Part shown: positions 1-64,000 of the stretch, one piece after another
Layout: each line of letters starts with the position of its first letter
How positions within the stretch are numbered: position 1 is the first letter of the stretch
From: a bacterium
Lineage (GTDB): Bacteria; Joyebacterota; Joyebacteria; Joyebacterales; Joyebacteraceae
Assembly (NCBI GenBank): GCA_029990205.1
Contig: JAPEKQ010000004.1
Coordinates: 5,109 to 69,108 of the forward strand
Length of the DNA: 64,000 nucleotides
Reading direction: 5' to 3'
Notes under the pieces: generated by a model
What the model saw: only the letters and a program-made list of their open reading frames with translations
Told to the model about the DNA's origin: nothing
Database searches by the model: none
Translations under genes and position numbers: made by a program

Positions 1-386
1 GGGTTCCAGTAGGGACCCCAGGGTGGATTGCTGCCGAAGCTGTCCGGGTACGCATCATGGAGGTCGTACGAGTTCCACCCGATCGTGTAGGTATCAACAC
101 CGTCGCAGTTCCAGGCTCCGGTGCCGTAGTACCCCTCGACCAGCGCGCAACCGCCGGCCTCCGCATAGACGTCAAAACCGCCGGCCGTGGATATCGCCTC
201 TCCACCGCCACCGACGACGTACCACGACCCCTCCACGGCGTCGATGGTACCGGTGTAGACTCCTCCCCCAGCATCGGTCAGCGTCCCTTCGAACTCCATG
301 ACGCTGCTGCCGACCGAGTTGCCCATCGCGGGCACTGCGATCAGCACCGAGAGGAGCAGCGTGATCGCGAATGCAATCTTCCGCAT
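1..386 (-). CDS. N-terminal fragment of a giant secreted protein that runs off the left edge of the window. It has a signal peptide and a conserved N-terminal domain of about 125 aa. It is a paralog of the 537-6065 gene.
   Basis: Reverse-complement translation from the ATG at 386 gives MRKIAFAITLLLSVLIAVPAMGNSVGSSVMEFEGTLTDAGGGVYTGTIDAVEGSWY... This is about 85% identical to the N-terminus of the downstream giant protein (MRTSALVLALILSIIIAAPASANSVGSSTMEFEGTLTDAGGGVYTGTIDAVAGSWY...). A Shine-Dalgarno-like AGGAGGAGAGAG lies directly upstream of the ATG. Confidence 0.7.
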   Translation of the reverse strand, partial: MRKIAFAITLLLSVLIAVPAMGNSVGSSVMEFEGTLTDAGGGVYTGTIDAVEGSWYVVGGGGEAISTAGGFDVYAEAGGCALVEGYYGTGAWNCDGVDTYTIGWNSYDLHDAYPDSFGSNPPWGPYWN

Positions 387-492
387 CTCTCTCCTCCTGT
401 TCTTGATCCGGCGTTGCCGCTCGCGGAGAGCAGGACGGATCGCGAATTCGTATTCCTCCACGTGTGTACGCCCTCACACAGACAGGCGAGCC

Positions 493-514
493 CCGGAGGG
501 CCGCACCCCTCCGG
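493..514 (-). terminator. Stem-loop directly after the stop of the giant 537-6065 gene (CCGGAGGG-ccgcac-CCCTCCGG).
   Basis: Perfect 8-bp GC-rich inverted repeat about 23 nt past the stop codon. No clear U-tract follows. Confidence 0.4.
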
Positions 515-536
515 TCGCTCGCCTTTGTCACGCCTC

Positions 537-3500
537 CTACTTCAGGAGCGTCATCTTGTGCGAACCGCGATACTCGGGCGTCTCCATCGTGCAGAAGTAG
601 ACGCCGCTGCCCACGGACTCGCCGTACTCGTTCGTCCCGTTCCACACCACGGTGTGGCGGCCGGGCTCGACCACGCCATCGACCAGCGTCGTCACAACGC
701 GACCCGCCACGTCGAAGACGCGAATCGTCACGCGCGACTCGCTCGGCAGGTGATAGCCGACCGTCGTCACCGGGTTGAACGGGTTCGGGGTGTTCCGGAC
801 GAGCTTGAAACTCGCGGGGATGCCCTCGTAGCTGAGGCCCTCAAGGTCTGCCGTCAGCTCGTCGTTGGCCGCACCGCGGAGCGTGGCCGACGAGAAGTCG
901 ACCGTGTACGCCTCGTCCACGATCTGGAAGGTGAGCACCGCAACGTCACCCGAGCCGCCGATCGTCACGTCCGTGCCGAGCACGGCCAGATCGATCTGCG
1001 TACTGCGGGAGGTCGCGTCGCTCCAGAAGAACACATCGGCCACCGGCGCACTCATCTCGTCGCTCAGACCGGCCGCAATGAACTCAAGACCGTCAAACTC
1101 GAGTTCGGTTGAGAGTCCCTTGATCTCACCGAGGTTGCCCTCGAGACGGAGAGCCAGACTCAGCACACCATCACTCGAGCGATCGGCCTCGTTCAGAGCC
1201 AGTGCCAGTCCGCCGACACTCGGCTCGGCCAGGAACGGCACGATCCGCGGAGCGACAACGTCGTAGTTCATCGCGAAGATCATGAGATCTTCAAAGCTTA
1301 CGATACCGTCAGGAACAGGAACGCCCACCCGGCTATTGTCGTCGGTCGGGCCGACGTTGCACTCGGGCTCCCAACCAAGACCGCCCGTGCTCACGCCGTA
1401 TGTACCGCCCAAGATGTTGATGTCTGCGTCGTTGACACGGCCGTTGTAGCCACCAACACCTCCACCGAGCGCGCCAGCGACATCGCCCAACCAGTAGTTC
1501 GTGCACCGGTCACCGGTCCCGGCAGGCCCGTAGTTGCCAGCCTTATCACGTGCGAAGACACCGTAGTAAAGGATGCTCCGCTCACTGCCATCCGACGCGT
1601 AGGTGGCGCCATAGCTCCCCCCGGTGACGTTCTCGTCGACGAGGTCGCCATCACCCGCATCCGTCGGGTACGCTGGCGTGCCAGCCAGAGGGTACGTCGG
1701 GTATCCGGCGTCACCCCACGCGTTGCTCCTGAGCACGTACTCGTGGAAGTTGGCATCGTACGTCGTCGGACTGTCGGTCCATGTCAGGTCGGCCTTGTTG
1801 TGACCTGGAGCCGCGGCAAGGTCCGTCACAGCCACGGGCAGCGTGTTGTCCACGTTGACTGTGATCTCGTCGTACGACGTGTTCCCGAGGAGGTCGGTCA
1901 CCGTGACTCTGACAACCTGGGCCCCATCGGCACCAAGATCGGCGTCATCGAGGTTCCACGTCGCCGTGCCGGTCGCGTAAGTAGACGGCGCCACAGCAGT
2001 ACCGCCACCATCCAACAGCGTCGACAGGTTCGCCACGACCGTCACATCGTCGAGGTCTCCACATGCGTCCGTGACCGTCGCCTCGATCACAAGGTCGTTG
2101 CCGTCCCTTGCCCAGTTATCGAAGTACGGATTGTCAGGATTATCGACCGACAGCGTCGCGACAGCGGGAACCTCGGTATCGACCTCGATGGAAGCCCCAC
2201 TGGCATAGACACCCGACAGCGGCTGGTTGGCGTTGTCGCGGAAGAGGACACTCGTGATGCTGATATCGTCGCTCCCGCAACCCGCGGCGCTCAGATCGAT
2301 CGTGAAGAGCGTGGCGGGACCGGTAACGCCAGCCTGGTTTCCAAGCAACGTCCAGTCAACGGTGTGCGAAGCCGTGGTGCTGCCAACGCCGATATCACCA
2401 TAGTGCGTGAAGAAATCGTTGCCTGCTACGCCAGGGAAGATATCTCCAATGGCTACACCGTCCATCGACACATCGGCACCCCACGTGAAGGTGACCGAGA
2501 CCCCATAGATGAGGCCTGACGCCCCACCAAGGTAGTCGACAGATATCGTTTCGTCATCGTCGGTGTCGTTGAGCTCGATGTCATCCGGAACGCAGACGAT
2601 GTTCTCGCTGCCGGCCTTGCCGATCCACGGATCGAAGTCGACGAAGTCCGAAACCTCGCAGCCGAGACCACCCGTGTTGCTCGAGTGATACGGACCGGTC
2701 GCGTCGCCCCACCAGTTGCCCTCGGCGTCAACAGCTACTCCGTCATCGTTCCTGACGCCGTAGAGGTCTCCGAGCAGGCTGTTGTAGCTGAGGGACACAT
2801 CAGTGCCGGCAGGCAGGCCGCCATAGGATGCGCCGATGATATCGTAAACGCTGAGTGCGTGGTCGAAGCCCTTGACCGCGTTGCTGAGGATATCGATGTC
2901 CAGGTCATGGGCCCACGTGTAGCTATCGGCATAGTGCGAGATCTTCATGCCGGCCGCAGCCATTGTCCCGGCACCACCGGTGCCGCCCCCATCGACGCCA
3001 TTGCGAGCCACGGTTGTGTTGTAGAACCCGTCGCCGCCGACAGTGAACCCGATGCCGTACATGGCATCGGCGTAGGGAGCGCCTGTGAACGTCATCACGT
3101 TATCGGTCACGGAGATGTCGCACGCGAGGAGCGTCGCGTCGTAGGTGCGCAGATCGATCATCCCGACATACGCCCCAACATCTGTGTCCTGCGTGAAGGT
3201 GTTGTTGTTGATATCGAGGCCGTCGATGGAGTAGTCCTCCATGCCGTTCAGCCCGAAGATGAACCGGATCGCTGCGCTCCACCCCGTGTTCGTGAAGGTG
3301 TTGCCGCTGATGACGAAGTTCTCCACGGTCGAGTTGGCGCCGTAGTTCCATACGTACACGCCGCGCCCGTACTCCGTGAAGGTGTTGCCTGTCACGGAGA
3401 TGTTCCGCAGATCGAAGTCGTCGTCATCGCCATCGCCGATATACAGACCCGCGACGCAGGCGGTGTAGTCGGCCGGATCCACCGGGCCGAACGCGCACCC

Positions 3501-6065
3501 GGTCACGTCGAGGCCGTCGATGCCCGAACGAAGATAGATGCTCGTCCACATCTCGTTGAACGTGCAGTCCGTGATCGAGAAGTCACTCAGAGACAGGCTG
3601 TTGGGCGCGAAGATGCCGATGTTGCGCGTGTACACGCCAAGGGACGCAACAGACGCGTCAAACTCGCAGTCCGTGACCGTCAGACCGGCGAAGTCTCCCA
3701 TGAGGTGCACACCGTAGGTGTTCGGACCTGCGCCCGCGCCGAGGTTCGGGAAGTTCACCCGGGTCAGCGTCAGGTCGGCGCTCGAGTTGACCTGGATGCC
3801 CTCGGTCAACTCAGCCGGGTCGCTGATGGCCAGGTCCGAGATCGTGACGTCGTCAGCCGTCACATCGATGACCGGGTAGGCGCCAGGCTCGATCAGCGTC
3901 GCTGTCTCACCGGCCCCGATCAGACTGAGGGACTTGTCGATGAGGAGCTGCTCGGGGTAGGTACCGGCTGCCACATTGATCGTTGCGCCGGAGGTCGCTG
4001 CGTCGATCGCGTCCTGGATCGAGTCCTTCGTACCGAGCGGCATGGGCGACGTTCCCGGAGGCGCCGCGAACCACGGGCTGTAGTCCACGTTGTCCGTGAC
4101 CGCGTCACCAGCGCGTCCGGTTGTCGGACCGTCGGCGTCGTCCCACCAGTTGAGTTCAGCGTCGATGACCAACCCGTTGGTCGGCGTCCCGACGACCTGC
4201 ACTCCGTAATGTGCGAGAGGGTTGCCGAGGTGGCCATTGCCGTAGATGGCGTTGCCGGAACCGTTGATATCCGTGGCGCAGTCGTAGCAGGCATACTGGC
4301 CGCTAGAGGGAGGACTCTCGAACTGCGGGTTCCAGTAGTTCCCCTCGAGGTCCAGCATGATCCCGTTCCAGCCGTTGTCGTAGATCGCATTGTCATCGAT
4401 GAAGATGCTGTCGTTCTTGGGTCCCATGTAGATGCCGCACTTCTGATTGTCGTGGATGTCGTTGCCCACGATGGTCAGGTTGACAGGACCGTATGCGGTC
4501 AGCGGGTCGGAGACCTTGTCCGACGAGCCTCTGATCAGCTGGATGCCGTGTCCGTACTTCAGGAAGTCCGGGTCGTCACCCGGCAGACCGGTGCATCCGT
4601 AGATGTCGTTGTTGCTGATAACAAGGTCGGCGTAACCGCCGGCGGTCTCGATTCCCGCCCTGTGCGAACCGTAGATCTCGTTGTCGTCGATGACGGTTCC
4701 CGCCATAGACGCGGGGCCGGGGGCCCCGTAGGCGTAGTACGACGTCCACAGGAAGACGTTGTCGCCGTTGCCCTTGCAGTCGAAGATCTTGTTGTGTGAG
4801 AAGCTGCTGCTCTCGATACCGTCGTCACCGTACGGATGGTTCACGAGGTAGAGCCCCATGCGACCGTGTGTCCCGTCCTGGCTCACAACGTTCGTATTGG
4901 GTCCGACGATGTTGTTCTCGAACACGATGTTCTCGATGACGCCGGTGTGAGCGTAGACGCGGACGAGAGACGTGTTCTTGTTCGCCTCCGCCGCCAGCTC
5001 CTGCACGATGAAGCCCTTGAATGTCACGTCGCTCACATCGTAGATGTCGACGATGGCCGTGTAGCTTCCGGCCGGGTCGGGATGGCTGATGATCGTCTCA
5101 ACGCCCGGATCCCATGCGTAGTCTGCAGGTACCGTGTAGCCGTTCTTGTTGAGCGCGTGCGTCGCTCCGAGCATCGTCACCGGCTTCTCAACGAGGATCT
5201 CCTCGACATAGTGGCCGGCCGCGACATTGACGGTCCCGCCGTCCAGCACGGCATCGACGCCGTTCTGGATCAGGTCGAAGTGCGTGATGCCCCAGCCGGG
5301 AGTCGCCGACGTGAAGTCATCATCGACCCACACCTCGGGCGGAGCCGCAGGCGTCAGCGTCACCTGGTAGATGCCGCCGTCCCCAGCGATGATCTCGACA
5401 TCGAAGCCGCCGAACTGAAGCGGGATAGCGTCGCTGCCCCACGTCCAGTCCATGTCCCACCAGCCTGCGCCGGCGCCATGCGCGTAGCAGTCACCATCGT
5501 TGGCGTCCGGATCCGTCGGAAGCGTCCCCGTGTACGAGCCGACATCGTTCTCCGACGCGTACATGTTCGTCCAGTCCATCAGGCCGGACATCGGCGTTCC
5601 CTGATGCACGGACTTGTACTGAAGAGCCCAGGTCGTCCCGGTCAGCACGAGCTCGTAGTTGTAGTAGTCCGCGACATCCGGGTTCCAGAAGCCGCCCCAG
5701 GGCGGGCTCCCGGTTCCATCGTCCGGATAACCATCGTGAGGGTCCGACGTGCCGTACCCGATGGTGTACGTGTCGGTTCCGGAGCAGTTCCACGCACCCG
5801 TCCCGTAATACCCCTCGACGAATGCGCAACCGCCCGTCTTGGCATAGACATCGAATCCCCCGGCGGTGGAAATGGCTTCACCACCGCCGCCGACCGCGTA
5901 CCACGAGCCGGCTACGGCGTCGATCGTTCCTGTGTAGACGCCACCACCGGCGTCCGTCAGTGTTCCCTCGAACTCCATCGTGCTGCTGCCAACGGAGTTG
6001 GCCGAAGCGGGCGCAGCGATGATGATCGAGAGAATCAGCGCGAGTACCAATGCACTGGTCCGCAT
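537..6065 (-). CDS. Giant secreted protein of 1842 aa with right-handed parallel beta-helix (pectate-lyase-like) repeats and a C-terminal T9SS sorting domain.
   Basis: Start moved to the internal ATG at 6065 (MRTSALVLALILSIIIAAPASA, signal peptide), preceded by AGGAGGAG. Many NxxTFT/ISGNTF/VTGNTF beta-helix turn motifs. The C-terminus PNPFNPVTTVGYHLPSESRVTIRVFDVAGRVVTTLVDG...GSGVYFCTME...K is a FlgD Ig-like / Por-secretion tail. Confidence 0.85.
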   Translation of the reverse strand: MRTSALVLALILSIIIAAPASANSVGSSTMEFEGTLTDAGGGVYTGTIDAVAGSWYAVGGGGEAISTAGGFDVYAKTGGCAFVEGYYGTGAWNCSGTDTYTIGYGTSDPHDGYPDDGTGSPPWGGFWNPDVADYYNYELVLTGTTWALQYKSVHQGTPMSGLMDWTNMYASENDVGSYTGTLPTDPDANDGDCYAHGAGAGWWDMDWTWGSDAIPLQFGGFDVEIIAGDGGIYQVTLTPAAPPEVWVDDDFTSATPGWGITHFDLIQNGVDAVLDGGTVNVAAGHYVEEILVEKPVTMLGATHALNKNGYTVPADYAWDPGVETIISHPDPAGSYTAIVDIYDVSDVTFKGFIVQELAAEANKNTSLVRVYAHTGVIENIVFENNIVGPNTNVVSQDGTHGRMGLYLVNHPYGDDGIESSSFSHNKIFDCKGNGDNVFLWTSYYAYGAPGPASMAGTVIDDNEIYGSHRAGIETAGGYADLVISNNDIYGCTGLPGDDPDFLKYGHGIQLIRGSSDKVSDPLTAYGPVNLTIVGNDIHDNQKCGIYMGPKNDSIFIDDNAIYDNGWNGIMLDLEGNYWNPQFESPPSSGQYACYDCATDINGSGNAIYGNGHLGNPLAHYGVQVVGTPTNGLVIDAELNWWDDADGPTTGRAGDAVTDNVDYSPWFAAPPGTSPMPLGTKDSIQDAIDAATSGATINVAAGTYPEQLLIDKSLSLIGAGETATLIEPGAYPVIDVTADDVTISDLAISDPAELTEGIQVNSSADLTLTRVNFPNLGAGAGPNTYGVHLMGDFAGLTVTDCEFDASVASLGVYTRNIGIFAPNSLSLSDFSITDCTFNEMWTSIYLRSGIDGLDVTGCAFGPVDPADYTACVAGLYIGDGDDDDFDLRNISVTGNTFTEYGRGVYVWNYGANSTVENFVISGNTFTNTGWSAAIRFIFGLNGMEDYSIDGLDINNNTFTQDTDVGAYVGMIDLRTYDATLLACDISVTDNVMTFTGAPYADAMYGIGFTVGGDGFYNTTVARNGVDGGGTGGAGTMAAAGMKISHYADSYTWAHDLDIDILSNAVKGFDHALSVYDIIGASYGGLPAGTDVSLSYNSLLGDLYGVRNDDGVAVDAEGNWWGDATGPYHSSNTGGLGCEVSDFVDFDPWIGKAGSENIVCVPDDIELNDTDDDETISVDYLGGASGLIYGVSVTFTWGADVSMDGVAIGDIFPGVAGNDFFTHYGDIGVGSTTASHTVDWTLLGNQAGVTGPATLFTIDLSAAGCGSDDISITSVLFRDNANQPLSGVYASGASIEVDTEVPAVATLSVDNPDNPYFDNWARDGNDLVIEATVTDACGDLDDVTVVANLSTLLDGGGTAVAPSTYATGTATWNLDDADLGADGAQVVRVTVTDLLGNTSYDEITVNVDNTLPVAVTDLAAAPGHNKADLTWTDSPTTYDANFHEYVLRSNAWGDAGYPTYPLAGTPAYPTDAGDGDLVDENVTGGSYGATYASDGSERSILYYGVFARDKAGNYGPAGTGDRCTNYWLGDVAGALGGGVGGYNGRVNDADINILGGTYGVSTGGLGWEPECNVGPTDDNSRVGVPVPDGIVSFEDLMIFAMNYDVVAPRIVPFLAEPSVGGLALALNEADRSSDGVLSLALRLEGNLGEIKGLSTELEFDGLEFIAAGLSDEMSAPVADVFFWSDATSRSTQIDLAVLGTDVTIGGSGDVAVLTFQIVDEAYTVDFSSATLRGAANDELTADLEGLSYEGIPASFKLVRNTPNPFNPVTTVGYHLPSESRVTIRVFDVAGRVVTTLVDGVVEPGRHTVVWNGTNEYGESVGSGVYFCTMETPEYRGSHKMTLLK

Positions 6066-6299
6066 GCTCTTCTCCTCCTGGGCATGTGCGAGTAACCTCG
6101 AATGACGCGACTGCAGCGGCCCGCTCGTGACGCTCACGCGTCGACCGCCTTGCACCTCCCGCAGTGCTCAGCTTGTCATCGCTCCTCCTTCGCCGCTCCG
6201 AAGTCGCTGAACTCCGCTCTTGACGGGCCAGCTCGGTGCGTGTACATTCCCGAAGCACAAGAGCGGACATGCTCACGCCTCACGGTGTGATGCAGCCCC

Positions 6300-6479
6300 G
6301 CTTCTTGGCCGGGCGGCTGGACTGGGTGCCAACCTATCCTCCAGTCGCCCTTGTTATCGTTTCCATGCTGTGTTCTGGATCTCTCTCCACGTCCGCGGCG
6401 TTCCCCATCCTCACTGCCCGCCCCCCCACCCAGCTGCGAGACTGGGCGGGAGAGGCAGGCGTTTCCCGAGGGAGGAAAC
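6300..6479 (-). promoter_or_regulatory. Conserved structured 5' leader, copy 1. This is the 5'-most roughly 180 nt of a roughly 415-nt 5' UTR of the giant gene. It is a candidate cis-regulatory RNA or sRNA.
   Basis: About 75% identical to 15282-15455. At the inferred 5' end there is a GUUUCC-ucccucg-GGAAAC hairpin (6461-6479 on plus). A second hairpin, CCCAG-cugcgaga-CUGGG, has two covarying pairs in the other copy. G-tracts (GGGUGGGGGGGCGGGCAG...GGGG) are conserved. Confidence 0.55.
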
Positions 6480-6485
6480 ACTGTC

Positions 6486-6514
6486 ATTATACTGCCCGTC
6501 GCGAGCTATGTCAA
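6486..6514 (-). promoter_or_regulatory. Perfect sigma70 consensus promoter TTGACA-17 bp-TATAAT, copy 1.
   Basis: The minus strand reads TTGACAtagctcgcgacgggcagTATAATgacagtG. The -35 box is at 6514..6509 and the -10 box at 6491..6486. An AT-rich region lies upstream and conserved ATGTGCTTGTC / TGCAGTTAG boxes sit 40-90 bp further upstream. Confidence 0.7.
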
Positions 6515-6640
6515 TATTGATTGAACCACCATGAAACTTCACTCACTACACTACAGACATCTAACTGCAATAGATGGACAAGCACATAGGATGCATTTTG
6601 TCTAGTTCGAACACCCTTACTGACTGACCACCAGACAAAG

Positions 6641-6671
6641 ACGCCGACCCCCGCCATGAAGGTAAGGGTCG
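6641..6671 (-). terminator. Terminator hairpin after the GH5 gene (GCCGACCC-15 nt loop-GGGTCGGC, followed by GUCUUUGUCU).
   Basis: 8-bp GC stem about 37 nt past the stop at 6708, followed by a U-rich stretch on the transcribed strand. Confidence 0.5.
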
Positions 6672-6707
6672 GCGCTATTCTGGGCGTGCTTCACGGCGCG
6701 CGAGTGC

Positions 6708-8318
6708 TCAACGCGCAGCACGGATGTAGACGAGCTTGCACACGGCCTGCGCTGACTCGCTCCTGACAATGATGAAGTACACACCCGATGGCATGTTCGC
6801 ATCTGCACGGGGCCATGACAGGCAAAGGCGCTTCTCGCGCGCGCGACAACTCTCAACCACTCGGCCGCGCACGTCGACGATGTCAACACGACGACCTGCG
6901 TCCCGCTGCGGGAACTCGGCGGTGATCGTCGCGGGTCCGAGTGAGGGAGACGGAGAGACACTGAGAGATCCGCGACGCTCGTCGACACCCGGATCATCAT
7001 CCACCGATGTACCCAGCGCGATTCGACTCATCTCGTACGCATGTTCCGCCAGCACGGACAGCGTCGTCGTGTCATCGTCGTAGATGCTGTACCACCCCTG
7101 ACACTCGTGTGGCGGGTCGCCCACCCATGGGTCGCCAGGACTCCAGTGACCACCGGCGGGAACAAGTGGCCGTCCCTCCCCCGCCCAGGCCCAGACGTTG
7201 TCACCACACGCCGGCCCTCCACTCGCCGCTGATACCTCCACGAGTCCGTACAACAGACCGAGGAGCGAGTTCCGCCAGCTCGCGTCTCCCGACGGGTCGA
7301 ACGAACCGCCATCACGAGCGAGCCCGAACTCTTCGAGAACCAACGGTTTGTTGAGGAACTGCGCGTTGGCAATATGTGCCGAGAGGTAATCCTCTGCGGC
7401 TGCCGAGGCGGCCGGGAAGGTCGCCTCCGGATCGGACGGGTCAAACCACTCCCAGTTCTGGGGCCAGATGTGAACGGTTGCGTAATCGATGTCGGGACCG
7501 TCGTGGTTGTCGATGAAATCGAGCCCGTTCCACGATGGCCATGGCGTGTCTCCCTCACACCCGGTCGTCACCAGATGGTTCCCGTCGAGCCCCTTGATGT
7601 AGGCAGCGGTGTCGTCCAGCCAGGTATTGAATGCGGCTGCGTTGTTGTGGAAGCCGCGGGGCTCGTTGGCCAGTTCCCACGCCATGATCGTCGGCTCGTC
7701 TCTATAATAGAGGCCCGTGTACGGGTTGAGCCGCCCTGTGAGAAATGCGATGTGGTCCCTCAGGTCCTGCATCGCATCCGCATTCGAGTAGAAGTCGGAC
7801 GCGTAGTCCTGGTATGCATTCCAGTCCCCGCCTGGCTCCGGAGGAGGATACGGCACCGGACCGCCGCCGTTCCAACTCACGTACTGGGCCATGCCGCCGG
7901 ACCAGTGCCAGAAGTTCGTGACGCAGGCGACCGCCCTCATCCCCCGCTCATCCATCTCGCTGAGGAGGTAGTCGAGACCGTCGAGCACGTCCGGATCGTA
8001 CACCCCCGGCGCGGTCTGGAGCGGCGGCACGATGCGCCACGGTTCGGTGTCAGGTCCCTCGCTTCCGACCATGATGCGGAGGTTCGTCACGCCGAGCGAA
8101 CGCAACGTGTCGAGCTCGCGGCACAGGCGCTCGCGGTCGCCCCCTGTGCCCGCAGAACCAAGGTTCATCCCATACCAGTAGTTGACGCCGGCGTACAGGT
8201 ACGGCTCCCCGTTGAGCTCGAGCATGGTCCCTTCGGCCTCGACGAACCCCACGTTGTCGCCGGAGCACAGGCAGGCCATCGCCAACCAGACCAGCAGAGC
8301 AACACAGATGTATCTCAC
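6708..8318 (-). CDS. Secreted glycoside hydrolase family 5 enzyme (beta-mannanase-like) with a T9SS C-terminal sorting domain.
   Basis: Signal peptide MRYICVALLVWLAMACLCSG on a GTG start. GH5 acid/base motif WELANEPR and nucleophile motif LVLEEFG. C-terminal ...MPSGVYFIIVRSESAQAVCKLVYIRAAR tail. Confidence 0.8.
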   Translation of the reverse strand: MRYICVALLVWLAMACLCSGDNVGFVEAEGTMLELNGEPYLYAGVNYWYGMNLGSAGTGGDRERLCRELDTLRSLGVTNLRIMVGSEGPDTEPWRIVPPLQTAPGVYDPDVLDGLDYLLSEMDERGMRAVACVTNFWHWSGGMAQYVSWNGGGPVPYPPPEPGGDWNAYQDYASDFYSNADAMQDLRDHIAFLTGRLNPYTGLYYRDEPTIMAWELANEPRGFHNNAAAFNTWLDDTAAYIKGLDGNHLVTTGCEGDTPWPSWNGLDFIDNHDGPDIDYATVHIWPQNWEWFDPSDPEATFPAASAAAEDYLSAHIANAQFLNKPLVLEEFGLARDGGSFDPSGDASWRNSLLGLLYGLVEVSAASGGPACGDNVWAWAGEGRPLVPAGGHWSPGDPWVGDPPHECQGWYSIYDDDTTTLSVLAEHAYEMSRIALGTSVDDDPGVDERRGSLSVSPSPSLGPATITAEFPQRDAGRRVDIVDVRGRVVESCRAREKRLCLSWPRADANMPSGVYFIIVRSESAQAVCKLVYIRAAR

Positions 8319-8407
8319 GTTCGCGCTCCCCGGAAGTCTGCTGCGTCGTTCCCTGCGTCGGCGATCGCCCGCGCGACCCCGCGCTCGTCATGTGTCCGTG
8401 ACACCGG

Positions 8408-9019
8408 TTACCTGTACATCGCCTTGATCTGAGACCACGTGCTCGGAGCGACCGGCAGTGCCAGATCGCACTCGACGCTGATCCAGTCGAAGTACATCTG
8501 CCCGTAGGTGGACCAGCCGGACCAATGGCTCGCCGTGGAAACGAAGTAGAGCACACAGGGACCGCACATGCAGACGTCCTGAACCGTCGTGATGTGCCAC
8601 TGAAGCTCGGTGTTGAGCTCGTCGCCCGGATAGCTGTACACAAGCGTGCCCGGAGGTGAAGCGCCCATGTCGTAGACATAGAGATCGAACGCATCGACGG
8701 CCTGGCCTTCGAGATGCCTGAGCGTGATGCACCTCGGGTTGACATCGGGCTCCGTGCCGAAGTCGAGGAGGATGAGCGCCGCGATGTCGCCGTCTCCGAG
8801 CGACTCGGGACAGTCGATGCCCCGGCAGACCACAACGTCCCCGTACGGCCCCGGGGGATCGTGGTGATCACCGTACTGGACATCGCCCCAACCGACCATG
8901 TTGTGACCAAGCTCTGACGCAGGCACTCCAATGTCGACCATATCCATCACATCGGCCGACACTGGTACAACGACCACGGTAGCAAGCAATGCTATGAGGA
9001 TGGCGAGGAATCGTCTCAT
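8408..9019 (-). CDS. Small cysteine-rich secreted hypothetical protein (about 200 aa).
   Basis: Start at the ATG at 9019 (MRRFLAILIALLATVVVVPVSA) with a GGGAGGTG Shine-Dalgarno sequence. No recognisable domain. Confidence 0.6.
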   Translation of the reverse strand: MRRFLAILIALLATVVVVPVSADVMDMVDIGVPASELGHNMVGWGDVQYGDHHDPPGPYGDVVVCRGIDCPESLGDGDIAALILLDFGTEPDVNPRCITLRHLEGQAVDAFDLYVYDMGASPPGTLVYSYPGDELNTELQWHITTVQDVCMCGPCVLYFVSTASHWSGWSTYGQMYFDWISVECDLALPVAPSTWSQIKAMYR

Positions 9020-9073
9020 GACAACACCTCCCGTCTTCTCAACAGACCTGGCGGGGCGCACATGCGTGGGCCC

Positions 9074-9667
9074 CTACTCCTTCTCTCTCGACGACCATCC
9101 GGCGACGCCGACCACGTCTTCCGTGAGCATCTCGACCCCGAAGGCTTCCGCGTGGCCACTCACCTCCAGGAAGAGACTCTGCTCACCGCATTTCCCGTTG
9201 CCCTCGAGAAACACATCGGCCGCATCGACCTGCCGTTCGCTGACGAGCTTGCCGTCCGGGGTGAGAAGTCGGCACCGCGCGGTCGAGTTCGCGAGCTGCT
9301 GCTCGCGCCCCTTGGGGAGTGTTAGACGCACGATGACACCCCACTTCACGTCGTTCGATGTCACAACGATCTCCGCGGCCGCCACGCGCGGGGCAGGGTC
9401 CTCGACCGAGGTGGTCTGTACGCCGGCCATGTAGCGCGGATTCGGGTCGAACGGGCTCGCGAATCGAACCTTGACGGACCTGGGTATGCTGACGCCGACT
9501 CCCGCGGTAGCACTGAGAGGCTCGCCCGACGCCCACTCCTGGCCGATGCCGGGAAGGCAGACGAGGGTGACCGCCAGCATCGGCACCAGGAGGCCTGCGA
9601 GCGACCGCCGCCCACCGGGCCCAGCCCGAGTCCGGGACGGCATCCGCTGTCTGATACCACTGATCAT
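9074..9667 (-). CDS. Hypothetical secreted protein or lipoprotein (about 197 aa).
   Basis: An AAGGAGAG Shine-Dalgarno sequence lies 6 nt upstream of the ATG at 9667. The hydrophobic segment LAGLLVPMLAVTLVCLPG may be a lipobox. Confidence 0.55.
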   Translation of the reverse strand: MISGIRQRMPSRTRAGPGGRRSLAGLLVPMLAVTLVCLPGIGQEWASGEPLSATAGVGVSIPRSVKVRFASPFDPNPRYMAGVQTTSVEDPAPRVAAAEIVVTSNDVKWGVIVRLTLPKGREQQLANSTARCRLLTPDGKLVSERQVDAADVFLEGNGKCGEQSLFLEVSGHAEAFGVEMLTEDVVGVAGWSSREKE

Positions 9668-9722
9668 GTGCACCTCTCCTTCCGCTTGGCATCACCACCG
9701 GTCACTGCTGGTCGATGTCCTC

Positions 9723-11375
9723 TCACTCGAGGAGACCGGCGAGCTCCATCGGATCGATCATAGCGTGCGGCGTGACGAGAACGAGCATCTCGCTCTGCTC
9801 CCGCTCGATGGTCGTGTGTCCGAACAGCGCGCCAAGAACTGGGATGCGGCCGAGCAACGGGATACGGTTCTCCTTCGTACGTTCGAACTCCGAGAGCAAC
9901 CCGCCGATCAGGATCGACTCACCGTTCCCGACGCACGCCCGCGTCTCGATCTCTCGCACGCTCGTGACGGGCAGATCGTTCACGCCCGACGCGCGGACGT
10001 CGCTGACCTCAACGAAGATGTCGGTCGTGATGTCGGACGACTCGCCCACGTATGGCGTGATCCTGAGCGTGATCCCCGTCGCGATCTTCTGGAGCGTGTA
10101 GTAGGCATAGCTGACCGACCCGCTCAGCAGCGAGTAGTACGCCTCGGTCCCGACACGGATCCGTGCCTCCTGACCGTCGAGCGTGGCAAGGCGCGGGTTG
10201 GCGCGGACGTTCGCCGCCCCGTTCGCCTCGAGCGCCCGCACGGCGGCGCCGATGTTCGTGACAGCGTCGACGCCGTCCAGACCGGTATCGGTGAGCATCC
10301 CGATGAAGGACGAGTCGAGCATGGCCGGGGCGAGCTTGGCGAGACGGAACGTCGCGCCTCCTTCGCTCCCCAGGACCTCCCAGTCGATGCCCCACTCGCG
10401 CGTGACGTCGCTGTTCACCTCGACGACAAGCGCCTCGATGGTCACCTGACGAGGCGGTCGATCGATCGCCGCGACGTCCCGAAGGAACGCGCTCGTCACC
10501 TCCGGCGGCGCCGTCAGCGAGAGGATGTTCCCGCCGGCTGGGTCGACCCGCACGTACCGCTCGTACGACGGCGGCAACAGCCTCGCAATCTCCTCGGCCA
10601 GGAGGTGACGCGGTCGGATCTCGACGGTCGCAGCCAGCAACATCGACCCCGAGTCCCTCGGATCGGTGACGCCGACGAGGTAGTACCCGTCCATCCACCG
10701 ATACCCCAGCCCGAGCGGCACGGCCAGATGACTCAGACACTGCTCGAGCGGGACGTCGTCGAACTCCGCGGTGACCAGTCCCCGGACGCCCTTCGCCGCG
10801 AAGATGGGAATGCGGGTCTGCGCCGACACGTCTGCCAGTACCTGGAGGATATCGGTCTCGTAGAACATGTTGGTGACGCGCGCGTTCTCGCTGTCGTTGA
10901 CGCTTCCGGCGACCCCGGCGCCTGTCCCGGGCGTGCGGGCCGGACCGACCTCTGCCACGGAGGCCCTGCCGCACGCCACAGGCCGGTGCGCATCCGCGAT
11001 CGCGTCGAGTTCCATCCGACCGGGAAGCACCGACCACTTCCGGGGGTAGTTCTCCCGAAGCAGATGGAAGCTCAGCGCGGCCTTCGATGTATCACCGCCG
11101 GCCAGCTCGGCCTCGCCAAGGAGATAGAGCACATCGGGCATGACCCGGTACGGTGTGTTGTCCTCGAGGATCCCGCGCAGAAGCCTTGACGTCTCCGCGT
11201 AATCGCCCTGGCGATATCGCGACGCCGCGGCGCTGAGATCCGCCTCGACCGTCCCGCCGTGTCCCAGGAGCATCTCCGCCTCGTCGTGCAGCGGCGTCTG
11301 CGGAGCGCATCCCAGGAGGCAGGCGACCGCGAACACTGCGAGCGTGGAAGCTGTGTGTGTGCGCCGGGCATTCAT
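9723..11375 (-). CDS. Outer-membrane secretin of the PilQ/GspD family. It is a lipoprotein with an N-terminal TPR-like region and an STN domain.
   Basis: Lipobox ACLLGC. STN-like VTNMFYETDILQVLADVSAQTRIPI. Secretin C-domain motifs NPRLATLDGQEARIRVG, ITPYV, VREIETRACVGNGESILIGGL, ENRIPLLGRIPVLGALFG, LVTPHA. Confidence 0.85.
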   Translation of the reverse strand: MNARRTHTASTLAVFAVACLLGCAPQTPLHDEAEMLLGHGGTVEADLSAAASRYRQGDYAETSRLLRGILEDNTPYRVMPDVLYLLGEAELAGGDTSKAALSFHLLRENYPRKWSVLPGRMELDAIADAHRPVACGRASVAEVGPARTPGTGAGVAGSVNDSENARVTNMFYETDILQVLADVSAQTRIPIFAAKGVRGLVTAEFDDVPLEQCLSHLAVPLGLGYRWMDGYYLVGVTDPRDSGSMLLAATVEIRPRHLLAEEIARLLPPSYERYVRVDPAGGNILSLTAPPEVTSAFLRDVAAIDRPPRQVTIEALVVEVNSDVTREWGIDWEVLGSEGGATFRLAKLAPAMLDSSFIGMLTDTGLDGVDAVTNIGAAVRALEANGAANVRANPRLATLDGQEARIRVGTEAYYSLLSGSVSYAYYTLQKIATGITLRITPYVGESSDITTDIFVEVSDVRASGVNDLPVTSVREIETRACVGNGESILIGGLLSEFERTKENRIPLLGRIPVLGALFGHTTIEREQSEMLVLVTPHAMIDPMELAGLLE

Positions 11376-13003
11376 CGGAGTCCCTCCGGCACGACCTCAG
11401 TGCTCGTGAACGAGGCGTCCGCCGTGAGCGGGGCCTCCTCGTCTCCGTTCTGCTCGAGATCGACCTTGACCGTGAAGATGCCCTCGGCGACGAGCGGCAG
11501 TGACATCCGGAACTTCCTCTCGCCCCGCGGCATCACGCGCTCCCAGCTCTTCTTCCCGATGGCCATCTCGGCAACGAGATCGCCCTGCTCGGAGTGGAGC
11601 GATACGCGTCCGCGCACCTCGCCGACACCGTCGCCCTCGTTCGCGATCGTGAGCACGGCGCTCCCGGGATTCGACTCTGGGTGCGAACGGACAAGATCGA
11701 GACTCTCGACCCGGAGCGAGGCGCGACCTCCCCCTCTCGGCTTGATGATGATAAGGGCCCCGGCGTCGTAGACCGTCCGCCACTCGCCGGACTCCTCGTG
11801 AGCTCGCCCCACGAACCGCACACCTCGTGTCACCGTCTCGTCGAACTCAGCATCACGGTCCATGCTCACCGTGGCCCGGACGGCCGAGCTGACACGCGGC
11901 CCGACGACGAGCGAGTCCGGCGCAACCTCGACGGCCAGTCCATCTATGCGGGCCGGTGAATCGGCGTAGGTCCATCGTCCGTCGGCTTCCAGTCTCGCAT
12001 CGCCCACGACGACGTCGAGCCGAATCTCCTCGTCACCCATGTTGCTGACTCGAATCGGGACTGATCGCACGGCGCCTGGAGCGAGGTCGATCTCGTGAAC
12101 GGGCTGTTCTATCCAGAGATCGGTCCCGACCTCCGACTTCGCTCCGCTGACTTCCGCCGCTGACGTTGTTCGCTCCATTCCGGCCACTGAGAGGACGAAC
12201 TCGTTCCTCGACTCGCGCCGCTCACCCAGTTCGAGCCTCCCCACGGTTCGATATGTTCCGTGGACGAGCCGCGGCGCGTGCGCCCTGAGAGTGATGCTCT
12301 GTCCCGGATAGAGCTCGAACGGCCGACCGTCGCTCCGGTACGGCAGCTCGACTCGTTCGGGGAAGCCTCCCGACTCGGGGTACATCAGTACATCGCCACG
12401 GAGCTCGCTCACCCATACCCCGGTGTTCCGAACCTCGATGACCAGTTCGCGTCCGCCGTCCCTCGACCAGCCGAGCCCGATTCCCTCTATGCCGAGTTCC
12501 AGCGGTCCGCTCGACCGGACGCGCACGAGGACTTCGACGTTGACAGTCGGGACGACCGTCGCTGAGAGCTGGGCCGTGGGGCTGTCGGGACGGAGGTTGA
12601 TCACGAGAAACGCCGAGTACTCGCCGAACGCGTCCTCGGGAACACGAACCGTGACGGGCACGTCTCGCTGTTCGACTCCATCGAGCGCGAGTTCGGGCTC
12701 GACGACGATCCAGTCGGCGGCGGAGCGTGCACCCCCGCCGACCGCGATGGCCTCCTTGTGGCCGACCTGTGACTGTTTGAGATCCTGGATCGCGATGTCG
12801 AAGTGAGCGCGCCTGCCGGGCATGCTCCCGGCGATCCGGAAGCTCCCGTCCCAGGTCTGGCCCGGTGTCGCATCGGCTATGAGTTTGAGCGGTCCGATAC
12901 CAATGCCACCCTCGCGGACCTCTGCCTCCTGGGCGACGACGCCGGTCGAGAGCGCCGCGATCAGGAGCAGTACAAGGCAAAGAGAGAGATGGGATGACTT
13001 CAC
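11372..13003 (-). CDS. Secreted protein of 543 aa built from about four beta-sandwich repeat modules. Its stop overlaps the secretin start in an ATGA arrangement.
   Basis: GTG start with a strong AAGGAGGAGGG Shine-Dalgarno sequence. Signal peptide MKSSHLSLCLVLLLIAALSTGVVAQ. Internal repeats of about 130 aa. Function unknown. Confidence 0.65.
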   Translation of the reverse strand: MKSSHLSLCLVLLLIAALSTGVVAQEAEVREGGIGIGPLKLIADATPGQTWDGSFRIAGSMPGRRAHFDIAIQDLKQSQVGHKEAIAVGGGARSAADWIVVEPELALDGVEQRDVPVTVRVPEDAFGEYSAFLVINLRPDSPTAQLSATVVPTVNVEVLVRVRSSGPLELGIEGIGLGWSRDGGRELVIEVRNTGVWVSELRGDVLMYPESGGFPERVELPYRSDGRPFELYPGQSITLRAHAPRLVHGTYRTVGRLELGERRESRNEFVLSVAGMERTTSAAEVSGAKSEVGTDLWIEQPVHEIDLAPGAVRSVPIRVSNMGDEEIRLDVVVGDARLEADGRWTYADSPARIDGLAVEVAPDSLVVGPRVSSAVRATVSMDRDAEFDETVTRGVRFVGRAHEESGEWRTVYDAGALIIIKPRGGGRASLRVESLDLVRSHPESNPGSAVLTIANEGDGVGEVRGRVSLHSEQGDLVAEMAIGKKSWERVMPRGERKFRMSLPLVAEGIFTVKVDLEQNGDEEAPLTADASFTSTEVVPEGLR

Positions 13004-13039
13004 GATGACCCTCCTCCTTGGGAGTCCGCGAGAGAGGCG

Positions 13040-13069
13040 GGAGGCGCCGGGACGAAACCCGGCGCCTCC
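13040..13069 (-). terminator. Perfect 12-bp GC hairpin (GGAGGCGCCGGG-acgaaa-CCCGGCGCCTCC) between two genes.
   Basis: It lies between the stop at 13081 and the Shine-Dalgarno/GTG start of the repeat protein at 13003. It could be a terminator or an attenuator. Confidence 0.5.
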
Positions 13070-13080
13070 GGAACCTCCAC

Positions 13081-13815
13081 CTACGGACTCGTGAACAACA
13101 CATTCACCACCGTGCTGTAGTCGCCGCCCGCATCAAGCATCCCGTTACGGTGGATGCGGGCCAGGAACTTCATAGTACCCTCGACACCCGGGCAGAGCGG
13201 CCCGAGCACATAGTGTGTCGCCGGGGGCTCGCAGGGAATCGCCTGCTGCATGGGGTAGACGCCGTAGACCGGGTCGTTGTAGCCAAGCACGCCCGGACTG
13301 TCCAGATGCAGGTAGGTGCCCCAACCGTCGTTCGGGATCGTGCCCACGCCGGTCCAGACATCCTCCACCATCAGAGGAGCAGCGCACATCGTCAGCCAGG
13401 TCGGGATGTAGCAATCCCCGCAGTCCGGATCGACCGCGTGGAGGTCGCCGTTCACGGTGACATCCATCGACAGCGGATTGTTGGACCTGAAGAAGATCAC
13501 CGCGCCGTCGAATGACTCGTAGTACATGCCCATGTTGCTGGTGTAGTACCCACCGCCGGCCCAGGGGTTCAGCGGGCCCTTCCCGTCCGGGTCCGGACAG
13601 GCGGAGTAGCCGAGCCCCTCCAGCTGGGCGCAGTACCAGTCAGCGTTGTCGTCGAAGACGATGTCGACGTCCTGCCACTCGATCTGGACATAGCAGTTCA
13701 GCATGAGGTCGATCGTGATGTCACCGCTGGGGCTGCCGTCCCACACTGTGTCGTACGCCGCAGCCGAAAGCGTGAGCGCCACGACAGCCATGATTGCCAC
13801 GATAACGCGCAGCAT
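13081..13815 (-). CDS. Cysteine-rich secreted hypothetical protein (244 aa).
   Basis: ATG at 13815 (MLRVIVAIMAVVALTLSAAA) preceded by AAGGAGAG. No recognisable domain. Confidence 0.6.
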   Translation of the reverse strand: MLRVIVAIMAVVALTLSAAAYDTVWDGSPSGDITIDLMLNCYVQIEWQDVDIVFDDNADWYCAQLEGLGYSACPDPDGKGPLNPWAGGGYYTSNMGMYYESFDGAVIFFRSNNPLSMDVTVNGDLHAVDPDCGDCYIPTWLTMCAAPLMVEDVWTGVGTIPNDGWGTYLHLDSPGVLGYNDPVYGVYPMQQAIPCEPPATHYVLGPLCPGVEGTMKFLARIHRNGMLDAGGDYSTVVNVLFTSP

Positions 13816-14120
13816 GATAAGCTCTCCTTGAGGTTGCTCGTCGCACGCAACCCATTGGTCCGCCTCGGTCTCCATTCAGGGAAAGGGATGCGTCCTGTCA
13901 GGGTCTCGTCCCTTGCCGGGGGTGGCGGATCACCCCGGTTTCCCCGCCCGGCTCAGTCCTCGGGGAGCCGGTCCGTCTGTGCGCGGCCCGAGGCCGCGAC
14001 CAGCACGCCATGGCAGCTCCTTTCGACGCTCTGGATCCCGCACTGGCGGAGACCGCTCCCAGGAATACCGCTCCCGCCTCCACCGTTCCGAGATTGTCCA
14101 GACATGCGAAGGTCGCCGAC

Positions 14121-15155
14121 CTACTGCGGCGACCCGACCAGGTGTAGCTCGCTGATGTACTCGCCCGCGACATCGGTGACGGTCACCTCAAGCGCCATCC
14201 GGAATCTCGCGGAGAGAACACCCCGTTCATCGTATCCAGACATCAGACAATTGCTGTCGCCCACAAGGGTCCATGGACCGGGCTCCCCACCGGCGTCAAG
14301 GACCGCCCACTCGACTCGCTCAAGAGCGATCTGGTCCTCGTCGGAGACGAAGGGCGTCCCCTCGAGCAGCAGCACCCACTGCTCTTCGTTCGTCGCGACA
14401 ACGACCTCCAGGTCAGGCTCCACGTAGTACCGGCCTGACCCGGGTCCCGTTTCGATGTCGAACTCCGTCTCGGAGGTCATGACCATCGTGAGGGACCCGA
14501 CGTCCATGATCACTGGAACCGTCAGCCGCGGTCCGAAGGCGCTGCTGAGACTCGCGGCGCTACCAGTCACGACCCGCAGTGCGCCGGGGTGCTCGATCTC
14601 CGAGTAGTGGTCCTCGGGCAGGACAACGGGCGTGAGATGGAGAAGTCCCTGATAGAGACCCGCTTCGTCCGTCCACTCGGGACGCGCCTGCACTTCGAGC
14701 CACAGGTTCTCCGCGGGCGCAGGACCCTGCCCGCGGGCAACGATGACCCCACCAGCCATGCTCACGAACTCTCCGCCCGTATCCGCTGACCGCACCATCA
14801 GGCAACCACCGTCGATGGGTCCGCCAGGACCCGCGGTGGGCTCATACTCGACCCGGACCGCCCAGTTCGGGAGCGGCGACGCTACGCTGAATGCCAGCGA
14901 ACCCAGAAGAGCCGGCTGCACAGGAATCCCACCTTGGGGCGGCAGCACGACCTCATCGTCCAGAGACAGGAACTCCGCATCCGTCGTGATCCACACCATC
15001 CCACCCGACTGCACCGGCGTACCCGCCTGGGACGCGGGGTTCTCCTCCAACCCTCGAGCCGTACAGACTCCTGCCGCCACCAACACGAGGAAGAGCACCA
15101 CCAGGTGTCGACAGACACGTCTCAGCAGTGCTCTCATAGCAACGGTTCCAGACAT
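14121..15155 (-). CDS. Secreted hypothetical protein of about 344 aa, sitting behind the second copy of the promoter-leader module.
   Basis: Start set at the ATG at 15155 (MSGTVAMRALLRRVCRHLVVLFLVLVAAGVCTA) with a GGTGAGG Shine-Dalgarno-like sequence. ATG 15137 is an alternative. Confidence 0.55.
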   Translation of the reverse strand: MSGTVAMRALLRRVCRHLVVLFLVLVAAGVCTARGLEENPASQAGTPVQSGGMVWITTDAEFLSLDDEVVLPPQGGIPVQPALLGSLAFSVASPLPNWAVRVEYEPTAGPGGPIDGGCLMVRSADTGGEFVSMAGGVIVARGQGPAPAENLWLEVQARPEWTDEAGLYQGLLHLTPVVLPEDHYSEIEHPGALRVVTGSAASLSSAFGPRLTVPVIMDVGSLTMVMTSETEFDIETGPGSGRYYVEPDLEVVVATNEEQWVLLLEGTPFVSDEDQIALERVEWAVLDAGGEPGPWTLVGDSNCLMSGYDERGVLSARFRMALEVTVTDVAGEYISELHLVGSPQ

Positions 15156-15281
15156 ATTCCTCACCTTTCCCGCTTGCTCCGCTACCTCCATGCAATAATT
15201 CCACTTGCCTTCTCGGCTCCATGCAGGCACATTGTACGAACAAGGAGCGCGGCCCTGGTCCTTGCGGACCGGGTGAGCCAT

Positions 15282-15455
15282 GCTTCTGCCCGGGCGACTG
15301 GATGGCTGCGAATCCATCACCAGTCGCCCGCTTTTATGCTATCCGCATGTGATCGTGTTTCTCTCCACGCACGCGATGTTCCCTGCCCATCTTGCCCGCC
15401 CCCCGTCCGGCTGCGAGACCGGACGGAAGGGCAGGCGTTTCCCGAGGGAGGAAAC
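15282..15455 (-). promoter_or_regulatory. Conserved structured 5' leader, copy 2 (candidate cis-regulatory RNA).
   Basis: About 75% identical to 6300-6479. It has the same GUUUCC-ucccucg-GGAAAC hairpin (15437-15455). Its second hairpin, GUCCGG-cugcgaga-CCGGAC, differs from copy 1 at two base pairs, and both changes keep the pairing. Confidence 0.55.
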
Positions 15456-15461
15456 GGAGTC

Positions 15462-15490
15462 ATTATACTGCGTGACACCCGATATGTCAA
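15462..15490 (-). promoter_or_regulatory. Perfect sigma70 consensus promoter TTGACA-17-TATAAT, copy 2.
   Basis: The minus strand reads TTGACAtatcgggtgtcacgcagTATAATgactcc. An AT-rich tract and conserved boxes lie upstream. Confidence 0.7.
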
Positions 15491-15578
15491 TCTAGAAACA
15501 GTATATAATTATCAGTTCAACATTACATCCATCTAACTGCATACTATACATCTATATCGACAAGCACATCAGACATCG

Positions 15579-15596
15579 TTTGTGGAACGCCACAAA
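15579..15596 (-). terminator. Hairpin UUUGUGG-cguu-CCACAAA about 85 nt downstream of preA.
   Basis: 7-bp stem. An analogous UUUGUCU...AGACAAA hairpin sits at the equivalent position in copy 1 of the repeat module. Confidence 0.35.
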
Positions 15597-15680
15597 GAAG
15601 CCCGTTCACCCCCAGAACAGACAAATCGACCCCGACATTGTCTGTCGAGGCCGATCTGTGTGGCAGTCGCTGTGTGACTC

Positions 15681-16913
15681 CTACGCGCTGATCTTCTCCT
15701 CCCGCGGCTGCATCGTCAGGCATCCCTCGACGGGACAGACCGTCCGACAGAACCCGCAGCCGATGCACTTCTCGTCGTCGACCTTCGGGACCCGCGCGTC
15801 CTCCCCCGCATCCGGACCGGCGAACTCGATCGCCTGATGCCCGCCGTCGCGGCATGCGATGACACACGCGCCGCAGCCGATGCACGTGTCCTCATCGACG
15901 GTCGCCAGCACCTTCGTCGCCCGGGAGAGCTCACCGTGTCCGACAATCTTCGGGAGTCCCTTTCCGACGAGGTCCATCGGCGATGCGAGACCCTTGTCCT
16001 CAAGATAGAGAGCCAGCCCCTCGTTGAGCTCCTCGATGATGTCGTAGCCGTAGCGCATCACCGCGGTGCACACCTCAACGATGCCGGCGCCCGCGAGCAG
16101 GAACTCGGCTGCGTCCTTCCAGGTCACGACACCACCGACACCCGCGACGGGGATGCCGACATCACGCGCGACGTCGGCGACGAACCGAAGCGCTATCGGC
16201 TTGATGGCCGGCCCGGAGATCCCGCCCTCTGTCGAGTACCCCTCGACGGACGGTATCGGCGCCATCGTGTCGAGATCGAACCCGATGAGCCCCTTCACGG
16301 TGTTGATGCAGGTCACGCCCTCCGCCCCCGCCTCCTTGACCTTCTCGGCGACGGGACGCATGTCGGTGACGTTTGGCGTCAGCTTGATGAGTACGGGGAT
16401 CTCGGCCGCTTCCGCGACCCACTTCGCGCGCTCGTAGGTCAGCTCGGCATTCTGTCCAACGGCCGAGCCCATCCCGCGCTCGGGCATCCCGTGCGGGCAT
16501 GAGAAGCTGCACTCGATCATGTCAGCCCCGGCCTCCTGGACCCGACGCGTGATCTCCTTCCACTCGGCCTCGGTGCTCGCCATGATGCTTACGATGACGA
16601 TCCGGTCGGGGTAGCTCTTCTTGAGCTCGCGGACCTCGGGCAGCACCTCGCGGATGTCGCGGTCGGAGATGAGGTCGATGTTCTGAAGCGCCACCAGACG
16701 CTTGTCCTCGTAGTCCATCCCCACCATCATCGGCGAGACAAGATTGACCTCGACGTGCTCGAGCCCCAGCGTCTTGACGACCGCGCCGGCCCAGCCGGCC
16801 TCGAAGCCCCGTGCGATCATCTCCGCGTCATCGGTCGGCGGCGCCGCCGCGAGCACGAACGGGTTTGGGAACCGGACTCCACAGAAGTCGACTGCAAGGT
16901 TCGGCTTCTTCAT
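15681..16913 (-). CDS. preA: NAD-dependent dihydropyrimidine dehydrogenase subunit PreA (dihydroorotate-dehydrogenase-like domain plus two 4Fe-4S ferredoxin motifs).
   Basis: 410 aa. TIM-barrel DHOD/DPD family sequence. C-terminal CIGCGACVIAC and CIGCGFCRTVCP ferredoxin motifs. ATGA overlap with preT. Confidence 0.8.
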   Translation of the reverse strand: MKKPNLAVDFCGVRFPNPFVLAAAPPTDDAEMIARGFEAGWAGAVVKTLGLEHVEVNLVSPMMVGMDYEDKRLVALQNIDLISDRDIREVLPEVRELKKSYPDRIVIVSIMASTEAEWKEITRRVQEAGADMIECSFSCPHGMPERGMGSAVGQNAELTYERAKWVAEAAEIPVLIKLTPNVTDMRPVAEKVKEAGAEGVTCINTVKGLIGFDLDTMAPIPSVEGYSTEGGISGPAIKPIALRFVADVARDVGIPVAGVGGVVTWKDAAEFLLAGAGIVEVCTAVMRYGYDIIEELNEGLALYLEDKGLASPMDLVGKGLPKIVGHGELSRATKVLATVDEDTCIGCGACVIACRDGGHQAIEFAGPDAGEDARVPKVDDEKCIGCGFCRTVCPVEGCLTMQPREEKISA

Positions 16914-18232
16914 CAGGCGCCACCTCCCTTCCCGCTCTCACGGTCGAGCATCTCGATGATGGCTCCGGCCGCTCGCTTTCCCTCTCCGTAGGCAAGAACC
17001 GCGGTGGCGCCGCCGTTGGCGATGTCGCCCCCGGCGAACACGCGGTCCATCGATGTCTTCATCGTCTCCTCATCAACCTTGATAACGCCGCGCTGGTCGG
17101 TCTCCACCCCTTCGAACCGGTCGAGGACGCCCGTGCCGATGGCTTCGATGACCGCATCGGCCTTGAGCCCGAACCCGGTCCCGGGAATCTGCTCGGCGTT
17201 CGACGGAACCAGGAGGCCCGGTGTCTTCCAGCGGATGCCGACACCTTCGTACCCGACGACCTTGCCGCTCTCGCCGAGGATGCGGACCGGCATCGTCCGC
17301 GTGTGGAAGGCCACGCCCTCGCTCTGGACCTCGTCGATCTCCGAGCGGAAGGCCGGCATCTCCTCGTGTGATTCGAGCGAACAGAGATGAACGTTCGCGG
17401 CGCCCAGCCTGAGGGCCGTCATCGCGGCGTCCATGGCGACGTTCCCGCCACCGATGACGACAACGTCCTCACCGAGCGACGGCGTCTCACCGGCCGCGAC
17501 GCGCGCGAGCAGCTCGCCCGCGATGTGCACGCCGTCGAGATCCTCGCCGTCGAGACCGATCGTGTACGGCCGCCCCAGCCCGATGCCGACGAACACGGCA
17601 TCGAACCCTTCGCCAAGAAGAGCCGCGGGATCGGCCTTCGCCCCGTACTTCGTCATCACACCCAGGCGCTCGACGTACGAGAACTCGTCGGTCGCAAACG
17701 CCGGGTCGAGACGGAACGGCGGGATGCCGTGTGTGAGCACGCCACCCGGGGCATCCGCCTTCTCGAAGATCGTGACGCCGACTCCGGCCTTCGCGAGTTC
17801 GGCCGCGGCGCCCAGCCCGGCCGGGCCGGCTCCGATTACGGCGACGCGCGCGTCCCGCTTCGCCCCGGCCTCCGGCACAGGGGCGAGTCCCGCGAGCTCC
17901 ACATCACCGGCGAAGCGCTGGAGCCCCGCGATGTCGATCGGTGTGTCGAGCTGCGCTCTGGTGCAGTTCTCCATGCAGAGCATCTCCTGCGGACAGACGC
18001 GCCCGCAGACACCGACCATGATGTTGGCCTCGCGGATGAGCCTTGCGGCCCCGCGGAAGTTGCCGAAGCGGATCTTCCGGATGAACCGGCGAACGTCCAC
18101 CGAAGCGGGACACCCCGTATTGCAGGGCGGGTCCTCGCACATGAGGCATCGGGACGCCTCGATGACCGCCTCGTGCGGTGCGTACGTGCGGCCGTCCTCG
18201 GTCAGGACCGCCGCCTTCGTGGTCTCTGGCAT
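16913..18232 (-). CDS. preT: NAD-dependent dihydropyrimidine dehydrogenase subunit PreT (GltD-like FAD/NAD(P) oxidoreductase).
   Basis: Start chosen at the ATG at 18232 (MPETTKAAVLT...) because AAGGAG lies 6 nt upstream. The long N-terminal extension of the track ORF is rejected. Two Rossmann GxGxxG motifs (VAVIGAGPAG, VVVIGGGNVAMD) and a cysteine cluster. Confidence 0.8.
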   Translation of the reverse strand: MPETTKAAVLTEDGRTYAPHEAVIEASRCLMCEDPPCNTGCPASVDVRRFIRKIRFGNFRGAARLIREANIMVGVCGRVCPQEMLCMENCTRAQLDTPIDIAGLQRFAGDVELAGLAPVPEAGAKRDARVAVIGAGPAGLGAAAELAKAGVGVTIFEKADAPGGVLTHGIPPFRLDPAFATDEFSYVERLGVMTKYGAKADPAALLGEGFDAVFVGIGLGRPYTIGLDGEDLDGVHIAGELLARVAAGETPSLGEDVVVIGGGNVAMDAAMTALRLGAANVHLCSLESHEEMPAFRSEIDEVQSEGVAFHTRTMPVRILGESGKVVGYEGVGIRWKTPGLLVPSNAEQIPGTGFGLKADAVIEAIGTGVLDRFEGVETDQRGVIKVDEETMKTSMDRVFAGGDIANGGATAVLAYGEGKRAAGAIIEMLDRESGKGGGA

Positions 18233-18243
18233 TGTGGGCTCCT

Positions 18244-20130
18244 TCATCGCCTGCAGGTCGTCCCCGCCTCCACGGCGAGTCCGAGCGTCAGCTCCTCCCC
18301 GGTGACGGACCGCGATACACGCACGGTCACAAGAGCGCCGGCCGGGAGTGCTTTCCTTGCCCGAATATACCACCCTGCTCCGGAGCCCTTCAAGGAGCGA
18401 AGTCCGAACGCCCCGGGGAGTCCGGGCTCGCCCGCATAGAGCGTGGGGGCGCTTCCCTCCCCGGAGACGAGCATCACGCCCGCATCCAGCCGGTCCCCGC
18501 GATCGCTGAGGACCGAGGCAAGCGAGCACCCGACGCCCGTCCGCCGGCCGTATCCGCTCCCGTCCTTCGTCCGGGCCGACCGGGCGAGCCAGAGCTTCCA
18601 CCGCCTGTCGCGGCCTGCAACGAGCGAGAGCCTCTCGCGTCGATCGGTCGTGGACTCGGTCGAATGGGGTTCCGCGCTGGACCCCGTCTCGCCGCGGACG
18701 CTCACCTCGGCCGTGAGCCGTGCGGCCCGGCCCAAACGCGCGCTGCCGCCTGCGGCGAACGCTCCCGTGCGCGGCGGGAGCGGCTCGCTGTACGTACGCC
18801 ATGGGTGACCGGTCACGCGACCGCGGCACCAGGCCGACCAGCTTCCCCGGATGCCGTACGACACCCGGAGCCACGACGAGGTGCAGTTCCCGCCGGACGA
18901 GGCCCCTGGCGGCGAAGCCCCCAGGGGGCTGTAGAACCCCCGGGAGACAAGGTCGGCACCGAGGAGCACGCGAGCGCGGCCGCGACGCGCCTCTATAGTA
19001 ATGAGGGCCGCGTGCTCGCCGGGCGCATGGGCGGCGATCTCCGCGCCCCATCGGAGATCCCGCACGTCACCGGACGCGTCGACTCCGCACAGATCGAGCG
19101 CGTCGCCCTCGAAGCCGAACCGGCTCCGCCGGAGATCGGCCGGCACGAACGGCCGGTCGTACCGGATGCGCAGCGCGGATACGCCGGCACGCCACATGCC
19201 GTCACCGGAAACGCCGTCGGAACGCACCAGCCGGACGCCCAGTACCGATTCGCGCAGCGCGTCCATCCCCGCCCGTTCACCCTCCGTCACGTGCGTCCCG
19301 GAGGTCCGGACGGTCGTCACCCGACCTTCATCATCCAGACCAACATCCAGCGACGTCCTCGTCGCCAATACCGTGACGTCGAGCGTGCCGATCCTCACAC
19401 GCGCCGCCGCCCCGCGGCGACTGGCCGACTCCGCCGCGCCATCGTATCCCCGCAGGCGGTCCGCTACCTCGGGTCCGCCCGGCGCGCCGAACGCCGCGGC
19501 TCCCGCGACCAGGCGCTGCCCCCACTCAACGATCACGTCACCGGCGATGACCGCGGCACGCGGCCTGCCGGTGCCGCCGGCCTTCGACTTGCCCCCCTCG
19601 GGGCCGGCCGGTCCATCGCTGTCAGCATCGGTCGACTCGCTCATACCCCACCGGAGATACCCGCAGACGTGGTCGAGAGCGTCGTGCTCTCCCGGGTCGC
19701 GTTCTGCGGCGGCGCCGAAGGTGACCCTTCCCGCGACATCACCCCGAAATCTCAGGTACGTCCGCGAGTCGAAGCTCCGCCACTCGCCAGCGTACACACC
19801 CTCGGCTCGGGACAGCACGGAGAGCGAGAGAGTCGGAGGCTGCTCGGGCTTGAGTTCGTTGTCGGGCACGCGCGCCCTCGCGGACGCGAATCGTGCCGAC
19901 TCCGCCAACAGGTCTATGATCAGCGCCTTCGTCTCCTCGTCGAGATCGTCGGGAAGCGACTCGATGAGGTCGGCGAGCGCCTGCCAGTCCGGGGCGACCG
20001 CGACAGTGTCAGTCGCAGCGCCCGCGATGCTGTCGTCCGGTGCGGCTCGGGTGCCGTCGGGCACCGCGGCGCTGCCGACCGCCGCCATCCCGAAGAGCGA
20101 GAGCGCCACAACGGCCATCGTCATCTTCAT
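18244..20130 (-). CDS. Secreted hypothetical protein of 628 aa.
   Basis: Start at the ATG at 20130 (MKMTMAVVALSLFGMAAVGSAAV, signal peptide). Its ATGA overlaps the upstream gene's stop. Its stop lies 11 bp from the preT start. No recognised domain. Confidence 0.55.
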   Translation of the reverse strand: MKMTMAVVALSLFGMAAVGSAAVPDGTRAAPDDSIAGAATDTVAVAPDWQALADLIESLPDDLDEETKALIIDLLAESARFASARARVPDNELKPEQPPTLSLSVLSRAEGVYAGEWRSFDSRTYLRFRGDVAGRVTFGAAAERDPGEHDALDHVCGYLRWGMSESTDADSDGPAGPEGGKSKAGGTGRPRAAVIAGDVIVEWGQRLVAGAAAFGAPGGPEVADRLRGYDGAAESASRRGAAARVRIGTLDVTVLATRTSLDVGLDDEGRVTTVRTSGTHVTEGERAGMDALRESVLGVRLVRSDGVSGDGMWRAGVSALRIRYDRPFVPADLRRSRFGFEGDALDLCGVDASGDVRDLRWGAEIAAHAPGEHAALITIEARRGRARVLLGADLVSRGFYSPLGASPPGASSGGNCTSSWLRVSYGIRGSWSAWCRGRVTGHPWRTYSEPLPPRTGAFAAGGSARLGRAARLTAEVSVRGETGSSAEPHSTESTTDRRERLSLVAGRDRRWKLWLARSARTKDGSGYGRRTGVGCSLASVLSDRGDRLDAGVMLVSGEGSAPTLYAGEPGLPGAFGLRSLKGSGAGWYIRARKALPAGALVTVRVSRSVTGEELTLGLAVEAGTTCRR

Positions 20131-20945
20131 ATGCGTATCGATACCGTGAGGGAGTAGCTGGAGCCGAGAACGGGGTGCCGACACCATGTCAGATCGAGAT
20201 CGGGCCGCATCGCCCGCCCGCCGCCGAGTCGGAGCCCGAATGCCGACGACGACGGCTCCAGCATGACCCCGGCCCGGAGACGCAGCCATGACGCGAGGGC
20301 AAGGTCGCACCCGACGGCCGGCGACGGGGCGAACCCGGGCTCTCCTGAGAGCGACGCCAGGACCGTCACGCCATCGAGAACGAGAGCCGCGTCGCTTGAG
20401 ACGCTTGAGGCGACAGGCGATGACAGGATACGTGAGCGCGTGGCGTTCCGAACGGACAGACCAACAACCAGTCTGCCGTGAACAAGCCAGGCCGCGGAAA
20501 GGTCGACCGTACCCGACCACTCCGGCGCGCCTCCCGCCCAGGACAGACAGAGCCCCCGACCACGGACACCGACCACGACGTCCCCTGACCAGCGGCGCAT
20601 TCCCGCGACCTCCACCGTCCCCTCGCGGTAGAGGCGCCCACCGAACGACGATGCTCCGACGGTGAGCCACCTGCCGGCCGACTCCCTGGAGAGAGACACT
20701 GCAGCGCTCCGAAGGTCGGCGAGCCCGTAGAGCTCGGACGATGATGCGCTGATGCGCCACGCGGCCTCTCGCTCCGGTCCGGTCAGCACATCGATCAACT
20801 CCGGAGTCGGACCGGCGCCGCAGACGGCATTGGAGGTAATCGAGAGGACGTCGTGCTCGAACGCAGCTCGCGCCCGGCCCGGGAATGCGCCGAACAGACA
20901 GAGCGACACGAGAACGCCGACGGGGACGAGTATCCGGCGCCTCAT
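20127..20945 (-). CDS. Probable outer-membrane beta-barrel protein (272 aa).
   Basis: Signal peptide MRRRILVPVGVLVSLCLFGAFPGRARA. Amphipathic beta-strand pattern. Overlaps both neighbours (translational coupling). Confidence 0.5.
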   Translation of the reverse strand: MRRRILVPVGVLVSLCLFGAFPGRARAAFEHDVLSITSNAVCGAGPTPELIDVLTGPEREAAWRISASSSELYGLADLRSAAVSLSRESAGRWLTVGASSFGGRLYREGTVEVAGMRRWSGDVVVGVRGRGLCLSWAGGAPEWSGTVDLSAAWLVHGRLVVGLSVRNATRSRILSSPVASSVSSDAALVLDGVTVLASLSGEPGFAPSPAVGCDLALASWLRLRAGVMLEPSSSAFGLRLGGGRAMRPDLDLTWCRHPVLGSSYSLTVSIRI

Positions 20946-22690
20946 CAGCGCACCAGCCCGACGGCAGTCTTCGCCGTCACGAGGATCCCAGCCCGTGCGT
21001 CGATCGCCTCAAGACACGCCACGTAGATCCCGGCCGGGAGGATCGCACCGTCCTCTCCTCCTCCGTCCCAGACCAGCTCGCTCGTCGATGCAACGAGGTC
21101 GTGGTCGCGAAGCACGGCGCGCACTCGCCCCAGCACGTCGAAGATGGTCAACCGGACGGTCGCCTGCGGGGTCGGCAGGTCGAAGCGGATCGCGCACCGG
21201 TCATCGATACCATCGCCATCCGGGGTGAACGGGTTCGGTGAGATGGTCAGGCGGCCCGCCTCGGGCAGCGCCGAGACATGGATGCTGTTGACTCGGCCCG
21301 GCGTGCTTCCCTCCGGCGAGACGGAGCTGCCCCAGTTCCCCGGATCGTCCGATGGGAGCGAGGGACGCACCCGCTCGAGCGTGACGTCCCGATCCCCACC
21401 CCACGACCGCTCGTACCGAACGATGTCGATCGGCGTCCCGTACTCATCGGTGAGCACCACGACATCATCGACCGAGAGCGCCTCCCAGCTCGCGAGCGAA
21501 ACCACAGGGGCGCTCGCCCGCGGCTCGACGACCTCAGGCTCACGGGCAACCACGAGGAACCCGCCCGGCGCGAGCTTGAACCGCCTGACCGTGTTCGAAC
21601 CACCGCCACCCGACTCCCGCGAGCTGCCGGCGCACACGATCGCACTCAGTTCCTCGTCATCTCCGAGGAGCCACCGGTCGACTCGCACGGGCATCGCAGA
21701 CACGCTCACCAGCTCGAGCCACTCGGTCTCGTGCTCGCCCGGCGAGTGCATCACCTCATTAAGGACGATCTGCCCTCCCGGCGACCCGACGGTGAACGAT
21801 GTAGAGACCCGATTGCTCGAGGTATCCGCATCCGCCGCGAGAAGCGCCTCGACGAGCGCCGTGTGGTAGCCGGACGCACCGGGATCGAACGTGAGTGCGA
21901 ACCGCGCCGTGTCGCGGACCGCCAGCACGTCATCCACAACGGATTCGACCGTCGGCAGCAGGGACTCGTCAAGGAAGAGGCGGACGGTCACCTCTCCCCC
22001 GGCGACCGGGAGCGCTCCGACGTTCGCGATTGCGCAATCGAGCGTCACATCACCCGCAGGGAGAACCTCGCCGACGCGATGCGCGACCGCGATGGCCACA
22101 TCGGTCCCCTCGGCGTTCCGGCGTCCCGGGGTCGGCTCGACCGCGACGAAGTCGGACGCGTTGACACCCTCGTCGAAGCAGTCGGGCACGCGGGCAAGCG
22201 ACAACCCAAGCGATGTGTCATCGGCAGGCTCGCCCTCGTAGTACTCGGGTGACAGCGGGTGTCCCCACCCCACGACGTCCACGACGCCGGCGCCATCGGT
22301 CAGGCGGAGCCCGTCCGGACCGTTCTGGAGATCGAGTGGCTCCACAATATCCGGCGTGGGTAGCACATCACTCTCACCGATGAGGAGGATCTCACCCGGT
22401 TCGAGACGGTCGAAGTCGCCACCGGTCCATTCGACGGTCCAGTCGTCCGGATTCGCGCCGTTGCCGGTCTCGAGCGTCCAGCCCGTGAGCAGAACGGCCG
22501 ACGAACCACAGTTGCGGAGCTCCACGAACTCCAACCCGGTATCCGGGCCGTCGGGGTCGTAGAGAACCTCATTGATGAGGACTGCTGCTGAACACGGGGA
22601 TGGGATCAGGAACGAGAGAGTGAACAGAAGGAAGAACAGGGGACAAACATCAATCAACCACCGGCCGGCGCGCACGACACACATCCCCAC
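20945..22690 (-). CDS. Secreted protein with two lamin-tail domains and a C-terminal FlgD Ig-like / T9SS sorting domain.
   Basis: LTD signatures AVLINEVLYDPDGPDTGLEFVELRN and QIVLNEVMHSPGEHETEWLELV. C-terminal PNPFTPDGDGIDD...WDGGGEDGAILPAGIYV. Confidence 0.75.
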   Translation of the reverse strand: MGMCVVRAGRWLIDVCPLFFLLFTLSFLIPSPCSAAVLINEVLYDPDGPDTGLEFVELRNCGSSAVLLTGWTLETGNGANPDDWTVEWTGGDFDRLEPGEILLIGESDVLPTPDIVEPLDLQNGPDGLRLTDGAGVVDVVGWGHPLSPEYYEGEPADDTSLGLSLARVPDCFDEGVNASDFVAVEPTPGRRNAEGTDVAIAVAHRVGEVLPAGDVTLDCAIANVGALPVAGGEVTVRLFLDESLLPTVESVVDDVLAVRDTARFALTFDPGASGYHTALVEALLAADADTSSNRVSTSFTVGSPGGQIVLNEVMHSPGEHETEWLELVSVSAMPVRVDRWLLGDDEELSAIVCAGSSRESGGGGSNTVRRFKLAPGGFLVVAREPEVVEPRASAPVVSLASWEALSVDDVVVLTDEYGTPIDIVRYERSWGGDRDVTLERVRPSLPSDDPGNWGSSVSPEGSTPGRVNSIHVSALPEAGRLTISPNPFTPDGDGIDDRCAIRFDLPTPQATVRLTIFDVLGRVRAVLRDHDLVASTSELVWDGGGEDGAILPAGIYVACLEAIDARAGILVTAKTAVGLVR

Positions 22691-22753
22691 CTCCCATCGC
22701 GCGGGACCTTGGCCCCTTTCTATTCGCGGCGCGGGCGCGCCGCATGTGACTGG

Positions 22754-24937
22754 CTACGGAAGACCTTTGCTCCTCCTCAGCGCCCACTCGGCGCCGAGCA
22801 GACCGACGAATGCCAGGAGCATCCACGGTGAGTTCCAGAGTTCGAGCTCGCGAGTCGCGGTGCGGGTCGCCCATGCGAGCGGGACGGCGTCGGGAAACTC
22901 CTGCACGCTCTCCGGCGTGAAGTAGCCGCCACCCGTTTCCTCTCCCAGTCTTGTCAGCAGTGTCGAGCGCCGGCGGATCTCGGAGTCCTCGAGGCTGAAC
23001 TCCTCGACGATGAACTCCCCGCGCGCGCTCCCTACGTCTTCGCCCGCGAGCACGGCGCTCGCCTCGAAGACGTACCGCCCCGGCGCCAGCGGCTCCACGG
23101 CCCCGCGATAGAACTCTCCGTCCGCCTCGAGCGCGAACTCAGCGACCGGCGCCGACTCAGCACCTCGAGACACGGCGCACGAGACCTCTGCGCCCGCCGC
23201 CGGGCGGAAGTCGGAGCGATAGACCTGAGCGGACACGATCGCCCGTTCTCCGGCCGCGTACACGTCGCGGTCGGTCTGCGCCACGACGCGTTCGAGCTCG
23301 CCGCGCGCCGTCAGCCAACGCGCCGCGTTCGCCGCGAGACGGTCCAGGAGCCTCGCCTCACCGGCGGCCAGCTCCCAACGCCAGATACCCTCGGCGGCTA
23401 TCGATATCACCTGACCAGCGCCGCGCCGCACGGACGCGACGACGGGAACCTGCGCGTCGACCGGCCCGGCCGCCGCGAGCACCACCGCGTCTCCGGCCAG
23501 CGTGGATGCGCCGGGACTCAGCGCCCACACCGGCGGAAGCTCGCGCCACACCTCAGCATTCTCTGCGCGATCGCTGACCACGCGGGTCACCGGCGAGGAT
23601 TCCCCGGCGATGGTCAGCGCGACCCGCTGCTCGGTCGGCGAACCCTGCTCTCCGTCGGTGATGACCGGAGAGAGCTCCGCGATGCCGTCCCCGCCTGTGT
23701 CTCCAACACCGCCGGCGTCCCCGCTGACCGGAAGCCCGACAAGCAGGAGTCCGCCACCACGCGTCCGGACATACTCAGTCAGCCACTCCCCCTGCAGCGG
23801 AACGCCGACCGCGGGCTCGATGAGCACGACCAGATCGTAGTTGAGAAGCTCCTCTCGCGACCCCGGCGCCTGACCTCCCGCGCCCGGCACGGCGCGAGGT
23901 GACAGGTCCACGATGACATCAAGCTCGACGTTCGGGTCGCCCTCGAGCTCACGCCGGACGAATGACAGATCGAAGCTCGGCCGCGGCGCGGCCAGCAATA
24001 CACGGATGCGCCCCTTGAAGACGTTGGTCACGGCCACGCGTGTGTTGTTGCTCGTCAGTCGTTCCCCCGCGGCCGGAGGAACGGTGACCGTGTATCGGTG
24101 AACGCCCGGCTCGGTCGGCGTCACCCGGAAGGTGACCTCGGTCTCCTCCCCCGACTCCGAGAGCCGGACCGGTCGGGAATCCAGAACGACCGCTCCCTCG
24201 CGGAGCTCGAGAACGGCCTCGCCGTCGGCGTAGCCGAAACTCGAGACGCGGACGCGGATGGGCAGCGACTCGCCGGAGTACGAGACTCGATTCGTCGTCG
24301 CCTCCCGCACGGCGATGTCCGTGCCCGCGTCGCTCTCCCCGAGTCCGAGCGTGAACACGGGCACACCGAGCGCGAGACCTTCATCGTACGGGCTTCCACC
24401 GACGTTGGCGGCCCCGTCGGTCGCAACGACCACGGCGCCGAGGTTCCGTCCGGCGAGTTCCGTCGCAAGATCCTCGAACGCCCCGGCGATGTCCGTCAGC
24501 TCGCCGTCGAACGCCGGCGGAGATGCAATGGAGAGCCGAGAGACATCGAGCGACCGCGCATCGCCGGCGAACGTGAACGCCGCGAGTTCGGCGTCGCGCC
24601 CTATCCTTGGAAGCACGATCTCGTTGAGCAGCCCGACGGCCTCGTCTCCCCTCGTCTCCCCGGTCGTGGCATCGGCGATCGCCATGCTCCGCGAGCGGTC
24701 GACCAGCACGCCGATCACCGGCCGCTCGCGAGCGGTCCGGACGAGCGAGAGGACCGGTTCCATCAAGAGCACAAGAAGGAGCGCCAGCGCCACGCCACGC
24801 AGGATCGCGAGGAGGGTCCTCATCGGTCGGCTGACCGTCTCCGGCACACGGCGGTAGAACCACCGGATGGCAGCGACTGCCACGACGAGCGCCGCGAGGT
24901 AGAGCCAGGCGTGGGGCTGATTGGCAACGAGGTTCAA
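22754..24937 (-). CDS. BatA-like membrane protein with an N-terminal double-transmembrane anchor and a von Willebrand factor A domain (727 aa).
   Basis: Two N-terminal TM helices (LYLAALVVAVAAI; LAILRGVALALLLVLLMEPV). VWA MIDAS motif VLVDRSRSM. C-terminal TM WMLLAFVGLLGAEWAL. Confidence 0.65.
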   Translation of the reverse strand: MNLVANQPHAWLYLAALVVAVAAIRWFYRRVPETVSRPMRTLLAILRGVALALLLVLLMEPVLSLVRTARERPVIGVLVDRSRSMAIADATTGETRGDEAVGLLNEIVLPRIGRDAELAAFTFAGDARSLDVSRLSIASPPAFDGELTDIAGAFEDLATELAGRNLGAVVVATDGAANVGGSPYDEGLALGVPVFTLGLGESDAGTDIAVREATTNRVSYSGESLPIRVRVSSFGYADGEAVLELREGAVVLDSRPVRLSESGEETEVTFRVTPTEPGVHRYTVTVPPAAGERLTSNNTRVAVTNVFKGRIRVLLAAPRPSFDLSFVRRELEGDPNVELDVIVDLSPRAVPGAGGQAPGSREELLNYDLVVLIEPAVGVPLQGEWLTEYVRTRGGGLLLVGLPVSGDAGGVGDTGGDGIAELSPVITDGEQGSPTEQRVALTIAGESSPVTRVVSDRAENAEVWRELPPVWALSPGASTLAGDAVVLAAAGPVDAQVPVVASVRRGAGQVISIAAEGIWRWELAAGEARLLDRLAANAARWLTARGELERVVAQTDRDVYAAGERAIVSAQVYRSDFRPAAGAEVSCAVSRGAESAPVAEFALEADGEFYRGAVEPLAPGRYVFEASAVLAGEDVGSARGEFIVEEFSLEDSEIRRRSTLLTRLGEETGGGYFTPESVQEFPDAVPLAWATRTATRELELWNSPWMLLAFVGLLGAEWALRRSKGLP

Positions 24938-24954
24938 GAGTGAGTCTCCGGTGT

Positions 24955-27444
24955 TCAGATGCGAGATACGGTCGTCCGCCAGCCATCACCGTCCGGTTCG
25001 ACGATGAACTCGAGCGCGGAGCCCGGAGCGAGCGCCGCTTCGACCGTGTCCCCGCGCCTCTGCTCCGCGGCGCCGGGCGGCACCATGGCCGTGAAGCGGA
25101 CGGTCAGTTCCGGGAGGTCGTCACCGGCCGCAATCCTGTAGACACCACTCGGGCCGTCGGGGTTCGGGCTGCCACCATCGGCCGCGGCGTCGCTCCCCTT
25201 CGTCGCGACCGCCTCACCCGTCCGGAAGAAGACGGATGCCGTCCCGGGACCAAGCTGCACGGGGCACGAGACCCAGGGCAGGTCGGGCGGAAGCGCCGGT
25301 GTCACGTCGAGACACCCGTCCGCCATGTCCGGGCGGAGCCCAAGGTAGTCCTGATAGAAGTTCCTGAGGAACTCCGCGAGGCTCCACGCCTGCGAGACGG
25401 TCCCCGCGACGTTCTCGCCCCGTTCGGGCGCCCGCCCATTGCGGAGCTCCGACAGCGTCCCGGCCGCTCCCTCATTGAAAAGGAGGTCGCGGAGAACGCG
25501 CGTCTGCTTCCAGGCCTCGGCGATCCGTCCGCCGCGCACCAGCGCGGTCACCACAGGACCGGTCAGCCAGACCCAGACATCTCCATTGTGATACGCCTCG
25601 TCGAAGTGGTACCGGTCGAGGTCCAGATGGACCGGGTGAAACTCGGGGTCATCCGGGGAGAGCGATGCGACGCCGTGCGGAAGCACGCAGGTCGACAGCA
25701 GCCGGTCGAGAACCGCATCTCGCTGCTCGTCCGTCAGCAGCCCGCCGCCCGGCAGGCTCAGCGCGAACGCCTGGTTCGGTCGATCGCGGCCGTCCGGCGT
25801 CCCGTCGGACAACAGACGATCGTAGAGCGCGTTCTTCCCGCCATTCCAGAATGCGGCAACGAACGATGCCGTGACCCTGCCCGCGATCTCGCGCCACCGG
25901 TCGGCGCGATCGTCGGAAGCACCACCGGATCCGTCGCCGGCTCCGTCACCGGTCCCGTCACCGGCCGCCGACGCACCCGCCGCGATCTCGGCCAGGCGGG
26001 CCCCCGCGAGGAGCGCCTCGCGCCACAACACCTGGATCTCGACCGCCCGGTCGCCACGAGGCGACCATGGACCGTTCTCCCCCACCGCGTCCATCCATGT
26101 CTCGGCATCGCCGTGCCTGATGAGGAGGTCGTCGCCTACCCGATGGAGCAGCGCGCCGACGATCGCACGCTCGATGAACGGCAGGATCTCGGCCGCGAAG
26201 TCAACGTCCCCCGAGTAGAGGACGTACTCCAGCGCCTCCCGGACGAACCACCACGTCCCGTCGGCCGTGTTGTAGTAGATCTCACCCGGCATCGCCAGGT
26301 TCGGGATCCGTCCGTACGTCGTGTCGCTCTCATCGGTGTTCTGGAGTCCGGCGCACGTTCTCAGCACCTCGCGCGCCACGTCGAACTCACCGCGGCAGAG
26401 ACACGCGCCGGGGAGCGAGATGAACGTGTCGCGTCCCCAGTAGTTCGGGAACCAGTGCAGACCGGCGAAGATGCCGACCCCCATCTGATTCATAATGAGC
26501 GCGTCGACCGAGGCTGTCGCCCACCGGAGGGCGTATGCAAGGTCTGAATCGGCGCACGCAACGCCGACACGGTCCAGCAGCTCGCAGACCCTTCGCATCT
26601 TCGCGTCGTAGAACGAGAGCTCGTCCCGGATTCCGCGAAGCGCGAGCGCCTTCGCCTCCTCCAGCGTGTCGCCAACGGCGACGGCGACCGTCACGGTCGC
26701 GGCGAAGCTCTCCTCGCCCTCGAGTTCGAACGTGAGGCGCCCGGGAACGAAGGGAGTCGCTGACGCCATCGACCGGCGCACGGAGTCGCGCTCGTAGGTT
26801 GTCTCCCGATAACTGGACTCGCCGTCAAAGACGACGGGGCGGTCGCACGCGATCGCCAGCCAGACAGGCCAGTCGTCATCCTCCGTTCTCGAGGGGTGGT
26901 CGCTGCGACGGATACAGAGAACGCCGTCATCGGACTCCCATCGCACGTCGTACTCCGGACGCACCTCTTCCCAGATGCTCCGGATATCGACCCGCGGGAC
27001 GAAAGAGGCTTGTCCTCGCCAGCTCGAATCGTACGACACGAGGAGCAGGTTCTCATCGTCCGCGAGGAACACGGTCTCGGTCGTTCCGTCCGCGACGTAG
27101 GTGCGCGTCATGCTCTGCGGGAGCACGACGGCATTCCTCAGACTCCAGACCGCCGCGGGCCGGTCGCCGACAACGAGGTCCCAGCCCTCGAGGAACTTGT
27201 GAAGCTCGACGGTAAGACCGCGGTAGTTGCGCGTTCTCGCCGTGCCCGTCTCGCCGCAGAAATACGCCTTCTGACGGTTCGTGAGGATGTACTCGCGCGA
27301 GCCGCCGCGCGTCACGACGATCGGAAGCCCGTGCTTCCGTCCGCGCGTGGGCAGGGAGGCGGCGGGGTCGGCCGGACTGGACGAGCTCCGCGAGCCCCGG
27401 GGGTCGCCCGGACAGGCGCTGTGCTTGTGCAACTTCTCTGCCAT
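24955..27444 (-). CDS. Cytoplasmic amylo-alpha-1,6-glucosidase / glycogen-debranching-enzyme family protein (GDE_N plus GDE_C, (alpha/alpha)6 barrel).
   Basis: No signal peptide. Motifs GIFAGLHWFPNYWGRDTFISLPG and NGDVWVWLTG are typical of the GDE_C family. Start uncertain (ATG 27444 or GTG 27471). Confidence 0.7.
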   Translation of the reverse strand: MAEKLHKHSACPGDPRGSRSSSSPADPAASLPTRGRKHGLPIVVTRGGSREYILTNRQKAYFCGETGTARTRNYRGLTVELHKFLEGWDLVVGDRPAAVWSLRNAVVLPQSMTRTYVADGTTETVFLADDENLLLVSYDSSWRGQASFVPRVDIRSIWEEVRPEYDVRWESDDGVLCIRRSDHPSRTEDDDWPVWLAIACDRPVVFDGESSYRETTYERDSVRRSMASATPFVPGRLTFELEGEESFAATVTVAVAVGDTLEEAKALALRGIRDELSFYDAKMRRVCELLDRVGVACADSDLAYALRWATASVDALIMNQMGVGIFAGLHWFPNYWGRDTFISLPGACLCRGEFDVAREVLRTCAGLQNTDESDTTYGRIPNLAMPGEIYYNTADGTWWFVREALEYVLYSGDVDFAAEILPFIERAIVGALLHRVGDDLLIRHGDAETWMDAVGENGPWSPRGDRAVEIQVLWREALLAGARLAEIAAGASAAGDGTGDGAGDGSGGASDDRADRWREIAGRVTASFVAAFWNGGKNALYDRLLSDGTPDGRDRPNQAFALSLPGGGLLTDEQRDAVLDRLLSTCVLPHGVASLSPDDPEFHPVHLDLDRYHFDEAYHNGDVWVWLTGPVVTALVRGGRIAEAWKQTRVLRDLLFNEGAAGTLSELRNGRAPERGENVAGTVSQAWSLAEFLRNFYQDYLGLRPDMADGCLDVTPALPPDLPWVSCPVQLGPGTASVFFRTGEAVATKGSDAAADGGSPNPDGPSGVYRIAAGDDLPELTVRFTAMVPPGAAEQRRGDTVEAALAPGSALEFIVEPDGDGWRTTVSRI

Positions 27445-27537
27445 ATGCCTCAATCCAAGAGAGCGCCGCACTTCATCGTGTCGACGCTCTCCAGTGTGTC
27501 ACTTCTGTTGTCACCTGCGCAAGACTGATGGGCAGTA

Positions 27538-29997
27538 TCATTCCACCACGACGACCGAGTTCCTCCCGCCGTACGGGTCGGACACGAACTCGGGGTTGCC
27601 CTCGTCCTCAAACCAGCGCGAACCGCCGTCGCTGACGAACTTGTACTGATAGGTCCCCGGCTCAAGTTCGATGACGACAGTCCAGACATTGTCGCCGTCC
27701 TCGTCGGACATGGGCGTCGCGTCGGTGCTCCAGCCATTGAAGTCCCCGGCCAGATGAACCGTGACACCGAGTTCGTCCCGGGTGCTGAACAGCACGCCGC
27801 CGTCGACCATCACCGGTCCCGCGAGCAGGGTCGCGTCATCCTGACTGTCGGCACGCGCCATCGAACCACCGCCGCCGACGCCCGTCGAGCCGGTCAGCAC
27901 CGGCACGGACAGGAATTCCGGCACCTCGTCCCCCATGATCTCGTACACGTGAGAGAGCGTCTTGCGGAAGATCATGTCGAACGCGTCCTCGAGGGACGTG
28001 GTCTGGTCATCGCCGTACCACCAGAACCAGTCGCTTCCTTCCGCGGCCAGCATCTCATCGTACGCGCGCTCGAGCGTCGGGCCGTCGACCTCGCCGCTCC
28101 GTTCGCGAGCCTCAAGATGGTCGCGGACCGTGGCCAGGTACTCCCACGCTCTGTTCTCCTCGGGCTCACCGATCCACGTCGCGAAGTTGTGGCTGATCCA
28201 GGACCCGGCCCAGAGCTTCGGGAGCGTCTCGGTCGGAGGGTTGTCGGCCAGATACTCGGCGACCGTGACGGTGTTGAGCCACTCCGCCTGCTCCATCTGC
28301 GAATACCACGAGTGGAAGAACTCCTTGCCGTCGTTCTGGAACCACTCCCACGCATTCTCGCCGTCGAGGATGATCGGGACGACGTAGTCGACGTCATCAC
28401 TGCCGAGCTGCCGATGGATCGAGTGCAGGCTCCGCATCATCGCGTTGGCCGCCTCCACCCCATCCAGCCGGCTGAAGTTGAAGCCGATGTCATCTGAGAG
28501 GCGGTGATCGCGGAAGATCATGGCGACCCGCGCGCCCTCCTCGCCCGCCCAGTACATCGTGTACTGCTGACGCGGCGAGAGACTTCCGGCACCCAGCGTC
28601 CGCTGGAGCACCTGGTCGTCCGACGCCATCCAGAGAAGACCGGCGTTCGCGACCGCGGGAACGATCTCCTGCGCGACCGAGCCCTCGCCCGGCCAGAGAC
28701 CGGCGGGCGGCGCGCCGAAGCGCTCCTCGTAGTACTCGACCGCGAGGTCGAGATGGCGACCCACATCCTCACGGCGGGCGAACCGCTTCGCGGGCAGCGC
28801 CGTCCCCGGCATCGCCACGCGCGCCAGCTCGGTGTCGTGGATGAGCGGCAGGATAGGATGATAGAACGGCGTCGTGGTCACCTCGATCTGCCCGGCGTCC
28901 TGGAGCCGCCTGTGAACCGCCACGACGTTCTCCATGATCGCGCGCTGTGCTTCGAGGATGTCGACCTTGTCTGCTTCGGTGTACCCGCGCTCCTTCTCAA
29001 TGAGATGGCGCACGGTCACGACGCGCCCGTCCTCGAGCTCGACATCGCCGTCCTGGAAGTCCGGATCGAACCACGCGAGATTGAACCAGACCTGGAGGTC
29101 GCGCCAGTCCTGCTCGCTGAATGTCGCAGCCGATGCGCGGAGCTCGTCGGGTTCGTCCCCGCCCTTCATTCCCTTCAGCTCTGCGTATCGCGGCCACACG
29201 TGGATCATGTTGTCCCAGTGCGCGTTGAAGAAGTGCGTCAGCAGATAGACCTGGTCGGTCTCGGTGAGGTCACACGCGGGCTTGAGCGTCATGCGGTAGT
29301 ACGCGTCGCACGACACCCCGGCGTCGAGCGCCTCGAGCAGGTCCTCAAGCTGCATCAGAAGAATCGGCGTGAGGTTCACGGTGAAGTGAACGCCCGGGTA
29401 GTCATCGAGGATCGCGACCATGTCGTAGTAGTCCTTGATCGCGTGAAGACGCACCCACGGCTCCATGTACTCGCCGGTATCGAGGTCCTTGAGGTACTTC
29501 GGCTGATGCTGGTGCCAGATGATGGCGAGGTTGATCGGCCGGCCGGCGGACTCGAGCGTTCCCACGATCGGCTCGTGCACCGCGTCGCCCTCGAGCGACC
29601 CGAGCACGACCGCTCCGTCATCGGCGACCGACAGCACGCTGTTGAACCCACCGTGACCGTCATCGGTCTTCTCGGGGTTGTGCGGGTCGGGCTCCCACGA
29701 GACTCCGCCGTCGACCACGAACTTGTACTGCCACGTCCTCCCCGCCTGGAGGTCGAGCACGACGTCCCACACGCCGTCGCCGTCCTCGTCGGTCATGGCC
29801 AGCGCGGCCGGGTCCCAGCCGTTGAACTCGCCGGCGAGATGCACGGTCCGCGCGCTCGAATGCGCGAACGTGAAGAGGACGCCGCCCTCGACCGCGACCG
29901 GGGCCGCCGACGTGGCGGCTGACGCCGCAGCGGGGACGAGTGCGATCATCGACGCCAGCGCGAGAACAACCGGGATACGCATTGATGCTCTTGTCAT
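27538..29997 (-). CDS. Secreted GH57 family alpha-glucan-active enzyme flanked by N- and C-terminal CBM48 (glycogen/starch-binding, E-set) modules.
   Basis: Signal peptide MTRASMRIPVVLALASMIALVPAAASA. CBM48-like VHLAGEFNGW...YKFVVDG...EPDPHNP occurs twice. GH57 regions WHQHQP, HAIKDYY, LWPGEGSVAQE, ILDGENAWEW. Confidence 0.8.
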   Translation of the reverse strand: MTRASMRIPVVLALASMIALVPAAASAATSAAPVAVEGGVLFTFAHSSARTVHLAGEFNGWDPAALAMTDEDGDGVWDVVLDLQAGRTWQYKFVVDGGVSWEPDPHNPEKTDDGHGGFNSVLSVADDGAVVLGSLEGDAVHEPIVGTLESAGRPINLAIIWHQHQPKYLKDLDTGEYMEPWVRLHAIKDYYDMVAILDDYPGVHFTVNLTPILLMQLEDLLEALDAGVSCDAYYRMTLKPACDLTETDQVYLLTHFFNAHWDNMIHVWPRYAELKGMKGGDEPDELRASAATFSEQDWRDLQVWFNLAWFDPDFQDGDVELEDGRVVTVRHLIEKERGYTEADKVDILEAQRAIMENVVAVHRRLQDAGQIEVTTTPFYHPILPLIHDTELARVAMPGTALPAKRFARREDVGRHLDLAVEYYEERFGAPPAGLWPGEGSVAQEIVPAVANAGLLWMASDDQVLQRTLGAGSLSPRQQYTMYWAGEEGARVAMIFRDHRLSDDIGFNFSRLDGVEAANAMMRSLHSIHRQLGSDDVDYVVPIILDGENAWEWFQNDGKEFFHSWYSQMEQAEWLNTVTVAEYLADNPPTETLPKLWAGSWISHNFATWIGEPEENRAWEYLATVRDHLEARERSGEVDGPTLERAYDEMLAAEGSDWFWWYGDDQTTSLEDAFDMIFRKTLSHVYEIMGDEVPEFLSVPVLTGSTGVGGGGSMARADSQDDATLLAGPVMVDGGVLFSTRDELGVTVHLAGDFNGWSTDATPMSDEDGDNVWTVVIELEPGTYQYKFVSDGGSRWFEDEGNPEFVSDPYGGRNSVVVVE

Positions 29998-30009
29998 TGT
30001 GCCTTCCCC

Positions 30010-30810
30010 CTAGTCGATCTCGAGCGCGTCGAGCGTCACGTACTTGCCCTGCTCCAGGTCGTACGCGCCGAGGATCTCCTCCTGCGAACGCGCCTTGCCG
30101 CCGAAGATGCCGAACATCTTCTTCGGAGCCGGGACGATGATGTCATAGATGTTGGGGTCGATGGCGAGATCGTCACCGCCGCCGCCGCGCCACTCCTCGC
30201 AGCGCGCCTTGACGTCTCGGAAGTCTCCGAGACCGCCTGCGCCGTAGTCGTCCTGGAGCCCCACGGCCGGCGTGAACCGCCAGTCCGAGGCAGCCCCGTC
30301 GATCTCATCGATGGGGATCGAGATCCGGATCGTGCCGGCCTCGACGTCGGTCACAACGGTCGCGCCCATGTCGACCTTCTCCGACGAAGCGTCCATCACC
30401 TCAACGGTCTCACCCGCAGCGAAGACCTGATACTCCGAAGGAGCCGAAAGCATCACGTTGGCGTTCCGCCTGAGCTCGCCGTCGCCGCCCTCCTGCGTGT
30501 CGATGGCCACGGCCACCATCGTCAGCCGGTTGCCGATGTCCCACGGGTCCACGAGGTTGCGGATCTTGAAGACGAACACCAGGTCGCCGTTGTCCCGCTC
30601 GATCGCGAACGAGAGCACGTCCGCCTCTCCGCCATCGCCGAAGGCCTCGTTCGTCGGATACGTGTAGTCGCCGTCGCCCGTGTCGTCGCCCTCGGGATCG
30701 GTCCACGAAGCCAGGAGCTCCGCGCTCGCCGAGCCGGCGACCGAAAGCACGAGCGCGCCGACCAGCAGCAACATCAACCATCTCATCGTCGTTCGCGTTG
30801 TTCGTTTCAT
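30010..30810 (-). CDS. Secreted protein with a glucodextranase DOMON-like domain (hypothetical alpha-glucan binding).
   Basis: Start at the ATG at 30810 (MKRTTRTTMRWLMLLLVGALVLSVAGSASA). Motif DPEGDDTGDGDYTYP resembles an internal domain of the 1776-aa cargo protein (DDEEGDDHGPNQ...YYHYP). The family assignment is from memory and tentative. Confidence 0.55.
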   Translation of the reverse strand: MKRTTRTTMRWLMLLLVGALVLSVAGSASAELLASWTDPEGDDTGDGDYTYPTNEAFGDGGEADVLSFAIERDNGDLVFVFKIRNLVDPWDIGNRLTMVAVAIDTQEGGDGELRRNANVMLSAPSEYQVFAAGETVEVMDASSEKVDMGATVVTDVEAGTIRISIPIDEIDGAASDWRFTPAVGLQDDYGAGGLGDFRDVKARCEEWRGGGGDDLAIDPNIYDIIVPAPKKMFGIFGGKARSQEEILGAYDLEQGKYVTLDALEID

Positions 30811-30921
30811 CGTTCTCCCCCCTGTATGGGTCCGGATTGCTCGCGCCGGCAACGGCGCGTCCGCGCGCCGGTGGAGGCGCGGTGGGACGTTCCGCACACG
30901 CGGTGCGGTCGGTCGGTGTCG

Positions 30922-32157
30922 TTACTCGCCGGCCAGAAGCTTGTCGACCTCACCGACCGCGGTGTTGATCGCGTCCTCGACCGACTTCGTCCCGTCGAGC
31001 GCCGCCTGCATCTCCGGGATGAACAGATTCTCGATCTCCGGATAGAACGGCGTCGGCGGCCTGGGAATGGCCGTCTGCATCTGCTCGACGAACGTCGAGA
31101 GATACGGGTGCTCCTCGGATGTGATGGCGTCCATCGCCTTGGTGTTCACGGGGATCTGGCCGAGCGTGAGCGCCCAGTTCCGCTGATTCTCCTCGTTCGC
31201 GACGAACATGAGGAACTCGGCGGCCAACTCGGGATGCTGCGACGTCTTGAAGACGACGAGGTCGTTGCCGCCGACGTTGGTATGGGAACCTGCGGGGCCG
31301 GCGGGAATGAGGCCGACGCCGAAGTCGATGCCCGTCCGCTTCAGACTCTCGACCGCCCACGGTCCGTTGAGGATCATGGCGTACCGGCCGTTCTGGAACC
31401 CGACGTCACCGGTGATACCGCCGGCGCGCCATGCGCCGCCCTCGATACCGTACTCCTCGAACATGTCGACCTTGAGCTGGAAGGCCGCGATGGCCTCCGG
31501 CGTATTGAGCGTGCAGTGCATCAGGTCGTCGGAGAGGAGATCCGCGCCGTACGTGTAGAAGAACGGGAGCGACCACCAGAGCGAGTTGGTCAGGCCGATG
31601 CCGAAGATGCCCTCGTCCTTGTCCGTGAGCCTCTGACCGTATGAGACCAGCTCGTCCCAGGTCGCGGGCGGCGTGTCGGGGTCGAGCCCCGCCTCGCGGA
31701 ACATCTCTCTGTTATAGAAGAGGCACAGGCCGTTGGTCTGGTCCGGGAGTCCGTAGAGCTGTCCGTCGTACATGCAGCTCTGAAGCGCCACCGGGAAGAT
31801 GTCGGCCAGATACTCGGCCGGGACGTACTCGTCGAGCGCCAGGAGCGCGTTCTTGCTCGCAAGCTTCGGAAGGAACGAGACGTCGACGCGCGCGATGTCC
31901 GGCTCGGTCCGCGTGGTGAGCGCCGTCTGGATCTTCGGCTCGGCGCCGGCGAACGGCAGACGCACGACCTCGACGGTCACGCCCGGGTGCGACTCCTCGA
32001 ACCGCGCCACCATCTCCTTGAAGACAGGGTGCTCTTCGTCATTGTAGGTCTGCCAGATCGTGAGCGTGCCGCTCGTGTCACCGCCCCCGCCACCACATCC
32101 CCAGAGCACCAGTCCGGCGAGCAGCAGCGTGCAGACGATCGCGGTCATTCTCTTCAC
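30922..32157 (-). CDS. Carbohydrate ABC transporter substrate-binding lipoprotein (MalE / maltodextrin-binding family).
   Basis: GTG start with GGGGGA Shine-Dalgarno-like sequence. Lipobox LVLWGC. Bacterial extracellular solute-binding family 1 sequence features. Confidence 0.8.
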   Translation of the reverse strand: MKRMTAIVCTLLLAGLVLWGCGGGGGDTSGTLTIWQTYNDEEHPVFKEMVARFEESHPGVTVEVVRLPFAGAEPKIQTALTTRTEPDIARVDVSFLPKLASKNALLALDEYVPAEYLADIFPVALQSCMYDGQLYGLPDQTNGLCLFYNREMFREAGLDPDTPPATWDELVSYGQRLTDKDEGIFGIGLTNSLWWSLPFFYTYGADLLSDDLMHCTLNTPEAIAAFQLKVDMFEEYGIEGGAWRAGGITGDVGFQNGRYAMILNGPWAVESLKRTGIDFGVGLIPAGPAGSHTNVGGNDLVVFKTSQHPELAAEFLMFVANEENQRNWALTLGQIPVNTKAMDAITSEEHPYLSTFVEQMQTAIPRPPTPFYPEIENLFIPEMQAALDGTKSVEDAINTAVGEVDKLLAGE

Positions 32158-32188
32158 GTGTTCCCCCTTGCGTCTGACTCCGGCTGCG

Positions 32189-33016
32189 CTATTCCTTCAC
32201 CGCACCCATCGTCATTCCCTCAATGAAGTAGCGCTGCGCGAAGAAGAACAGCACAGCAATGGGCAGGATCGAGATGCACGACCCCGCCATCTTGAGCGTA
32301 TAGAGCTCCTCGTGGGCGCTCTTGAACATCGCGAGTCCGACCGGCACGGTGTAGAGCCGTTCGACGTTCGTGACGATGAGCTGCCAGAGGAAGTTGTTCC
32401 AGTGGAACTGGAATGTCAGCAGAAAGAGCGTCGCGATGATGGGAATCGAGAGCGGGACCATGATGGTCGTGAAGACCTGTCGCTCGCTCGCGCCGTCCAT
32501 CTCCGCGGCCTCGATGAGTTCGCTTGGAATGGTCAGCATGTACTGCCGCATGAGGAAGAGCCCGAACACGTTCGCCAGGTGCGGGATGATCATCGCCTTG
32601 TAGGTGTTCATCCACCCGAGCTTCGTGATGATGGCGAACTGCGGGACGACGTACATCATCCCCGGGATCATGAGCGACAGAAGCAGGAGCCCGAACAACC
32701 GGTCCCGCATGAAGAACTGCTTCTTGGCAAAGACGTAGCCGGCCAGCGACGCGAAGAGCGTCGCGAACGCCGCCGCGGTCGTGGCGACGATGACGCTGTT
32801 GACGAAGTAGCGGCCGAAGCCGAAGTCGCCAAGCACGCGCTTGAAATTCGAGATCGTCGGACCCGTGGGGAACAGCTCGGTCGAGAACGCCTGCCCGGGC
32901 TCCTTGAACGCCGTCACGACCATCCAGAAGAACGGGAACAACACCACGATCGCCGCGGCCGTCAGCCCGACGTAGAGCGCGATGGTCTTCCAGACCGATG
33001 TTCTCTGTACTGCCAC
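32189..33016 (-). CDS. Carbohydrate ABC transporter permease (MalG-like).
   Basis: Six predicted TM segments and the EAA motif region (ELIEAAEMDGASERQVF). Start moved to the internal GTG (AGGAGA Shine-Dalgarno-like sequence) so that it does not overlap the upstream permease by 100 nt. Confidence 0.7.
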   Translation of the reverse strand: MAVQRTSVWKTIALYVGLTAAAIVVLFPFFWMVVTAFKEPGQAFSTELFPTGPTISNFKRVLGDFGFGRYFVNSVIVATTAAAFATLFASLAGYVFAKKQFFMRDRLFGLLLLSLMIPGMMYVVPQFAIITKLGWMNTYKAMIIPHLANVFGLFLMRQYMLTIPSELIEAAEMDGASERQVFTTIMVPLSIPIIATLFLLTFQFHWNNFLWQLIVTNVERLYTVPVGLAMFKSAHEELYTLKMAGSCISILPIAVLFFFAQRYFIEGMTMGAVKE

Positions 33017-33060
33017 GATCTCTCCTGCGGTCGCCGCGCGGCCCGAGGGCCGTGCGCGGT

Positions 33061-34032
33061 CTAGGTGTTGTCCGACCCGAGGAACTTCCTGTTCACCAGC
33101 GATACGATCACGGTCAGCGCCAGCAGCACATACGACATCGCCGAGGCATAGCCGAGGCGCCACTGGTTGTAGAACGCGTCAAAGACGTAGTACCCCGTCA
33201 CCCACGTCGCGCCGAGCGCCCGTCCGCCGACATCGACGTTCGGACCGCCGCTCGTCATCGCGTAGACCTCCACGAACGCATTCAGTGCGCTGATGGTCCC
33301 GATGATGACCATGAAGAACGTGATCGGCTTGACGAGCGGAAGCGTGATGCGGGTGAACCGCTGCCACGGCGTCGCCCCATCGATCTCGGCCGCCTCGTAG
33401 AGCGACGGTGAGATGTTCTGGATGGCCGAGAGATAGAGGATCATGCCGAAGCCGGCGCCCTTGAGGACGTTGGCGAACACGACCGACGGCATCGCCGATC
33501 CGGGCATCCCGAGGAACCCCTTCTCGGTGAACGCCGTGATCCCGATACTCTCGAAGAACTGCACGAGGATACCCACGTGCGGGCTGTAGATGAGCGTCCA
33601 GACGATGCCCACCACGAGCATGTCCAGCACGTACGGCAGGAAGAACGCGCTCCGGTAGACGGCCACCGCTTTGAGCCGGTTGTTCAGAAGGAGCGCAAGC
33701 GTGAGCGATGCTGCGATGCCCGCCGGGATGATCAGGACCGCGTAGTAGAGCGTCATCGCGACCGACCACCAGAACTTCACGTCCGTGAACAACTTGATGA
33801 AGTTCTTGAACCCGACGAACTGGAGCCCGCCGAACACGTCAAACGAGTCGGCGGGCACCTGATGCATTGCGAGGTACAGCGAGTAGACGACCGGGTACAC
33901 AAGGAAGACGAGGAAGATGATCAGGAACGGCGCAAGGAACGTATACGCAGTCAGGTTGTCCCTGGCGTGCTTCGTCAGCGACCAGGACCTTCCCGCCCGG
34001 GCTTCTCCGCCTCCTGTCCCCCGCTCGCTCAC
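33061..34032 (-). CDS. Carbohydrate ABC transporter permease (MalF-like).
   Basis: GTG start overlapping the upstream stop (GTGA). EAA motif (LYEAAEIDGATPWQRF). Multiple TM helices. Confidence 0.75.
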   Translation of the reverse strand: MSERGTGGGEARAGRSWSLTKHARDNLTAYTFLAPFLIIFLVFLVYPVVYSLYLAMHQVPADSFDVFGGLQFVGFKNFIKLFTDVKFWWSVAMTLYYAVLIIPAGIAASLTLALLLNNRLKAVAVYRSAFFLPYVLDMLVVGIVWTLIYSPHVGILVQFFESIGITAFTEKGFLGMPGSAMPSVVFANVLKGAGFGMILYLSAIQNISPSLYEAAEIDGATPWQRFTRITLPLVKPITFFMVIIGTISALNAFVEVYAMTSGGPNVDVGGRALGATWVTGYYVFDAFYNQWRLGYASAMSYVLLALTVIVSLVNRKFLGSDNT

Positions 34033-34820
34033 TCGACCGTCAGCACCGAGTTCTTGCCCCCGTAGGGGTCAGAGATGACGTCCGGGTTGGCCGGGTCTTC
34101 CATCCACGTCCCGTCCACCACGAACTTGTACTCGTACTGCCCGGGCTCGAGCATGAGCGTGATCACCCAGATCCCGTCGTCGTTCTTCGCCATCGCGTCC
34201 GCGTCGGGGCTCCATGCATTGAACGAGCCGGCGATGAAGACCGCGCCCGCGTCCGGCATGTCGAGCGACACATCGACCGGGAACGCCCCCTCCGGCGCCA
34301 GCGCTCCCCGGGGCTCCGGCGGCGGGTCGGCCTGCGCGGCCTCCTCGCGGCCGCCGGTGACCGTGCCCGTGACGATCTCGGCATCGTAACGGATGGTCGC
34401 CGGCACGATGACCATCGAGTTCTCGATGCCGCTCTCGTAGTCCGTGTCCGGGTTGTTCGGATCGATCTCCCACGTCACGCCGCCGTCGAGCACGAACTTG
34501 TACTGATAGCGCCCCGGGGGCAGCGGAATGACGATCGACCAGACGCCGTCGCCGTCCGCATCATGCATAGGGTCGATGGCCGGATCGTAGCGACCGCCGC
34601 CCTGCGTCCCACCCCAGTTGTTGAAGTTGCCCGCCAGTGTCACCTGGCGCGCCGAGGGCGCGTAGTAGTTGAAGATGAACCCGTCCGAGACCTCGTGAGG
34701 CGGAGGAAGCCGGTCCTCGATCACGCTCAGCACGCCCGCGCACGACGATATGACCATCGCCGCCGCGGCGAGCGCGAGAACGAGGGCGAGACGGGTACGT
34801 CGCGTTCTGTTCATACGCAT
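34029..34820 (-). CDS. Surface lipoprotein with two tandem CBM48 / E-set glucan-binding modules (a functional analogue of SusE/SusF).
   Basis: Signal/lipobox MRMNRTRRTRLALVLALAAAAMVISSC. Two copies of the ...AGNFNNW...YQYKFV(L/V)DG...W..DP.NP module. Confidence 0.7.
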   Translation of the reverse strand: MRMNRTRRTRLALVLALAAAAMVISSCAGVLSVIEDRLPPPHEVSDGFIFNYYAPSARQVTLAGNFNNWGGTQGGGRYDPAIDPMHDADGDGVWSIVIPLPPGRYQYKFVLDGGVTWEIDPNNPDTDYESGIENSMVIVPATIRYDAEIVTGTVTGGREEAAQADPPPEPRGALAPEGAFPVDVSLDMPDAGAVFIAGSFNAWSPDADAMAKNDDGIWVITLMLEPGQYEYKFVVDGTWMEDPANPDVISDPYGGKNSVLTVE

Positions 34821-34834
34821 CGTCCTCTCCCCTC

Positions 34835-36952
34835 CTAGAACGTGATGAGCGCCATGACGCCGAAGGTCTTCATCTCTGAGAGCGCTTCCTCGGCATCGAG
34901 GACACTCGTGCCGTCGTTGTCCCACATGTAGTTCGAGCGCCAGCGCTCACGGCCGTTGCCTCGGCCCTCGACCGGCGTGTCCATGTAGCTCAGCGGGTCG
35001 ACACCGTAGCCGACCCTGAACTGGATGTTCGGACGCGGGCTGTAGACGATCGCCACGTACGGCGCTATGAACGACTCGTCGTCGTAGGTCGTCCCGCGAC
35101 CGCTCGTGGTGTCGCTCACCGTCGTCGTCGGCACATCCTTGTACGTCATGTGCCGGACGTCGAAGAGAACGCTCCAGTCCTGGTTCAGGCTGTAACCGCC
35201 GCTGAAGATCGCTTCCATCGTATCGTAGGTCCCGTAGTCGTCATCGGGGTCGTACTCGATCGTGCGCGACTCGCCCGCGATCTGGACCCAGAGACGGTCC
35301 TCCATGATGTCCGCGCGCGCCCGGCCTCCGAACCGCGTGGCGGTCAGGTCGAGTTCGTCCTCACCGAACCAGATCGCCATCGAATCCGTGAACACGGCGT
35401 TGTAGCTCATGGTGGCGTACTCGACGCCGAGATCGAAGATACCCAGCTCGAACGCGCCATCGAACTCGATGGCCGTTCCGTCCAGCTCGGGGATCGGACC
35501 CGTCACGCTCGCTACGAGTTCGGAGCTTCCGCCGCCGACCTCGGTGTACGTGCGAAGGGTCCCGACCGGCCAGAGGTCACCCCAGCCTGACGTCCCCATA
35601 GCCATGAAGTGTGAGGAGCTGGCGGATGTGAACTCCTCCCCGTCCTCCATCCCGTCGATCTGGATCTTGGCGAACTCGAGGTCGAGATCGAGCGGCTCCA
35701 CCGGATCGGCCGAGAGCTCCACCAGGATGATGCTGCCCTCCATGTCGCCGACCGGCACGTCGATCGCGCCGTTGCCGTACTCGTCGCCCTCAACCTTCTC
35801 GTAGTTGCCCATGTTCCACAGGCTCTCGTAGTTGTAGAGGGCGTAGCCGGCCGTGATACCGTACTGCTCAGTGATCGGGTAGCTCGCGTCGAACGTGATG
35901 AACCGCTCGGTGTTCGAGAGCTCGAACCAGTCGCTCGACGTCCCGGACTCGGCGAGGTAGTCGTCGAGGTCCGGACTCGTGTTCGTACCCTGGAAGCCGA
36001 TCCACCAGTCGTCGCGCCACGAAGCAAACGTCCCGCCCAGCGCAACCGGGCCGACGGGCCGCGTCAGGCGCAGACCGATGAGATCGGTGCCCGTGTTGTC
36101 ATACTCGTCGGGATCATTGAGGACGTCGGCATCGTACGCGTTGGTGTAGACACCGGTCAGGTCGAAATCCCAGAAGTCGGTCGTGAGGATCAGACCCTGG
36201 GTGCCGCGGCCGAACGCGATGTGTTCCTCGGGAATGGTCCCGAGAAGGTCCCGGTGTCCCACGAGCTCGAACGGCTCGTCGAACTGGATCAGCTCCTCAT
36301 TGTAGAAGCCGGTCACCGAGAACAGGTCGCCCTCGAGCGCGACGCGGCCGTCATAGAGGTCGGCCGAGATCTCATTCATGTCGCCCTCGCCCGAGTAGAG
36401 GCGGAGGGTCGCCCGACCGGTCACCTGGTCGGTCACCGTCGGGACGACGGAGATAAAGACCTCATGATCCGGACGAACCAGACGCCACGACGGAGTCTCG
36501 TCGTCCTCGGACTGCGTGTTGTAGTTGGCACGGTACCAGCCCTCGAGACGGACACGCGAGTTGACCTGCGTGTTCGAGATGGCGGTCGTCGTGTCAGTCG
36601 CCGCGACTTCACCGCCGTCGTCGACAACGAGAAGCGAGTTGCCGTAGTCGCCGGCCGTCTTCGGGTTGTCCGGGTCGGCCACCCACTGCGAACCGTTCAC
36701 GACGAACTTGTACTCGTAGCTCCCCGCCCCCAGGTCCAGGACCACACGCCACGTGCCGTCGTCCCCGAGGGTCATCGGGTTCTCGTTCATGTTCCAGTTG
36801 TTGAAGATGCCGGCCAGGCTGACGCTCGCCGCGTACGGATCGTAGTAGCTGAACTCGATACCGCCGTCCACAGCCACGATCCCCGCGTGCGACGCCATGG
36901 CGAAGACAAGCACCGCCAGCAACACCACGCTCAGAAGATTCTTCGTTCTCAT
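34835..36952 (-). CDS. Outer-membrane beta-barrel protein with an N-terminal CBM48 glucan-binding module (candidate maltooligosaccharide porin or transporter).
   Basis: Signal peptide MRTKNLLSVVLLAVLVFAMASHA. CBM48 module VSLAGIFNNWNMNENPM...YEYKFVVNGSQWVADPDNP. Roughly 580 aa of alternating-hydrophobic beta-strand sequence ending in the aromatic C-terminus ...FGVMALITF. Confidence 0.6.
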   Translation of the reverse strand: MRTKNLLSVVLLAVLVFAMASHAGIVAVDGGIEFSYYDPYAASVSLAGIFNNWNMNENPMTLGDDGTWRVVLDLGAGSYEYKFVVNGSQWVADPDNPKTAGDYGNSLLVVDDGGEVAATDTTTAISNTQVNSRVRLEGWYRANYNTQSEDDETPSWRLVRPDHEVFISVVPTVTDQVTGRATLRLYSGEGDMNEISADLYDGRVALEGDLFSVTGFYNEELIQFDEPFELVGHRDLLGTIPEEHIAFGRGTQGLILTTDFWDFDLTGVYTNAYDADVLNDPDEYDNTGTDLIGLRLTRPVGPVALGGTFASWRDDWWIGFQGTNTSPDLDDYLAESGTSSDWFELSNTERFITFDASYPITEQYGITAGYALYNYESLWNMGNYEKVEGDEYGNGAIDVPVGDMEGSIILVELSADPVEPLDLDLEFAKIQIDGMEDGEEFTSASSSHFMAMGTSGWGDLWPVGTLRTYTEVGGGSSELVASVTGPIPELDGTAIEFDGAFELGIFDLGVEYATMSYNAVFTDSMAIWFGEDELDLTATRFGGRARADIMEDRLWVQIAGESRTIEYDPDDDYGTYDTMEAIFSGGYSLNQDWSVLFDVRHMTYKDVPTTTVSDTTSGRGTTYDDESFIAPYVAIVYSPRPNIQFRVGYGVDPLSYMDTPVEGRGNGRERWRSNYMWDNDGTSVLDAEEALSEMKTFGVMALITF

Positions 36953-37031
36953 ACGCTCTTCTCCGCTCGGGCGGGGCGGGCGCGTGCGCCGATGCCCCGC
37001 TGTCGGTCGCCCGTGGGGCGCCGACGGCTCG

Positions 37032-38495
37032 CTAGTAATAGATCCTTACGAATGCCTTGAACACCTGCTCTGTCGTCGTCGACGAGCCGTGGTCGACGAA
37101 GTCGCCGTCGTTCGTGAAGTCGTTGCTGTGGTCCGAATTGCCGTACTCCACGAAGAACTCGGCGCCCGACCAGGCAAGGTACCTGATCTGGGCGAACGCC
37201 GTCTGACGCGACTCGGTGAGCTCGTCGACGTTCATCACGCGCGCGTAGAACTTCCAGTTGTCGCTCAGGTTGACGTTCACTCCGAACCCGTAGGCTGTCA
37301 GTTCGTAGTCGGAGTCGATGTCCTTGATGCGGTACTGGAGCACGAGTTTGACGAGCCGGTTCTCACCGGTGACCTCGGTGAAGAGGTTCGGCCAGACGCC
37401 ATCGCGGTTCTCGTAGACCTTGTACTCAACCTTGCCGGTGAAGCCGTTGACAAACTCGAGGTATGCCTCGGTCCCCCACTCCTGCTTGACTCCCTCCTCG
37501 GCGTCGTCCCCCTCCTTCGGCGAATCCTTGTAGGTCCACCCCTTCAGGTTGATCGCCTTGGTCGGGATGCGGTAGTGCGCTTCGGCGTAGTACCTGCTGT
37601 ATCCGTTCTTGTTCTTCTGGTCTCCGCTCGCCATCTGCTCGGCGTAGAAGATCTCGCCGATGTCCTCATAGGAGACCAGGAACCGCAGCGGCCCGACCTT
37701 GAGGTCGCGAAGCTCGGTCTTGAAACCGTTGCGTCCTTCGTCACCCGGGTGCCGCGGATCACGCGATGTGTTCCGGCCGTACTCGGTCGCCCAGGTCATC
37801 CGGCCGAAACGACGGAGCGCCGGGACCAGCTCGCCGACCGCGACCTCGCCGTCGAACGCGATGACCTCATCGAAGTCCGAGTAGTCGCACCGGGCATACG
37901 TGCTTCCGAGCACGATCCGGTCGCTCGCGAAGTCGCGGGTCACGCGACCGCCTCGGTACTCGTTCTCGTAGCTCGTGTCGCTGTAGAACGCGGCGCCCTG
38001 GAACCCGTAGGTGTCCCAGAAGTCGAGTCGGATTCCCTGCGCGCGCGGACCGTACGAGTCATCCTTCACCCATCCCTGGTCGAGCACGCCGAGGAGCGGT
38101 TCGTTGAGCCAGAACCGGTCCTGCCTCGAGAAGAGGTACGCCTCAACACGGCTCCCCCGGAACCGGATGTGTCCCTCCTTGAGGTAGAGGAGGGAAGTCT
38201 TCTCGTACGTGTCCGTCTCCTCCGAATCCTGCCAGTTGTTGGACTCCGCGACGAGCTTCAGGAACGTGTCGATATCCGTCCACGGGCTGGTCTTCAGCCT
38301 GAGCTCGGCGTAGAGCCGCGGGTTGTCGAGTCCCCAGCTCGGGTCTCCACCTCCGCTGCTCCTGATCTCCGTCATCAGATCGGAGTACCCCTCCAGCGTC
38401 GTGATAGCCGCCGCCGGCGGAGCCAGAGCCAGGAGCAGGACGGTCGCAAGGAACACTGCGGTTCCGGCCGTCCCGAATCTCCTCTGTCGTGTCAA
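37032..38495 (-). CDS. Outer-membrane beta-barrel protein (488 aa).
   Basis: TTG start with AAGGAG 6 nt upstream gives MTRQRRFGTAGTAVFLATVLLLALAPPAAA. C-terminal ...KAFVRIYY. Confidence 0.55.
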   Translation of the reverse strand: MTRQRRFGTAGTAVFLATVLLLALAPPAAAITTLEGYSDLMTEIRSSGGGDPSWGLDNPRLYAELRLKTSPWTDIDTFLKLVAESNNWQDSEETDTYEKTSLLYLKEGHIRFRGSRVEAYLFSRQDRFWLNEPLLGVLDQGWVKDDSYGPRAQGIRLDFWDTYGFQGAAFYSDTSYENEYRGGRVTRDFASDRIVLGSTYARCDYSDFDEVIAFDGEVAVGELVPALRRFGRMTWATEYGRNTSRDPRHPGDEGRNGFKTELRDLKVGPLRFLVSYEDIGEIFYAEQMASGDQKNKNGYSRYYAEAHYRIPTKAINLKGWTYKDSPKEGDDAEEGVKQEWGTEAYLEFVNGFTGKVEYKVYENRDGVWPNLFTEVTGENRLVKLVLQYRIKDIDSDYELTAYGFGVNVNLSDNWKFYARVMNVDELTESRQTAFAQIRYLAWSGAEFFVEYGNSDHSNDFTNDGDFVDHGSSTTTEQVFKAFVRIYY

Positions 38496-38612
38496 GGGCT
38501 GCTCCTTGTCTCCGTCACACCCTCGTGACTTCCTGCGTGTCTTCAGTGTCGTGATACACGAATCGGTCCGCGGCACCTGCGCCGGCTGCGCGCCGGCCGC
38601 TGCCCGCGAACC

Positions 38613-39500
38613 CTACCAGACGAACATCGCCGAGAGCCGATAGAGACTCCCGATGCGCCGCTCGGAGAGCAGCGCCACGTCGACCAGGAGGTTCTTCGAC
38701 TTGATGCCGACTCCCGCCGTGATCCGGTCGCGGTTCATCCCCGCCCGGAGCGCGAACGCGTCGTAGAACCAGACCTCGGTGCCGATGTTGATGGATGACT
38801 TCTCGTCGTAGTACGCCGGCGCCTCGCGCGGAACGCGCCACTCCGCCGACATGAGCATCACACCGCGGAACAGATACGACCCGCCGATCCGCATCTCGGC
38901 GTAAACCGGGTCGATGTCGTCCGGCGCGGTCGTGTCGAGAAGCTGAAGCTCCGGCTCGCCGAGGTTCCGGAGGACGCCGCCGGCGCTCCAACTCCCTCGG
39001 CGGTAGAGCACTCCGAGATCGGCCGCGAACGCCGCGTCGCCGTCCCCGCTGAAGGCGGGGTCGTTGTAGTACTCGTATCCGGGCGCGTCGATCGAGAACC
39101 GCTTGAGCGCGACGCCCGCAGCGAGCCCCTCGACAAAACACCCGTTGAAACCGTATCCGGCGATGAGCGTGTCCTCGTTGTAGAGGTCCTCCGCCCCGGT
39201 CCGCATCCACCCGGCGGCCGCGCCGTGCGTCCCGTTCCCGTACCCGGCGATCGCCGCGTCCTCGGACACGCCGTCCACACCGTAGACGCTGGTGCGCATC
39301 CCGAACACCTGGATCTGCTCGAGCGTCGCGAGACCCGCGGGATTCCAGTGCAGCGCCGTGACATCATCCGCGACGGCGACGAACGCGCCCCCCATGCCCA
39401 TCGCCCGCGCGCCGAGTTCGGTCTCAACGAAGTTGGCCGAGACTGTCGCCGGTATGAGCGCGAGCGCCGCGCAGAGGACGAGCGTTGCTGTTCTCTTCAT
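38613..39500 (-). CDS. FadL-fold outer-membrane beta-barrel of the T9SS-associated PorV/PorQ/PorP(SprF) type.
   Basis: Signal peptide MKRTATLVLCAALALIPATVSA. N-terminal motif GARAMGMGGAFVAVADDVTALHWNPAGLA is characteristic of the FadL/PorV-like family. C-terminus ends in aromatic ...MFVW. Located 9 bp downstream of a T9SS cargo gene. Confidence 0.6.
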   Translation of the reverse strand: MKRTATLVLCAALALIPATVSANFVETELGARAMGMGGAFVAVADDVTALHWNPAGLATLEQIQVFGMRTSVYGVDGVSEDAAIAGYGNGTHGAAAGWMRTGAEDLYNEDTLIAGYGFNGCFVEGLAAGVALKRFSIDAPGYEYYNDPAFSGDGDAAFAADLGVLYRRGSWSAGGVLRNLGEPELQLLDTTAPDDIDPVYAEMRIGGSYLFRGVMLMSAEWRVPREAPAYYDEKSSINIGTEVWFYDAFALRAGMNRDRITAGVGIKSKNLLVDVALLSERRIGSLYRLSAMFVW

Positions 39501-39509
39501 GTGCGCTCC

Positions 39510-42500
39510 TTACTTGATGACGACCACGGGGCGGTTGATCCGCTCGTAGGTCGGCTGCTGTTCGAATTTGGCTTCGACTCTCATGACGTAGATTCCATAC
39601 GGGACGACCTCACCGTGCATGTCGGTCCCGTCCCACGTGATCTGGTTCGGCGTCCTGCCGAGATACTCGGTCGCCTGGTGCCAGACGAGACGCCTGACGA
39701 GCTTGCCGGCCAGATCGTAGAACTCGATGTTGACGTGGTCGGCCTCGCGCGACAGGTAGAACGTGACGGTCATCTCGTCGTAGAGACCGTCACCGTTCGG
39801 GGAGAACGGGTTCGGCTCGGTCAGCACACCGGAGAGACCCGCGTCATCGTCGAATCCGAGCGCGTCCCAGTAGAACACGCCGAGTTCGCCGAGATCCTGC
39901 GTCTCCGTCGAGACGGTGTTCCCGCTCGGCGAGTTGGCCGCGCCGCTGAGGATCCACCGTTCCGTCAGTGTGTTCCATTCGAAGAGACCGAACTTCGCCT
40001 CCTCGAGCGAGCCGACGTCGTACTGCGGGTAGTGGAGAGCGACGGAGATGGGCGACGCTGCCGAGACCGGCGAGCCGCCGGACTCCAGCGTGATCTCACG
40101 CGCCGTCCCGAGGTACTCCATGTCGTCCCGGATGTTGCTGTCGTCGATCTCGATCGACGGAAGCGCTCTGACGATAACGTCCACGTCCGCTCGCTGCGAC
40201 AGATCGCCGTCGGTGAGCGTCACGACGGTGCCGTCCTGGAACACCAGATCGTAGCCCTCGCCGAGCGAAGTCGTGTCGGCGACCGTGATCGCCTGTTCCT
40301 CCGCCCACGGCTCCGGGATCGCGATCTCGAACGGGCCGGCCGTGATGTCGTTCTCATACTGCGAGGCGTCCATGGCCCGGATGCTCGCTGTGATAGCGCG
40401 CGCCTGGCCGGTGACGTTGAGCGTGAGCTCGTTCGTCGCGCTGACGATCTCGCTGCGCGAGACGGCCGCGGCCCAGATGTCGCCCTTGAGGTTGACCATG
40501 TCGACCGAGTGCTGCGCCGTGTCGCCGTAGGCCTCCCACAGGAATGTCGCCTCTTCGACGCCCGAGCCGACGTCCTCGATAGTCGTCCAGAAGACGGCGG
40601 GCGCCTCATCGAGCGCGATCCACGGCACGTGCTGAATCGTGCCCTCGGGGACAAAGCTCGTGATGACCGGCGGCGAGTAGTCCTCGGCAAAGCTCGCCTC
40701 GAGGACGCAGGCGACCATGTTGTTGTCGAACCGCTCCTGTGCCTCGTCGGTCGTGTAGTCGAGCATCTCCTCCTGCGTGCGGCCCGGCTCGTGCCCGGCG
40801 CCGCAGCTCACGGCCACGTCGATGATGTTCGCGTCGCGGTCACGGCCGTCCTCGCTGTCGGCCCCGCCGCCGAACTGCCACTGCTGCGTGTTGGCGTTGA
40901 TCCACCGGATGCCGCCGAGATTCTCATCGCTCGAGTCGCCGTCGTGCGAGGACAGGCAGACGATGACGTCCCATTCCAGGATGGCGCTCTCCAGATCGGC
41001 GCCGACATCGAACAGGTCGCGATGAACGCGGACATCGATCGTGTCGTCCTCGTAGTTGTTGCAGAACGAGATGTCACTGTCGTTCTTGTAGAGACCCCAG
41101 TTCGCCGAGGAGTTCGAGTCGTTCGAGATGACGAACCACTTGCCCCATCCCTCGACGGAGATGCCGTAGTCCCAGGCGTCGACGGTCGCGATGTCGGTGT
41201 TCCGGCTCGGGAACCCGTTGGTCGAACCGGCGCCTTCCTTGGCATCGATGTAGATGTCGAGCTTCTGGAGGTTCATGTCCGTGCGGTACTCGCTGTCGCA
41301 CGTCGCTTCGCTCGGGTTCGGCGCGCCCCAGTCGGCGGCGCCGTCATCGAGATGGCTCACAAGATCAGCGACCGTCGTACGGAACACGACGTAGTCACCA
41401 TCGATGAAGATCTCCTCGCGGATGATGTCGAACGAACCCTCGAAGAAGACCGTGTCCGTCGGATAGTGATAGTAGAGACCCTCGATCGGCGTGCCGTCCG
41501 CCGTACCGTCGTCGGTCTGGTTCGGACCGTGGTCGTCCCCCTCTTCGTCATCGAAGTCGCGGATGGCCACGGCCGGGTTGTTCACCGTCACGGTGATCGA
41601 ACCCGATGCCGGCCACACGTTCGTGGCGTCTCGCGCCGTGATCGTGACGGTCTGGTCGCCGTCCGAGGCGCCCGAGGTCAGGATCTCGGAGGCCGAGTAG
41701 GTCCCGTCGCCGGCGGTCACATCCGCTCCGGCGCCATCGTCGAGCATCCGGATGAGCTCGGTCCCGCCGATGGTCGACAGATCGAGGAACACATCCCCGA
41801 TGCCGCCGCCCGTATCGGTCACTTCGATGGTGTACGTCACGAGGTCACCGGGCGCGGCCGGTGTCGGCACGGCAAGGCCGCCCGCGACCGTCGGCGCGTC
41901 ACCCTCCTCCCGGACGACGTAGGTCGTGTAATTGCCGAGCGTCACCGGCGTCGTTGCGGTCTCCCACCACTCGCCGGTCTCGGGCACCATGTCGTGCGTG
42001 GCGTCGTGCGGCACCGAATCGAGCGCCGCGCGCTTCTCGCCGTCCGTCTCCTGGGTCAGGTAGATCTCGAGCCGCACGGTGTCGCCGGGCGACGCCTCGA
42101 TCACCGAGAGCGGCACCTGGACCACGGCCGTGGTCTCGGTCTTGTAGGTCAGTCCCTGCGACACACCGTTGACGCCCTCGGCCCAACCGATGCGCCACTC
42201 CTCGTTGTCGAAGTCGTAGTGCTCCCACTCGCTCCCGGTGTGGCGGCGGAGGTCGGAGTAATCGTCGGCCGCGTACTTGTACGTGAAGCAGTAGTCCGGC
42301 ACGTTCGTGTGCCCGTAGTTGACCGGGAAGCCGAAGGGATCGCTCGCCCCGCCGTTGGCGTCCGCGTGCGTCTCGAACAGCGTCATCAGATGGACGCCGT
42401 CCCAGTTCGAGTTGAACGTGAGCGTAACGGTGAGGTCGTCCTCGTCGTTCGTCACACTGAGGATGGTCAGGTCGACGCCCTCGAGGCTGTTGTGGTCCGG

Positions 42501-44840
42501 ATCCGACTCGGGCGCCGTCTCGTCGATCTCGACGATCGTCGCGTCGACCGGTAGGTAGACGGTCTCGACCGACAGGCCGCTGGTCGTCCCGGTGATCTCG
42601 ATCGTCCCGTAGGACGTGCCCGCGGTGATCTCACCCGTCGCCATGCCCGTCGCATCCGTCACGATGGGTGTGTCGAGCGAGGCCACCAGGCTCGCCGGCG
42701 TCGCCGTCAGATCGATCGAGAGCCCCTGCTGCGCCACGGCGTTCCCGTAGTCATCCACAACAGCGGCCGTCAGCGTTGCGCTCTCTCCCGTCCTGAGAGC
42801 GACGGGCGATGCCGACAGCTCCACGAGCGCCGCCGCGTCGGGACTGATGGCTATGTCGAGCGTATCGACGTCGATGCTCGCGTACGCCGACGCCGCATCG
42901 ATGGTCGCGCTGACGTACGTCGTTCCCGCCGACGTCGAGCTGAACACCGTGATGAACCGGCCGTTCGGGTCGGTCGTCGGACTCGAAACGCTGAAGCTGC
43001 CGCCGGCACCCGTCGCCGTCATGCCGACATCGACATCCGCGATCTTCGCGTCGTTGCCGCTGCCGTCCTTCAGCTGACCGGTGACGATCGTCCCGGTGTC
43101 GCCGGCTGTGACCGCGAACTCCGTCGCGGTCAGCGCCAGGAGCGTGGGCCGCGCGGCGCCGATGCCGACCTCGAGCACGCCCGTGCTCCTGGTCGGCGTC
43201 CCCGCGTAGAGCCGGAGCACCTCGATCTCGTCGTCGGCGATGCGGACGCCCGCGCGGCCGTCGACAAACATATCCGAGGTCAGGGTCCAGCTCGGAATGG
43301 GGATCGAGTTGGTATCGGCGATGACGACCGTGCCGTCGGGAGGGTAGGTCGGGTCGAGCTTCGTCACCGAGAGCACGACGCCGTCCTGCGCGTCGTAGTC
43401 CCAGTAGGCGACGCGGTCCTCGTCGTCGCGCGGCTCGATCCACGCGTCGGCGTAGTAGTAGATCTCATCGTCGGGCAGACTCACCGTCGTGCCGACGCCG
43501 TAGACCGTGACCCCGGTGGAATCGACGTAGCAGTACTTCGTCGCCTCGACAGCAGCGAGCGTCATCAGTCCGACGTCCACGGTGTCGCCGTCCGCGATGG
43601 TTGCGGAGACCTGCGAAGGAACGTATCCCTTCGCGTCCGCCATCACGATCCAGTCCCCGTCGAGCACTGTCGCGATCGAGAACGCGCCGGCTCCGCCGCT
43701 GACGGTGAACGTTCCGTCCCCGCCCGGCTGCATGGTCGTAGCATCGTAGACCGTGACGTCCACGTCCTCCGCCGGGCCGCCCGTGAGAGCGACTTCGCCC
43801 TCGATGCGCCCGGTGACCTTCATCATAGAGAAGTCGACATCCTCGAGCTCCGGCTCACCGGAGAGCACGACGTCCTCGATGGTCTCTGAGAGATACGAGT
43901 CGGCCGTCGCGACCACATCGTAGGTGCCGTCCGGCACGAGGTAGACCGTGTAGTCGCCGCCGCCGGGACCGGTCTGCCCGCTCTTGACGGCCGTCGCGCC
44001 GTCGTACGCGGTGACCGTCACAACCGTGGTGTCGTCCAGAGGATCATCGAGTGTTACGGTACCGGAGATGGAGCCACCCGGCGGGAACCCCTCATCCGGG
44101 ACCCCATCACCGTTGGCGTCGACCGGAACCTCGTAATAGTTGTCGAGGTCGGTGATCGCGTCCCACGCGGTACCGCCGTTCGACTCAATGCCGGTCGACG
44201 ACGTGGGCATCGCGTCGTACGCGCCCGACCCGTCTCCGCCGACGACGGCGGCGATGAACCTCAGGGTCGTGCCGTTCGGAACGACACCCTCACCAAGCCC
44301 GAACATCCCGTCCCAGTTGAATCGCGCCTCGAAGTGCTTCCAACCGGGGTTGCCCTGCGAGTAGCCCCCGACGAAGTCGGTCGTGGCGGTCGGGTCAGTG
44401 CAGTGCTTGATCTCAAACACACCCGGCAGATTCCAGCCACCCATCACGACATCCGCACCTATCGTGCTGAACGTGATCTGCCTCTGGTAGAAATCGGCCC
44501 CGGTGAAGTCGGTGGCGCCTGTGATCCCGTTCTGCGCGTCGGTATCGATGAACAGGAGGTATCCGTTCCCGTAGCTGCTCGGGCCGTTCACGGTCGTCAC
44601 ACCGATATAGAGACTGTCGGCGTCCCAGGTGACGTAGAGGTCGACCAGATCCGCGTCGCTCGCGCCCCACCGGTTGTCGTTGTCCGGATCCACCACACCC
44701 AGTTCGTCCGGCGCCCAGTCGTTGGGCTCCTCCGTGACGTGCCCGTTGATGTGCGGGCTGTTGTAGGTCTTGGCGAACGCCCCGCTGCTCGCGAGGACGG
44801 CGGCGAGGACCAGAACCGCTATGAACAGGCTTCTTCGCAT
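39510..44840 (-). CDS. Giant multidomain cell-surface protein (1776 aa). Domains: carboxypeptidase-regulatory-like, Big/Ig-like repeats, glucodextranase DOMON-like domain, and a C-terminal T9SS sorting domain.
   Basis: Start moved to the ATG at 44840 (MRRSLFIAVLVLAAVLASSGAFA). C-terminal NPFSPNGDGLYDEMTVTFYL...ITWDGTDMHGEVVPYGIYVMRVEA. Internal SGTVTLDDP...YDVVATADSY (CarboxypepD_reg-like). Confidence 0.8.
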   Translation of the reverse strand: MRRSLFIAVLVLAAVLASSGAFAKTYNSPHINGHVTEEPNDWAPDELGVVDPDNDNRWGASDADLVDLYVTWDADSLYIGVTTVNGPSSYGNGYLLFIDTDAQNGITGATDFTGADFYQRQITFSTIGADVVMGGWNLPGVFEIKHCTDPTATTDFVGGYSQGNPGWKHFEARFNWDGMFGLGEGVVPNGTTLRFIAAVVGGDGSGAYDAMPTSSTGIESNGGTAWDAITDLDNYYEVPVDANGDGVPDEGFPPGGSISGTVTLDDPLDDTTVVTVTAYDGATAVKSGQTGPGGGDYTVYLVPDGTYDVVATADSYLSETIEDVVLSGEPELEDVDFSMMKVTGRIEGEVALTGGPAEDVDVTVYDATTMQPGGDGTFTVSGGAGAFSIATVLDGDWIVMADAKGYVPSQVSATIADGDTVDVGLMTLAAVEATKYCYVDSTGVTVYGVGTTVSLPDDEIYYYADAWIEPRDDEDRVAYWDYDAQDGVVLSVTKLDPTYPPDGTVVIADTNSIPIPSWTLTSDMFVDGRAGVRIADDEIEVLRLYAGTPTRSTGVLEVGIGAARPTLLALTATEFAVTAGDTGTIVTGQLKDGSGNDAKIADVDVGMTATGAGGSFSVSSPTTDPNGRFITVFSSTSAGTTYVSATIDAASAYASIDVDTLDIAISPDAAALVELSASPVALRTGESATLTAAVVDDYGNAVAQQGLSIDLTATPASLVASLDTPIVTDATGMATGEITAGTSYGTIEITGTTSGLSVETVYLPVDATIVEIDETAPESDPDHNSLEGVDLTILSVTNDEDDLTVTLTFNSNWDGVHLMTLFETHADANGGASDPFGFPVNYGHTNVPDYCFTYKYAADDYSDLRRHTGSEWEHYDFDNEEWRIGWAEGVNGVSQGLTYKTETTAVVQVPLSVIEASPGDTVRLEIYLTQETDGEKRAALDSVPHDATHDMVPETGEWWETATTPVTLGNYTTYVVREEGDAPTVAGGLAVPTPAAPGDLVTYTIEVTDTGGGIGDVFLDLSTIGGTELIRMLDDGAGADVTAGDGTYSASEILTSGASDGDQTVTITARDATNVWPASGSITVTVNNPAVAIRDFDDEEGDDHGPNQTDDGTADGTPIEGLYYHYPTDTVFFEGSFDIIREEIFIDGDYVVFRTTVADLVSHLDDGAADWGAPNPSEATCDSEYRTDMNLQKLDIYIDAKEGAGSTNGFPSRNTDIATVDAWDYGISVEGWGKWFVISNDSNSSANWGLYKNDSDISFCNNYEDDTIDVRVHRDLFDVGADLESAILEWDVIVCLSSHDGDSSDENLGGIRWINANTQQWQFGGGADSEDGRDRDANIIDVAVSCGAGHEPGRTQEEMLDYTTDEAQERFDNNMVACVLEASFAEDYSPPVITSFVPEGTIQHVPWIALDEAPAVFWTTIEDVGSGVEEATFLWEAYGDTAQHSVDMVNLKGDIWAAAVSRSEIVSATNELTLNVTGQARAITASIRAMDASQYENDITAGPFEIAIPEPWAEEQAITVADTTSLGEGYDLVFQDGTVVTLTDGDLSQRADVDVIVRALPSIEIDDSNIRDDMEYLGTAREITLESGGSPVSAASPISVALHYPQYDVGSLEEAKFGLFEWNTLTERWILSGAANSPSGNTVSTETQDLGELGVFYWDALGFDDDAGLSGVLTEPNPFSPNGDGLYDEMTVTFYLSREADHVNIEFYDLAGKLVRRLVWHQATEYLGRTPNQITWDGTDMHGEVVPYGIYVMRVEAKFEQQPTYERINRPVVVIK

Positions 44841-44982
44841 TCGAGACTCCTCAGACGGGCCGCCACGCACGGCGGCGATGCATCGAAACCGGAGGGGCGG
44901 AGCCACATGCGCCACCCCACTGGGGGATGTGGTGGCCCTCCTCCGGTCCTGCCGTTGCAGTGATTGTCATTTTGGTGGGAAA

Positions 44983-45011
44983 ATGCTATCAGACGCGGGC
45001 CGCGCGGTCAA
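44983..45011 (-). promoter_or_regulatory. Candidate sigma70-type promoter TTGACC-17-TAGCAT for the giant cargo gene.
   Basis: Minus strand reads cTTGACCgcgcggcccgcgtctgaTAGCATttt. It is followed by a leader of about 136 nt holding the hairpin GCCACC...GGTGGC (44908-44938). Confidence 0.4.
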
Positions 45012-45081
45012 GCCGGACGCACGGAACACGCCTGTATGTGGGCTCTTACGCGGTATCCAGGAGGTCTGGGAGGTCGCCCGA

Positions 45082-45864
45082 CTACGTCGTCTGGGGCTCC
45101 GTCTGAACAGCCGCCCGCGTCTCGGCGAGCGCCGAGACGAGCGACGGGAGGACCTCTCCTGCTCGACCGATGAGGGTCGTGTCGATGAGGACCGAGATCG
45201 CCGTGTACTCAGTATTGACCTCGACGACGAACGCCCCGCTGTGCTTGGCGACCAGCGGCAGTGATGAGGCTGGCCTCACTAATGCCGACGTCCCCACCAC
45301 GAGCATCGCGTCACAGTCGCTCGCCGCATCGTACGACGCATCGTACGCCTCCGGCGGCAGCGGCTCGCCGAACCAGACGACGTCCGGACGAATCAGGGCT
45401 CCGCAGCTCTTGCATCTGGGGGGAAGCTCAGACAGCGGTGTATCCGGAAGGTCGACGAGGGTCTGTTCCTTCGTGCATCTCCCCCGCCAGATATTGCCGT
45501 GAAGCTCGATCGGGTTCGTGCTCCCGGCGCGGGCGTGGAGCCCGTCCACGTTCTGTGTGACGAGCATGAAGTCGTCACAGCTCTTCTCGAGATCGGCGAT
45601 CGCCGTGTGCGCGGGGTTCGGGGTGGCATCGGCGATCATCTGCCGGCGGTACTCGTACCAGCGCCAGACGAGCTCGGGGTCGCTCTGGAAGGCCTCCCAT
45701 GTCGCGAGATCCTCGGCTCCGTAGTTCTCCCAGAGCCCGTTCCTTCCGCGAAACGTCGGGATACCGCTCTCGCTCGATACGCCGGCGCCGGTGAGGACAA
45801 CGAGGCGGTCCGCTCGACTCAGGCGTTCCACCAGCTCCTGGGTGACGCCGCTCGGCGAGTCCAT
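45082..45864 (-). CDS. cobB: NAD-dependent protein deacylase, Sir2/CobB family.
   Basis: GAGVSSESGIPTFRG Rossmann/NAD motif. Zn-binding Cys pairs (CTKEQ...CKSCG). HG..W active-site region. Strong GGAAGGAGGAGG Shine-Dalgarno sequence. Confidence 0.85.
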   Translation of the reverse strand: MDSPSGVTQELVERLSRADRLVVLTGAGVSSESGIPTFRGRNGLWENYGAEDLATWEAFQSDPELVWRWYEYRRQMIADATPNPAHTAIADLEKSCDDFMLVTQNVDGLHARAGSTNPIELHGNIWRGRCTKEQTLVDLPDTPLSELPPRCKSCGALIRPDVVWFGEPLPPEAYDASYDAASDCDAMLVVGTSALVRPASSLPLVAKHSGAFVVEVNTEYTAISVLIDTTLIGRAGEVLPSLVSALAETRAAVQTEPQTT

Positions 45865-45904
45865 CGCCTCCTCCTTCCGGACGCGGTGCGTCCTTCGGTG
45901 GGAA

Positions 45905-46804
45905 CTACATCACAACCGGATCCGAGCCCTCGTCCGTGACCCGGGGTACACCGAAGTTCTGCTCCCGTTTGAACCGGAAACTCCAGTTCGGGGAGCCGTA
46001 GCTCGTGCAGTTCATACATCGAATACAGTCGACACTGCCGATCTGCTCAGGGACCTTGAGGTCCATCGGACAGTGGAACGAGCAGTGCCTGCATGTCGCG
46101 CAGTTGGTGAAGTCCGACCCCTTCGCGTACGCGATGGCGCAGCTGTCGAGGTCCACGTTCATCTGGAGCAGACTGAACTTGTTCGTCAGTCCGAACAGCG
46201 CTCCGAGCGGACAGAGGAACCGGCAGAACGGACGCTTCGCGAACATCATGAACACGACGCAGCCGACGAGAACGACGATCTTGAGCTTGAACATCCACGT
46301 CGTGAAGTCCATACCCTCGGCCCAGGCCGACCCCTGCGACTTGAAGAAGAGCCACGGGATCCCCGCGCCGAGCGTTCCGGCCGGGCAGATCTTGCAGAAC
46401 CACGGCTCCATCGTCCACCAGGCGATCCCGCCGACCACGACGATCAGCACGACGAACTTGAGATGTCGCAGCCAGTCGGGGAGCTTCAGGTTCGGGACCT
46501 TGACCTTGTTGATGATGTCCTGGAGCCACCCGAACGGGCAGAGCCAGCCGCACGGCCAGCGCCCGACGAAGAGCCCGATCGCACCGAGGGTGCCGAGGAC
46601 ATAGAACGGGAACGCCTTGACGATGAGGAAGTGCTGGAGCGTCCCGACCGGACAGCTGCCCCACGCCATCGGGCAGGCGTAGCAGTTGAGAACAGGAACA
46701 CAGGCGCCCTTGAGGGTGCCCTGGTAGAAACTCATCTTCGGAATCGCCGCGAAGTAGGAGTTCGTGGCGAGCAAACCGAGGAACTGGACGATTCTGCGCT
46801 TCAC
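45905..46804 (-). CDS. Membrane-bound polyferredoxin / 4Fe-4S binding protein (NapH/MauN-like).
   Basis: Several TM helices plus CxxCxxCP-type clusters (CATCRHCSFHCP, CIRCMNC) and CPxGxL motifs. Confidence 0.65.
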   Translation of the reverse strand: MKRRIVQFLGLLATNSYFAAIPKMSFYQGTLKGACVPVLNCYACPMAWGSCPVGTLQHFLIVKAFPFYVLGTLGAIGLFVGRWPCGWLCPFGWLQDIINKVKVPNLKLPDWLRHLKFVVLIVVVGGIAWWTMEPWFCKICPAGTLGAGIPWLFFKSQGSAWAEGMDFTTWMFKLKIVVLVGCVVFMMFAKRPFCRFLCPLGALFGLTNKFSLLQMNVDLDSCAIAYAKGSDFTNCATCRHCSFHCPMDLKVPEQIGSVDCIRCMNCTSYGSPNWSFRFKREQNFGVPRVTDEGSDPVVM

Positions 46805-46843
46805 TGCTGCGTCCGCCTTCCGCTGGCGCGACCGTGAGGTCCG

Positions 46844-46987
46844 CTACGCAACGCCGATACAAGTCAGACAGATCATCGCGCCGTTCGATAGCGTCTCCCA
46901 GAAGTCACCAACGGAGAGGCCATAGGCGATGGCTGCGCCGAAGAGAATGAAGAACAGTGTGAAGAGGAATATGCGCACGGTGTTCAC
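46844..46987 (-). CDS. Possible small single-TM membrane protein.
   Basis: Hydrophobic segment RIFLFTLFFILFGAAIAYGL. Start unclear and no homology recognised. Confidence 0.25.
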   Translation of the reverse strand: MNTVRIFLFTLFFILFGAAIAYGLSVGDFWETLSNGAMICLTCIGVA

Positions 46988-47184
46988 CCACGCTGTGCCC
47001 GCCCATCGGCGGACCGTCGAACCGCTTGTCCGGACACCGCAGACGCGGTCGTCCGACACGTGAAACAGCATTCCACGTCAGTGGGGAGTACTCTTCGATT
47101 CTAGGCCGTCACGTGAGGGTCCGTCAAGCGGAAAGCCCCTTGCCGCTGGGGGTTTGCGCGGACGCCAACCATCGCACAGGCAAC

Positions 47185-47210
47185 GAGCGGGGCCCTCTCG
47201 GACCCCGCTC
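47185..47210 (-). terminator. Hairpin GAGCGGGG-10 nt loop-CCCCGCTC, 46 nt after the ppdK stop.
   Basis: 8-bp GC stem. No strong U-tract. Confidence 0.35.
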
Positions 47211-47255
47211 GCGAACCGCTTCGAATGAACATGTCGCCGGGAACCGGCGGACGCG

Positions 47256-49940
47256 CTACAGCATGCCCTTCATCTTCGCCCGCAGCACCGCGTGTGCCGC
47301 CGCGAGACGGGCGACCGGGACGCGGTACGGTGAACAGCTGACATAGTCGAGACCGGCGTGATGGCAGAAGTTGATCGACTCCGGATCGCCACCGTGCTCG
47401 CCGCAGATACCGACCTTGAGCTCGTCGTTGACGCCGCGGCCCTTCTCGACCGCCATCTTGACGAGAGCGCCGACGCCGCGCTTGTCGATCGACTGGAACG
47501 GGTCCTTCCTCAGGATCCCGAGCTTCAGGTAGTCCTTGATGAAACTCCCCGCGTCGTCGCGGCTGTACCCGTACGTCATCTGCGTCAGGTCGTTCGTTCC
47601 GAACGAGAAGAAGTCGGCGTGCTCGGCGACCTCGTCGGCCACGACACACGCGCGCGGGATCTCGATCATCGTACCGATGTGGTAGTTGACCTCGACACCC
47701 TTCTTCCTCATGGTCTCCTTCACGACGCGCTCGACCAGCTCACGAAGAAGCGAGAGCTCTCTCGGCTCTCCGACGAGCGGGATCATGATGTCGGGTCGGG
47801 CGTCGATGCCACGCTTCACGAGCGCGCACGCGGCCTCGATGATGGCGCGCGCCTGCATCTCGTAGACCTCGGGATAGGTCACACCGAGACGGCAGCCCCG
47901 GTGACCAAGCATCGGGTTGGACTCGTGCAGCGCCGCCGCACGCTCGACCATCGAGTCCGGGTCCTTCCCCAGATCCCGCGCCAGCTCCCTGATCTCGGCC
48001 TCGGTCCCGGGAATGAACTCGTGGAGCGGCGGGTCGAGCAGACGGATGGTGACCGTGAGCCCGGCCATCGCCTCGAGAATGCCCTCGAAGTCATCGCGCT
48101 GGAACGGAAGCAGATGATCGAGCGCCTCACGACGCTCGGTCTCGTCGTTCGCCATGATCATCGCGCGGATGTACTGAAGACGCTCCTCGCCGAAGAACAT
48201 GTGCTCGGTCCGGCAGAGGCCGATACCGCCCGCGCCGAACTTCCGCGCGGTCTTCGCATCCTCAGGCGTGTCGGCGTTCGTCCTCACGCCGAGCTGGCGG
48301 AACTCGTCCGCCCACTCCATCAGTGTGGCGAACGCGCCCGAGAGCTCGGGCTGCTCGGTGGGGACCTTCCCGGCGATGACGTCGCCGGTCGAGCCGTTCA
48401 GCGTCAGCCAGTCGCCTTCCTTGAGCGTCGTGCCGTTGACCGTGCAGGTCTTCGCGCGGTAGTCGATCTGCAGGTCCCCCGCTCCCGCGACACAGCACTT
48501 GCCCATGCCGCGCGCGACGACGGCCGCGTGCGACGTCATGCCGCCGCGAGCCGTCAGGAATCCCTGCGACGCGTTCATGCCGTCGATGTCCTCGGGCGAC
48601 GTCTCCTCGCGAACGAGGATCGTGCGGTGCTTGTCCTCATCGGCGTCCTCGGCCCAGGCCACGGAGTCCTCCGCGGTGAAGACGATCCGACCGACCGCGG
48701 CGCCCGGTGACGCGGGCAGACCTCTCGTCAGCGCCGTGTACTCGGTCTTCGGGTCGATGCGCTCGTGAAGGAGCTGCTCGACCTGGTCGGGGTCGACGCG
48801 CATGACGGCCGTCTTCCGGTCGATGAGACCCTCCGACTCCATCTCGACGGCGATGCGGACGGCCGCCTCAGCCGTGCGCTTGCCCGTCCGGGTCTGGAGC
48901 ATCCAGAGCTTGCCTCGCTGGATGGTGAACTCGAGATCCTGCGTGTCGGTGTAGTGCTTCTCGAGCTTCTCGCGGATCGCGTCGAGGGAGGCGTAGATCT
49001 CGGGCATCATCTCCTCGAGGGACTCGCCGTCGCCTTCCTTCTTCTGGGAGAGGTTGATCGGGTGCGGCGTCCGCACACCGGCCACAACGTCCTCGCCCTG
49101 CGCGTTCGGGAGATACTCGCCGTAGAATGTCCGCTCGCCGGTCGCCGGATCACGGGTGAAGGCGACGCCGGTCGCGCTCCCCTCGCCCATGTTACCGAAG
49201 ACCATCGCCTGGACGTTCACCGCGGTGCCCCAGTCGTCGGGGATGTCGTTGAGGCGGCGGTAGCTGATCGCGCGCTGGATGTTCCACGAGCGGAACACGG
49301 CGCTGATGGCGCCCCAGAGCTGCTCGCGCGGGTCGTCCGGGAAGTCCTTCCCAGAGAGCTCCTTCACCTTGGCTTTGAACTGTCCGGCGAGGTACTTGAG
49401 ATCCTCGGCGCTCAGATCCATGTCGTGGAAGACGTCCTTCTCCTTCTTCCGAGCGTCGAGCAGACGGTGGAACTCCTCGCTCTCGAGCCCCATCACGACG
49501 TCGGCGTACATCTGAATGAGACGCCGGTAGCTGTCGTAGACGAACCGGTCGTTGCCCGTCTTCTTGATGAGACCGGCGACGGTGTCGTCAGAGAGACCGA
49601 TGTTGAGGACCGTGTCCATCATTCCCGGCATCGAGACACGCGCGCCGGAACGCACGGAGAACAGGAGCGGATCGTCCGGATCGCCGAACCCGCCGCCCAT
49701 CGCCTCCTCCACCCGTCCGATCGCCTTCGCCACTTCATCCTCAAGACCCTCCGGGTAGGACGAGTCGTTGGTGTAGTAGTGGGCGCAGACCTCAGTGGAG
49801 ATGGTGAATCCGGCCGGGACCGGGATGCCGAGATGTGTCATCTCGGCGAGGTTGGCGCCCTTGCCGCCAAGGAGGTTCTTCATCCCCCCTCGACCGTCGG
49901 CGTGGCCGCCTCCGAAGAAATAGACTCGTCTCTGTGGCAT
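47256..49940 (-). CDS. ppdK: Pyruvate, phosphate dikinase.
   Basis: 894 aa. N-terminal MPQRRVYFFGGG...MKNLLGGKGANLAEM. PEP-utilising His domain and C-terminal TIM barrel (GICGEHGGDPESI). GAAAGGAG Shine-Dalgarno sequence. Confidence 0.9.
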   Translation of the reverse strand: MPQRRVYFFGGGHADGRGGMKNLLGGKGANLAEMTHLGIPVPAGFTISTEVCAHYYTNDSSYPEGLEDEVAKAIGRVEEAMGGGFGDPDDPLLFSVRSGARVSMPGMMDTVLNIGLSDDTVAGLIKKTGNDRFVYDSYRRLIQMYADVVMGLESEEFHRLLDARKKEKDVFHDMDLSAEDLKYLAGQFKAKVKELSGKDFPDDPREQLWGAISAVFRSWNIQRAISYRRLNDIPDDWGTAVNVQAMVFGNMGEGSATGVAFTRDPATGERTFYGEYLPNAQGEDVVAGVRTPHPINLSQKKEGDGESLEEMMPEIYASLDAIREKLEKHYTDTQDLEFTIQRGKLWMLQTRTGKRTAEAAVRIAVEMESEGLIDRKTAVMRVDPDQVEQLLHERIDPKTEYTALTRGLPASPGAAVGRIVFTAEDSVAWAEDADEDKHRTILVREETSPEDIDGMNASQGFLTARGGMTSHAAVVARGMGKCCVAGAGDLQIDYRAKTCTVNGTTLKEGDWLTLNGSTGDVIAGKVPTEQPELSGAFATLMEWADEFRQLGVRTNADTPEDAKTARKFGAGGIGLCRTEHMFFGEERLQYIRAMIMANDETERREALDHLLPFQRDDFEGILEAMAGLTVTIRLLDPPLHEFIPGTEAEIRELARDLGKDPDSMVERAAALHESNPMLGHRGCRLGVTYPEVYEMQARAIIEAACALVKRGIDARPDIMIPLVGEPRELSLLRELVERVVKETMRKKGVEVNYHIGTMIEIPRACVVADEVAEHADFFSFGTNDLTQMTYGYSRDDAGSFIKDYLKLGILRKDPFQSIDKRGVGALVKMAVEKGRGVNDELKVGICGEHGGDPESINFCHHAGLDYVSCSPYRVPVARLAAAHAVLRAKMKGML

Positions 49941-50138
49941 GTGTGCTCCTTTCGGGGATCATCTCTCGAAGTTTGTTCGGTTTCCGTACATTCTAACCGG
50001 AACCCTTCCGGATTCCGACTGTTTTCGTTCCAGCTGTTCAGAATAGCACTGCTGAGGGGGTCTGGCAAACGTCATCGCGGATTGGCGCAGCATTCGCTGA
50101 GGGCGGGACCCAGGGCGTTCCTGACCGCTAGTCGGTCA

Positions 50139-51455
50139 TCAGTCACCTCGCTCCTCTGCGGCGATCTCTTCCTCAACCGGGATCTCTCGCTCAACGGGCT
50201 TCTGCGGGGGCTCTTGCACATCACGGGGCGGGACGAAGCGGCGTTTCCCCTGGTCGCGGTCGTTCCGCTCGAGCCGGCGGTAGAGCGCCTCTCGTCGAAT
50301 CTGCTCAACGATCATGTCACGCAGCCCCGGCTCCTCACCGTCCTTCTCGTCCCCGACCGAGTCCTTGGCCCCGATCAGATAGAAGAACTCGTCGCGGATG
50401 CCGCGCTCGGTCGTGCGGAGGTTCTTGCGTCGCTGATTGAGCAGAATGCGACCGACGATCGCGAGCGCCACGTAGCTCGCCAGCACGTAGATCAGACCGT
50501 GCGACGTGACGAGCGCGAGCATCTGGCCGCCGAAGAAGACGGTCGCCGCCCAGAGCACGAGGACCGCGTGGCGCGGGCTCAGCCCGAATCGAATGAGGCG
50601 ATGATGGACGTGCGAGCGGTCCGCCACCATGACGTGCTGCCCCTTCCGCCACCGACGGACCATCGATGTTGAGACATCGAACGCGGGAACCGTCATGCAC
50701 GCCGCGGCAACGAGGAGCGTCGTACTCGCGGCATCCTGCTTCGCGCCGATGATCGCGCCGCCGGCGAGCAGGAACCCGAGCGTCATGCTTCCCGCGTCAC
50801 CGAGGTAGACGGTCCCTCGGCCGTAGTTGTGCACGAGGAACCCGGTCGTCGCGCCGAAGAGACCCGCTCCCATCAGGAACAGGATCGGGTTCGGGTCGAG
50901 CATACTGACCGCGAAGAGCCCGCCGGCCGTGATCGCCGCGATACCGCCGGCAAGACCGTCGAGACCGTCGATTATATTGAGAGCGTTCATGAACGCGAGG
51001 AACCAGAGAACCGTAAGAGGATAGCCGAACCACCCGAGGTCGATGGTCGGACCGAGCACGAAGCGCATGTGGTCGATCCCGACGCCCGCGGCGACCATGG
51101 CGACCGCGATCGCCGTCTGCGAGACGAGCTTGACCAGGGGCTTGAGGTTCATCCGATCGTCCGCCATCCCGAGGATGACGACGGCCGTGGCGCCGAGCAG
51201 CAGCGCGCGAAGCTTCGCCCCGAACTCCGGCGGCGCGCCCGCGCAGAACCGGACGGCGACCACCATCGAGACCGCGATGGCGAGGAAGACGACGATGCCG
51301 CCGGTCGTCGGAACCGCGCGCGCCCGGACCCGCCTCGAACTCGGCAGGTCGGCGAGACCGAGCTTGAGCCCGACCTTCGCCCCCGGCGGCGTGAGCAGCC
51401 ATGCCAGACCGCCGGCTACGATCGTCGTCAGAAGTGCGCATACTGCGGTTGTCAC
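50139..51455 (-). CDS. Polyprenyl-phosphate N-acetylhexosamine-1-phosphate transferase (WecA/WbpL family, MraY-like) with a charged C-terminal extension of about 110 aa.
   Basis: Motifs GMADDRMNLKP, NIIDGLDGLAGG, VHHRL and 10-11 TM helices. Start set at the GTG at 51455 (AAGGAG 9 nt upstream); ATG 51491 is an alternative. Tail RREALYRRLERNDRDQGKRRF...EEEIAAEERGD. Confidence 0.75.
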   Translation of the reverse strand: MTTAVCALLTTIVAGGLAWLLTPPGAKVGLKLGLADLPSSRRVRARAVPTTGGIVVFLAIAVSMVVAVRFCAGAPPEFGAKLRALLLGATAVVILGMADDRMNLKPLVKLVSQTAIAVAMVAAGVGIDHMRFVLGPTIDLGWFGYPLTVLWFLAFMNALNIIDGLDGLAGGIAAITAGGLFAVSMLDPNPILFLMGAGLFGATTGFLVHNYGRGTVYLGDAGSMTLGFLLAGGAIIGAKQDAASTTLLVAAACMTVPAFDVSTSMVRRWRKGQHVMVADRSHVHHRLIRFGLSPRHAVLVLWAATVFFGGQMLALVTSHGLIYVLASYVALAIVGRILLNQRRKNLRTTERGIRDEFFYLIGAKDSVGDEKDGEEPGLRDMIVEQIRREALYRRLERNDRDQGKRRFVPPRDVQEPPQKPVEREIPVEEEIAAEERGD

Positions 51456-51477
51456 GGTCCACTGCTCCTTCGCATTC

Positions 51478-51504
51478 AGACACCCGGCCATTGCCCGGGT
51501 GTCT
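51478..51504 (-). other. Perfect 10-bp inverted repeat AGACACCCGG-7 nt-CCGGGTGTCT at the 5' end of the transferase gene.
   Basis: The upstream candidate ATG sits in the 7-nt loop. It could be an operator, an RNA hairpin or the terminator of the upstream gene. Confidence 0.4.
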
Positions 51505-51620
51505 CGCACGGGCCGAGCGCGGTCCGAATCACCCGCGACAGGCCCTCATGCCCCACATATGTAAGATAGCACGCAGCATGGGCGTGTAAAGACGGAAGGC
51601 AGCCAGGGGCTGGTCGATGG

Positions 51621-52631
51621 TCAGTATTCGGAGGGATGCAGCCCGCGATTCGCGATCCAGAAGCCCAGCCGCCCCCACCAGGCGCGCCGGCTGGAGCCTG
51701 CGTGCGCCGCGTAGGAGCGCCAGCGCGCGGCGGTCGTCGCGACCAGCTCGTTCCCGGTCTGACCGGCGAGCCGCTCCAGCTGGAGCACGTGCTCGCCGTG
51801 CCTGAGGGGTGATGCGAGGGGGATCCCGTGCCACCGCTCGTCGAGATCGAACCGGCTCCAGTACCCGGTGTCGTACGACTCGAGAACGTGCGCGAGTCCC
51901 AACTCCATCCTCGCGAGCGTCGCCCGGACACCCTCGTCCGGCCCGTCGCGGTCGGGAAGCGCCGAATCGCGGAGCGCGGTCATGGCCCTCAGCTGCGCCC
52001 CGAGCACGAGCGACGGGCGGTTCTCCATCGGGAACTGCTCGATGAAGAGCGCGCTCTCGAGTCCGCCCTCCGCCCCTCCCTCGCCGAGCTCGCGCGCCAG
52101 TCCCCCCTCGTCGATCGGAGTCCACAACCCTCCGATCGCCCGGCGGACGGTCTCGTCTGCGCCGTCGACGCCGAGAAGCGTCGACGCTCTGGAGAGAAGC
52201 GAGATGCACTCGGCGTGAGCCTCGCCGGAGAACCAGTGTTCCGGCAGGTCGTGCGCGTACGCCCTCGGGACCGCCGGCATCGGCCAGCCGAGGAACCCGC
52301 ACGGGATCGCCTCGTTGTTCTCGATAAGCCAACGCGCGACGGTCTCGACCGCCGCGCGTCGCGCTGGATTGCCTGTTCGGAGATAGAGTTCGAGACTTCC
52401 GAGCCCGTACTTCGCGAGAACCGCCGGTGAGTGACGCGGGCCGCCGGGCGTTGTCGTCAGCGGGAGTCCGCGAACATCATCGGGACCGATGGCGTCGACG
52501 AGGTCCGAGTAGTCGAGAACGTATCCGCGCAGAGACGCTTCGTCCACGTGGCGGCCGCTGCGCGCCGGACTGTGTTCGCTACGCCGCGACAAACTCGAGC
52601 ACCGACGACGCGACGTAGTCCTTCTCTTCAT
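51621..52631 (-). CDS. Hypothetical protein in the polysaccharide cluster (possibly D-glucuronyl C5-epimerase-like).
   Basis: About 310-336 aa. No secretion signal. Weak resemblance to (alpha/alpha)-barrel modifying enzymes. Start uncertain because it overlaps the upstream gene by 52 nt. Confidence 0.4.
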   Translation of the reverse strand: MKRRTTSRRRCSSLSRRSEHSPARSGRHVDEASLRGYVLDYSDLVDAIGPDDVRGLPLTTTPGGPRHSPAVLAKYGLGSLELYLRTGNPARRAAVETVARWLIENNEAIPCGFLGWPMPAVPRAYAHDLPEHWFSGEAHAECISLLSRASTLLGVDGADETVRRAIGGLWTPIDEGGLARELGEGGAEGGLESALFIEQFPMENRPSLVLGAQLRAMTALRDSALPDRDGPDEGVRATLARMELGLAHVLESYDTGYWSRFDLDERWHGIPLASPLRHGEHVLQLERLAGQTGNELVATTAARWRSYAAHAGSSRRAWWGRLGFWIANRGLHPSEY

Positions 52632-53682
52632 CCGTCAGCAGCGAGAAGATCGGGATCGACAGCGTCTCTCGTGACGCGCGCTCCGACACCGGGCAGTCGC
52701 CCTCGCTGTATCCGAGGTCCTTGAAACACTCCTGAAGATGGAGCGGCTTCGGGTAGTAGAGCGCGCACCCGATGCCCTTCTCCTTGAGGTGCTCGCGCAG
52801 CGCGTCGCGGGCGGAAACACTGATCATGTACTGGTTGTAGATGTGGCGACATTCCGCCATCCGATGCGGGGAACCGATCGTCGTCCCTTCGAACCGGCCG
52901 GAGTAGTAGTCGGCGTTGGCGGAACGGCCGTTGCTCCAGTCGTCGAGGTGGCGCAGCTTGACCATCAGCACGGCGGCCTGGATCGCGTCGAGCCGGCTGT
53001 TCATCCCAATCGTCCAGTGGTGGTACATCTCGGTCTGCCCGTGCTCTCTCAGACTGATCAGCAGATCGGCGATCTCGTCGCTCTGCGTCGTGATCATCCC
53101 ACCGTCGCCGTAACCGCCGAGGTTCTTGCTCGGGAAGAAGCTGAAGCAGCCGATGTCGCCGAGCGAACCGGCGCGGCGTCCCTTGTACTCGGAGCCGATC
53201 GCCTGCGCGGCGTCCTCGATCACGATGAGGCCGTGCTTCTTCGCGATCTCATTGATCGGGTCCATGTCGGCGCACTGTCCGTAGAGATGGACGGGCATGA
53301 TCGCCTTGGTGCGATCGGTGATGGCCGCTTCGATCTTGCCGGGGTCGAGATTGTAGGTCGCGGGATCGATGTCGACGAAGACGGGCTTCGCCCCGCTTCG
53401 GGAGATCGAACCACCGGTCGCGAAGAACGTGTACGGCGTCGTGATGACCTCGCTGCCCTCGCCCACCCCGTGCGCCATGAGGGCCAGAAGCAGCGCGTCG
53501 GTGCCGGACGCCACGCCGACCGCCCGCTTCGTCCCGCTGTACTCGGCAACCTGCTCCTCGAACTTGGCGACGTTCGGACCGAGCTTGAAGTACTGCGTCT
53601 CGACGACCTCCGCGATCGCGGCGTCGACCTCGCTCTTGATGGTCTGATACTGCCGTTTGAGGTCCAGAAGCGGTACCTGCAT
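52579..53682 (-). CDS. DegT/DnrJ/EryC1/StrS-family PLP-dependent sugar aminotransferase.
   Basis: Start at the ATG at 53682 (MQVPLLDLKRQYQ...) with an AAAGGAA Shine-Dalgarno sequence. Lys-containing motif FSFFPSKNLGGYGDGG. Confidence 0.85.
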   Translation of the reverse strand: MQVPLLDLKRQYQTIKSEVDAAIAEVVETQYFKLGPNVAKFEEQVAEYSGTKRAVGVASGTDALLLALMAHGVGEGSEVITTPYTFFATGGSISRSGAKPVFVDIDPATYNLDPGKIEAAITDRTKAIMPVHLYGQCADMDPINEIAKKHGLIVIEDAAQAIGSEYKGRRAGSLGDIGCFSFFPSKNLGGYGDGGMITTQSDEIADLLISLREHGQTEMYHHWTIGMNSRLDAIQAAVLMVKLRHLDDWSNGRSANADYYSGRFEGTTIGSPHRMAECRHIYNQYMISVSARDALREHLKEKGIGCALYYPKPLHLQECFKDLGYSEGDCPVSERASRETLSIPIFSLLTDEEKDYVASSVLEFVAA

Positions 53683-53875
53683 GATGATGTTCCTTTCGAT
53701 GAAGCTGTGCCCACGAAGCCACGCTGTGGAGTCGTTCTCATGAATGAAGTGCTGCAAGTGTTCTACCAGCTTGAAGGCCGTCAGGCAACATTCAACGTCG
53801 CCCGTCGCGCCGGAACGCGCGCGGCAGAGCATCGTCTGGCGTGACGGGTCGTGCGGTCCTGCGCGCGGCAGCGCG

Positions 53876-53904
53876 TTGACAGCGGCGGCACGAGAACATA
53901 GGCT
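53876..53904 (+). promoter_or_regulatory. Candidate promoter TTGACA-17-TAGGCT for the plus-strand fused glycosyltransferase gene.
   Basis: Perfect -35 box. The -10 box matches TAnnnT. It lies 54 nt upstream of the ATG at 53958, in the only divergent intergenic region of the window. Confidence 0.45.
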
Positions 53905-53957
53905 GTGCTCAGGCACGGTAAGGGCGCTGTGTCGCGATACGCTCGACGGGGCAACTG

Positions 53958-56276
53958 ATGGACACTCAGCAAGACACGACGCGCGGGGCCGGGCGGAGGA
54001 TCATCCTCGCGTCCAACACCTCCTGGTACCTCGACAACTTCCGCGGCGAGATGATGCGGCGGCTGGTCGACCAAGGCTGGGAAGTCCACGCGACCGCGCC
54101 CGACGATGAGTACCGGGAGGCGCTCGAGAAGCTCGGCGCTCACTTCGTGCTGTGGCCGCTGAGCCGGCGCTCCCTGTCTCCGGTCGCCAACGCCGTCGCC
54201 TTCCTCCGGGTCCTGCAGCTCTACCGGAGACTGCGGCCCGATGTCGTCCACCACTTCACGATCAAACCCGTCATCCTCGGGGGCATCGCCGCGCGGCTCA
54301 CGGGCGTCCCCGCCATCATCCAGTCGGTCACCGGTCTGGGACACGCGTTCTCGGGACCCGCGCCGCTCCGCGTGATCGCGCTGACGCTCTACCGTCTCGC
54401 GCTTGGCGGCCGCGCGGTCACGATCTTCCAGAACGCCGACGACATGCAGACGATACTCGAAGCCGGGGTCACGGTCCGGCGACGGTGCCGCCTCATCCGC
54501 GGCTCCGGCATCGACACGGAGCGCTTCGGCAGCATCCCGGCGCCGACGACCGACCGGCCGGTGACCTTCCTGATGGCCTGCAGGATGCTGTGGGCGAAGG
54601 GGGTCCGGGAGTTGGTCGAGGCCGCAGCACTGGTCCGAGAACGAGAACCGGACACGAGATTCCTCCTCGTCGGTGACTCCGACGAGGGCTCGCCCGACGC
54701 CATCCCCCGCGGGTGGCTCGAGTCGCTCTCCGGATCATCTCCGGTGGAGTGGCGACCGTTCGTGAAGGAGATCGAACCGACGCTCGCCGAGGCTCACGTC
54801 GTCGTCCTCCCGTCGCATCGCGAGGGACTCTCGCGTTCGCTCCTCGAAGGGTCAGCGGCGGGAAGACCACTGATCGCGACGGACGCTCCCGGCTGCCGCG
54901 AGATCGCCGTCGACGGGGTGACCGGGCGGACGGTCCCGGTCGGTGACACCGAGGCACTCGCGGACGCAATGGTCGCGTTCGCCGCGGACTACGAGACCGC
55001 GCGTGCCATGGGATCACGCGGACGAGAACTCGTCGCAAGCGAGTTCTCTCTGGACCGCGTCATCGACGAGACGGTGGCGACGTATGAGGAGGCGCTCTCC
55101 GGTGGCGCGACGGACGGAACCGCGCTCCGCATCATGCACATCATCACCGGGCTCGGGACCGGCGGCGCCGAGCAGATGCTCACCCGGCTGCTCGAGTACG
55201 GGCACCGTGACCGGTTCCAGCCGGTCGTCGTCTCGCTTCGCGACGAGGGCGACCTCGGCGCGAGGATCCGCGCGCTCGGTGTTCCGCTCTACGAACTTGG
55301 CATGACGCCGGGGCGGCCAAGCCTGACCGCGCTGCTCCGCCTCCGCGGGATCATCCGTCGCGAGGCGCCCGATGCCATCCAGACCTGGATGTACCACGCC
55401 GACCTCATGGGCGGAATCGCGGCGAAACTCGCCGGCGGCGTCCCCCTCGCCTGGGGAATCCGGCACTCGACGTTCGACACCGCACTGACGAAGCCGGGAT
55501 CGCTCCGCGTCGTCCGGCTCTGCGCGCGCCTCTCCCGCGTTCTCCCAAGCGCGATCATGACGAACTCGGAGGTGGCGAAGTCGACGCACGGCGAGATCGG
55601 GTACGACATCGGGATGATCCGTGTCATCCCGAATGGCTTCGATCTCTCACTCTACCGCCCGGATGCGGATGCTCACCGATGGCTCCGCTCCGAACTCGGC
55701 ATCCCGGAGGATGCGATCGTCATCACGTCCGCCGGTCGCTCGCACCCCATGAAGGACCACGCGGGGATGCTCGCGGCAGCGGCTCTCCTGCAGTCAGAGC
55801 GGCGCGACGGAGCTCCGATCCACTTCGTGCTCTGCGGGACCGGTGTGACGCCGGAGAACGATGTACTGGGGAGCGCGGCGGCCTCGAAGCCTCTCGCCGG
55901 ATGCGTCCATCTGCTCGGCAGACGCGACGACCTGAACCGAATCTACGCCGGGAGCGACATCTTCACGTCGCCGTCCGCGTTCGGTGAAGCTTTCCCGCAG
56001 GTCATCGGCGAGGCGATGTCATGCGGGACGCCGTGCGTCGTCACTGATGTCGGGGACTCCGCGATCATTGTGGGCGATACGGGGCTCGTCGTTCAGCCGA
56101 GAGATCCGGCGGCGCTGGCGGGCGCGTGGGGACGACTGGTCGACCTCGGCCGCGAGGGCAGGTTGGAGCTGGGCGCCCGGGCGCGGGAGCGCGTCCGGGA
56201 ACACTTCGAGATCAGTCACATCGTCGAGAGCTTCGAAGAGTTTCACGCGGCTCTTGCGGCAAGGACCCGGCGGTAG
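53958..56276 (+). CDS. Fused tandem GT4-GT4 glycosyltransferase: two complete GT-B modules in one 772-aa protein.
   Basis: Each half has its own N-terminal Rossmann-like domain and a C-terminal GT4 EX7E-type region (...PSHREGLSRSLLEGSAAGRPLIATDAPG...; ...SAFGEAFPQVIGEAMSCGTPCVVTDVGD...). Confidence 0.8.
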   Translation: MDTQQDTTRGAGRRIILASNTSWYLDNFRGEMMRRLVDQGWEVHATAPDDEYREALEKLGAHFVLWPLSRRSLSPVANAVAFLRVLQLYRRLRPDVVHHFTIKPVILGGIAARLTGVPAIIQSVTGLGHAFSGPAPLRVIALTLYRLALGGRAVTIFQNADDMQTILEAGVTVRRRCRLIRGSGIDTERFGSIPAPTTDRPVTFLMACRMLWAKGVRELVEAAALVREREPDTRFLLVGDSDEGSPDAIPRGWLESLSGSSPVEWRPFVKEIEPTLAEAHVVVLPSHREGLSRSLLEGSAAGRPLIATDAPGCREIAVDGVTGRTVPVGDTEALADAMVAFAADYETARAMGSRGRELVASEFSLDRVIDETVATYEEALSGGATDGTALRIMHIITGLGTGGAEQMLTRLLEYGHRDRFQPVVVSLRDEGDLGARIRALGVPLYELGMTPGRPSLTALLRLRGIIRREAPDAIQTWMYHADLMGGIAAKLAGGVPLAWGIRHSTFDTALTKPGSLRVVRLCARLSRVLPSAIMTNSEVAKSTHGEIGYDIGMIRVIPNGFDLSLYRPDADAHRWLRSELGIPEDAIVITSAGRSHPMKDHAGMLAAAALLQSERRDGAPIHFVLCGTGVTPENDVLGSAAASKPLAGCVHLLGRRDDLNRIYAGSDIFTSPSAFGEAFPQVIGEAMSCGTPCVVTDVGDSAIIVGDTGLVVQPRDPAALAGAWGRLVDLGREGRLELGARARERVREHFEISHIVESFEEFHAALAARTRR

Positions 56277-57382
56277 ACCGCGAGGGTCCGCTCGAACAAC
56301 GCATCGGACGAGTACTCCGCCTGAACGAGAGCACGCCCGCGAGCGCCCATTGCCGCCCGAGCGTCTTCATCCATCCCAGCGAACGCCTCCATCCGACCGG
56401 CGAAGAGAGCGGGATCACCGGGCTCCGCCAGAAGCCCGGTCTCGCCGTGCTTCACGAGCGCGCGAACATCACCGACCCCCGTCGCGATGACGGGACGCCC
56501 GAGCGAGAGCGCTTCGAGGACAGCATTGGGGAACCCCTCCCAGGCAGAGGTCAGCAGAGCGGCGTCGGCCGCGAGATACAGCGGGCGCACGTCGCGGACA
56601 GGATCAAGGAAGCGGATCGTCTCCCCCAGCCCCAGCTTCGCAGCCCGTCGTTTCACACTCTCACCGAAGGCGGCATCTCGACAGGAGCCGACCCACACGA
56701 TCGACAGACGCTGTCGGAGCTCATCGGGAAGCGCGGCGAGCGCATCGAGGAGCATGTGTGGGTCCTTCGCGTCGGCGAGTCGCGCGACGGTGACGAACAA
56801 CAGTCCGTTCTCGTCTCGCAAGTTCTCGCGACGGAACTGCGCGGCGCCCTCAAGCTCGGCGCCCGTCGGCTCCTCGACATCCACGCCGTTCGGGACGAGC
56901 GTGATCCGTCCGCGCCACGCCGGAGCCGCGTCCTCGACGTGCTCCCGGATGGCCTCCGCGTTGACGATCATCCCCGCCGCTCTACCCGCCATCAGGTTCT
57001 CGGTGATGCGGACCCACGCGGTCCTGCCGAGGCTCACGCTTCGTTCGGAGAGGACAACCGGCGGACCGCCTGCGAAGGTCGCAAGTCTCGCGAGGATGCC
57101 GGGGCGGGCAAGATAGGTATGGATGAGATCGTAGTCGTTCTCGCGGATGAGTCGGGCGATGCGTGCGAGCGTCCTCGGGTCTCGCCCGCCTCCCGCGACG
57201 AGCGGATGCACCGGGACGCCCTCCGCGATGAGCTCCGGGACGAAGTGCGTGCGGTCGCGATAGTACGCGACCTCGGGCGCGATGATCTCACGATCCGCCG
57301 CGCGGATGAGGGTCACGAGCTGGCGCTGCGCGCCTCCTGAACCGAGCCCGTCGATGATGTAGAGGATTCGCAGTGGCGGCAT
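56243..57382 (-). CDS. GT4 family glycosyltransferase.
   Basis: 379 aa. ...SAWEGFPNAVLEALSLGRPVIATGVGD... motif. Converges on the plus-strand gene with a 34-bp overlap. Confidence 0.8.
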   Translation of the reverse strand: MPPLRILYIIDGLGSGGAQRQLVTLIRAADREIIAPEVAYYRDRTHFVPELIAEGVPVHPLVAGGGRDPRTLARIARLIRENDYDLIHTYLARPGILARLATFAGGPPVVLSERSVSLGRTAWVRITENLMAGRAAGMIVNAEAIREHVEDAAPAWRGRITLVPNGVDVEEPTGAELEGAAQFRRENLRDENGLLFVTVARLADAKDPHMLLDALAALPDELRQRLSIVWVGSCRDAAFGESVKRRAAKLGLGETIRFLDPVRDVRPLYLAADAALLTSAWEGFPNAVLEALSLGRPVIATGVGDVRALVKHGETGLLAEPGDPALFAGRMEAFAGMDEDARAAMGARGRALVQAEYSSDALFERTLAVYRRVLAARAA

Positions 57383-57383
57383 C

Positions 57384-58850
57384 TCACTCCCCCGCGCCGG
57401 GGTCGCCGGGGCGCGCCTCGCCCTCGGGAACGCCGGGAGCGTCTCCGGGCGTCTCGAGACCAGTGCCGGGGCCTTTCGACGACGCGACCTTCGAGATCGT
57501 GTACTCGTGCTTCCCGGACGCGGCGGGTGGGATCTCCTCTTCGATGGTGTAGACGACGCTGACCGGAGCGCCCAGAGCGCCGCGAATCCTCTCGGTCAGC
57601 GCGTCGCGCCGCGAGAGTATCCGCACGTCGGAACCGGATCTCGGAACGAGACGCACGCGGATCGTGTCCATGTCCTCCTGGACGATCTGGAACTTGACGA
57701 TCTCGCCCTCATTGAACTCGACGCCGATCATGTGCACCCAGAAGATCGGATCCACCACACCGCCGTCGGCGCGCCGGAAACACCCCACGTTCCTGCCGAT
57801 GATGCGCTCCAGAAGCGGATACGGAAGCCCGCAGGCGCAGCGGTCGGGCCCGCGAACAGCCCGGTCTCCGATGCGGAAGCGGACCATCGGCATCGTGTAG
57901 TTCCAGAGCCCCGTAACGAGAACCTCACCCTCCTCGCCGACCGCCGCCGGTCGGCCATCCCGGGTGATGAGTTCCAGATGGATATTCTCCGTGAAGACAT
58001 GGAGCCCGTTGTGCTCCGCGCACTCCGCGGCGACACCGCCGACCTCCCGGCCACCGTACCGGTCGAACACGCGAACGCCGAATACGCGCTCAACGCGCTC
58101 CCGCATGTGCGGGTGCAGCGTGCTCGCACTCGAGACCACGGACCGAAGCGGCGGCACGGTCTCACCCGTCTCCTCGACGAACCGCGCGAATGAGTCGAGC
58201 GCCGTCGCGTACCCCTCGAGCACGACGGGCCGCAGGCGACGCATGAACGCCGCATAGCCGCGCATCGTCTCTTCACCCATGTCGAACGCGTCAAGCGCGA
58301 CGCGCCCGTAGAGGAACCGGCTCAATCTGAGACCGAGCGACACACGGTCGCGCAGGTCGCGCCGCGCGCCCCAGAGCTTCACGTGCCGCTCCGCCCGCTC
58401 GATACCGGCCCACTCGAGGAAGATCTGCGTCGCCGCGAGTGAGGAGGCAAGCTGCTCCCTGTCCTTGTAGAACCTCGTCGGCTCACCGGTCGAACCGCCC
58501 GAGGCGTCGAGGAAGGTTCCGCGTCCCATCTCGACCTTGAGATCCTCGAGACGTTCGCGCAGATGCTCCTTCGTCAGCACCGGGAACCTCGCGATGCAGG
58601 CCTCAGGATCCGCCGCGACCTCGCGGGCGTCGAGCGGACCGACGGTCTCGCGGTAGAACGGGACGTTCGTGGACGCATGAACGAGCAGCGCGCCCAGCCG
58701 CTCAAGATGCCTGGCGCGAGCTGTCTCGTGATCGTCCCGCTGGCACGCGCGGAACTCCTCGAGACGGGGCACGAGCGGGATTCGCTTGATCCGCGTCCAG
58801 ACGAGCGGATCGACGATGCGGGTCGTGATGGCGCGTCTCAGATCGTTCAT
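57384..58850 (-). CDS. CapK-like adenylate-forming enzyme (phenylacetate-CoA ligase / F390-synthetase family).
   Basis: Start at the ATG at 58850 (MNDLRRAITTRI...), forming an ATGA overlap with the upstream stop. Motifs ASGGSTGEPT and YRIGD consistent with the ANL superfamily. Confidence 0.65.
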   Translation of the reverse strand: MNDLRRAITTRIVDPLVWTRIKRIPLVPRLEEFRACQRDDHETARARHLERLGALLVHASTNVPFYRETVGPLDAREVAADPEACIARFPVLTKEHLRERLEDLKVEMGRGTFLDASGGSTGEPTRFYKDREQLASSLAATQIFLEWAGIERAERHVKLWGARRDLRDRVSLGLRLSRFLYGRVALDAFDMGEETMRGYAAFMRRLRPVVLEGYATALDSFARFVEETGETVPPLRSVVSSASTLHPHMRERVERVFGVRVFDRYGGREVGGVAAECAEHNGLHVFTENIHLELITRDGRPAAVGEEGEVLVTGLWNYTMPMVRFRIGDRAVRGPDRCACGLPYPLLERIIGRNVGCFRRADGGVVDPIFWVHMIGVEFNEGEIVKFQIVQEDMDTIRVRLVPRSGSDVRILSRRDALTERIRGALGAPVSVVYTIEEEIPPAASGKHEYTISKVASSKGPGTGLETPGDAPGVPEGEARPGDPGAGE

Positions 58851-60082
58851 GAGCGCGCCCCTTCCGCTGCCGCGCGGTCGAGCCATGCGGCGCAGACCAC
58901 AAGCAGCATCGCCGGGGCCTTCATGTAATAGGAGACGACACCGATATCGAGGATGACGAAGGTCGGGACGAAAACCAGAACGAACCTCCTGATCGTCCGC
59001 GCGGTCCTTCCGACGAACATCGCGCGAAAGACGAGTGACGCGTGCAGACCGTAGTAGCAGATGAGACCGACAAACCCGAGTCCAACTCCGAGATCGATCA
59101 TGTTGTTGTGCGCGTACTTCCCCTGCCCCACGAGCCAGCGGAACGAACCGATCCCGTGCCCCACGATAGGCGAGCGACCGATGAGCGCAAGTCCCTCCTT
59201 CACGAAGGTCGCCCGCTCGACAACGCTCCTCGTTCCGCCCGACCGCGATGACAGCGAGACGAACACATCGGCCACGCGCGCGATCGTGAACTGCCAGAGA
59301 ACACGGAGCGGCTCGAAGGTCATCACGAGCGCGGCCCCTATCGCAGCGACGAGGACGATCTGAACGGCCACACGCTTCCGCGAACGGGACCCGATGAGGC
59401 CGAGCACCCAGATGATGGGCACACCGATGAGCCCCTTGCGGGATGATGCCGCCGCGACCCCGGCCAGAAGCACGAGTCCGGCGAGCTGTGTCGCGACACG
59501 CCCCCAGGCCCCGCGTCCCAGCGACAGGCCCGATGCGAAGACCGTCAGACCCATGAGCGCCGCGAGGCTGAGCACATTGGGATTGCCGTAGAACCCGGTG
59601 AGCCGTCCCCCGGCGGTCGCAACCCCCGTCACGAGCGCCGCGAGCACACCGACGGCCGTCCACCCAAACAGATTTCGGAGAACCCACCGTCCGAGGTCGA
59701 GCTCGCGCACGGCGTCATAGAAGAGGAAGCCGATCGCGTAGATCTGGAGCAGCGTGACGACGCGACCGACGCTGGTTCCGGTGCGCGTTGTCCAGAAGAG
59801 CGACGCCGCGGCCCACAGGAGAAACATCCATCGCCACCGGAGCATCGGCGACGTGAGGTAGTGGAGAAGCGGGATCATCAGCCGCTCGCCGCGGGCGAGA
59901 ACATAGAGCCCGGCGCTCAGCATCAAGAGCGGATAGAAGTACCGCAGGGTTCCCGACGTGTACCCGAACACGGCGATCGCCGCGGTCATCCCCGCGATCG
60001 AGAGACGGGCGACACCTGCCAGCGTCTCCTCTCGCGCGCTCGATGCGGGCGCTATCAGACTGTGGGCAGCGCTCTCGGTCAC
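58847..60082 (-). CDS. O-antigen ligase / Wzy-like polymerase family membrane protein.
   Basis: GTG start overlapping the upstream stop. About 10 TM helices with a large periplasmic loop. Motifs YAHNNMIDLGVGLGFVGL and ...GHGIGSF... Confidence 0.6.
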   Translation of the reverse strand: MTESAAHSLIAPASSAREETLAGVARLSIAGMTAAIAVFGYTSGTLRYFYPLLMLSAGLYVLARGERLMIPLLHYLTSPMLRWRWMFLLWAAASLFWTTRTGTSVGRVVTLLQIYAIGFLFYDAVRELDLGRWVLRNLFGWTAVGVLAALVTGVATAGGRLTGFYGNPNVLSLAALMGLTVFASGLSLGRGAWGRVATQLAGLVLLAGVAAASSRKGLIGVPIIWVLGLIGSRSRKRVAVQIVLVAAIGAALVMTFEPLRVLWQFTIARVADVFVSLSSRSGGTRSVVERATFVKEGLALIGRSPIVGHGIGSFRWLVGQGKYAHNNMIDLGVGLGFVGLICYYGLHASLVFRAMFVGRTARTIRRFVLVFVPTFVILDIGVVSYYMKAPAMLLVVCAAWLDRAAAEGARS

Positions 60083-61155
60083 GAATCCGGCCCCCTGGAG
60101 TCGCTCGTCGTTCCGCTCCGACGCGACGCGCGCATGAGTCCCAACCCGGTACGAAGCTTGCGGACGCTCGGACGCTCGACACCCGTCAACACCTTGGCGG
60201 CCCCGAGACGGAGGCCGCGGGTCGAGAGCGCCCACTCGTAGACGCGCTCGGCCGTCGACTCCGACAGCGACAGCTGCGCTCGCGACAGATACGAGCCGGG
60301 AAACACACCACGCCCCGGTCGGACCTCGAGGTGAAGCAACCGGTCGAACCGGCACTCGCACCATCCGGCGTAGCGGAGCGTCGCGCCGTCCCAATCGTAC
60401 AGAGCCGCCGCGCTCCGCGTGTTCGATGCGAGCGACCGGAAGTTGCCCTTCGGCATCACGCGAAAGAGGAAGTTCCCAAGACCGTAGAGCGCGGTCGATC
60501 CACCCTCGGTCACCGGCGTGTCCGAGAGCGGCTCGCCGGAGCCCATGACGTGGGAGTGCGACCCGACGACGTGAGACGCGCCACCGGCCACCAACCCACG
60601 CGCCCGCCGTCTCTGCTCCGCCGAGGCAAGTGATAGCTGTTCCTCGCCCCAGTGAGCGCAGACGAGCAGGGCGGAATCCGGGTGCGCGCGAACCGCGGGC
60701 GCCTCGTCGACCGTGTCCACCACGATAGGGTCGACCGCCCCGCCCGCCGTCCTCGGGTTCGTCTCCGTGAAGCAGAGTCCGAGCACCTCAAGTCCGGCCG
60801 CCAGCTCCGCGCCGGGTCTCCCCGTCCAGCCGAACACCCGGTCCTCGCCGAACACACTCTCGAGCTTCGCGACCGTCTCCCGCGCCGCGTCGGCCCCGTA
60901 GTCCATGATGTGGTTGTTCGCCACGGAGACGTAGTCAATCCCGACACGCTTCAGCTTCGCGAGAGCGCCGCCCGGGGCGGACAGGTGCACCTTCCCGGCG
61001 ACCGGAGTTCCCACGAAGGAACCATCGACCACCGATTCGAAGTTCCCGACGACGACATCCGCACCGAACGCGTCATGCAGATCGGGAATACGCGCGTCCC
61101 GCCACGTGTCCAGATCCGTCTCGAGACAGATATCACCGACCACAGCGATGCGCAC
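60079..61155 (-). CDS. CapA / PGA_cap family metallophosphatase-like capsule biosynthesis protein.
   Basis: Motifs RIAVVGDICL, ...YVSVANNHIMDYG..., ...CAHWGEE.... Start moved to the GTG at 61155 to avoid a 52-nt overlap. Confidence 0.65.
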   Translation of the reverse strand: MRIAVVGDICLETDLDTWRDARIPDLHDAFGADVVVGNFESVVDGSFVGTPVAGKVHLSAPGGALAKLKRVGIDYVSVANNHIMDYGADAARETVAKLESVFGEDRVFGWTGRPGAELAAGLEVLGLCFTETNPRTAGGAVDPIVVDTVDEAPAVRAHPDSALLVCAHWGEEQLSLASAEQRRRARGLVAGGASHVVGSHSHVMGSGEPLSDTPVTEGGSTALYGLGNFLFRVMPKGNFRSLASNTRSAAALYDWDGATLRYAGWCECRFDRLLHLEVRPGRGVFPGSYLSRAQLSLSESTAERVYEWALSTRGLRLGAAKVLTGVERPSVRKLRTGLGLMRASRRSGTTSDSRGPDS

Positions 61156-61177
61156 AGGTTCCCCCCGCGGTCCGCTC

Positions 61178-62497
61178 TCACGTCCGCCTGGCGACCAGCC
61201 GCTCGAGAACCGACCTCGCCAGGCCAACAATCGTCACGATGTCGTTGCGCCGCGGCATCCACGTCTGCACGAAGGAGAGACCGCTCGCCCGTCGGAATGA
61301 AAAGACCAGCACCAGGCTGCTCACGACGAATCCTATCGTCATCGCCCACGCGGCGCCGGAGAGTCCCATGATCGGGAGCAGGACCAGGATTCCCGCGATG
61401 TTCGCGACCATCCCCGCGCCCACCGCCCACGAGCAGACGGCCGGCCTGTCCGTACCGGTGAAGTAGGGCATCAGGACCTTCGACGTCGCACGGACGAAGA
61501 TCCCGGGGATCATGATCCAGATGAGCGTGATGGCTCTGGCGAACTCCGGCGAGAGCAGCACGAGCACGACCGGTCGACTCAGCAGACCGAGAATGAGAAG
61601 CAGAAGTCCGGAGACAATGCCCGACGCTCGAGCGGCCTGCGCGACGGTGGCCGGACGCCCTTTGGCGTCCGCGGCCACGCGTGAGAAGAGCGCCGTCTCG
61701 ATCGAAGTCGGCACCATCAGGATGCGCGAGACAAGACCGGAGGCGGCGGCGAAGATCCCGATCTCACCCGTCGGCGCGAAGAAGGCGAGGACCATGGTCC
61801 CGATCCTGAAGTTCACGGTGCTGCTCAGCCGGGCCACATAGAACCGGATCCCGTACGCGGCGAGCCGCCTCGTGTGCGCGAAGCTGAAGCGGACGCGCTC
61901 GAAGGCGCCTTCCTGCCGGAACGCGATGAACCCGAATACGATATTGACGATACCGGCGGCCACGATCGCAAGCAGAGCCCCGTTGACGCCGAGTCCGAGT
62001 CCCCAGATGAGGACGAGCGCCGCGAGCAGCTGCACGAGCGCGTTGACGATCGCTGTGATCGCCATCCACGTGATGCGACCGAGTCCTACGAGCAGAAGGA
62101 TGCAGCCCTGCCCCACAACGTGGAACGGGACGATGGCGAGGGCTACGTAGAAAGAGATGCGAGGCGCCTTCGTCAGGAACGCGAGGTCGAACTCCATCAG
62201 AATGCGTCCGAACGCGATCGCCACGAGCGACGCCGCGAGAAGGCTCCCGACCGTCGCCCAGATGCTCTCGCGCACGGGCATCCGCTTCGATGCGACGAAG
62301 TACTGCCCCGCCGTGTCCATCCCGAAAGCGAAGCACGTGCCGAGCAGGGTGGCGAAGAGAAGACAGACGGCATAGGCGCCGCGGCCATCGGGACCGAGCA
62401 GCCAGGCCAGCGTGCTCTGGATCCCCAGGCTCACCAGCAGAACGGCAACCCTGCTGCCGAACGCGACGGCTGTATCCCTGGCACCGGTGCTGGACAC
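61178..62497 (-). CDS. wzx: Wzx-type polysaccharide flippase (MOP/MATE superfamily).
   Basis: 439 aa, 12-14 TM helices, GTG start. Confidence 0.7.
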   Translation of the reverse strand: MSSTGARDTAVAFGSRVAVLLVSLGIQSTLAWLLGPDGRGAYAVCLLFATLLGTCFAFGMDTAGQYFVASKRMPVRESIWATVGSLLAASLVAIAFGRILMEFDLAFLTKAPRISFYVALAIVPFHVVGQGCILLLVGLGRITWMAITAIVNALVQLLAALVLIWGLGLGVNGALLAIVAAGIVNIVFGFIAFRQEGAFERVRFSFAHTRRLAAYGIRFYVARLSSTVNFRIGTMVLAFFAPTGEIGIFAAASGLVSRILMVPTSIETALFSRVAADAKGRPATVAQAARASGIVSGLLLLILGLLSRPVVLVLLSPEFARAITLIWIMIPGIFVRATSKVLMPYFTGTDRPAVCSWAVGAGMVANIAGILVLLPIMGLSGAAWAMTIGFVVSSLVLVFSFRRASGLSFVQTWMPRRNDIVTIVGLARSVLERLVARRT

Positions 62498-62520
62498 GGA
62501 TCACCTCGAGCTTGCGGGTA

Positions 62521-63387
62521 TCAGGTGCGCTCGGGCACACCGCCGGCGGGAGGATTCATGACTCCCCGGAGATAGAGCCCGGCCAGGACTCCCAGTTCGA
62601 CGAGGCCCGTGATGAGCCCCGCGAGGATCATGAACATCGTCCGCGGCGGCCAGGACCTCATGTCGGGCACGGACGGAGGGTCGATAACGCGGAACCCGTA
62701 CTGCGAACGCGCGCGGATCGACGTCAGCGACGAGATCGCCGCAGTCATCTCCTCGGCGAGAAAGACGCTCACATCGCTGACCGCCGTCTGTGTCATCTCG
62801 CGCCTGAGTTCTTCGACGCGCCGCTCGCCCTCGGCGATGGCAACGTCGCGCAGAAGCCGGTCGCCGATCTCGATGTAACCGTCGGCAACCTCCTTCGCGC
62901 GAGACGCGGACGGCCAATGAACACCGAGTGTCAGGAGCGTCGTGTACTCGTCGTAGGAGATGTCGACGCGCGGCGCCATGATGCGTCGAGCCTCCTGCAT
63001 CGTCGGCTCTCCACCGGCGCTCGCGATCCACTCCTCTTCGTCGGCATCCCATCGGTCCGGGAAGAGTTCGGGCTTGAGGTTCATCACCTCAATGACCTTC
63101 TCGGTGAGCTGCCGCGACTCGAGAAATCCAACCAGTGTGTAGTCGTCGCGCGACGCGCTGCCTGAGAGCAGCCTGCGCGCGGACGTCACACCCAGACCGG
63201 ACTGCCCGGGCTCGTCGACCTGCTCGAGCTGTGTGGGCACAAGGAGGCAGCTGCTCGTGTAGAGTCCCTGCATCGTCAGCACGCGGATGAGCACGATGAG
63301 AACGACAACGACCCAGATGAGCGCGAGCCGCACCCGCAGGCTCCAGGCCAACGCGAAGAACTCCTTGAGCATCGGGGTCCTCTCCAT
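62521..63387 (-). CDS. wzz: Wzz / polysaccharide co-polymerase chain-length determinant (no kinase domain).
   Basis: N-terminal TM (LALIWVVVVLIVLI), periplasmic coiled region and C-terminal TM (MFMILAGLITGLVELGVLAGLYL). Perfect AGGAGG Shine-Dalgarno sequence. Confidence 0.65.
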   Translation of the reverse strand: MERTPMLKEFFALAWSLRVRLALIWVVVVLIVLIRVLTMQGLYTSSCLLVPTQLEQVDEPGQSGLGVTSARRLLSGSASRDDYTLVGFLESRQLTEKVIEVMNLKPELFPDRWDADEEEWIASAGGEPTMQEARRIMAPRVDISYDEYTTLLTLGVHWPSASRAKEVADGYIEIGDRLLRDVAIAEGERRVEELRREMTQTAVSDVSVFLAEEMTAAISSLTSIRARSQYGFRVIDPPSVPDMRSWPPRTMFMILAGLITGLVELGVLAGLYLRGVMNPPAGGVPERT

Positions 63388-63395
63388 CAGTCCTC

Positions 63396-64000
63396 CTAGA
63401 AGAGTCCGACCGTGTAGGCGCTGGCAGCGGCGAGACCAAGCTGGTAGAGCACCTGGCTCACATCGAGCATGAACTGCATGGCCGTGAACCGCTCGAGCTT
63501 CTCGGGAACGATGATCACGTCACCGGGGGCGATGCGCGCGCCGCGAGACCGCTCGACCGAGCCGTCCGCCTTCACGACGTACACATTGCCGCGGTCGGCA
63601 AACCTGGTCGTCCCACCGGCGAGGCTGAGGTAGTAGCCCGCGCGCTTCCCACGCTCGTACTGGAACGCGGTCTGGTTGTTGACCTGCCCCATCACCATCA
63701 CGAAGTCCGGCCGCTTCGGCACGTGCAGCCGGTCGCCGTCCTCGAGCACGATATCGTACTGCGTCCCGATCAGGCGCTCGGCCGTGTCGAGACTGATGAC
63801 GAGGCGCCCCGTCGCCCGGGCGTTCCTCAGCTCCGTCAGAAGCTGCGCTCCGGCCTCGAGCGCGACCTGCTGTCGGGCCGCATCGGTGCTGCTGGCGCTG
63901 CGCGGGTTCGCCACGGAGAGCCGCGCGAGGTCGGCCTCGAGGTCGTCGGCCAGACGGTCAAGCTGCTCCGCCTGGAGCCCGCGGACCTGCTCCCTGGTGA
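63396..64000 (-). CDS. wza: C-terminal part of a Wza-like polysaccharide export protein (SLBB domain). The gene continues past the right edge of the window.
   Basis: The frame is open to the window edge. SLBB-like GDRLHVPKRPDFVMVMGQVNNQTAFQYERG and ...IAPGDVIIVPE. Confidence 0.6.
   Translation of the reverse strand, partial: TREQVRGLQAEQLDRLADDLEADLARLSVANPRSASSTDAARQQVALEAGAQLLTELRNARATGRLVISLDTAERLIGTQYDIVLEDGDRLHVPKRPDFVMVMGQVNNQTAFQYERGKRAGYYLSLAGGTTRFADRGNVYVVKADGSVERSRGARIAPGDVIIVPEKLERFTAMQFMLDVSQVLYQLGLAAASAYTVGLF

Follow-up and report, generated by a model that had tools for sequence, protein, structure and literature searches.

Several kinds of structured 5' leader are found upstream of bacterial genes. 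The GEMM-I (c-di-GMP-I) riboswitch consists of side-by-side hairpins, one with a GNRA loop, and precedes adhesin, pilus, and secretion genes, often in several copies per genome; riboswitches of the c-di-GMP type classically control genes for adhesins, pili, and secretins. In Salmonella mgtA and mgtCBR, a sensing leader contains a short upstream open reading frame (uORF), and ribosome occupancy is thought to set read-through or the fate of the mRNA. Phage HK022 put RNA and Bacillus EAR are cis-acting structured antitermination RNAs for long transcription units; put is composed of two stem-loops behind strong promoters, and EAR is located inside its operon. Long surface and secretion units are the typical clientele of RfaH/ops, put, and EAR RNAs. 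The ompA-type 5' hairpin and the STAB-SD of cry3A stabilize the 5' ends of mRNAs for abundant products, as do S-layer leaders. In Bacteroides, the leaders of capsular-polysaccharide operons, which are long operons for surface products, rely on UpxY/ops with pause hairpins (PMC11685472), and in Bacillus velezensis a LoaP-dependent leader heads a long operon (PMC12691694).

The leader family described here shares with the UpxY and LoaP leaders a long 5' leader that is paralogous within the genome, hairpins, association with long surface operons, and, as we propose, action after initiation (PMC11685472, PMC12691694). The Bacteroides case also belongs to the same FCB superphylum as Candidatus Eisenbacteria. 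However, in the UpxY and LoaP systems the cognate NusG paralog is the first gene and non-template DNA or a small hairpin is recognized, whereas no NusG-like gene occurs among the scanned genes of the window (the whole 64,000-nucleotide stretch analyzed here). The conserved element is instead a covarying two-helix RNA of ~130 nt, followed by a uORF. On balance, we interpret two modules in the window as paralogs, each an instance of a structured 5' leader RNA that acts in cis, is specific to one lineage, and occurs in multiple copies; this RNA heads giant β-helix protein and secretin transcripts in one clade of Candidatus Eisenbacteria. We are confident that this is a real family of structured leader RNAs, and the leaders probably control their genes after transcription has started.

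The two module copies, A (~6590–6200) and B (15570–15190), have the same orientation on the minus strand, as do all features of the window given below. They are 73.1% identical over 279 bp (blastn, 6569–6294 versus 15541–15276, E = 4e-31), close to the ~75% that a sequence-only reading had estimated for a second copy ~9 kb away, and no third copy was detected in the window by blastn. A 26-nt sequence, GTTTCCTCCCTCGGGAAACGCCTGCC, is identical in both (6479–6454 and 15455–15430; 0 occurrences expected at ≤3 mismatches). That reading had placed the end of a ~175-nt conserved transcribed stretch at ~6290. Conservation in fact reaches at least 6219 in copy A and 15204 in copy B, and the best-conserved elements of the leader (P2, AAYAUAC, and GUCAAG, described below) are partly or wholly beyond its coordinates. 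Its estimate of leader length was accurate: from ~6479 to the ATG at 6065 we measured ~414 nt, as compared with ~415 nt. We also considered a conserved small protein, as a 103-amino acid ORF (6176–6487) overlaps leader A, but a 1-nt indel breaks its frame in copy B, and the frame-shifting indels between the copies mean that no ORF is conserved. No tRNA or tmRNA was found.

Both modules have a perfect σ70 consensus promoter with a 17-bp spacer, as had been claimed. The exact sequence TTGACA-N17-TATAAT occurs at only two sites in the 64 kb (0 in 100 shuffles). Promoter A (6514–6486) has TTGACA at 6514–6509, a 17-nt spacer, and TATAAT at 6491–6486, with a predicted transcription start at ~6479. 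Promoter B (15490–15462) has TTGACA at 15490–15485, a 17-nt spacer, and TATAAT at 15467–15462, with a predicted start at ~15455. A similar promoter is located 107–136 nt 5' of the P1 hairpin in most of the 24 copies that have enough upstream sequence, and the hexamers match at ≥10 of 12 positions in 15 of these. The family thus also displays −35/−10 promoters of canonical type in a phylum of the FCB group. The DNA upstream of each −35 element is AT-rich and conserved (6600–6515, 38% GC; 15580–15491, 32% GC), forming the AT-rich island noted previously in a window of 65.6% GC. It carries the two boxes noted there as well, ATGTGCTTGTC (6587–6577 and 15569–15559) and TGCAGTTAGATG (6569–6558 and 15541–15530). 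These upstream blocks, to which the activator site of the sequence-only reading amounts, are kept in the orthologous leaders of related metagenome-assembled genomes (MAGs) and constitute a candidate UP element or transcription-factor site. Further upstream, a terminator-like hairpin is present at the end of the GH5 gene in front of module A (6674–6630; CGCCGACCC...GGGTCGGCG with a T-rich tail; inverted repeat I7, 9/9 complementary), and the sequence after the PreA-like gene in front of module B has a terminator-like hairpin with a T-run (15650–15600). Such hairpins in front of each promoter indicate that modules A and B each start a new transcription unit.

The 5' domains of leader A (6479–6351) and leader B (15455–15330) are 80% identical, which is higher than for the cores that follow. 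In leader A, the predicted fold includes a GUUUCC...GGAAAC hairpin (6479–6461), a long hairpin H2 (6460–6416), a small hairpin (~6399–6387), and an A-rich linker, GAUAACAA (6358–6351). A competitor of the GUUUCC...GGAAAC hairpin is a longer pairing, in which GUUUCCUCCC forms a long-range helix with GGG..GGGAAC ~65 nt downstream (6412–6400). When 10 relatives are folded to a consensus, this longer helix is preferred, and H2 has six compensatory pairs in that fold. The 5' domain is lineage-specific: in other lineages it is swapped for different hairpins, and a predicted long hairpin within a few nucleotides of the putative 5' end is found in nearly every group. The anatomy proposed in the sequence-only reading (the GUUUCC hairpin, a second hairpin, and G-tracts) is thus present but confined to the 5' domain of the window's lineage, and the core and the downstream Shine-Dalgarno sequence (SD) with its uORF were missed.

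The universal core of the family is composed of the P1 hairpin (GGGCGACUGG...CCAGYCGCCC), the P2 stem, AAYAUAC, and GUCAAG. P1 of leader A (6350–6311) has the sequence GGGCGACUGG-AGGAUAGGUUGGCACCCAGU-CCAGCCGCCC, and the 10 bp at its base do not vary within the family; this invariance is in part a matter of ascertainment, as most copies were retrieved with the exact P1 pattern, although copies retrieved through protein synteny carry the same P1. Position 14:43 of P1 is A-U, A·C, or, in one locus (L065), G-C. P2 of leader A (6307–6258) is an imperfect stem, CAAGAAGCGGG...CCGCUCUUG, capped by CACACC-GUGA-GGCGUG with a GNRA loop. Across the 28 copies, P2 has 20 bp, of which 19 are changed on both sides, and a GNRA tetraloop caps it in 15 (GUGA in 11). 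The 3' part of the core (6248–6219) begins in leader A with AAUGUAC (6248–6242; AAYAUAC in the family consensus) and ends, after a segment that varies, with GUCAAG (6224–6219), which is almost invariant. An alternative pairing is available here, as CAAGAGCGGA (6222–6213) is 10/10 complementary to the 3' strand of P2 (6267–6258); it occurs in A-type copies only. The core of leader B (15329–15204) comprises P1 (15329–15292), P2 with a GCAA loop (15288–15241), ACAAUGUGC (15235–15227), and GGCAAG, a variant of GUCAAG (15209–15204).

A covariance model, which had been proposed as a check on the sequence-only reading, was built (R1) and revealed strong covariation. Its only two matches in the window have 170 and 48 bits, the latter being copy B (15188–15337, 48.3 bits, E = 1.3e-10). 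In the model-fitted alignment of related sequences on which these counts rest, 86.5% of cells pair as compared with 73.1% in shuffles, double changes occur in 22 of 35 pairs, and the covariation score is 0.309 as compared with 0.126 for shuffles (0 of 500 shuffles reach 0.309) and 0.05–0.07 for slid registers. P1 and P2 were both recovered by independent per-group RNAalifold runs. RNAalifold on a plain MAFFT alignment of 26 copies recovered P1 alone, because P2 was misaligned, a fault mended by the per-group folds and the model-guided alignment. The strand of the RNA is fixed by its G-U pairs and by the weakness of reverse-strand matches. Other structural candidates did not hold up. An all-against-all column scan of the 3' part for additional helices or pseudoknots gave mostly G/U noise, and a pair between the P1 loop and J1-2 (columns 30:53) is broken by the single informative within-group change (in L003A). 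Pairing of J2/3 with nucleotides before GUCAAG is weak and differs in register between groups. CsrA-type GGA loops and a K-turn in P1 were judged by eye, and neither is consistent across groups.

These features raise the question of a riboswitch for a metabolite or second messenger, in which the core would be the aptamer and the variable sequence after it the expression platform. As is general for riboswitches, covarying helices and conserved unpaired nucleotides lie behind a conserved promoter and before an ORF. Several copies occur per genome 5' of functionally related genes, the 3' flanks are group-specific as in expression platforms, and A-type copies have the 7–10-nt alternative pairing between the 3' strand of P2 and GUCAAG plus adjoining nucleotides. 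The GNRA loop on P2 adjoins a helix with CU:AG steps, which we presume could act as its receptor. The similarity to GEMM-I extends to two adjacent hairpins, one GNRA-capped, surface and secretion genes, and multiple copies, but helix order, conserved nucleotides, and the invariant stem differ, and the GEMM-I covariance model gave no match at any threshold. Indeed, in agreement with the sequence-only reading, which recognized no riboswitch class, Rfam 15 gave 0 matches at gathering thresholds in the window and 9 related loci. With permissive thresholds included, no riboswitch or other family matched in the window and 16 related loci, the hits at E up to 5–10 being scattered chance matches (miRNAs and the like), none recurring. 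A sequence-invariant 10-bp stem would also be unusual for an aptamer, and neither a terminator-like site inside or after the core of either leader nor a general SD-sequestering alternative was found. Whole-leader partition functions gave no consistent pattern, with no SD-sequestering or other mutually exclusive structure shared across groups. Finally, the clade is very narrow, and sister lineages carry close homologs of these genes that do without the motif; in more distant homologs, both of the operon protein (L063) and of the N-domain of the giant proteins (L066–L071), the leaders are long and some have strong promoters, but the motif is missing. We regard a riboswitch as unlikely.

The sequence-only reading would have been undercut by a lack of further copies anywhere, but 28 distinct copies were retrieved with R1 in a search of relatives, with 1–4 per genome by exact pattern. 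All 28 are in Candidatus Eisenbacteria or unclassified MAGs; matches to the pattern in Zixibacteria, actinobacteria, and elsewhere are due to chance, most being inside coding-like sequence. The copies are always at syntenic positions, in front of either giant signal-peptide β-helix paralogs or a secretin operon, and the same two positions recur in other MAGs in the order PreA, module B, 355-amino acid protein...secretin...GH5, module A, giant protein. The small set of secreted-protein genes envisaged previously is thus marked out as giant β-helix proteins together with a secretin operon. Position and orientation are conserved across the family, as are the P1-P2/AAYAUAC/GUCAAG structure, a promoter at a fixed distance, and a downstream SD and start codon.

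We consider it very improbable that the module is a trans-acting sRNA gene or a DNA-level element (operator, invertible promoter, or mobile remnant) that merely happens to be upstream of these genes. The strong promoter of its own and the C-rich CCUCCC loop in the window's lineage, which resembles an anti-SD seed, would suit a free-standing sRNA, a possibility raised in the sequence-only reading; yet no terminator follows the core, with one exception, in L018, all complete copies that were checked are followed by a same-strand gene, and no other promoter is evident for these genes. At the DNA level P1 forms a perfect inverted repeat, as an operator might, but the spacing of its arms (17–21 nt among family members) and the A·C/G-C variation fit RNA better than a dimeric operator, and the compensatory changes in P2 are at the RNA level. 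An inverton was likewise rejected, as neither promoter is flanked, in the manner of an invertible segment, by a pair of inverted repeats of ≥9 nt; the one pair that spans promoter B (15108–15117/15639–15648) has its arms within the gene downstream and the terminator upstream, and nothing equivalent exists in copy A. The unit is repeated within genomes, and a degraded mobile element with terminal repeats had been named as an explanation that would undo the earlier interpretation. Such an element, or a MITE, was not seen: there are no terminal inverted repeats and no transposase nearby, and the recurrence of positions and orientation in synteny across species argues against it.

The gene behind leader A (537–6079, including its SD, AGGAGGAG, at 6079–6072; ATG at 6065) encodes an 1842-amino acid signal-peptide β-helix protein with an FlgD_ig/T9SS-type C-terminal domain, for which the match to Por_Secre_tail is borderline (22.2 bits versus a cut-off of 23). 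The unit behind leader B (8408–15166, with the SD AGGUGAGG at 15166–15159 and ATG at 15155) encodes a 344-amino acid membrane or secreted protein, proteins of 244 and 543 amino acids, a GspD/PilQ-type secretin (9723–11375), and proteins of 197 and 203 amino acids; the GH5 gene (6708–8318) is next on the same strand. We infer that the genes behind leader B form a single operon, and their order is kept in three other loci (L003, L004, and L063). The 344-, 244-, 543-, 197-, and 203-amino acid proteins gave no Pfam or NCBIfam match at or near curated cut-offs, with E up to 5. Another large protein in the same window, of 1801 amino acids and also FlgD_ig-tailed (39510–44915), has no module, indicating that the leader is specific rather than general to large cargo genes.

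The length of these units also suits processive antitermination, in which the nascent RNA or a NusG-type factor would modify RNA polymerase so that it finishes 5.5-kb genes and a 7–9-kb operon. All linked transcription units are very long and have surface or secretion functions, two adjacent stem-loops are located behind a strong promoter, and a hairpin of invariant sequence is suited to recognition by a factor or by RNA polymerase. We nevertheless hold this explanation to be rather improbable. No NusG_N/KOW match was found in the first genes behind the leaders, elsewhere behind either leader, or in most called ORFs between 537 and 57382. As compared with put and EAR, no Rfam homology was detected and no internal terminators that would need to be bypassed were identified. 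The conserved SD and uORF would also be left unexplained.

A strong SD with a start codon occurs 5–85 nt 3' of the core. In leader A (6203–6168), a CUUCG-GAGCGG-CGAAG hairpin (6203–6188) is followed by AGGAGG (6189–6184) and by a putative uORF, AUG ACA AGC UGA (6179–6168), coding for Met-Thr-Ser. The hairpin before the SD covaries in A1 orthologs (CCCGCCG/CGGCGGG, UUCGA/UCGAA). The start codon is that of such a tiny uORF, or that of the main gene in certain operon leaders. The uORF is 1–22 codons in length in giant-protein leaders. In L053 it is AUG-UAG, so neither the peptide nor its codon content can be the signal. SD and start are at group-specific fixed offsets in 15 of 15 A, C, and D copies with a scan match, and they follow 21 of 31 pattern matches (including a few non-family loci) as compared with 14% of shuffles. 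The conserved SD of copy A is ~100–120 nt before the main AUG, and in other A and C copies the position of the SD depends on the group; B1-type leaders, including copy B of the window, have no SD directly after the core. Like mgtA and mgtCBR, these are long structured 5' UTRs in which a very short ORF separates the conserved structure from the main gene, but there is no similarity to them in sequence or structure.

An SD remote from the main start, together with predicted hairpins near the predicted 5' end, is also what 5' UTR stabilizers of the ompA and STAB-SD types present. The leader might then be passive, with a consensus promoter, 5' stem-loops, and an SD-like stabilizer yielding a long-lived, abundant mRNA free of signal-dependent regulation. 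The perfect or near-perfect promoters, the long hairpin a few nucleotides from the putative 5' end in nearly every group, the strong conserved SD far 5' of the main start, and the products, which are likely to be abundant surface proteins, all accord with this. Stabilizers, however, need structure only, whereas the sequences of P1, AAYAUAC, and GUCAAG form an internal domain that is kept across paralogs even where the 5' domain is replaced, and the SD here is followed by a conserved start codon. The secretin operon, which encodes low-abundance machinery, moreover has the same core at its head. We give a passive leader little credence.

Returning to a cis-acting regulatory leader, the earlier view of an undescribed structured RNA behind a strong promoter is borne out, as the RNA covaries and belongs to no Rfam family. 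As to mechanism, we tentatively propose control of ribosome loading and transcript survival by a factor, an account that may well prove wrong in its particulars. The P1-P2/GUCAAG core would serve as a recognition platform for a trans-acting factor, for which we favor a dedicated RNA-binding protein because the 10-bp P1 stem is invariant in sequence. The state of the factor would decide ribosome loading at the start codon 5–85 nt downstream, although the variability of this distance counts against our explanation. Ribosome loading, presumably with translation of the uORF, and the stable 5' hairpins would together guard a long, otherwise untranslated leader and mRNA, taken to be transcribed as an intact leader, against early termination or degradation. 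The result would be joint expression of several genes for surface and secretion functions. A bolder and doubtful idea is that the core is a new aptamer, with a riboswitch turning on a surface program of giant adhesin-like proteins and a secretin machine, or a put-like RNA acting on the elongation complex, with the minimal start-stop uORF as read-out. If so, one class of RNA that binds a ligand or modifies RNA polymerase would switch the surface program of an uncultured phylum.

No member of Candidatus Eisenbacteria has been cultured, and no regulatory RNA has been described from the group. The family offers a first handle on the control of its largest and probably most abundant surface proteins and of an uncharacterized secretin operon, and groups genes whose functions are unknown in a single regulon. 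To RNA biology it adds an orphan motif with good support, comprising 28 copies with strong covariation and with unpaired nucleotides that do not vary. Its design is unusual in combining a stem of fixed sequence, a covarying stem with a GNRA cap, and a uORF of minimal size. The repeat also breaks up metagenome assemblies, and the covariance model can be used to flag the affected loci.

The window carries two copies of a module, both on the minus strand: copy A precedes the gene for a giant beta-helix protein, and copy B a secretin operon. Positions 6569–6294 and 15541–15276 are 73.1% identical over 279 bp (blastn, E = 4e-31), and blastn detected no third copy in the 64-kb window. The duplication and its two perfect promoters, first noticed in a sequence-only reading, were both upheld: exact TTGACA-N17-TATAAT matches occur at 6514–6486 and 15490–15462, the sole two such sites in 64 kb, with none in shuffled sequences. 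The DNA upstream of the −35 is AT-rich, as that reading also had it (GC content of 38% and 32% in the two copies versus 65.6% overall), and the 26 nt directly 3' of the −10 are identical between copies. Each module is directly preceded by a terminator-like hairpin that belongs to the gene upstream. The two module regions have better folds than their shuffled controls (z = −2.1 and −4.4), and the second hairpin has three compensatory pairs already from copies A and B alone. Rfam and ARAGORN gave no match to the module. A 103-amino acid ORF overlapping the leader was rejected as a gene because indels between the two copies shift its frame. A free-standing sRNA, entertained earlier as one possibility, is disfavored, as terminator scans found no intrinsic terminator in leader A or leader B.

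Copy B is followed by a gene whose protein has 15 homologs, all unannotated. Gene order is kept in related contigs: PreA-like, leader B, 355 aa, ~245 aa, 543 aa, secretin, 197 aa, 203 aa, GH5, leader A, and the giant beta-helix protein with a FlgD_ig tail. In relatives, nhmmer located the module at both syntenic positions, which disfavors the degraded mobile element that had been considered as a source of the similarity. Operator and inverton readings were likewise disfavored. An alignment of seven leaders revealed a conserved core. The 5' region that had been taken as the conserved element is not recognizably conserved in L004, a locus from a more distant MAG labeled Candidatus Eisenbacteria; a downstream segment is nearly identical there (GCGGGCGACUGG...CCAGYCGCCCGG), followed by more conserved blocks ending in GUCAAG.

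A pattern scan of one genome per species (GGGCGACTGG-N14-26-TCCAGNCGCCCG) returned 45 stretches, ~18 of which (12 species genomes, all labeled Candidatus Eisenbacteria or plain 'bacterium') have flanking conservation. The others, mostly from actinobacteria and other GC-rich genomes, lack it and were rejected as family members. Four copies occur in one genome, CSMAG_509, and a metagenome scan with a stricter pattern added 12 stretches. The expectation of further copies in other genomes was borne out by a covariance model, built from six sequences of type A1 (a leader type preceding giant proteins) with hairpins P1 and P2 assigned by hand, which found 28 distinct copies in the loci searched; in the window it found just the two known. 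The leader family is confined to one GC-rich clade, as the motif is absent at the loci of more remote homologs, both those of the operon protein (L063, 52% identity) and those of the giant protein's N-terminal domain (L066–L071, 43–60% identity). Leaders at these loci are long, and some have strong promoters.

The model also found one extra divergent copy in L018. This locus (2247–2387, 2840–2966, and 3062–3250) has one full copy right behind a gene end, with no recognizable promoter; the divergent second copy has a promoter, lacks GUCAAG, and is followed by a 62-amino acid ORF with four cysteines, which we take to resemble the phage Mu Com-type zinc ribbon. Several metagenome contigs start or stop within or beside the leader (L003 start, L017 end, L054, L058, and L065 start), and metagenome assemblies appear to break at the multi-copy P1 region. 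The giant genes were recovered mostly as fragments.

The core consists of an A-rich linker, P1, a 2–4-nt joiner, P2, UG...AAYAUAC, 15–20 variable nt, and GUCAAG. The basal 10 bp of P1 are invariant, with one position A-U, A.C, or G-C, among copies that were mostly recovered through the exact P1 pattern and all come from a narrow clade; its apical part is variable, with a loop of 6–8 nt. P2 has ~20 bp including mismatches and is capped by a GNRA tetraloop in 15 of the 28 copies (by GUGA in 11). In the model-guided alignment, pairing cells amounted to 86.5% versus 73.1% in shuffles, and 22 of 35 pairs (19 of 20 in P2) changed on both sides. The covariation score was 0.309, as compared to 0.126 in shuffles (0 of 500 reaching 0.309) and 0.05–0.07 in slid registers. 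Plain MAFFT alignments folded group by group with RNAalifold gave P1 and P2 independently; no additional helices were established in the 3' part of the core. Comparison of these sequences firmly supports the module as a conserved structured RNA that lies upstream of a defined set of genes for surface and secretion functions and is transcribed together with them. No Rfam 15 family matches the leader, and regulatory RNAs of Eisenbacteria were the subject of no paper in a full-text search. The leaders form a new RNA family; its category, structured cis-regulatory leaders, is known, and its combination of features is unusual.

Of the 24 copies with enough upstream sequence, most have a promoter (TTGACA-17-TATAAT, TATGCT, or TATACT) that ends 107–136 nt before P1, and the 100 bp upstream of it are conserved block-wise among family copies. 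Canonical TTGACA-17-TATAAT/TATGCT promoters are thus kept at a fixed distance in a lineage of the FCB superphylum. They differ from the promoters of Bacteroidota, which are of the −33/−7 type. A conserved block just 5' of the −35 in A2- and C-type loci, CCATTGTCAAGATT (e.g., L004 ~11525–11540), contains the hexamer GTCAAG, identical to the invariant motif of the RNA. GTCAAG also occurs twice within a 25-nt stretch of the L066 leader, which is unrelated. The recurrence may be chance or may mark a protein site common to both.

The 5' domain, from the inferred transcription start to P1, is 100–130 nt long and always has a long hairpin, with sequence wholly different between lineages. The GUUUCC...GGAAAC hairpin of the sequence-only reading exists in the window's lineage but nowhere else. 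The consensus fold of ten sequences from this lineage prefers a long-range helix of GUUUCCUCCC with GGG..GGGAAC, and the hairpin it encloses has compensatory changes in six pairs. The window's 5' domains (A, 6351–6479; B, 15330–15455) are 80% identical and its cores 66%, whereas the L004 5' domains (2555–2661 and 11567–11683) are 54% identical; the window B core is 79% identical to its ortholog, above its identity to the paralog. From these identities, the core follows orthology, and the promoter and 5' domain appear to be homogenized between paralogs, which suggests that these two parts have undergone concerted evolution or gene conversion.

A strong Shine-Dalgarno (SD) sequence and start codon lie at group-specific fixed offsets 3' of GUCAAG in all 15 giant-protein leaders (A, C, and D) with a scan match: GGAGGAGCGAUG in A1, GGAGGGCGAUGAUCC in A2, GGAGGGAGGUGAUC in C, and GAAGGAGG...RUGAU in D. 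Overall, SD and start follow 21 of 31 pattern matches versus 14% of shuffles. The upstream ORF so defined has 1–22 codons (AUG-UAG in L053), with no peptide conserved across groups. In leader A it reads AUG ACA AGC UGA (6179–6168, minus strand), behind the SD AGGAGG (6189–6184). The main-gene SD and AUG take its place in B2 operon leaders, 5–17 nt after GUCAAG; in B1 leaders, copy B among them, the distance to the main SD is 36–80 nt. A covarying hairpin abuts the SD in A1 copies. The P2 3' strand of copy A (6258–6267) is complementary at 10 of 10 positions to CAAGAGCGGA (6213–6222), which begins within GUCAAG, such that the segment downstream of P2 mimics the P2 5' strand. This alternative pairing spans 7–9 nt in other A1 copies and ~5 nt in A2, and is absent from B and C types.

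A ligand-sensing riboswitch would explain part of these data, as would a passive stabilizer. The invariant sequence of the P1 stem suggests sequence-specific recognition, and SD plus start is the sole other family-wide feature downstream of the core. Because of these two features and the irrelevance of the peptide, we favor a regulatory leader that would be bound by a factor; the core would govern how ribosomes load at the adjacent start codon and, through this, the fate of the long transcript. A processive antitermination element, analogous to the UpxY/ops leaders of Bacteroides (PMC11685472) or to LoaP (PMC12691694), likewise accounts for part of the data. Among the window genes scanned (most called ORFs, 537 to 57382), none was recognized as a regulator, NusG paralog, or cyclic-nucleotide enzyme.

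Leader types A, C, and D precede genes for paralogous proteins. Complete ones have 1776–1842 amino acids, and most others run off contigs. They have signal peptides, right-handed beta-helix repeats, and, where read through to the C-terminus, a FlgD_ig/T9SS-type tail; the Por_Secre_tail match of the window's giant protein is borderline (22.2 versus a cut-off of 23 bits). Type B units encode three proteins without Pfam/NCBIfam match, a GspD/PilQ-type secretin, and two further unknown proteins. The unit behind leader B (8408–15155, minus strand) comprises the secretin and conserved 344-, 244-, 543-, 197-, and 203-amino acid proteins, these without Pfam/NCBIfam match, and may be an uncharacterized outer-membrane export or assembly system. 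The window encodes a second giant protein (39510–44915, minus strand; 1801 amino acids) with Glucodextran_C, Ig-like domains, and a FlgD_ig tail, before which the leader module is absent. Its gene adjoins a glycogen/starch utilization cluster (GH57, GDE_C, CBM48, and ABC sugar transporter, ~24955–36952).

What the first reader, a model, noticed from the sequence alone, without database searches (positions are those of the whole stretch)
8408..13003. Orphan lipoprotein secretin operon with no cognate assembly-ATPase genes, embedded among secreted-cargo genes
The run of minus-strand genes at 11372-13003, 9723-11375, 9074-9667 and 8408-9019 (and possibly 6708-8318) is closely spaced. The first two overlap in an ATGA. 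The gene at 9723-11375 is a bona fide secretin (STN domain, N domains, secretin C domain) and is itself a lipoprotein with TPR-like N-terminal repeats. Yet the window holds no T2SS/T4P ATPase, platform or pseudopilin genes. The first gene of the run instead encodes a GTG-started, strongly Shine-Dalgarno-driven secreted protein made of about four beta-sandwich repeats, which could be a pilotin, scaffold or novel partner. Two small Cys-rich secreted proteins and a T9SS-tailed GH5 follow. This may be a minimal or novel secretin-based export or uptake module, or a secretin co-opted by a T9SS-using organism.
Basis: partly seen in the sequence, partly recalled or inferred. Interest (0 to 1): 0.65.

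Follow-up and report, generated by a model that had tools for sequence, protein, structure and literature searches.

The report
Secretin paired with chaperone-like partner
An uncultured bacterium (Candidatus Eisenbacteria) carries a strongly promoted operon in which an outer-membrane secretin channel is paired, not with the usual ATP-driven pilus or secretion motor, but with a doubled chaperone-like protein related to Gram-positive WxL-interacting proteins and with several unknown secreted proteins; the same pairing recurs across several uncultured phyla and may be an undescribed, motor-free way of putting proteins or fibres on the cell surface.

Summary
Genes at 11372-13003, 9723-11375, 9074-9667, 8408-9019 and 6708-8318 (minus strand) are real, the first two overlap in ATGA, and 9723-11375 is a true secretin with a lipobox and TPR N-terminus. 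The 64-kb window has no T2SS/T4P ATPase, platform or prepilin gene.

The operon is larger than reported. It starts at a perfect sigma-70 consensus promoter (15462-15490) and includes two more secreted proteins, A (14121-15155) and B (13081-13815). B is followed by a strong hairpin that is structurally conserved in relatives.

The 543-aa partner (C) models confidently as four beta-sandwich domains. Its wider family matches Pfam WxLIP_PGBD/DUF916 (56 of 89 members). Its fold matches WxLIP and chaperone-usher chaperones. B weakly resembles donor-strand pilins.

A C-like gene lies next to this secretin subfamily in 8 of 9 informative, mostly non-syntenic neighbourhoods from Eisenbacteria and unassigned metagenome contigs. 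None carries an ATPase gene.

Best reading (about 0.45): a self-contained Sec, periplasmic chaperone, secretin route that builds a surface fibre or complex without a dedicated ATPase.

Main rival (about 0.25): the secretin serves a type IV filament machine encoded elsewhere. One related locus has divergent pilMNO next door.

I found no description in the literature I searched.

The parts
15462..15490 (-). Perfect sigma-70 consensus promoter (TTGACA-17-TATAAT) in an AT-rich island. It is followed by a roughly 300-nt leader and is the proposed operon start.
   Evidence: There are only 2 perfect matches in 64 kb and 0 in 100 shuffles. Equivalent perfect promoters sit at the module start in L004, L012 and L015. 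The leader has no Rfam match.
14121..15155 (-). Gene A: a 344-aa Sec-signal protein with two beta-rich repeats, each ending in W-x-D-x-(A/P)-G-x-Y-x-G-x-L-x-L. This is the proposed 'large' surface subunit or adhesin.
   Evidence: Orthologues occur in L010 and L011. The C-terminal domain is homologous to single-domain 160-172-aa proteins in L015 (hhalign 97%, E=1e-10). No Pfam, NCBIfam or PDB sequence hit was found.
13081..13815 (-). Gene B: a 244-aa Sec-signal, 8-Cys beta-sandwich protein. This is the proposed abundant 'small' or major subunit.
13040..13069 (-). GC-rich 12-bp hairpin directly after gene B with no U-tract. Proposed attenuator or 3'-end stabiliser that raises B output relative to the downstream genes.
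   Evidence: z = -5.2, 0 of 200 shuffles as stable. A hairpin at the same position but with a different stem sequence occurs in L001, L002, L003, L004, L006, L008, L010 and L011.
11372..13003 (-). Gene C: a 543-aa Sec-signal protein of four beta-sandwich domains, equal to 2 x (DUF916-like + DUF3324-like). It has no TM anchor and an invariant C-terminal FTSTExxPEGLR tail. Proposed periplasmic chaperone or adaptor for the secretin.
9723..11375 (-). Gene D: a 550-aa lipoprotein secretin with LLGC lipobox, TPR, STN/N0-like region, N domain and secretin domain. It is translationally coupled to C through the ATGA overlap.
   Evidence: It scores below every NCBIfam equivalog cut-off: GspD 179 vs 351, SctC 149 vs 238, PilQ 147 vs 284. 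Subfamily homologues are listed.
9074..9667 (-). Gene E: a 197-aa Sec-signal protein. Proposed minor subunit or accessory protein.
   Evidence: Orthologues occur in the close clade and in L011 (hmmsearch 1e-7). It has weak similarity to part of A (hhalign P=5e-4). No family hit was found.
8408..9019 (-). Gene F: a 203-aa Sec-signal protein with 7 Cys, restricted to the close clade. Proposed accessory or variable component.
   Evidence: No family hit was found.
6708..8318 (-). Gene G: a GH5 (mannosidase-type) enzyme with a weak T9SS C-terminal sorting domain. It is the last gene before the next perfect promoter (6486-6514). It is probably co-transcribed but exported by T9SS, not by the secretin.
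   Evidence: Orthologues carry PF26410. A GH5 gene is also adjacent to the secretin in the distant locus L010 and in L008. It is absent from L011-L015 and L017.

Best explanation
This is a self-contained surface-assembly module that uses a secretin without a dedicated type IV filament or T3SS motor.

Proposed path:
1. All components are exported to the periplasm by Sec. This is shown by classical signal peptides and the absence of class-III leaders.
2. C is a tandem WxLIP-like / PapD-like double two-domain protein. It binds the beta-sandwich subunits A and B, and probably E and F, by beta-strand complementation. This step is inferred from its homology and fold.
3. C hands the subunits to the secretin D, which is translationally coupled to C and self-piloted (inferred).
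4. The subunits leave through D and form a surface fibre or complex in which B is the major component. The major-component role is inferred from the conserved hairpin after B and the consensus promoter.

No ATP source would be needed. As in chaperone-usher pili, folding and strand exchange would drive export (inferred).

The N-terminal TPR lipoprotein part of D would act as a built-in pilotin (inferred).

The likely biological role is adhesion to, or capture of, polysaccharide. This rests on the co-transcribed GH5 mannosidase, the glycan-degrading neighbourhood, and the role proposed for Gram-positive Csc/WxL clusters.
For: - The secretin is genuine but fits no established type.
- No ATPase, platform, PilMNO or prepilin gene occurs in the 64-kb window.
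- The Pfam annotation of the related neighbourhoods examined lists no T2SSE/T2SSF family. The one exception for pil genes is L017/L018/L019, which carry pilMNO.
- C-like and secretin genes are adjacent in the window clade, L010, L011, L012, L013, L014, L015 and L017. Flanking genes differ in most of these, and gene order is shuffled in L011 to B-C-D-A-E.
- C and D overlap by ATGA.
- 56 of 89 C-family members hit Pfam WxLIP_PGBD (best 1.7e-11) and 5 hit WxLIP_HBD.
- The best structural matches to B in two methods are donor-strand pilins: CsuA/B, FimG, CupE and CfaB.
- A's domain is homologous to single-domain small proteins that sit next to a single-module 286-aa WxLIP-like gene in L015.
- A hairpin after B is conserved in structure but not in sequence across 9 loci.
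- The promoter is a perfect consensus.
- WxLIP is predicted to insert a strand into WxL proteins, and the commonest WxL cluster has one WxLIP plus a small and a large WxL protein (PMC10599100; PMC9772566).
Against: - Everything is computational.
- A, B, E and F match no known family, including WxL, SCPU or fimbrial Pfam models. They also match no PDB sequence.
- No secretin is known to open without a piston, needle or phage driven from the inner membrane.
- The rest of the genome could not be searched for a trans-acting ATPase machine.
- One related locus has pilM-pilN-pilO, and possibly pilP, divergently adjacent.
- No complex prediction (C with A/B, or C with D) could be run.
Confidence: 0.45

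Rival explanations
1. The secretin is the outer-membrane gate of a type IV pilus or T2SS-like machine whose ATPase, platform and pilins are encoded elsewhere. C is a secretin-associated adaptor, pilotin or scaffold. A, B, E and F are T2SS-type folded cargo or pilus-associated adhesins.
For: - Every characterised secretin works with an inner-membrane motor (established knowledge; Denise et al. 2019, PMC6668835).
- In L017/L018/L019, pilM-pilN-pilO and a cut 199-aa gene lie divergently about 2.2 kb from the module's first gene. Both contigs end there, so no pilQ can be seen.
- The best NCBIfam and PDB scores for D are to GspD and PilQ.
- Secretin genes are sometimes unlinked from the rest of their system.
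Against: - pil genes are seen near the module in only one related genome (L017/L018/L019). The window and all other informative neighbourhoods have none.
- The invariant neighbour is C, not pilP or gspC.
- D fails all type-specific NCBIfam cut-offs and lacks AMIN domains.
- A, B, E and F have classical Sec leaders, and no prepilin motif occurs in the window or in 19 loci.
- FCB-group organisms that rely on T9SS commonly lack T2SS (general knowledge, not tested here).
Confidence: 0.25
2. The same self-contained chaperone-secretin export route operates, but the product is not a polymer. A, B, E and F are released or displayed as a non-filamentous glycan-binding surface complex. This would be a diderm counterpart of the Gram-positive Csc/WxL complex. 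C might itself travel to the surface.
For: - C is homologous to WxLIP.
- The cluster logic matches: one small protein, one large protein and a DUF916-type protein (PMC9772566).
- Csc clusters were proposed to act in plant polysaccharide use (PMC1534035).
- A GH5 mannosidase is co-located in the window clade, L008 and L010.
- B's model matches carbohydrate-binding modules almost as well as it matches pilins.
Against: - No WxL domain is detectable in A or B.
- WxLIP's TM anchor is missing from C.
- The top matches of C to chaperone-usher chaperones and of B to donor-strand pilins favour polymer assembly.
- The hairpin after B suggests one subunit made in large excess.
Confidence: 0.2
3. The adjacency has no functional meaning. 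C is an unrelated Ig-repeat adhesin and the small proteins are unrelated secreted proteins that happen to flank an orphan or decaying secretin.
For: - In the close clade the whole region is syntenic, including the housekeeping flanks. Conservation there says little on its own.
- L009 shows a frameshifted C.
Against: - The C-D pairing persists at 28% (C) and 42-44% (D) identity in different genomic contexts and with reshuffled order.
- C and D overlap by ATGA.
- The promoter and hairpin architecture is shared across loci.
- Secretin motifs are intact.
Confidence: 0.05

Closest known systems
Gram-positive WxL / Csc cell-surface clusters (small WxL + large WxL + WxLIP = DUF916-DUF3324)
   Same: - The cluster logic is shared: one small and one larger Sec-exported beta-rich protein plus a DUF916-type protein.
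- There is a possible link to polysaccharide use (PMC1534035, PMC9772566, PMC10599100).
   Different: - The WxLIP-like unit is duplicated in tandem and has no C-terminal TM helix.
- No WxL domain is detectable in A or B.
- The host is a diderm, and a dedicated secretin is part of the cluster.
- Over 91% of known WxL sequences are from Firmicutes.
Chaperone-usher pili, especially archaic (Csu, CupE/SCPU) and alternative (CFA/I) classes
   Same: - The subunits are Sec-exported.
- B's best matches are CsuA/B, FimG, CupE and CfaB.
- The operon has a subunit gene followed by a hairpin and then the assembly genes.
- No ATPase is needed.
   Different: - No usher (PF00577) is present. A secretin stands in its place.
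- The chaperone-like protein is doubled and not detectably related in sequence to PapD.
- Donor-strand exchange is not demonstrated.
T2SS GspD / T4P PilQ / Tad RcpA / phage pIV secretins
   Same: - The N-domain plus secretin C-domain core is shared, with E=1e-28 to XcpQ-type GspD and 1e-17 to 1e-22 to PilQ, RcpA and pIV.
- The short N0-N-secretin layout resembles RcpA and pIV.
- Lipidation recalls self-piloting secretins.
   Different: - It scores below all type-specific cut-offs.
- It carries an N-terminal TPR lipoprotein extension.
- It has no cis-encoded ATPase, platform, pilins or PilMNOP/GspC. The constant partner is a WxLIP-like protein.
TPR lipoprotein pilotins of T4P secretins (PilF/PilW/Tgl) and TadD/MshN
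   Same: It is a TPR module on a lipoprotein associated with a secretin.
   Different: - Here the TPR module is fused to the secretin in cis.
- It has no sequence match to PilW-type models. The only NCBIfam TPR hit is YbgF-like and below cut-off.
- The pilotin function is inferred only.

Membership tests
Secretin superfamily | C-terminal secretin domain (PF00263) preceded by an N3-type ring domain | tested here: met
   PF00263 hits at E=5e-40 and 137 bits against a cut-off of 27.5. Residues 275-548 align with GspD N3 plus the secretin domain.
T2SS (GspD equivalog) | Score above the TIGR02517 cut-off, with cis gspC/E/F/G genes | tested here: not met
   The score is 179 bits against a cut-off of 351. 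No T2SSE, T2SSF or pseudopilin gene is present in 64 kb.
Type IVa pilus (PilQ) | PilQ model score, AMIN domains, a pilMNOPQ operon, and prepilins with class-III leaders | tested here: not met
   The score is 147 bits against a cut-off of 284. No AMIN hit was found. No pilMNOP and no prepilin motif is present in the window. One related locus has divergent pilMNO.
Any type IV filament system, with components in trans | A PilB/GspE/TadA-family ATPase and platform elsewhere in the same genome that depend on this secretin | not testable with these tools
   Only 64 kb of a 146,930-bp contig is visible.
T3SS (SctC) / filamentous phage pIV | Type-specific model score, with neighbouring sct genes or phage genes (pI/Zot) | tested here: not met
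   SctC scores 149 bits against a cut-off of 238. No sct or phage genes occur in the window.
Chaperone-usher pathway | Outer-membrane usher (PF00577) | tested here: not met
   The Pfam scans of the window and the precomputed Pfam annotation of the related neighbourhoods list no usher family.
Chaperone-usher pathway | Two-domain PapD-like periplasmic chaperone | tested here: inconclusive
   [not shown]
Chaperone-usher pathway | Pilins with an incomplete Ig fold completed by donor-strand exchange | tested here: inconclusive
   [not shown]
WxL / Csc cluster | WxLIP protein (DUF916/PF06030 + DUF3324/PF11797) | tested here: met
   [not shown]
WxL / Csc cluster | Small and large proteins carrying the WxL domain (PF13731) with two W-x-L motifs | tested here: not met
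   A, B, E, F and the small proteins of L010, L012-L015 and L017 give no Pfam hit at E<=10. The invariant Trp (W-x-L/V/I) and the C-terminal aromatic-x-L ... P ending in A-type domains are a resemblance only.
WxL / Csc cluster | A C-terminal TM helix anchoring WxLIP, in a monoderm host | tested here: not met
   C ends in the polar tail FTSTEVVPEGLR with no hydrophobic helix. The host encodes a secretin and T9SS-type cargo, so it is a diderm.

The most novel reading that the evidence does not exclude
This would be a previously unrecognised secretin-dependent pathway, a 'chaperone-secretin' route. Sec-exported beta-sandwich subunits would be held by a tandem WxLIP/PapD-like periplasmic chaperone and extruded or polymerised through a dedicated self-piloting secretin, with no inner-membrane ATPase. 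It would be the diderm counterpart, and possibly an evolutionary relative, of Gram-positive WxL/Csc surface complexes. It would be widespread in uncultured FCB-related phyla: Eisenbacteria, Zixibacteria, Latescibacteria, Krumholzibacteriota and Aerophobetes.
Probability: 0.35. Interest if true: 0.88.

Novelty: new variant of a known kind. Interest (0 to 1): 0.72.

Why it matters
All characterised secretins are gates for machines powered from the inner membrane: T2SS, type IV and Tad pili, T3SS and filamentous phage. A secretin whose constant genetic partner is a chaperone-like Ig-domain protein would show that secretins have been co-opted once more, this time by an energy-independent pathway that otherwise resembles chaperone-usher assembly.

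It would also give the first functional context to three things:
- a large 'dark' protein family, with 2215 clusters at 50% identity, every member whose source name was looked up labelled hypothetical;
- DUF916/WxLIP-like proteins outside Firmicutes;
- several families of unknown secreted proteins in uncultured, polysaccharide-degrading phyla.

It would also raise a testable mechanistic question: how a secretin gate opens without a piston.

If instead the secretin serves a distant type IV pilus machine, the result is still useful. It would define a new secretin-associated partner family.

Tried and rejected
- **Sequence searches on the small proteins and C.** Pfam (E up to 10) and NCBIfam on A, B, E and F, and Pfam on the small proteins of related loci, gave nothing. 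Profile searches of the A, B, C and A-domain alignments against PDB sequences gave nothing meaningful.
- **Foldseek on B against PDB.** No significant hit.
- **AFDB Foldseek for C.** The library was unavailable.
- **Rfam.** Nothing on the whole window or on the leader and hairpin region.
- **Prepilin leader regex.** Nothing in the window or in 19 loci.
- **hhalign between families.** A/B, B/E, B/F and E/F show no relationship. A/E and B/S-family are only marginal, at P about 5e-4 to 2e-3.
- **Literature.** Searches for an orphan secretin, DUF916 plus secretin, secretin plus donor strand, and Eisenbacteria plus secretin or type IV pili found no prior description.
- **Hairpin as an intrinsic terminator.** Considered and set aside. 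It has no U-tract and the terminator scan does not call it.
- **GH5 enzyme as secretin cargo.** Considered and set aside. It carries a T9SS-type tail, although that hit is weak.
- **DNA-uptake (HofQ/ComE-like) role.** Considered and set aside. The scores are 81-89 bits against cut-offs of 554-598, and no competence genes were seen.

Full report
**1. What is in the sequence**

The window is about 65% GC and almost all of its genes lie on the minus strand. I label them as follows:
- C, 11372-13003
- D, 9723-11375
- E, 9074-9667
- F, 8408-9019
- G, 6708-8318

C starts at GTG behind AAGGAGGAGG. The C stop and the D start overlap as ATGA.

D hits Pfam Secretin at E=5e-40 and has TPR repeats at residues 50-111. 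It carries an LLGC lipobox. It aligns with solved GspD, PilQ, RcpA and pIV over residues 275-548. It falls well below every type-specific NCBIfam cut-off: GspD 179 vs 351 bits, SctC 149 vs 238, PilQ 147 vs 284.

Pfam does not detect STN or Secretin_N in this protein. Both are recorded for many 40-45% identical homologues.

Pfam scans of essentially every large ORF in the window found carbohydrate-active enzymes, T9SS-tailed proteins, an ABC sugar transporter, polysaccharide-synthesis genes and housekeeping genes. They found no T2SS/T4P ATPase, platform or PilMNO. No class-III prepilin leader is present.

**2. The unit is larger than reported**

Upstream of C lie two more genes for Sec-signal proteins: A (14121-15155) and B (13081-13815).

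A perfect TTGACA-17-TATAAT promoter sits at 15462-15490 in an AT-rich island, about 300 nt ahead of A. The only other perfect match in 64 kb is at 6486-6514, just past G. None is expected by chance. This brackets A-B-C-D-E-F-G as one likely transcription unit. Perfect promoters also precede the module in L004, L012 and L015.

Directly after B there is a GC-rich hairpin with core 13040-13069 (z = -5.2). A hairpin of 12-16 bp sits at the same place, with a different stem sequence, in eight related loci. These include L010 and L011, whose proteins are only 25-28% identical to the window's. It has no U-tract. I read it as an attenuator or 3'-end stabiliser that raises B output relative to the assembly genes. 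That is an inference.

**3. Who carries it**

Close homologues of C are few (24 proteins) and come from Candidatus Eisenbacteria MAGs and unnamed MAGs. In that clade the whole region is syntenic, flanks included, so conservation there says little.

The informative evidence comes from distant secretin homologues. I examined ten further neighbourhoods. One (L016) starts at a contig edge and is uninformative.

| Locus | Gene content around the secretin |
|---|---|
| L010 | A, one unrelated gene, B, C, D, GH5 |
| L011 | B, C, D, A, E |
| L012 | two small secreted proteins, C-like, D |
| L013 | two small secreted proteins, C-like, D |
| L014 | three small proteins, C-like, D |
| L015 | several small proteins, a single-module 286-aa WxLIP-like protein, C-like, a 193-aa gene, D |
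| L017 | two small proteins, C-like, D |
| P0130 locus | a 3313-aa protein, then the secretin; no C-like gene |

Counting the window clade, 8 of 9 informative contexts have a C-like gene immediately, or one gene, upstream of this secretin subfamily. None carries an ATPase or platform gene.

Named sources of the secretin subfamily include Eisenbacteria, Krumholzibacteriota, Latescibacteria and Zixibacteria. C-like proteins also occur in Aerophobetes.

An exhaustive profile search finds 2215 C-like clusters at E<=1e-3. Nearly all are 510-590 aa, and every member whose source name was looked up is labelled hypothetical.

**4. What C is**

The AlphaFold model is confident, with pLDDT 84.8 and pTM 0.81, and shows four beta-sandwich domains.

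- other PapD-like/MSP/ASH domains.

The N and C halves are related to each other. hhalign gives 155 columns at P=4e-4 for the halves, and P=5e-5 for domain 2 against domain 4. Profile cross-matches in distant members agree.

At sequence level, 56 of 89 diverse family members hit Pfam WxLIP_PGBD (DUF916; best 1.7e-11) and 5 hit WxLIP_HBD (DUF3324). The window protein itself reaches only E=0.019.

C is therefore a tandem duplication of a WxLIP-like two-domain unit. It has a Sec signal and no TM anchor. Within the B-type loci it carries an invariant tail, FTSTExxPEGLR.

In Firmicutes, WxLIP is the constant partner of one small and one large WxL protein. It is predicted to insert a beta-strand into them (PMC10599100; PMC9772566).

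**5. What A, B, E and F are**

None matches any Pfam or NCBIfam family or any PDB sequence.

B:
- Its model is moderate, with pLDDT 71.
- Foldseek gives nothing significant, though its top hits are again pilins: CfaB, CsuA/B, CS17 and bundling pili.
- Carbohydrate-binding modules score only slightly lower, so 'pilin-like' is tentative.
- Most of the first 20 or so mature residues of B are low-confidence in the monomer model (segments 12-25 and 32-40). They include a conserved alternating-hydrophobic stretch, GDITIxLxLxCYIQIxWQD. That would suit a donor strand. This is an inference.

A:
- It has two repeats, each ending in W-x-D-x-(A/P)-G-x-Y-x-G-x-L-x-L.
- Its C-terminal domain is homologous to two single-domain 160-172-aa proteins in L015 (hhalign 97%, E=1e-10). 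Those proteins lie directly upstream of a single-module 286-aa WxLIP-like gene. That arrangement is reminiscent of pilin-pilin-chaperone.

Other loci:
- The more distant loci use another pair of families, S and S2. S2 is S plus an extra N-terminal domain (hhalign 99.5%).
- This again gives one small and one large protein, as in WxL clusters.

E and F:
- E has an orthologue in L011.
- F is restricted to the close clade.

**6. Mechanism**

Shown:
- all components carry Sec signals;
- D is a secretin and a probable lipoprotein;
- C is WxLIP-like with a chaperone-like fold;
- C and D are adjacent in every module locus except L015 (one gene between) and translationally coupled in the window;
- the promoter is strong and a conserved hairpin follows B;
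- no motor genes are encoded in cis.

Inferred:
- C holds A and B, and probably E and F, in the periplasm by strand complementation and delivers them to D;
- the subunits leave through D and build a B-rich surface fibre or complex;
- folding and strand exchange replace ATP;
- the TPR lipoprotein N-terminus of D acts as a built-in pilotin. Lipidation tracks the TPR extension in D, L010 and L011 but not in the TPR-less L012.

The co-transcribed GH5 mannosidase is also adjacent to the secretin in L010 and L008. Together with the glycan-degrading neighbourhood, it suggests a role in polysaccharide adhesion or capture. The same role was proposed for Csc/WxL clusters (PMC1534035).

**7. Rivals**

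The main rival is that D serves a type IV filament machine encoded elsewhere. I could not search the rest of the genome.

In L017/L018/L019, pilM-pilN-pilO and a truncated fourth gene lie divergently next to the module. Both contigs end there, so whether that cluster has its own pilQ is unknown.

Four points argue against this rival:
- pil and gsp genes are absent from the window and from every other informative context;
- the constant partner is C;
- D does not fit the PilQ or GspD models;
- there are no prepilins.

A second rival keeps the motor-free export route but makes the product a non-filamentous glycan-binding surface complex. Chance adjacency is unlikely given the reshuffled yet conserved module.

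**8. Novelty**

Full-text searches found nothing linking secretins with DUF916/WxLIP-like proteins. They found no secretin pathway without a TFF, T3SS or phage motor. Denise et al. note that secretins have been co-opted repeatedly (PMC6668835), so another co-option is plausible.

I rate the finding as a new variant of a known kind: secretin-based export with a new, conserved partner set. The categorically new reading is a chaperone-secretin pathway that works without an ATPase. I put it at about 0.35.

Noticed in passing
window 6486-6514 (-) and 537-6155 (-): The second of only two perfect TTGACA-17-TATAAT promoters in the window precedes a 1872-aa beta-helix protein with a FlgD_ig-type T9SS C-terminal domain. 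The equivalent promoter is present in L003 (7698-7726).
   Followed up: partly
window 24955-44966 (-): A large alpha-glucan utilisation cluster. It contains GDE_C, GH57 with CBM48/CBM20, two Glucodextran_C (SLH-like) proteins, an ABC sugar-binding protein with two permeases, CBM48/X25 proteins, a weak PorP/SprF-like outer-membrane protein (38613-39509), and an 1818-aa T9SS-tailed protein.
   Followed up: no
window 50139-63998: A surface-polysaccharide synthesis cluster. It contains GT4 enzymes, a DegT aminotransferase, a C5-epimerase-like protein, Wzy_C, Polysacc_synt, PGA_cap and an SLBB-domain protein. One 784-aa double-GT gene (53922-56276) is among the very few plus-strand genes.
   Followed up: no
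window 1-64000: Almost every gene is on the minus strand. Cumulative GC skew falls almost monotonically to -1.56, consistent with one replichore arm with strong gene-strand bias.
   Followed up: no
window 15156-15461 (-): The leader between the consensus promoter and gene A is about 300 nt long and contains GC-rich palindromes. It has no Rfam match, so it may be an unknown regulatory RNA element.
   Followed up: partly
L015 1826-3692: Two small A-domain-type genes (160 and 172 aa) are followed by a single-module 286-aa WxLIP-like gene. This looks like a half-size version of C and a possible ancestral 'subunit-subunit-chaperone' arrangement. A 193-aa protein with no signal peptide is inserted between C-like and the secretin (6370-6951).
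   Followed up: partly
L018/L019 2-3105 (-): pilM, pilN, pilO and a truncated 199-aa gene lie divergently next to the module. The module itself is bracketed by two sigma-54 response regulators. Both independent contigs stop at the same point.
   Followed up: partly
L009 2961-6260: One 1099-aa ORF joins the N-terminal 385 residues of C to a full secretin. The missing part of C is in another frame (4186-4551). This is either a frameshifted C gene or an assembly error in that MAG.
   Followed up: no
L010 11676-15302: The GH5 next to the secretin is a 1208-aa protein with about three GH5-like segments. One segment is 65% identical to the window's GH5, far more conserved than A-D (25-44%). This hints at strong constraint or horizontal transfer.
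   Followed up: no
locus of P0130 (no DNA held): A 398-aa member of the same secretin subfamily follows a 3313-aa PD40/CarboxypepD_reg protein instead of a C-like gene. This may be a different cargo arrangement for the same secretin type.
   Followed up: no

Follow-up and report, generated by a model that had tools for sequence, protein, structure and literature searches.

A predicted sense/antisense regulatory cassette before giant surface-protein and secretin operons in a narrow clade of uncultured bacteria

What kind of unit is it that recurs, with changed but still matching base pairs, before two otherwise unrelated genes, and on which strand does it work? The question was raised by a preliminary description of positions 15270-15600 of the window, the whole 64-kb stretch of DNA analysed here, which read the changes between two copies of a module as the signature of a structured RNA. 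We find that the interval falls within a cassette of about 0.5 kb that the window carries twice, as paralogues, and we give a probability of about 60% to the reading, made from sequence comparison, that the cassette regulates operons of giant surface proteins and secretins through a sense/antisense arrangement specific to its lineage, with two predicted RNAs. This would be a fresh example of a familiar type of gene control and not a new principle. The bacteria that carry the cassette are uncultured and form a narrow clade, probably within Candidatus Eisenbacteria.

Two copies and their setting

The two copies of the module are 79% identical over 485 columns of a pairwise alignment, slightly more than the approximately 75% estimated before, and the interval first singled out falls short of the full unit, the ends of which lie at about 15656 and 15153 (Table 1). 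Both genes downstream of the cassette are encoded on the minus strand of the window; the functional strand is minus, and the plus-strand strings of the preliminary description are therefore the reverse complements of the RNA. Within the 64 kb, the module is the only long repeat family joining both sites and is present in two copies only. The flanking genes are unrelated, which excludes a segmental duplication, as had been argued, and in orthologues each copy is syntenic with its own gene. The neighbourhood is chromosomal, with housekeeping genes close by, and the two-copy arrangement, 9 kb apart, is repeated on another contig (L063).

At its 5' edge, each copy begins with the intrinsic terminator of the upstream gene. 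The arms of the copy 2 terminator covary in the alignment of homologues (CGAC/GTCG, TGGC/GTCA and TGAC/GTCA), and a T-rich tail invariably comes after them. This conserved GC-rich hairpin is different from the upstream-gene hairpin proposed earlier: the strings TTTGTGG..CCACAAA and TTTGTCT..AGACAAA are indeed present, but their 3' arms occupy nonequivalent positions in the two copies and the pairing is lost in homologues.

Table 1. Positions of the cassette features in the window
Feature	Copy	Position	Strand	Remarks
Intrinsic terminator, upstream DHO-dehydrogenase-like gene	2	15612..15656	-	GC-rich hairpin and TTGTCTGTTCTGG tail; 5' edge of the copy
Intrinsic terminator, upstream GH5-like gene	1	6633..6675	-	5' edge of the copy
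Sense promoter	2	15462..15490	-	TTGACA-N17-TATAAT, 12/12; predicted start G15455
Sense promoter	1	6486..6514	-	TTGACA-N17-TATAAT, 12/12; promoter scan
Hairpin 1	2	15437..15455	-	GUUUCC-UCCCUCG-GGAAAC; predicted mRNA 5' end
Hairpin 1	1	6461..6479	-	
P2	2	15399..15429	-	core (hairpin 2) 15405-15424, loop UCUCGCAG; CU-rich 5' strand pairs with G-run
P2	1	6421..6453	-	core (hairpin 2) 6429-6446
Conserved CGUGGAGAG block	2	15359..15369	-	between P2 and P3; alignment
P3 hairpin	2	15292..15337	+	GGGCGACTGG..CCAGTCGCCC (15292-15329) and GCTTTTAT tail; predicted antisense terminator
P3 hairpin	1	6311..6358	+	hairpin 6311-6350 and TTGTTATC tail; predicted antisense terminator
P4/P5 long hairpin	2	15242..15287	.	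GCAA tetraloop on sense strand; predicted antisense 5' stem-loop
P4/P5 hairpin	1	6258..6307	.	GUGA tetraloop on sense strand
Antisense promoter	2	15205..15233	+	TTGCCT-N17-CACATT, degenerate, 7/12
Antisense promoter	1	6220..6248	+	TTGACG-N17-TACATT, 9/12; found by promoter scan
Predicted cis-antisense RNA	2	15240..15338	+	about 98 nt; two stem-loops and U-rich tail
Predicted cis-antisense RNA	1	6255..6358	+	about 104 nt
SD and ATG of 344-aa gene	2	15153..15166	-	SD AGGUGAGG; ATG 15155-15153; gene 14121-15155
Type-A leader, 3' part	1	6063..6188	-	conserved SD+ATG mini-ORF 6168-6188, then real SD and ATG (6065)
1842-aa beta-helix/FlgD_ig protein gene	1	537-6065	-	downstream of copy 1

Seventeen further distinct homologues, from MAGs and metagenomes, allowed the copies to be studied comparatively. 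A scan of GTDB genomes with a 19-mer gave 6 loci, an independent metagenome scan anchored on P3 about 13 more, and a search with the downstream protein added L074; about 45 of the 63 metagenome pattern matches were chance occurrences in coding DNA. The statistics for P2 and hairpin 1 come from 12 full-length leaders, those for the antisense promoter and transcript from 19 homologues. The clade is narrow, with an effective sequence number of 2.1, and some of the conservation may thus be inheritance. None of the 4227 models of Rfam 15 matched the 64-kb window at or above its gathering threshold, and searching both copies in E-value mode returned sub-threshold chance matches only (E 1.2-9.8).

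The sense promoter and its leader

Each copy has a promoter with a perfect consensus followed by a leader, as the preliminary description supposed, and transcription of the leader is predicted. An SD and ATG follow the promoters at distances of 300 and 415 nt in the two copies, and the promoters are kept in all full-length homologues; chance alone would give 0.3-0.4 promoter-like sites. By their geometry, the predicted +1 is the first G in GUUUCC. A palindrome, CATAGTATG, lies upstream of the sense promoter; a 24-codon plus-strand ORF, also upstream, was rejected as its ATG is gone in one homologue (L025).

Evidence for a functional RNA comes from the hairpin of P2. Its sites had been identified correctly (cccag-CTGCGAGA-ctggg in copy 1 and gtccgg-CTGCGAGA-ccggac in copy 2), and so had the identical loops and the two changes, c-g to t-a and a-t to g-c. 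Over the 12 full-length homologues, the 13 pairs of P2 are 96.7% paired, against at most 69% in slid controls; three pairs show compensatory double changes (C-G/U-A twice and G-C/A-U), and seven more vary by wobble-compatible changes only. The helix is genuine, and P2 folds on the gene-sense RNA, because its 37 G·U cells would turn into A·C mismatches if the opposite strand were the RNA.

Hairpin 1 is a different matter. It is identical in the two copies, as reported, and the 26-nt block that holds it is found exactly twice in the window, against zero expected from shuffles. Across the 12 homologues, it is invariant except for one G-U, so covariation speaks neither for nor against its pairing; the earlier case for a structured RNA is upheld by covariation in hairpin 2, while in the 19-nt hairpin covariation is silent. 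The hairpin carries an anti-SD-like CCUCC, and it faces competition from a long-range partner of equal conservation, in the pairing that we call P1. Altogether, three segments could pair with the invariant 5' GUUUCCUCCC, namely GGGAAAC locally, GGGnGGRRRC distally and the main ORF's SD.

Further downstream, the core helices P3, P4 and P5 are 93.5% paired, compared with 32-47% in slid controls, with double changes in 14 of 26 pairs, values reached by none of 500 shuffles. The double changes affect every pair of P4 (8/8) and of P5 (6/6). By contrast, the 10-bp base of P3, a hairpin that also forms in the sense leader, is invariant, its single variant being an A·C on the sense and a G·U on the antisense strand. 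Covariation alone cannot decide the functional strand of a helix, and the counts of G·U versus A·C in P4/P5 favour neither strand; the loops of P5, on the other hand, are GNRA on the sense strand in 9 of 12 sequences, an argument that the sense fold is under selection as well. In several sequences, the 3' strand of P4 finds a second complementary partner downstream, at or before GUCAAG, forming a candidate switch ("P6"). That strand contains CGCUCUU, which we take to resemble the boxA of nut/rrn antitermination sites; the resemblance was dismissed because the segment is paired and varies together with its partner. The folds of whole leaders and of domains have z-scores of -2.1 to -4.5, and GAGAGGUG..AUG is kept in orthologues of the copy 2 leader. 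By its location between promoter and start codon, its coding strand and its compensated helices, the sense unit can be classed as a predicted structured cis-regulatory mRNA leader. Among other candidates tried, short leader ORFs after GGAGAG lack conservation, the loop of P3 varies in length (differences of 18-21 nt) and so disrupts the plus-strand ORFs that cross it, and CsrA-type GGA loops are incompatible with those of the cassette.

The convergent promoter and predicted antisense RNA

The preliminary description overlooked that the opposite strand carries a convergent promoter and a candidate terminator, which together probably make up an antisense RNA gene, and this gene, rather than a single-strand RNA motif, probably accounts for the most conserved part of the leader. 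Two invariant and seemingly unpaired blocks of the leader, AAUAUAC and GUCAAG, read as promoter hexamers when taken on the other strand. The pattern TTGAC[AGT]-N17 (N16 once)-[TC]AnnTT is found in 19 of 19 distinct homologues; the hexamers hold 1.7 and 1.5 bits per position versus 0.48 in the spacer, and -11A and -7T are invariant. In copy 2 of the window the promoter is weak (7/12), which counts against our reading; the orthologues of this copy have TTGACA-N17-CACATT or TATATT. Scans for the antisense promoter gave matches of 9-11/12 where 0.0-0.3 were expected, and in two homologues (L018 and L025), the promoter scan returned exactly the sense and the convergent promoter, with 0.0-0.1 expected. 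Two more distant orthologues (L076 and L077) lack both the core and the antisense promoter, and in three minimal relatives (L018, L061 and L038) the cassette is reduced to a sense promoter, about 25 nt and the antisense unit. A more general caution follows from the hidden promoter: when RNAs are aligned, what looks like an invariant single-stranded block can be a promoter belonging to the opposite strand.

Downstream of the convergent promoter come a covarying hairpin and then a GC-rich hairpin with a T-rich tail, and all 19 predicted transcripts, approximately 90-105 nt in length, fold as two stem-loops and a tail. The predicted fold has a dG of -55.0 (z -4.5) in copy 2 and of -58.9 (z -6.5) in copy 1, where the sense strand has -48.6 (z -3.2). 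Over the homologues, free energy is neutral between the strands, favouring the antisense in 12 of 19 with a mean difference of -0.9 kcal/mol. The P3 stem is GC-rich and 10-11 bp long; its tails are imperfect, with four to six T in eight positions, and a simple terminator scan did not flag P3, yet the tails are similar to the terminator tails of neighbouring genes. The candidate RNA would thus have its own opposite-strand promoter inside the leader of its target, as a cis-encoded countertranscript does.

Put together, the elements stand in the following order. On the gene-sense strand, the upstream terminator is followed by a sigma-70 consensus promoter and by a predicted leader with a paired 5' end (hairpin 1 or P1), P2, the core with P3 and P4/P5, and finally, the ribosome-binding site of the downstream gene, which encodes a large secreted or envelope protein. 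A second promoter within the leader would aim back at the first and yield an antisense RNA of 90-105 nt, consisting of the complement of P4/P5 and then that of P3, with the U-rich tail as terminator. The sequence comparison shows the elements and their conservation, the covariation of P2, P4 and P5 and the promoter geometry on both strands; from this we infer that both RNAs are made. The paired 5' end and P2 may protect a strongly transcribed mRNA, and the countertranscript could pair with about 100 nt of the leader, beginning at the complementary hairpin loops; pairing and convergent transcription would then tune the fate of the mRNA or the translation of the surface and secretion genes, the direction of this regulation and the stability role of the 5' hairpins being conjectural. 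That hairpin 1 and the base of P3 are invariant is more than a plain stabiliser or terminator would explain, and this counts against our reading.

Rival readings, known systems and the genes served

The likeliest alternative is a leader that acts on the sense strand alone, in which binding of a ligand or protein, or switching of folds, sets translation or stability and the opposite promoter is idle. The sense-specific G·U pairs of P2, the GNRA tetraloops of P5, the three candidate partners of GUUUCCUCCC, the second partner of the P4 3' strand and a UCGCAG motif in two sense loops would all suit it. It leaves unexplained, however, why the TTGAC and TAnnTT elements keep a fixed 17-nt spacing over an unconserved spacer in all 19 homologues, as well as an A-rich run before P3; moreover, no riboswitch or leader family of Rfam matches, the distance from core to SD ranges from 5 to about 190 nt, and the downstream alternative pairing is uncompensated in one homologue (L005). 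We consider this reading unlikely, if worth keeping in mind. We attach hardly any credence to regulation by an RNA G-quadruplex, raised in the preliminary description on the strength of its G-runs. Most homologues do have, by a simple sequence rule applied to the alignment, at least four tracts of three or more G within about 35 nt, but for each tract a pyrimidine-rich partner is conserved. The main run supplies the 3' strand of the P2 duplex in its extended form and pairs with alignment columns 29-34, where only C<->U changes occur, such that the duplex explains the run and a quadruplex is unneeded; the distal tracts pair with GUUUCCUCCC, and the duplex domain is very stable (-51 to -53 kcal/mol, z -3.2 to -4.5). 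Nor are the runs identical, as was stated, a one-base indel leaving 7 G in copy 1 and 6 in copy 2.

That the cassette instead acts at the level of DNA, whether as a dispersed repeat, as a mobile promoter cassette or as a set of palindromic operators for a DNA-binding protein, with the hairpins as incidental inverted repeats, appears very improbable. Its position before unrelated genes, the palindrome upstream of the sense promoter and the sequence invariance of P3 and hairpin 1, as expected of protein-binding sites, would agree with such an element, but the compensatory changes, together with G·U pairs specific to one strand, point to RNA pairing as what is selected. In addition, the cassettes show no terminal repeats, target duplications or transposase, the 64 kb contain just two copies, and each is tied to its own gene by synteny; a plasmid similarity search with the cassette gave no match, and a viral sequence search found no family member, its four pattern matches being chance hairpins. 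Somewhat less improbable, though still doubtful, is that the antisense RNA is the sole selected product, acting in trans elsewhere, with hairpins 1 and 2 as simple mRNA stabilisers. The minimal relatives contain little beyond the antisense unit and an adjacent promoter, two hairpins and a tail are a typical shape of small RNAs, and the copy 2 antisense loop CUGCGA is complementary to the hairpin 2 loops of both leaders. Against this, the antisense unit is never found alone and always lies within the 5' leader of a secreted-protein gene, and P4/P5 have diverged between the paralogous copies, as in cis-specific pairs. Our sense/antisense reading leaves room for a speculative extension, which we think has only a slim chance of being right: the antisense loop CUGCGA of the secretin leader (plus strand, 15306-15311) might kiss the identical UCGCAG hairpin 2 loops of all cassette mRNAs, or a dedicated protein might read the invariant hairpin 1, the P3 base and the UCGCAG loops. 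If so, several giant surface proteins would have their expression linked to the building of their secretion apparatus, and a phylum without a cultured member would gain, in this trans network, a new post-transcriptional regulon.

Among known systems, CopA/CopT of R1 and RNAI of ColE1 are stem-loop antisense RNAs of about 50-110 nt, directed at a leader and ending in an intrinsic terminator. Similarly, RNAII of pMV158 is a small RNA with its own opposite-strand promoter, full complementarity to a segment of the mRNA leader ahead of the translation start and a terminator hairpin (PMC4485353). The cassette resembles these countertranscripts in placing a predicted small stem-loop RNA opposite a leader, upstream of the translation start. 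It differs in its additional sense-only helices (hairpin 1 and P2), and it is not a member of the plasmid copy-number class, given its chromosomal setting, its lack of plasmid similarity and its targets, surface-protein and secretin operons in place of replication genes. Convergent promoters with an antisense RNA are also known from RNA-OUT/RNA-IN of IS10 and prgQ/prgX of pCF10; in the cassette, the promoters likewise stand face-to-face, about 110-225 nt apart, with a short structured antisense RNA predicted to overlap the mRNA 5' region, and by analogy, both RNA pairing and transcriptional interference may operate. Unlike them, it has no transposase or conjugation context, its sense promoter is a perfect consensus, and the overlap, 20-230 nt downstream of the mRNA start, leaves the start codon uncovered. 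S-layer genes have long leaders. Base pairing at the 5' terminus is known to shield transcripts from RNase E (Bouvet & Belasco 1992; Arnold et al. 1998; both cited in the review PMC3997798). The predicted 5' hairpin, the long leader and the envelope-protein gene recall the ompA 5' UTR and S-layer leaders, whereas the hairpin's invariance, its alternative long-range partner and the lack of sequence similarity set the cassette apart. With riboswitches and other Rfam leaders, it shares a conserved multihelix 5' UTR, covariation and GNRA loops; it differs in that no Rfam family matches at E <= 10, chance matches aside, that its "single-stranded" blocks are better explained by the opposite-strand promoter and that it has no steady link to one class of metabolic genes.

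To our knowledge, Candidatus Eisenbacteria has no cultured representative and its gene regulation is wholly undescribed; the cassette offers a concrete regulatory unit for the group, standing before genes that likely build the cell surface, and its consensus promoters should function with E. coli RNA polymerase. The predicted targets, surface and secretion genes, comprise a secretin operon and genes for giant beta-helix, BNR-like and SGNH proteins. The first gene of the copy 2 operon encodes a 344-aa protein that has no Pfam match and only 15 homologues among 5.8 billion proteins; its AlphaFold model is poor (pLDDT 54) and consists of a TM helix and a beta-sandwich, the fold of which matches generic Ig-like structures with a TM of about 0.25.

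Two copies of a covarying leader

Both regions named in the preliminary description are present in the window as described. All flanking genes are encoded on the minus strand, so that the strings originally quoted must be reverse-complemented to give the RNA. In an alignment of 485 columns the modules share 79% identity. The 64 kb contain exactly two occurrences of a 26-nt block, GTTTCCTCCCTCGGGAAACGCCTGCC, where 0 are expected, and each module carries a perfect TTGACA-N17-TATAAT promoter. Judged by promoter geometry, the predicted transcription start (+1) is the first G of the 19-nt hairpin at the mRNA 5' end (hairpin 1), which gives a leader of ~415 nt in copy 1 and of ~300 nt in copy 2.

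Features of the two modules and their surroundings
Feature	Position	Strand	Remarks
Copy 1	~6675-6063		between GH5-like gene and gene for 1842-aa secreted beta-helix protein
1842-aa beta-helix protein gene	537-6065	minus	FlgD_ig/T9SS-type C-terminal domain
Copy 2	~15656-15153		between dihydroorotate/dihydropyrimidine-dehydrogenase-like gene and 344-aa protein gene
344-aa protein gene	14121-15155	minus	N-terminal hydrophobic helix; followed by genes of 264 aa and 543 aa, then secretin-TPR protein
Operon behind copy 2	8408-15155	minus	
Leaders folded whole	6066-6480 (copy 1), 15156-15456 (copy 2)	minus	
GC-rich covarying hairpin	6633-6675 (copy 1), 15612-15656 (copy 2)		
Hairpin-2 loops	6434-6441, 15411-15418	minus	contain UCGCAG
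CUGCGA loop, predicted copy-2 antisense RNA	15306-15311	plus	
P4 3' strand	6258-6270		
Second partner of P4 3' strand	6213-6225		at or just before GUCAAG
Type-A mini-ORF, Shine-Dalgarno and ATG	6168-6188	minus	
Palindrome, copy 2	~15540-15552		
N-terminal coding regions of adjacent giant genes	42-341, 5721-6020		
Start of downstream giant paralogue	~385		
1801-aa giant protein gene	39510-44915	minus	glucodextranase-like SLH-like, Big_1, FlgD_ig/CHU_C domains

The proposal that compensatory changes betray an RNA structure is borne out by 12 full-length leaders aligned with MAFFT, with no structure imposed on the alignment. There, the second hairpin originally noticed extends to a 13-bp helix, P2, with 96.7% pairing; shifting the 3' partners by 1-3 columns lowers this to 47-69%. 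Compensatory double changes affect three pairs (twice C-G/U-A, once G-C/A-U), each change occurring in more than one sub-lineage, and seven pairs vary solely by wobble-compatible changes. Read from the opposite strand, the 37 G·U cells would become A·C, which identifies P2 as a fold of the gene-sense RNA. The P2 loop, UCUCGCAG, is kept in 10 of the 12 sequences, one UUUCGCAG variant included.

Hairpin 1 is invariant save for one G-U, and covariation is therefore silent on it. In RNAalifold and single-sequence folds, its 5' strand, GUUUCCUCCC, pairs preferentially with a distal GGGnGGRRRC, where four positions opposite U show 15 changes in all, each an A<->G exchange compatible with pairing. 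When either leader is folded whole at minimum energy, the invariant CU-rich 5' end, UUUCCUCC, finds its partner in the main-ORF Shine-Dalgarno sequence 300-400 nt downstream; with both partners constrained, covariation is uninformative here too. In every predicted fold obtained, the 5' end is base-paired. The G-runs, first taken to be identical in the two copies, differ in length by one G. The G-run forms the 3' strand of outer P2, with a facing strand that varies C<->U only, and the remaining G-tracts face the invariant CU-rich 5' end. The suggested G-quadruplex potential is present by sequence rule, but with pairing partners for the G-tracts it is not needed to account for their conservation.

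The core and its opposite strand

Common to all family members, divergent ones included, are hairpin P3 (GGGCGACUGG..CCAGUCGCCC), the long hairpin P4/P5 and the blocks AAUAUAC and GUCAAG, both invariant. From 12 sequences a covariance model of this core was built; it detects the divergent relatives with E values of 1e-11 to 1e-17 and, in the window, nothing beyond the two copies. In the model-fitted alignment, double changes occur in 8/8 pairs of P4 and 6/6 of P5, and 93.5% of core cells are paired as against 32-47% in slid controls. Neither free energy nor the G·U/A·C comparison selects a strand for P3-P5; the P3 base is invariant save for one variant, which forms G·U in the antisense and A·C in the sense orientation. 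Read as sense RNA, the P5 loops of 9 of 12 sequences are GNRA, so that both strands may be under selection.

The two blocks lie a constant 17 nt apart with an unconserved spacer, and their opposite strand reads TTGAC[AGT]-N17-[TC]AnnTT in all 19 distinct homologues. The hexamers hold 1.7 and 1.5 bits per position and the spacer 0.48, the invariant positions (TTGAC, -11A, -7T) being those of a sigma-70 promoter. A promoter scan lists the convergent site independently in copy 1, and in L018 and L025, two homologous loci, it returns exactly two promoter-like sites, sense and convergent, with 0.0-0.1 expected; within the window, copy 2 has a degenerate antisense promoter (7/12). On the antisense strand, 3' of the convergent promoter, follow the complement of P4/P5, the complement of P3 and a T-rich tail (GCTTTTAT in copy 2, TTGTTATC in copy 1) similar to the imperfect tails of neighbouring gene terminators. 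The tail also accounts for the A-rich run conserved ahead of P3 in the sense orientation. The predicted antisense transcripts, 88-104 nt long, fold into two stem-loops plus tail in 19/19 homologues, with a dG of -58.9 (z -6.5) in copy 1, where the sense strand gives -48.6 (z -3.2), and -55.0 (z -4.5) in copy 2.

Two further complementarities stand out. UCGCAG of the hairpin-2 loops, kept in 10/12 homologues, is the exact complement of the CUGCGA loop of the predicted copy-2 antisense RNA and is identical to the P3 loop that type-B leaders show in the sense RNA (AUUCGCAG); trans kissing and a shared protein site are both possible roles. For the P4 3' strand, another complementary segment exists (CCGCUCUUG/CAAGAGCGG in type A, CCCGGCUC/GGGCCGGG in L001, with an equivalent in L074); this pairing, not compensated in L005, may represent an alternative fold.

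Spread and proposed function

Scanning one genome for each GTDB species with a 19-mer yielded six true loci in four uncultured-bacterium MAGs, plus two chance matches. A metagenome scan anchored instead on the base of P3 added full-length copies and divergent relatives (L018/L042, L061, L038, L058, L069, L071); ~45 other matches, in coding DNA, were put down to chance. On contig L063 the two cassette types stand 9 kb apart, the arrangement seen in the window. The 344-aa protein has only 15 homologues in 5.8 billion proteins, through which orthologous loci with the same synteny were recovered: L074 (61%-identical orthologue) keeps the core with a different 5' domain, and L076 and L077 (52%) have lost recognisable cassette similarity. 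Phylogenetically, the family covers a narrow range (effective sequence number 2.1), and the collections searched held no plasmid or viral relatives; the window's pyruvate-phosphate dikinase is 75-77% identical to proteins labelled Candidatus Eisenbacteria. In minimal relatives, the cassette is a sense promoter, ~25 nt and the antisense unit, nothing more, so that hairpins 1 and 2 were added in the sub-clade of the window.

The evidence best supports reading the unit as a sense/antisense regulatory cassette, both RNAs being predicted from sequence. A very strong sense promoter would produce an mRNA with a base-paired 5' end and structured leader, and the convergent promoter within the leader a countertranscript complementary to ~100 nt of it; the 5' helices would protect the mRNA, and the antisense RNA and convergent transcription would tune its fate. 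We infer these roles by analogy with plasmid countertranscripts such as RNAII of pMV158 (PMC4485353) and with 5'-terminal stabiliser hairpins (references in PMC3997798). The cassette would work like such a countertranscript system but does not belong to the plasmid families, given its chromosomal context, different targets and lack of sequence relation. CopA/CopT, another plasmid countertranscript system, is a second analogue. Structured leaders with cis-antisense RNAs are already known as a kind; this unit is new, with no family match in Rfam. The preliminary observation is confirmed, and its interpretation supported in part. Its interest, a moderate one, lies mainly in its being the first concrete element of gene regulation put forward for Eisenbacteria, and one that can be tested directly.

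Neighbouring genes and sites

Every gene downstream of a cassette codes for a large protein that is secreted or belongs to the envelope: a beta-helix, BNR-like or SGNH-LamG protein of >1280 aa, or the product of the first gene of a secretin operon. The conserved operon behind copy 2 comprises the 344-aa protein (predicted TM and beta-sandwich), two proteins (~250 and 542 aa) that have no Pfam match, and the secretin with TPR. Its synteny is kept in four other contigs (L074, L076, L077, L078), and it appears to encode a secretin-based apparatus of an uncharacterised kind. Two adjacent giant genes share 76% identity in their N-terminal coding regions, marking them as tandem paralogues; the downstream one is preceded by only a 150-nt intergenic region with a terminator-like hairpin and without the cassette. 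Upstream of the 1801-aa protein gene, the covariance model found no cassette.

Type-A leaders contain a strong Shine-Dalgarno sequence and ATG (GGAGGAGCGAUG) ~110 nt before the real start codon, at the same position in L003, L008, L025, L063 and L005. The mini-ORF has 1-22 codons of unconserved sequence (MTS*, MAS*, MTV*, M*), its stop in L063a overlapping the main ATG as AUGA, and may be a start-stop or coupling mini-ORF.

On the upstream side, the hairpin attributed to the preceding gene (TTTGTGG..CCACAAA, TTTGTCT..AGACAAA) is not kept in homologues; TTTGTCT of copy 1 is the U-tract of another, GC-rich covarying hairpin, likely the terminator of that gene. A palindrome, (G/A)CATAGTATG(C/T), lies ~95 nt upstream of the sense -35 within an AT-rich conserved stretch in L025, L008, L063, L005 and copy 2, half of it being deleted in copy 1; its arms co-vary (GCATA..TATGC vs ACATA..TATGT), and it may be a transcription-factor site.
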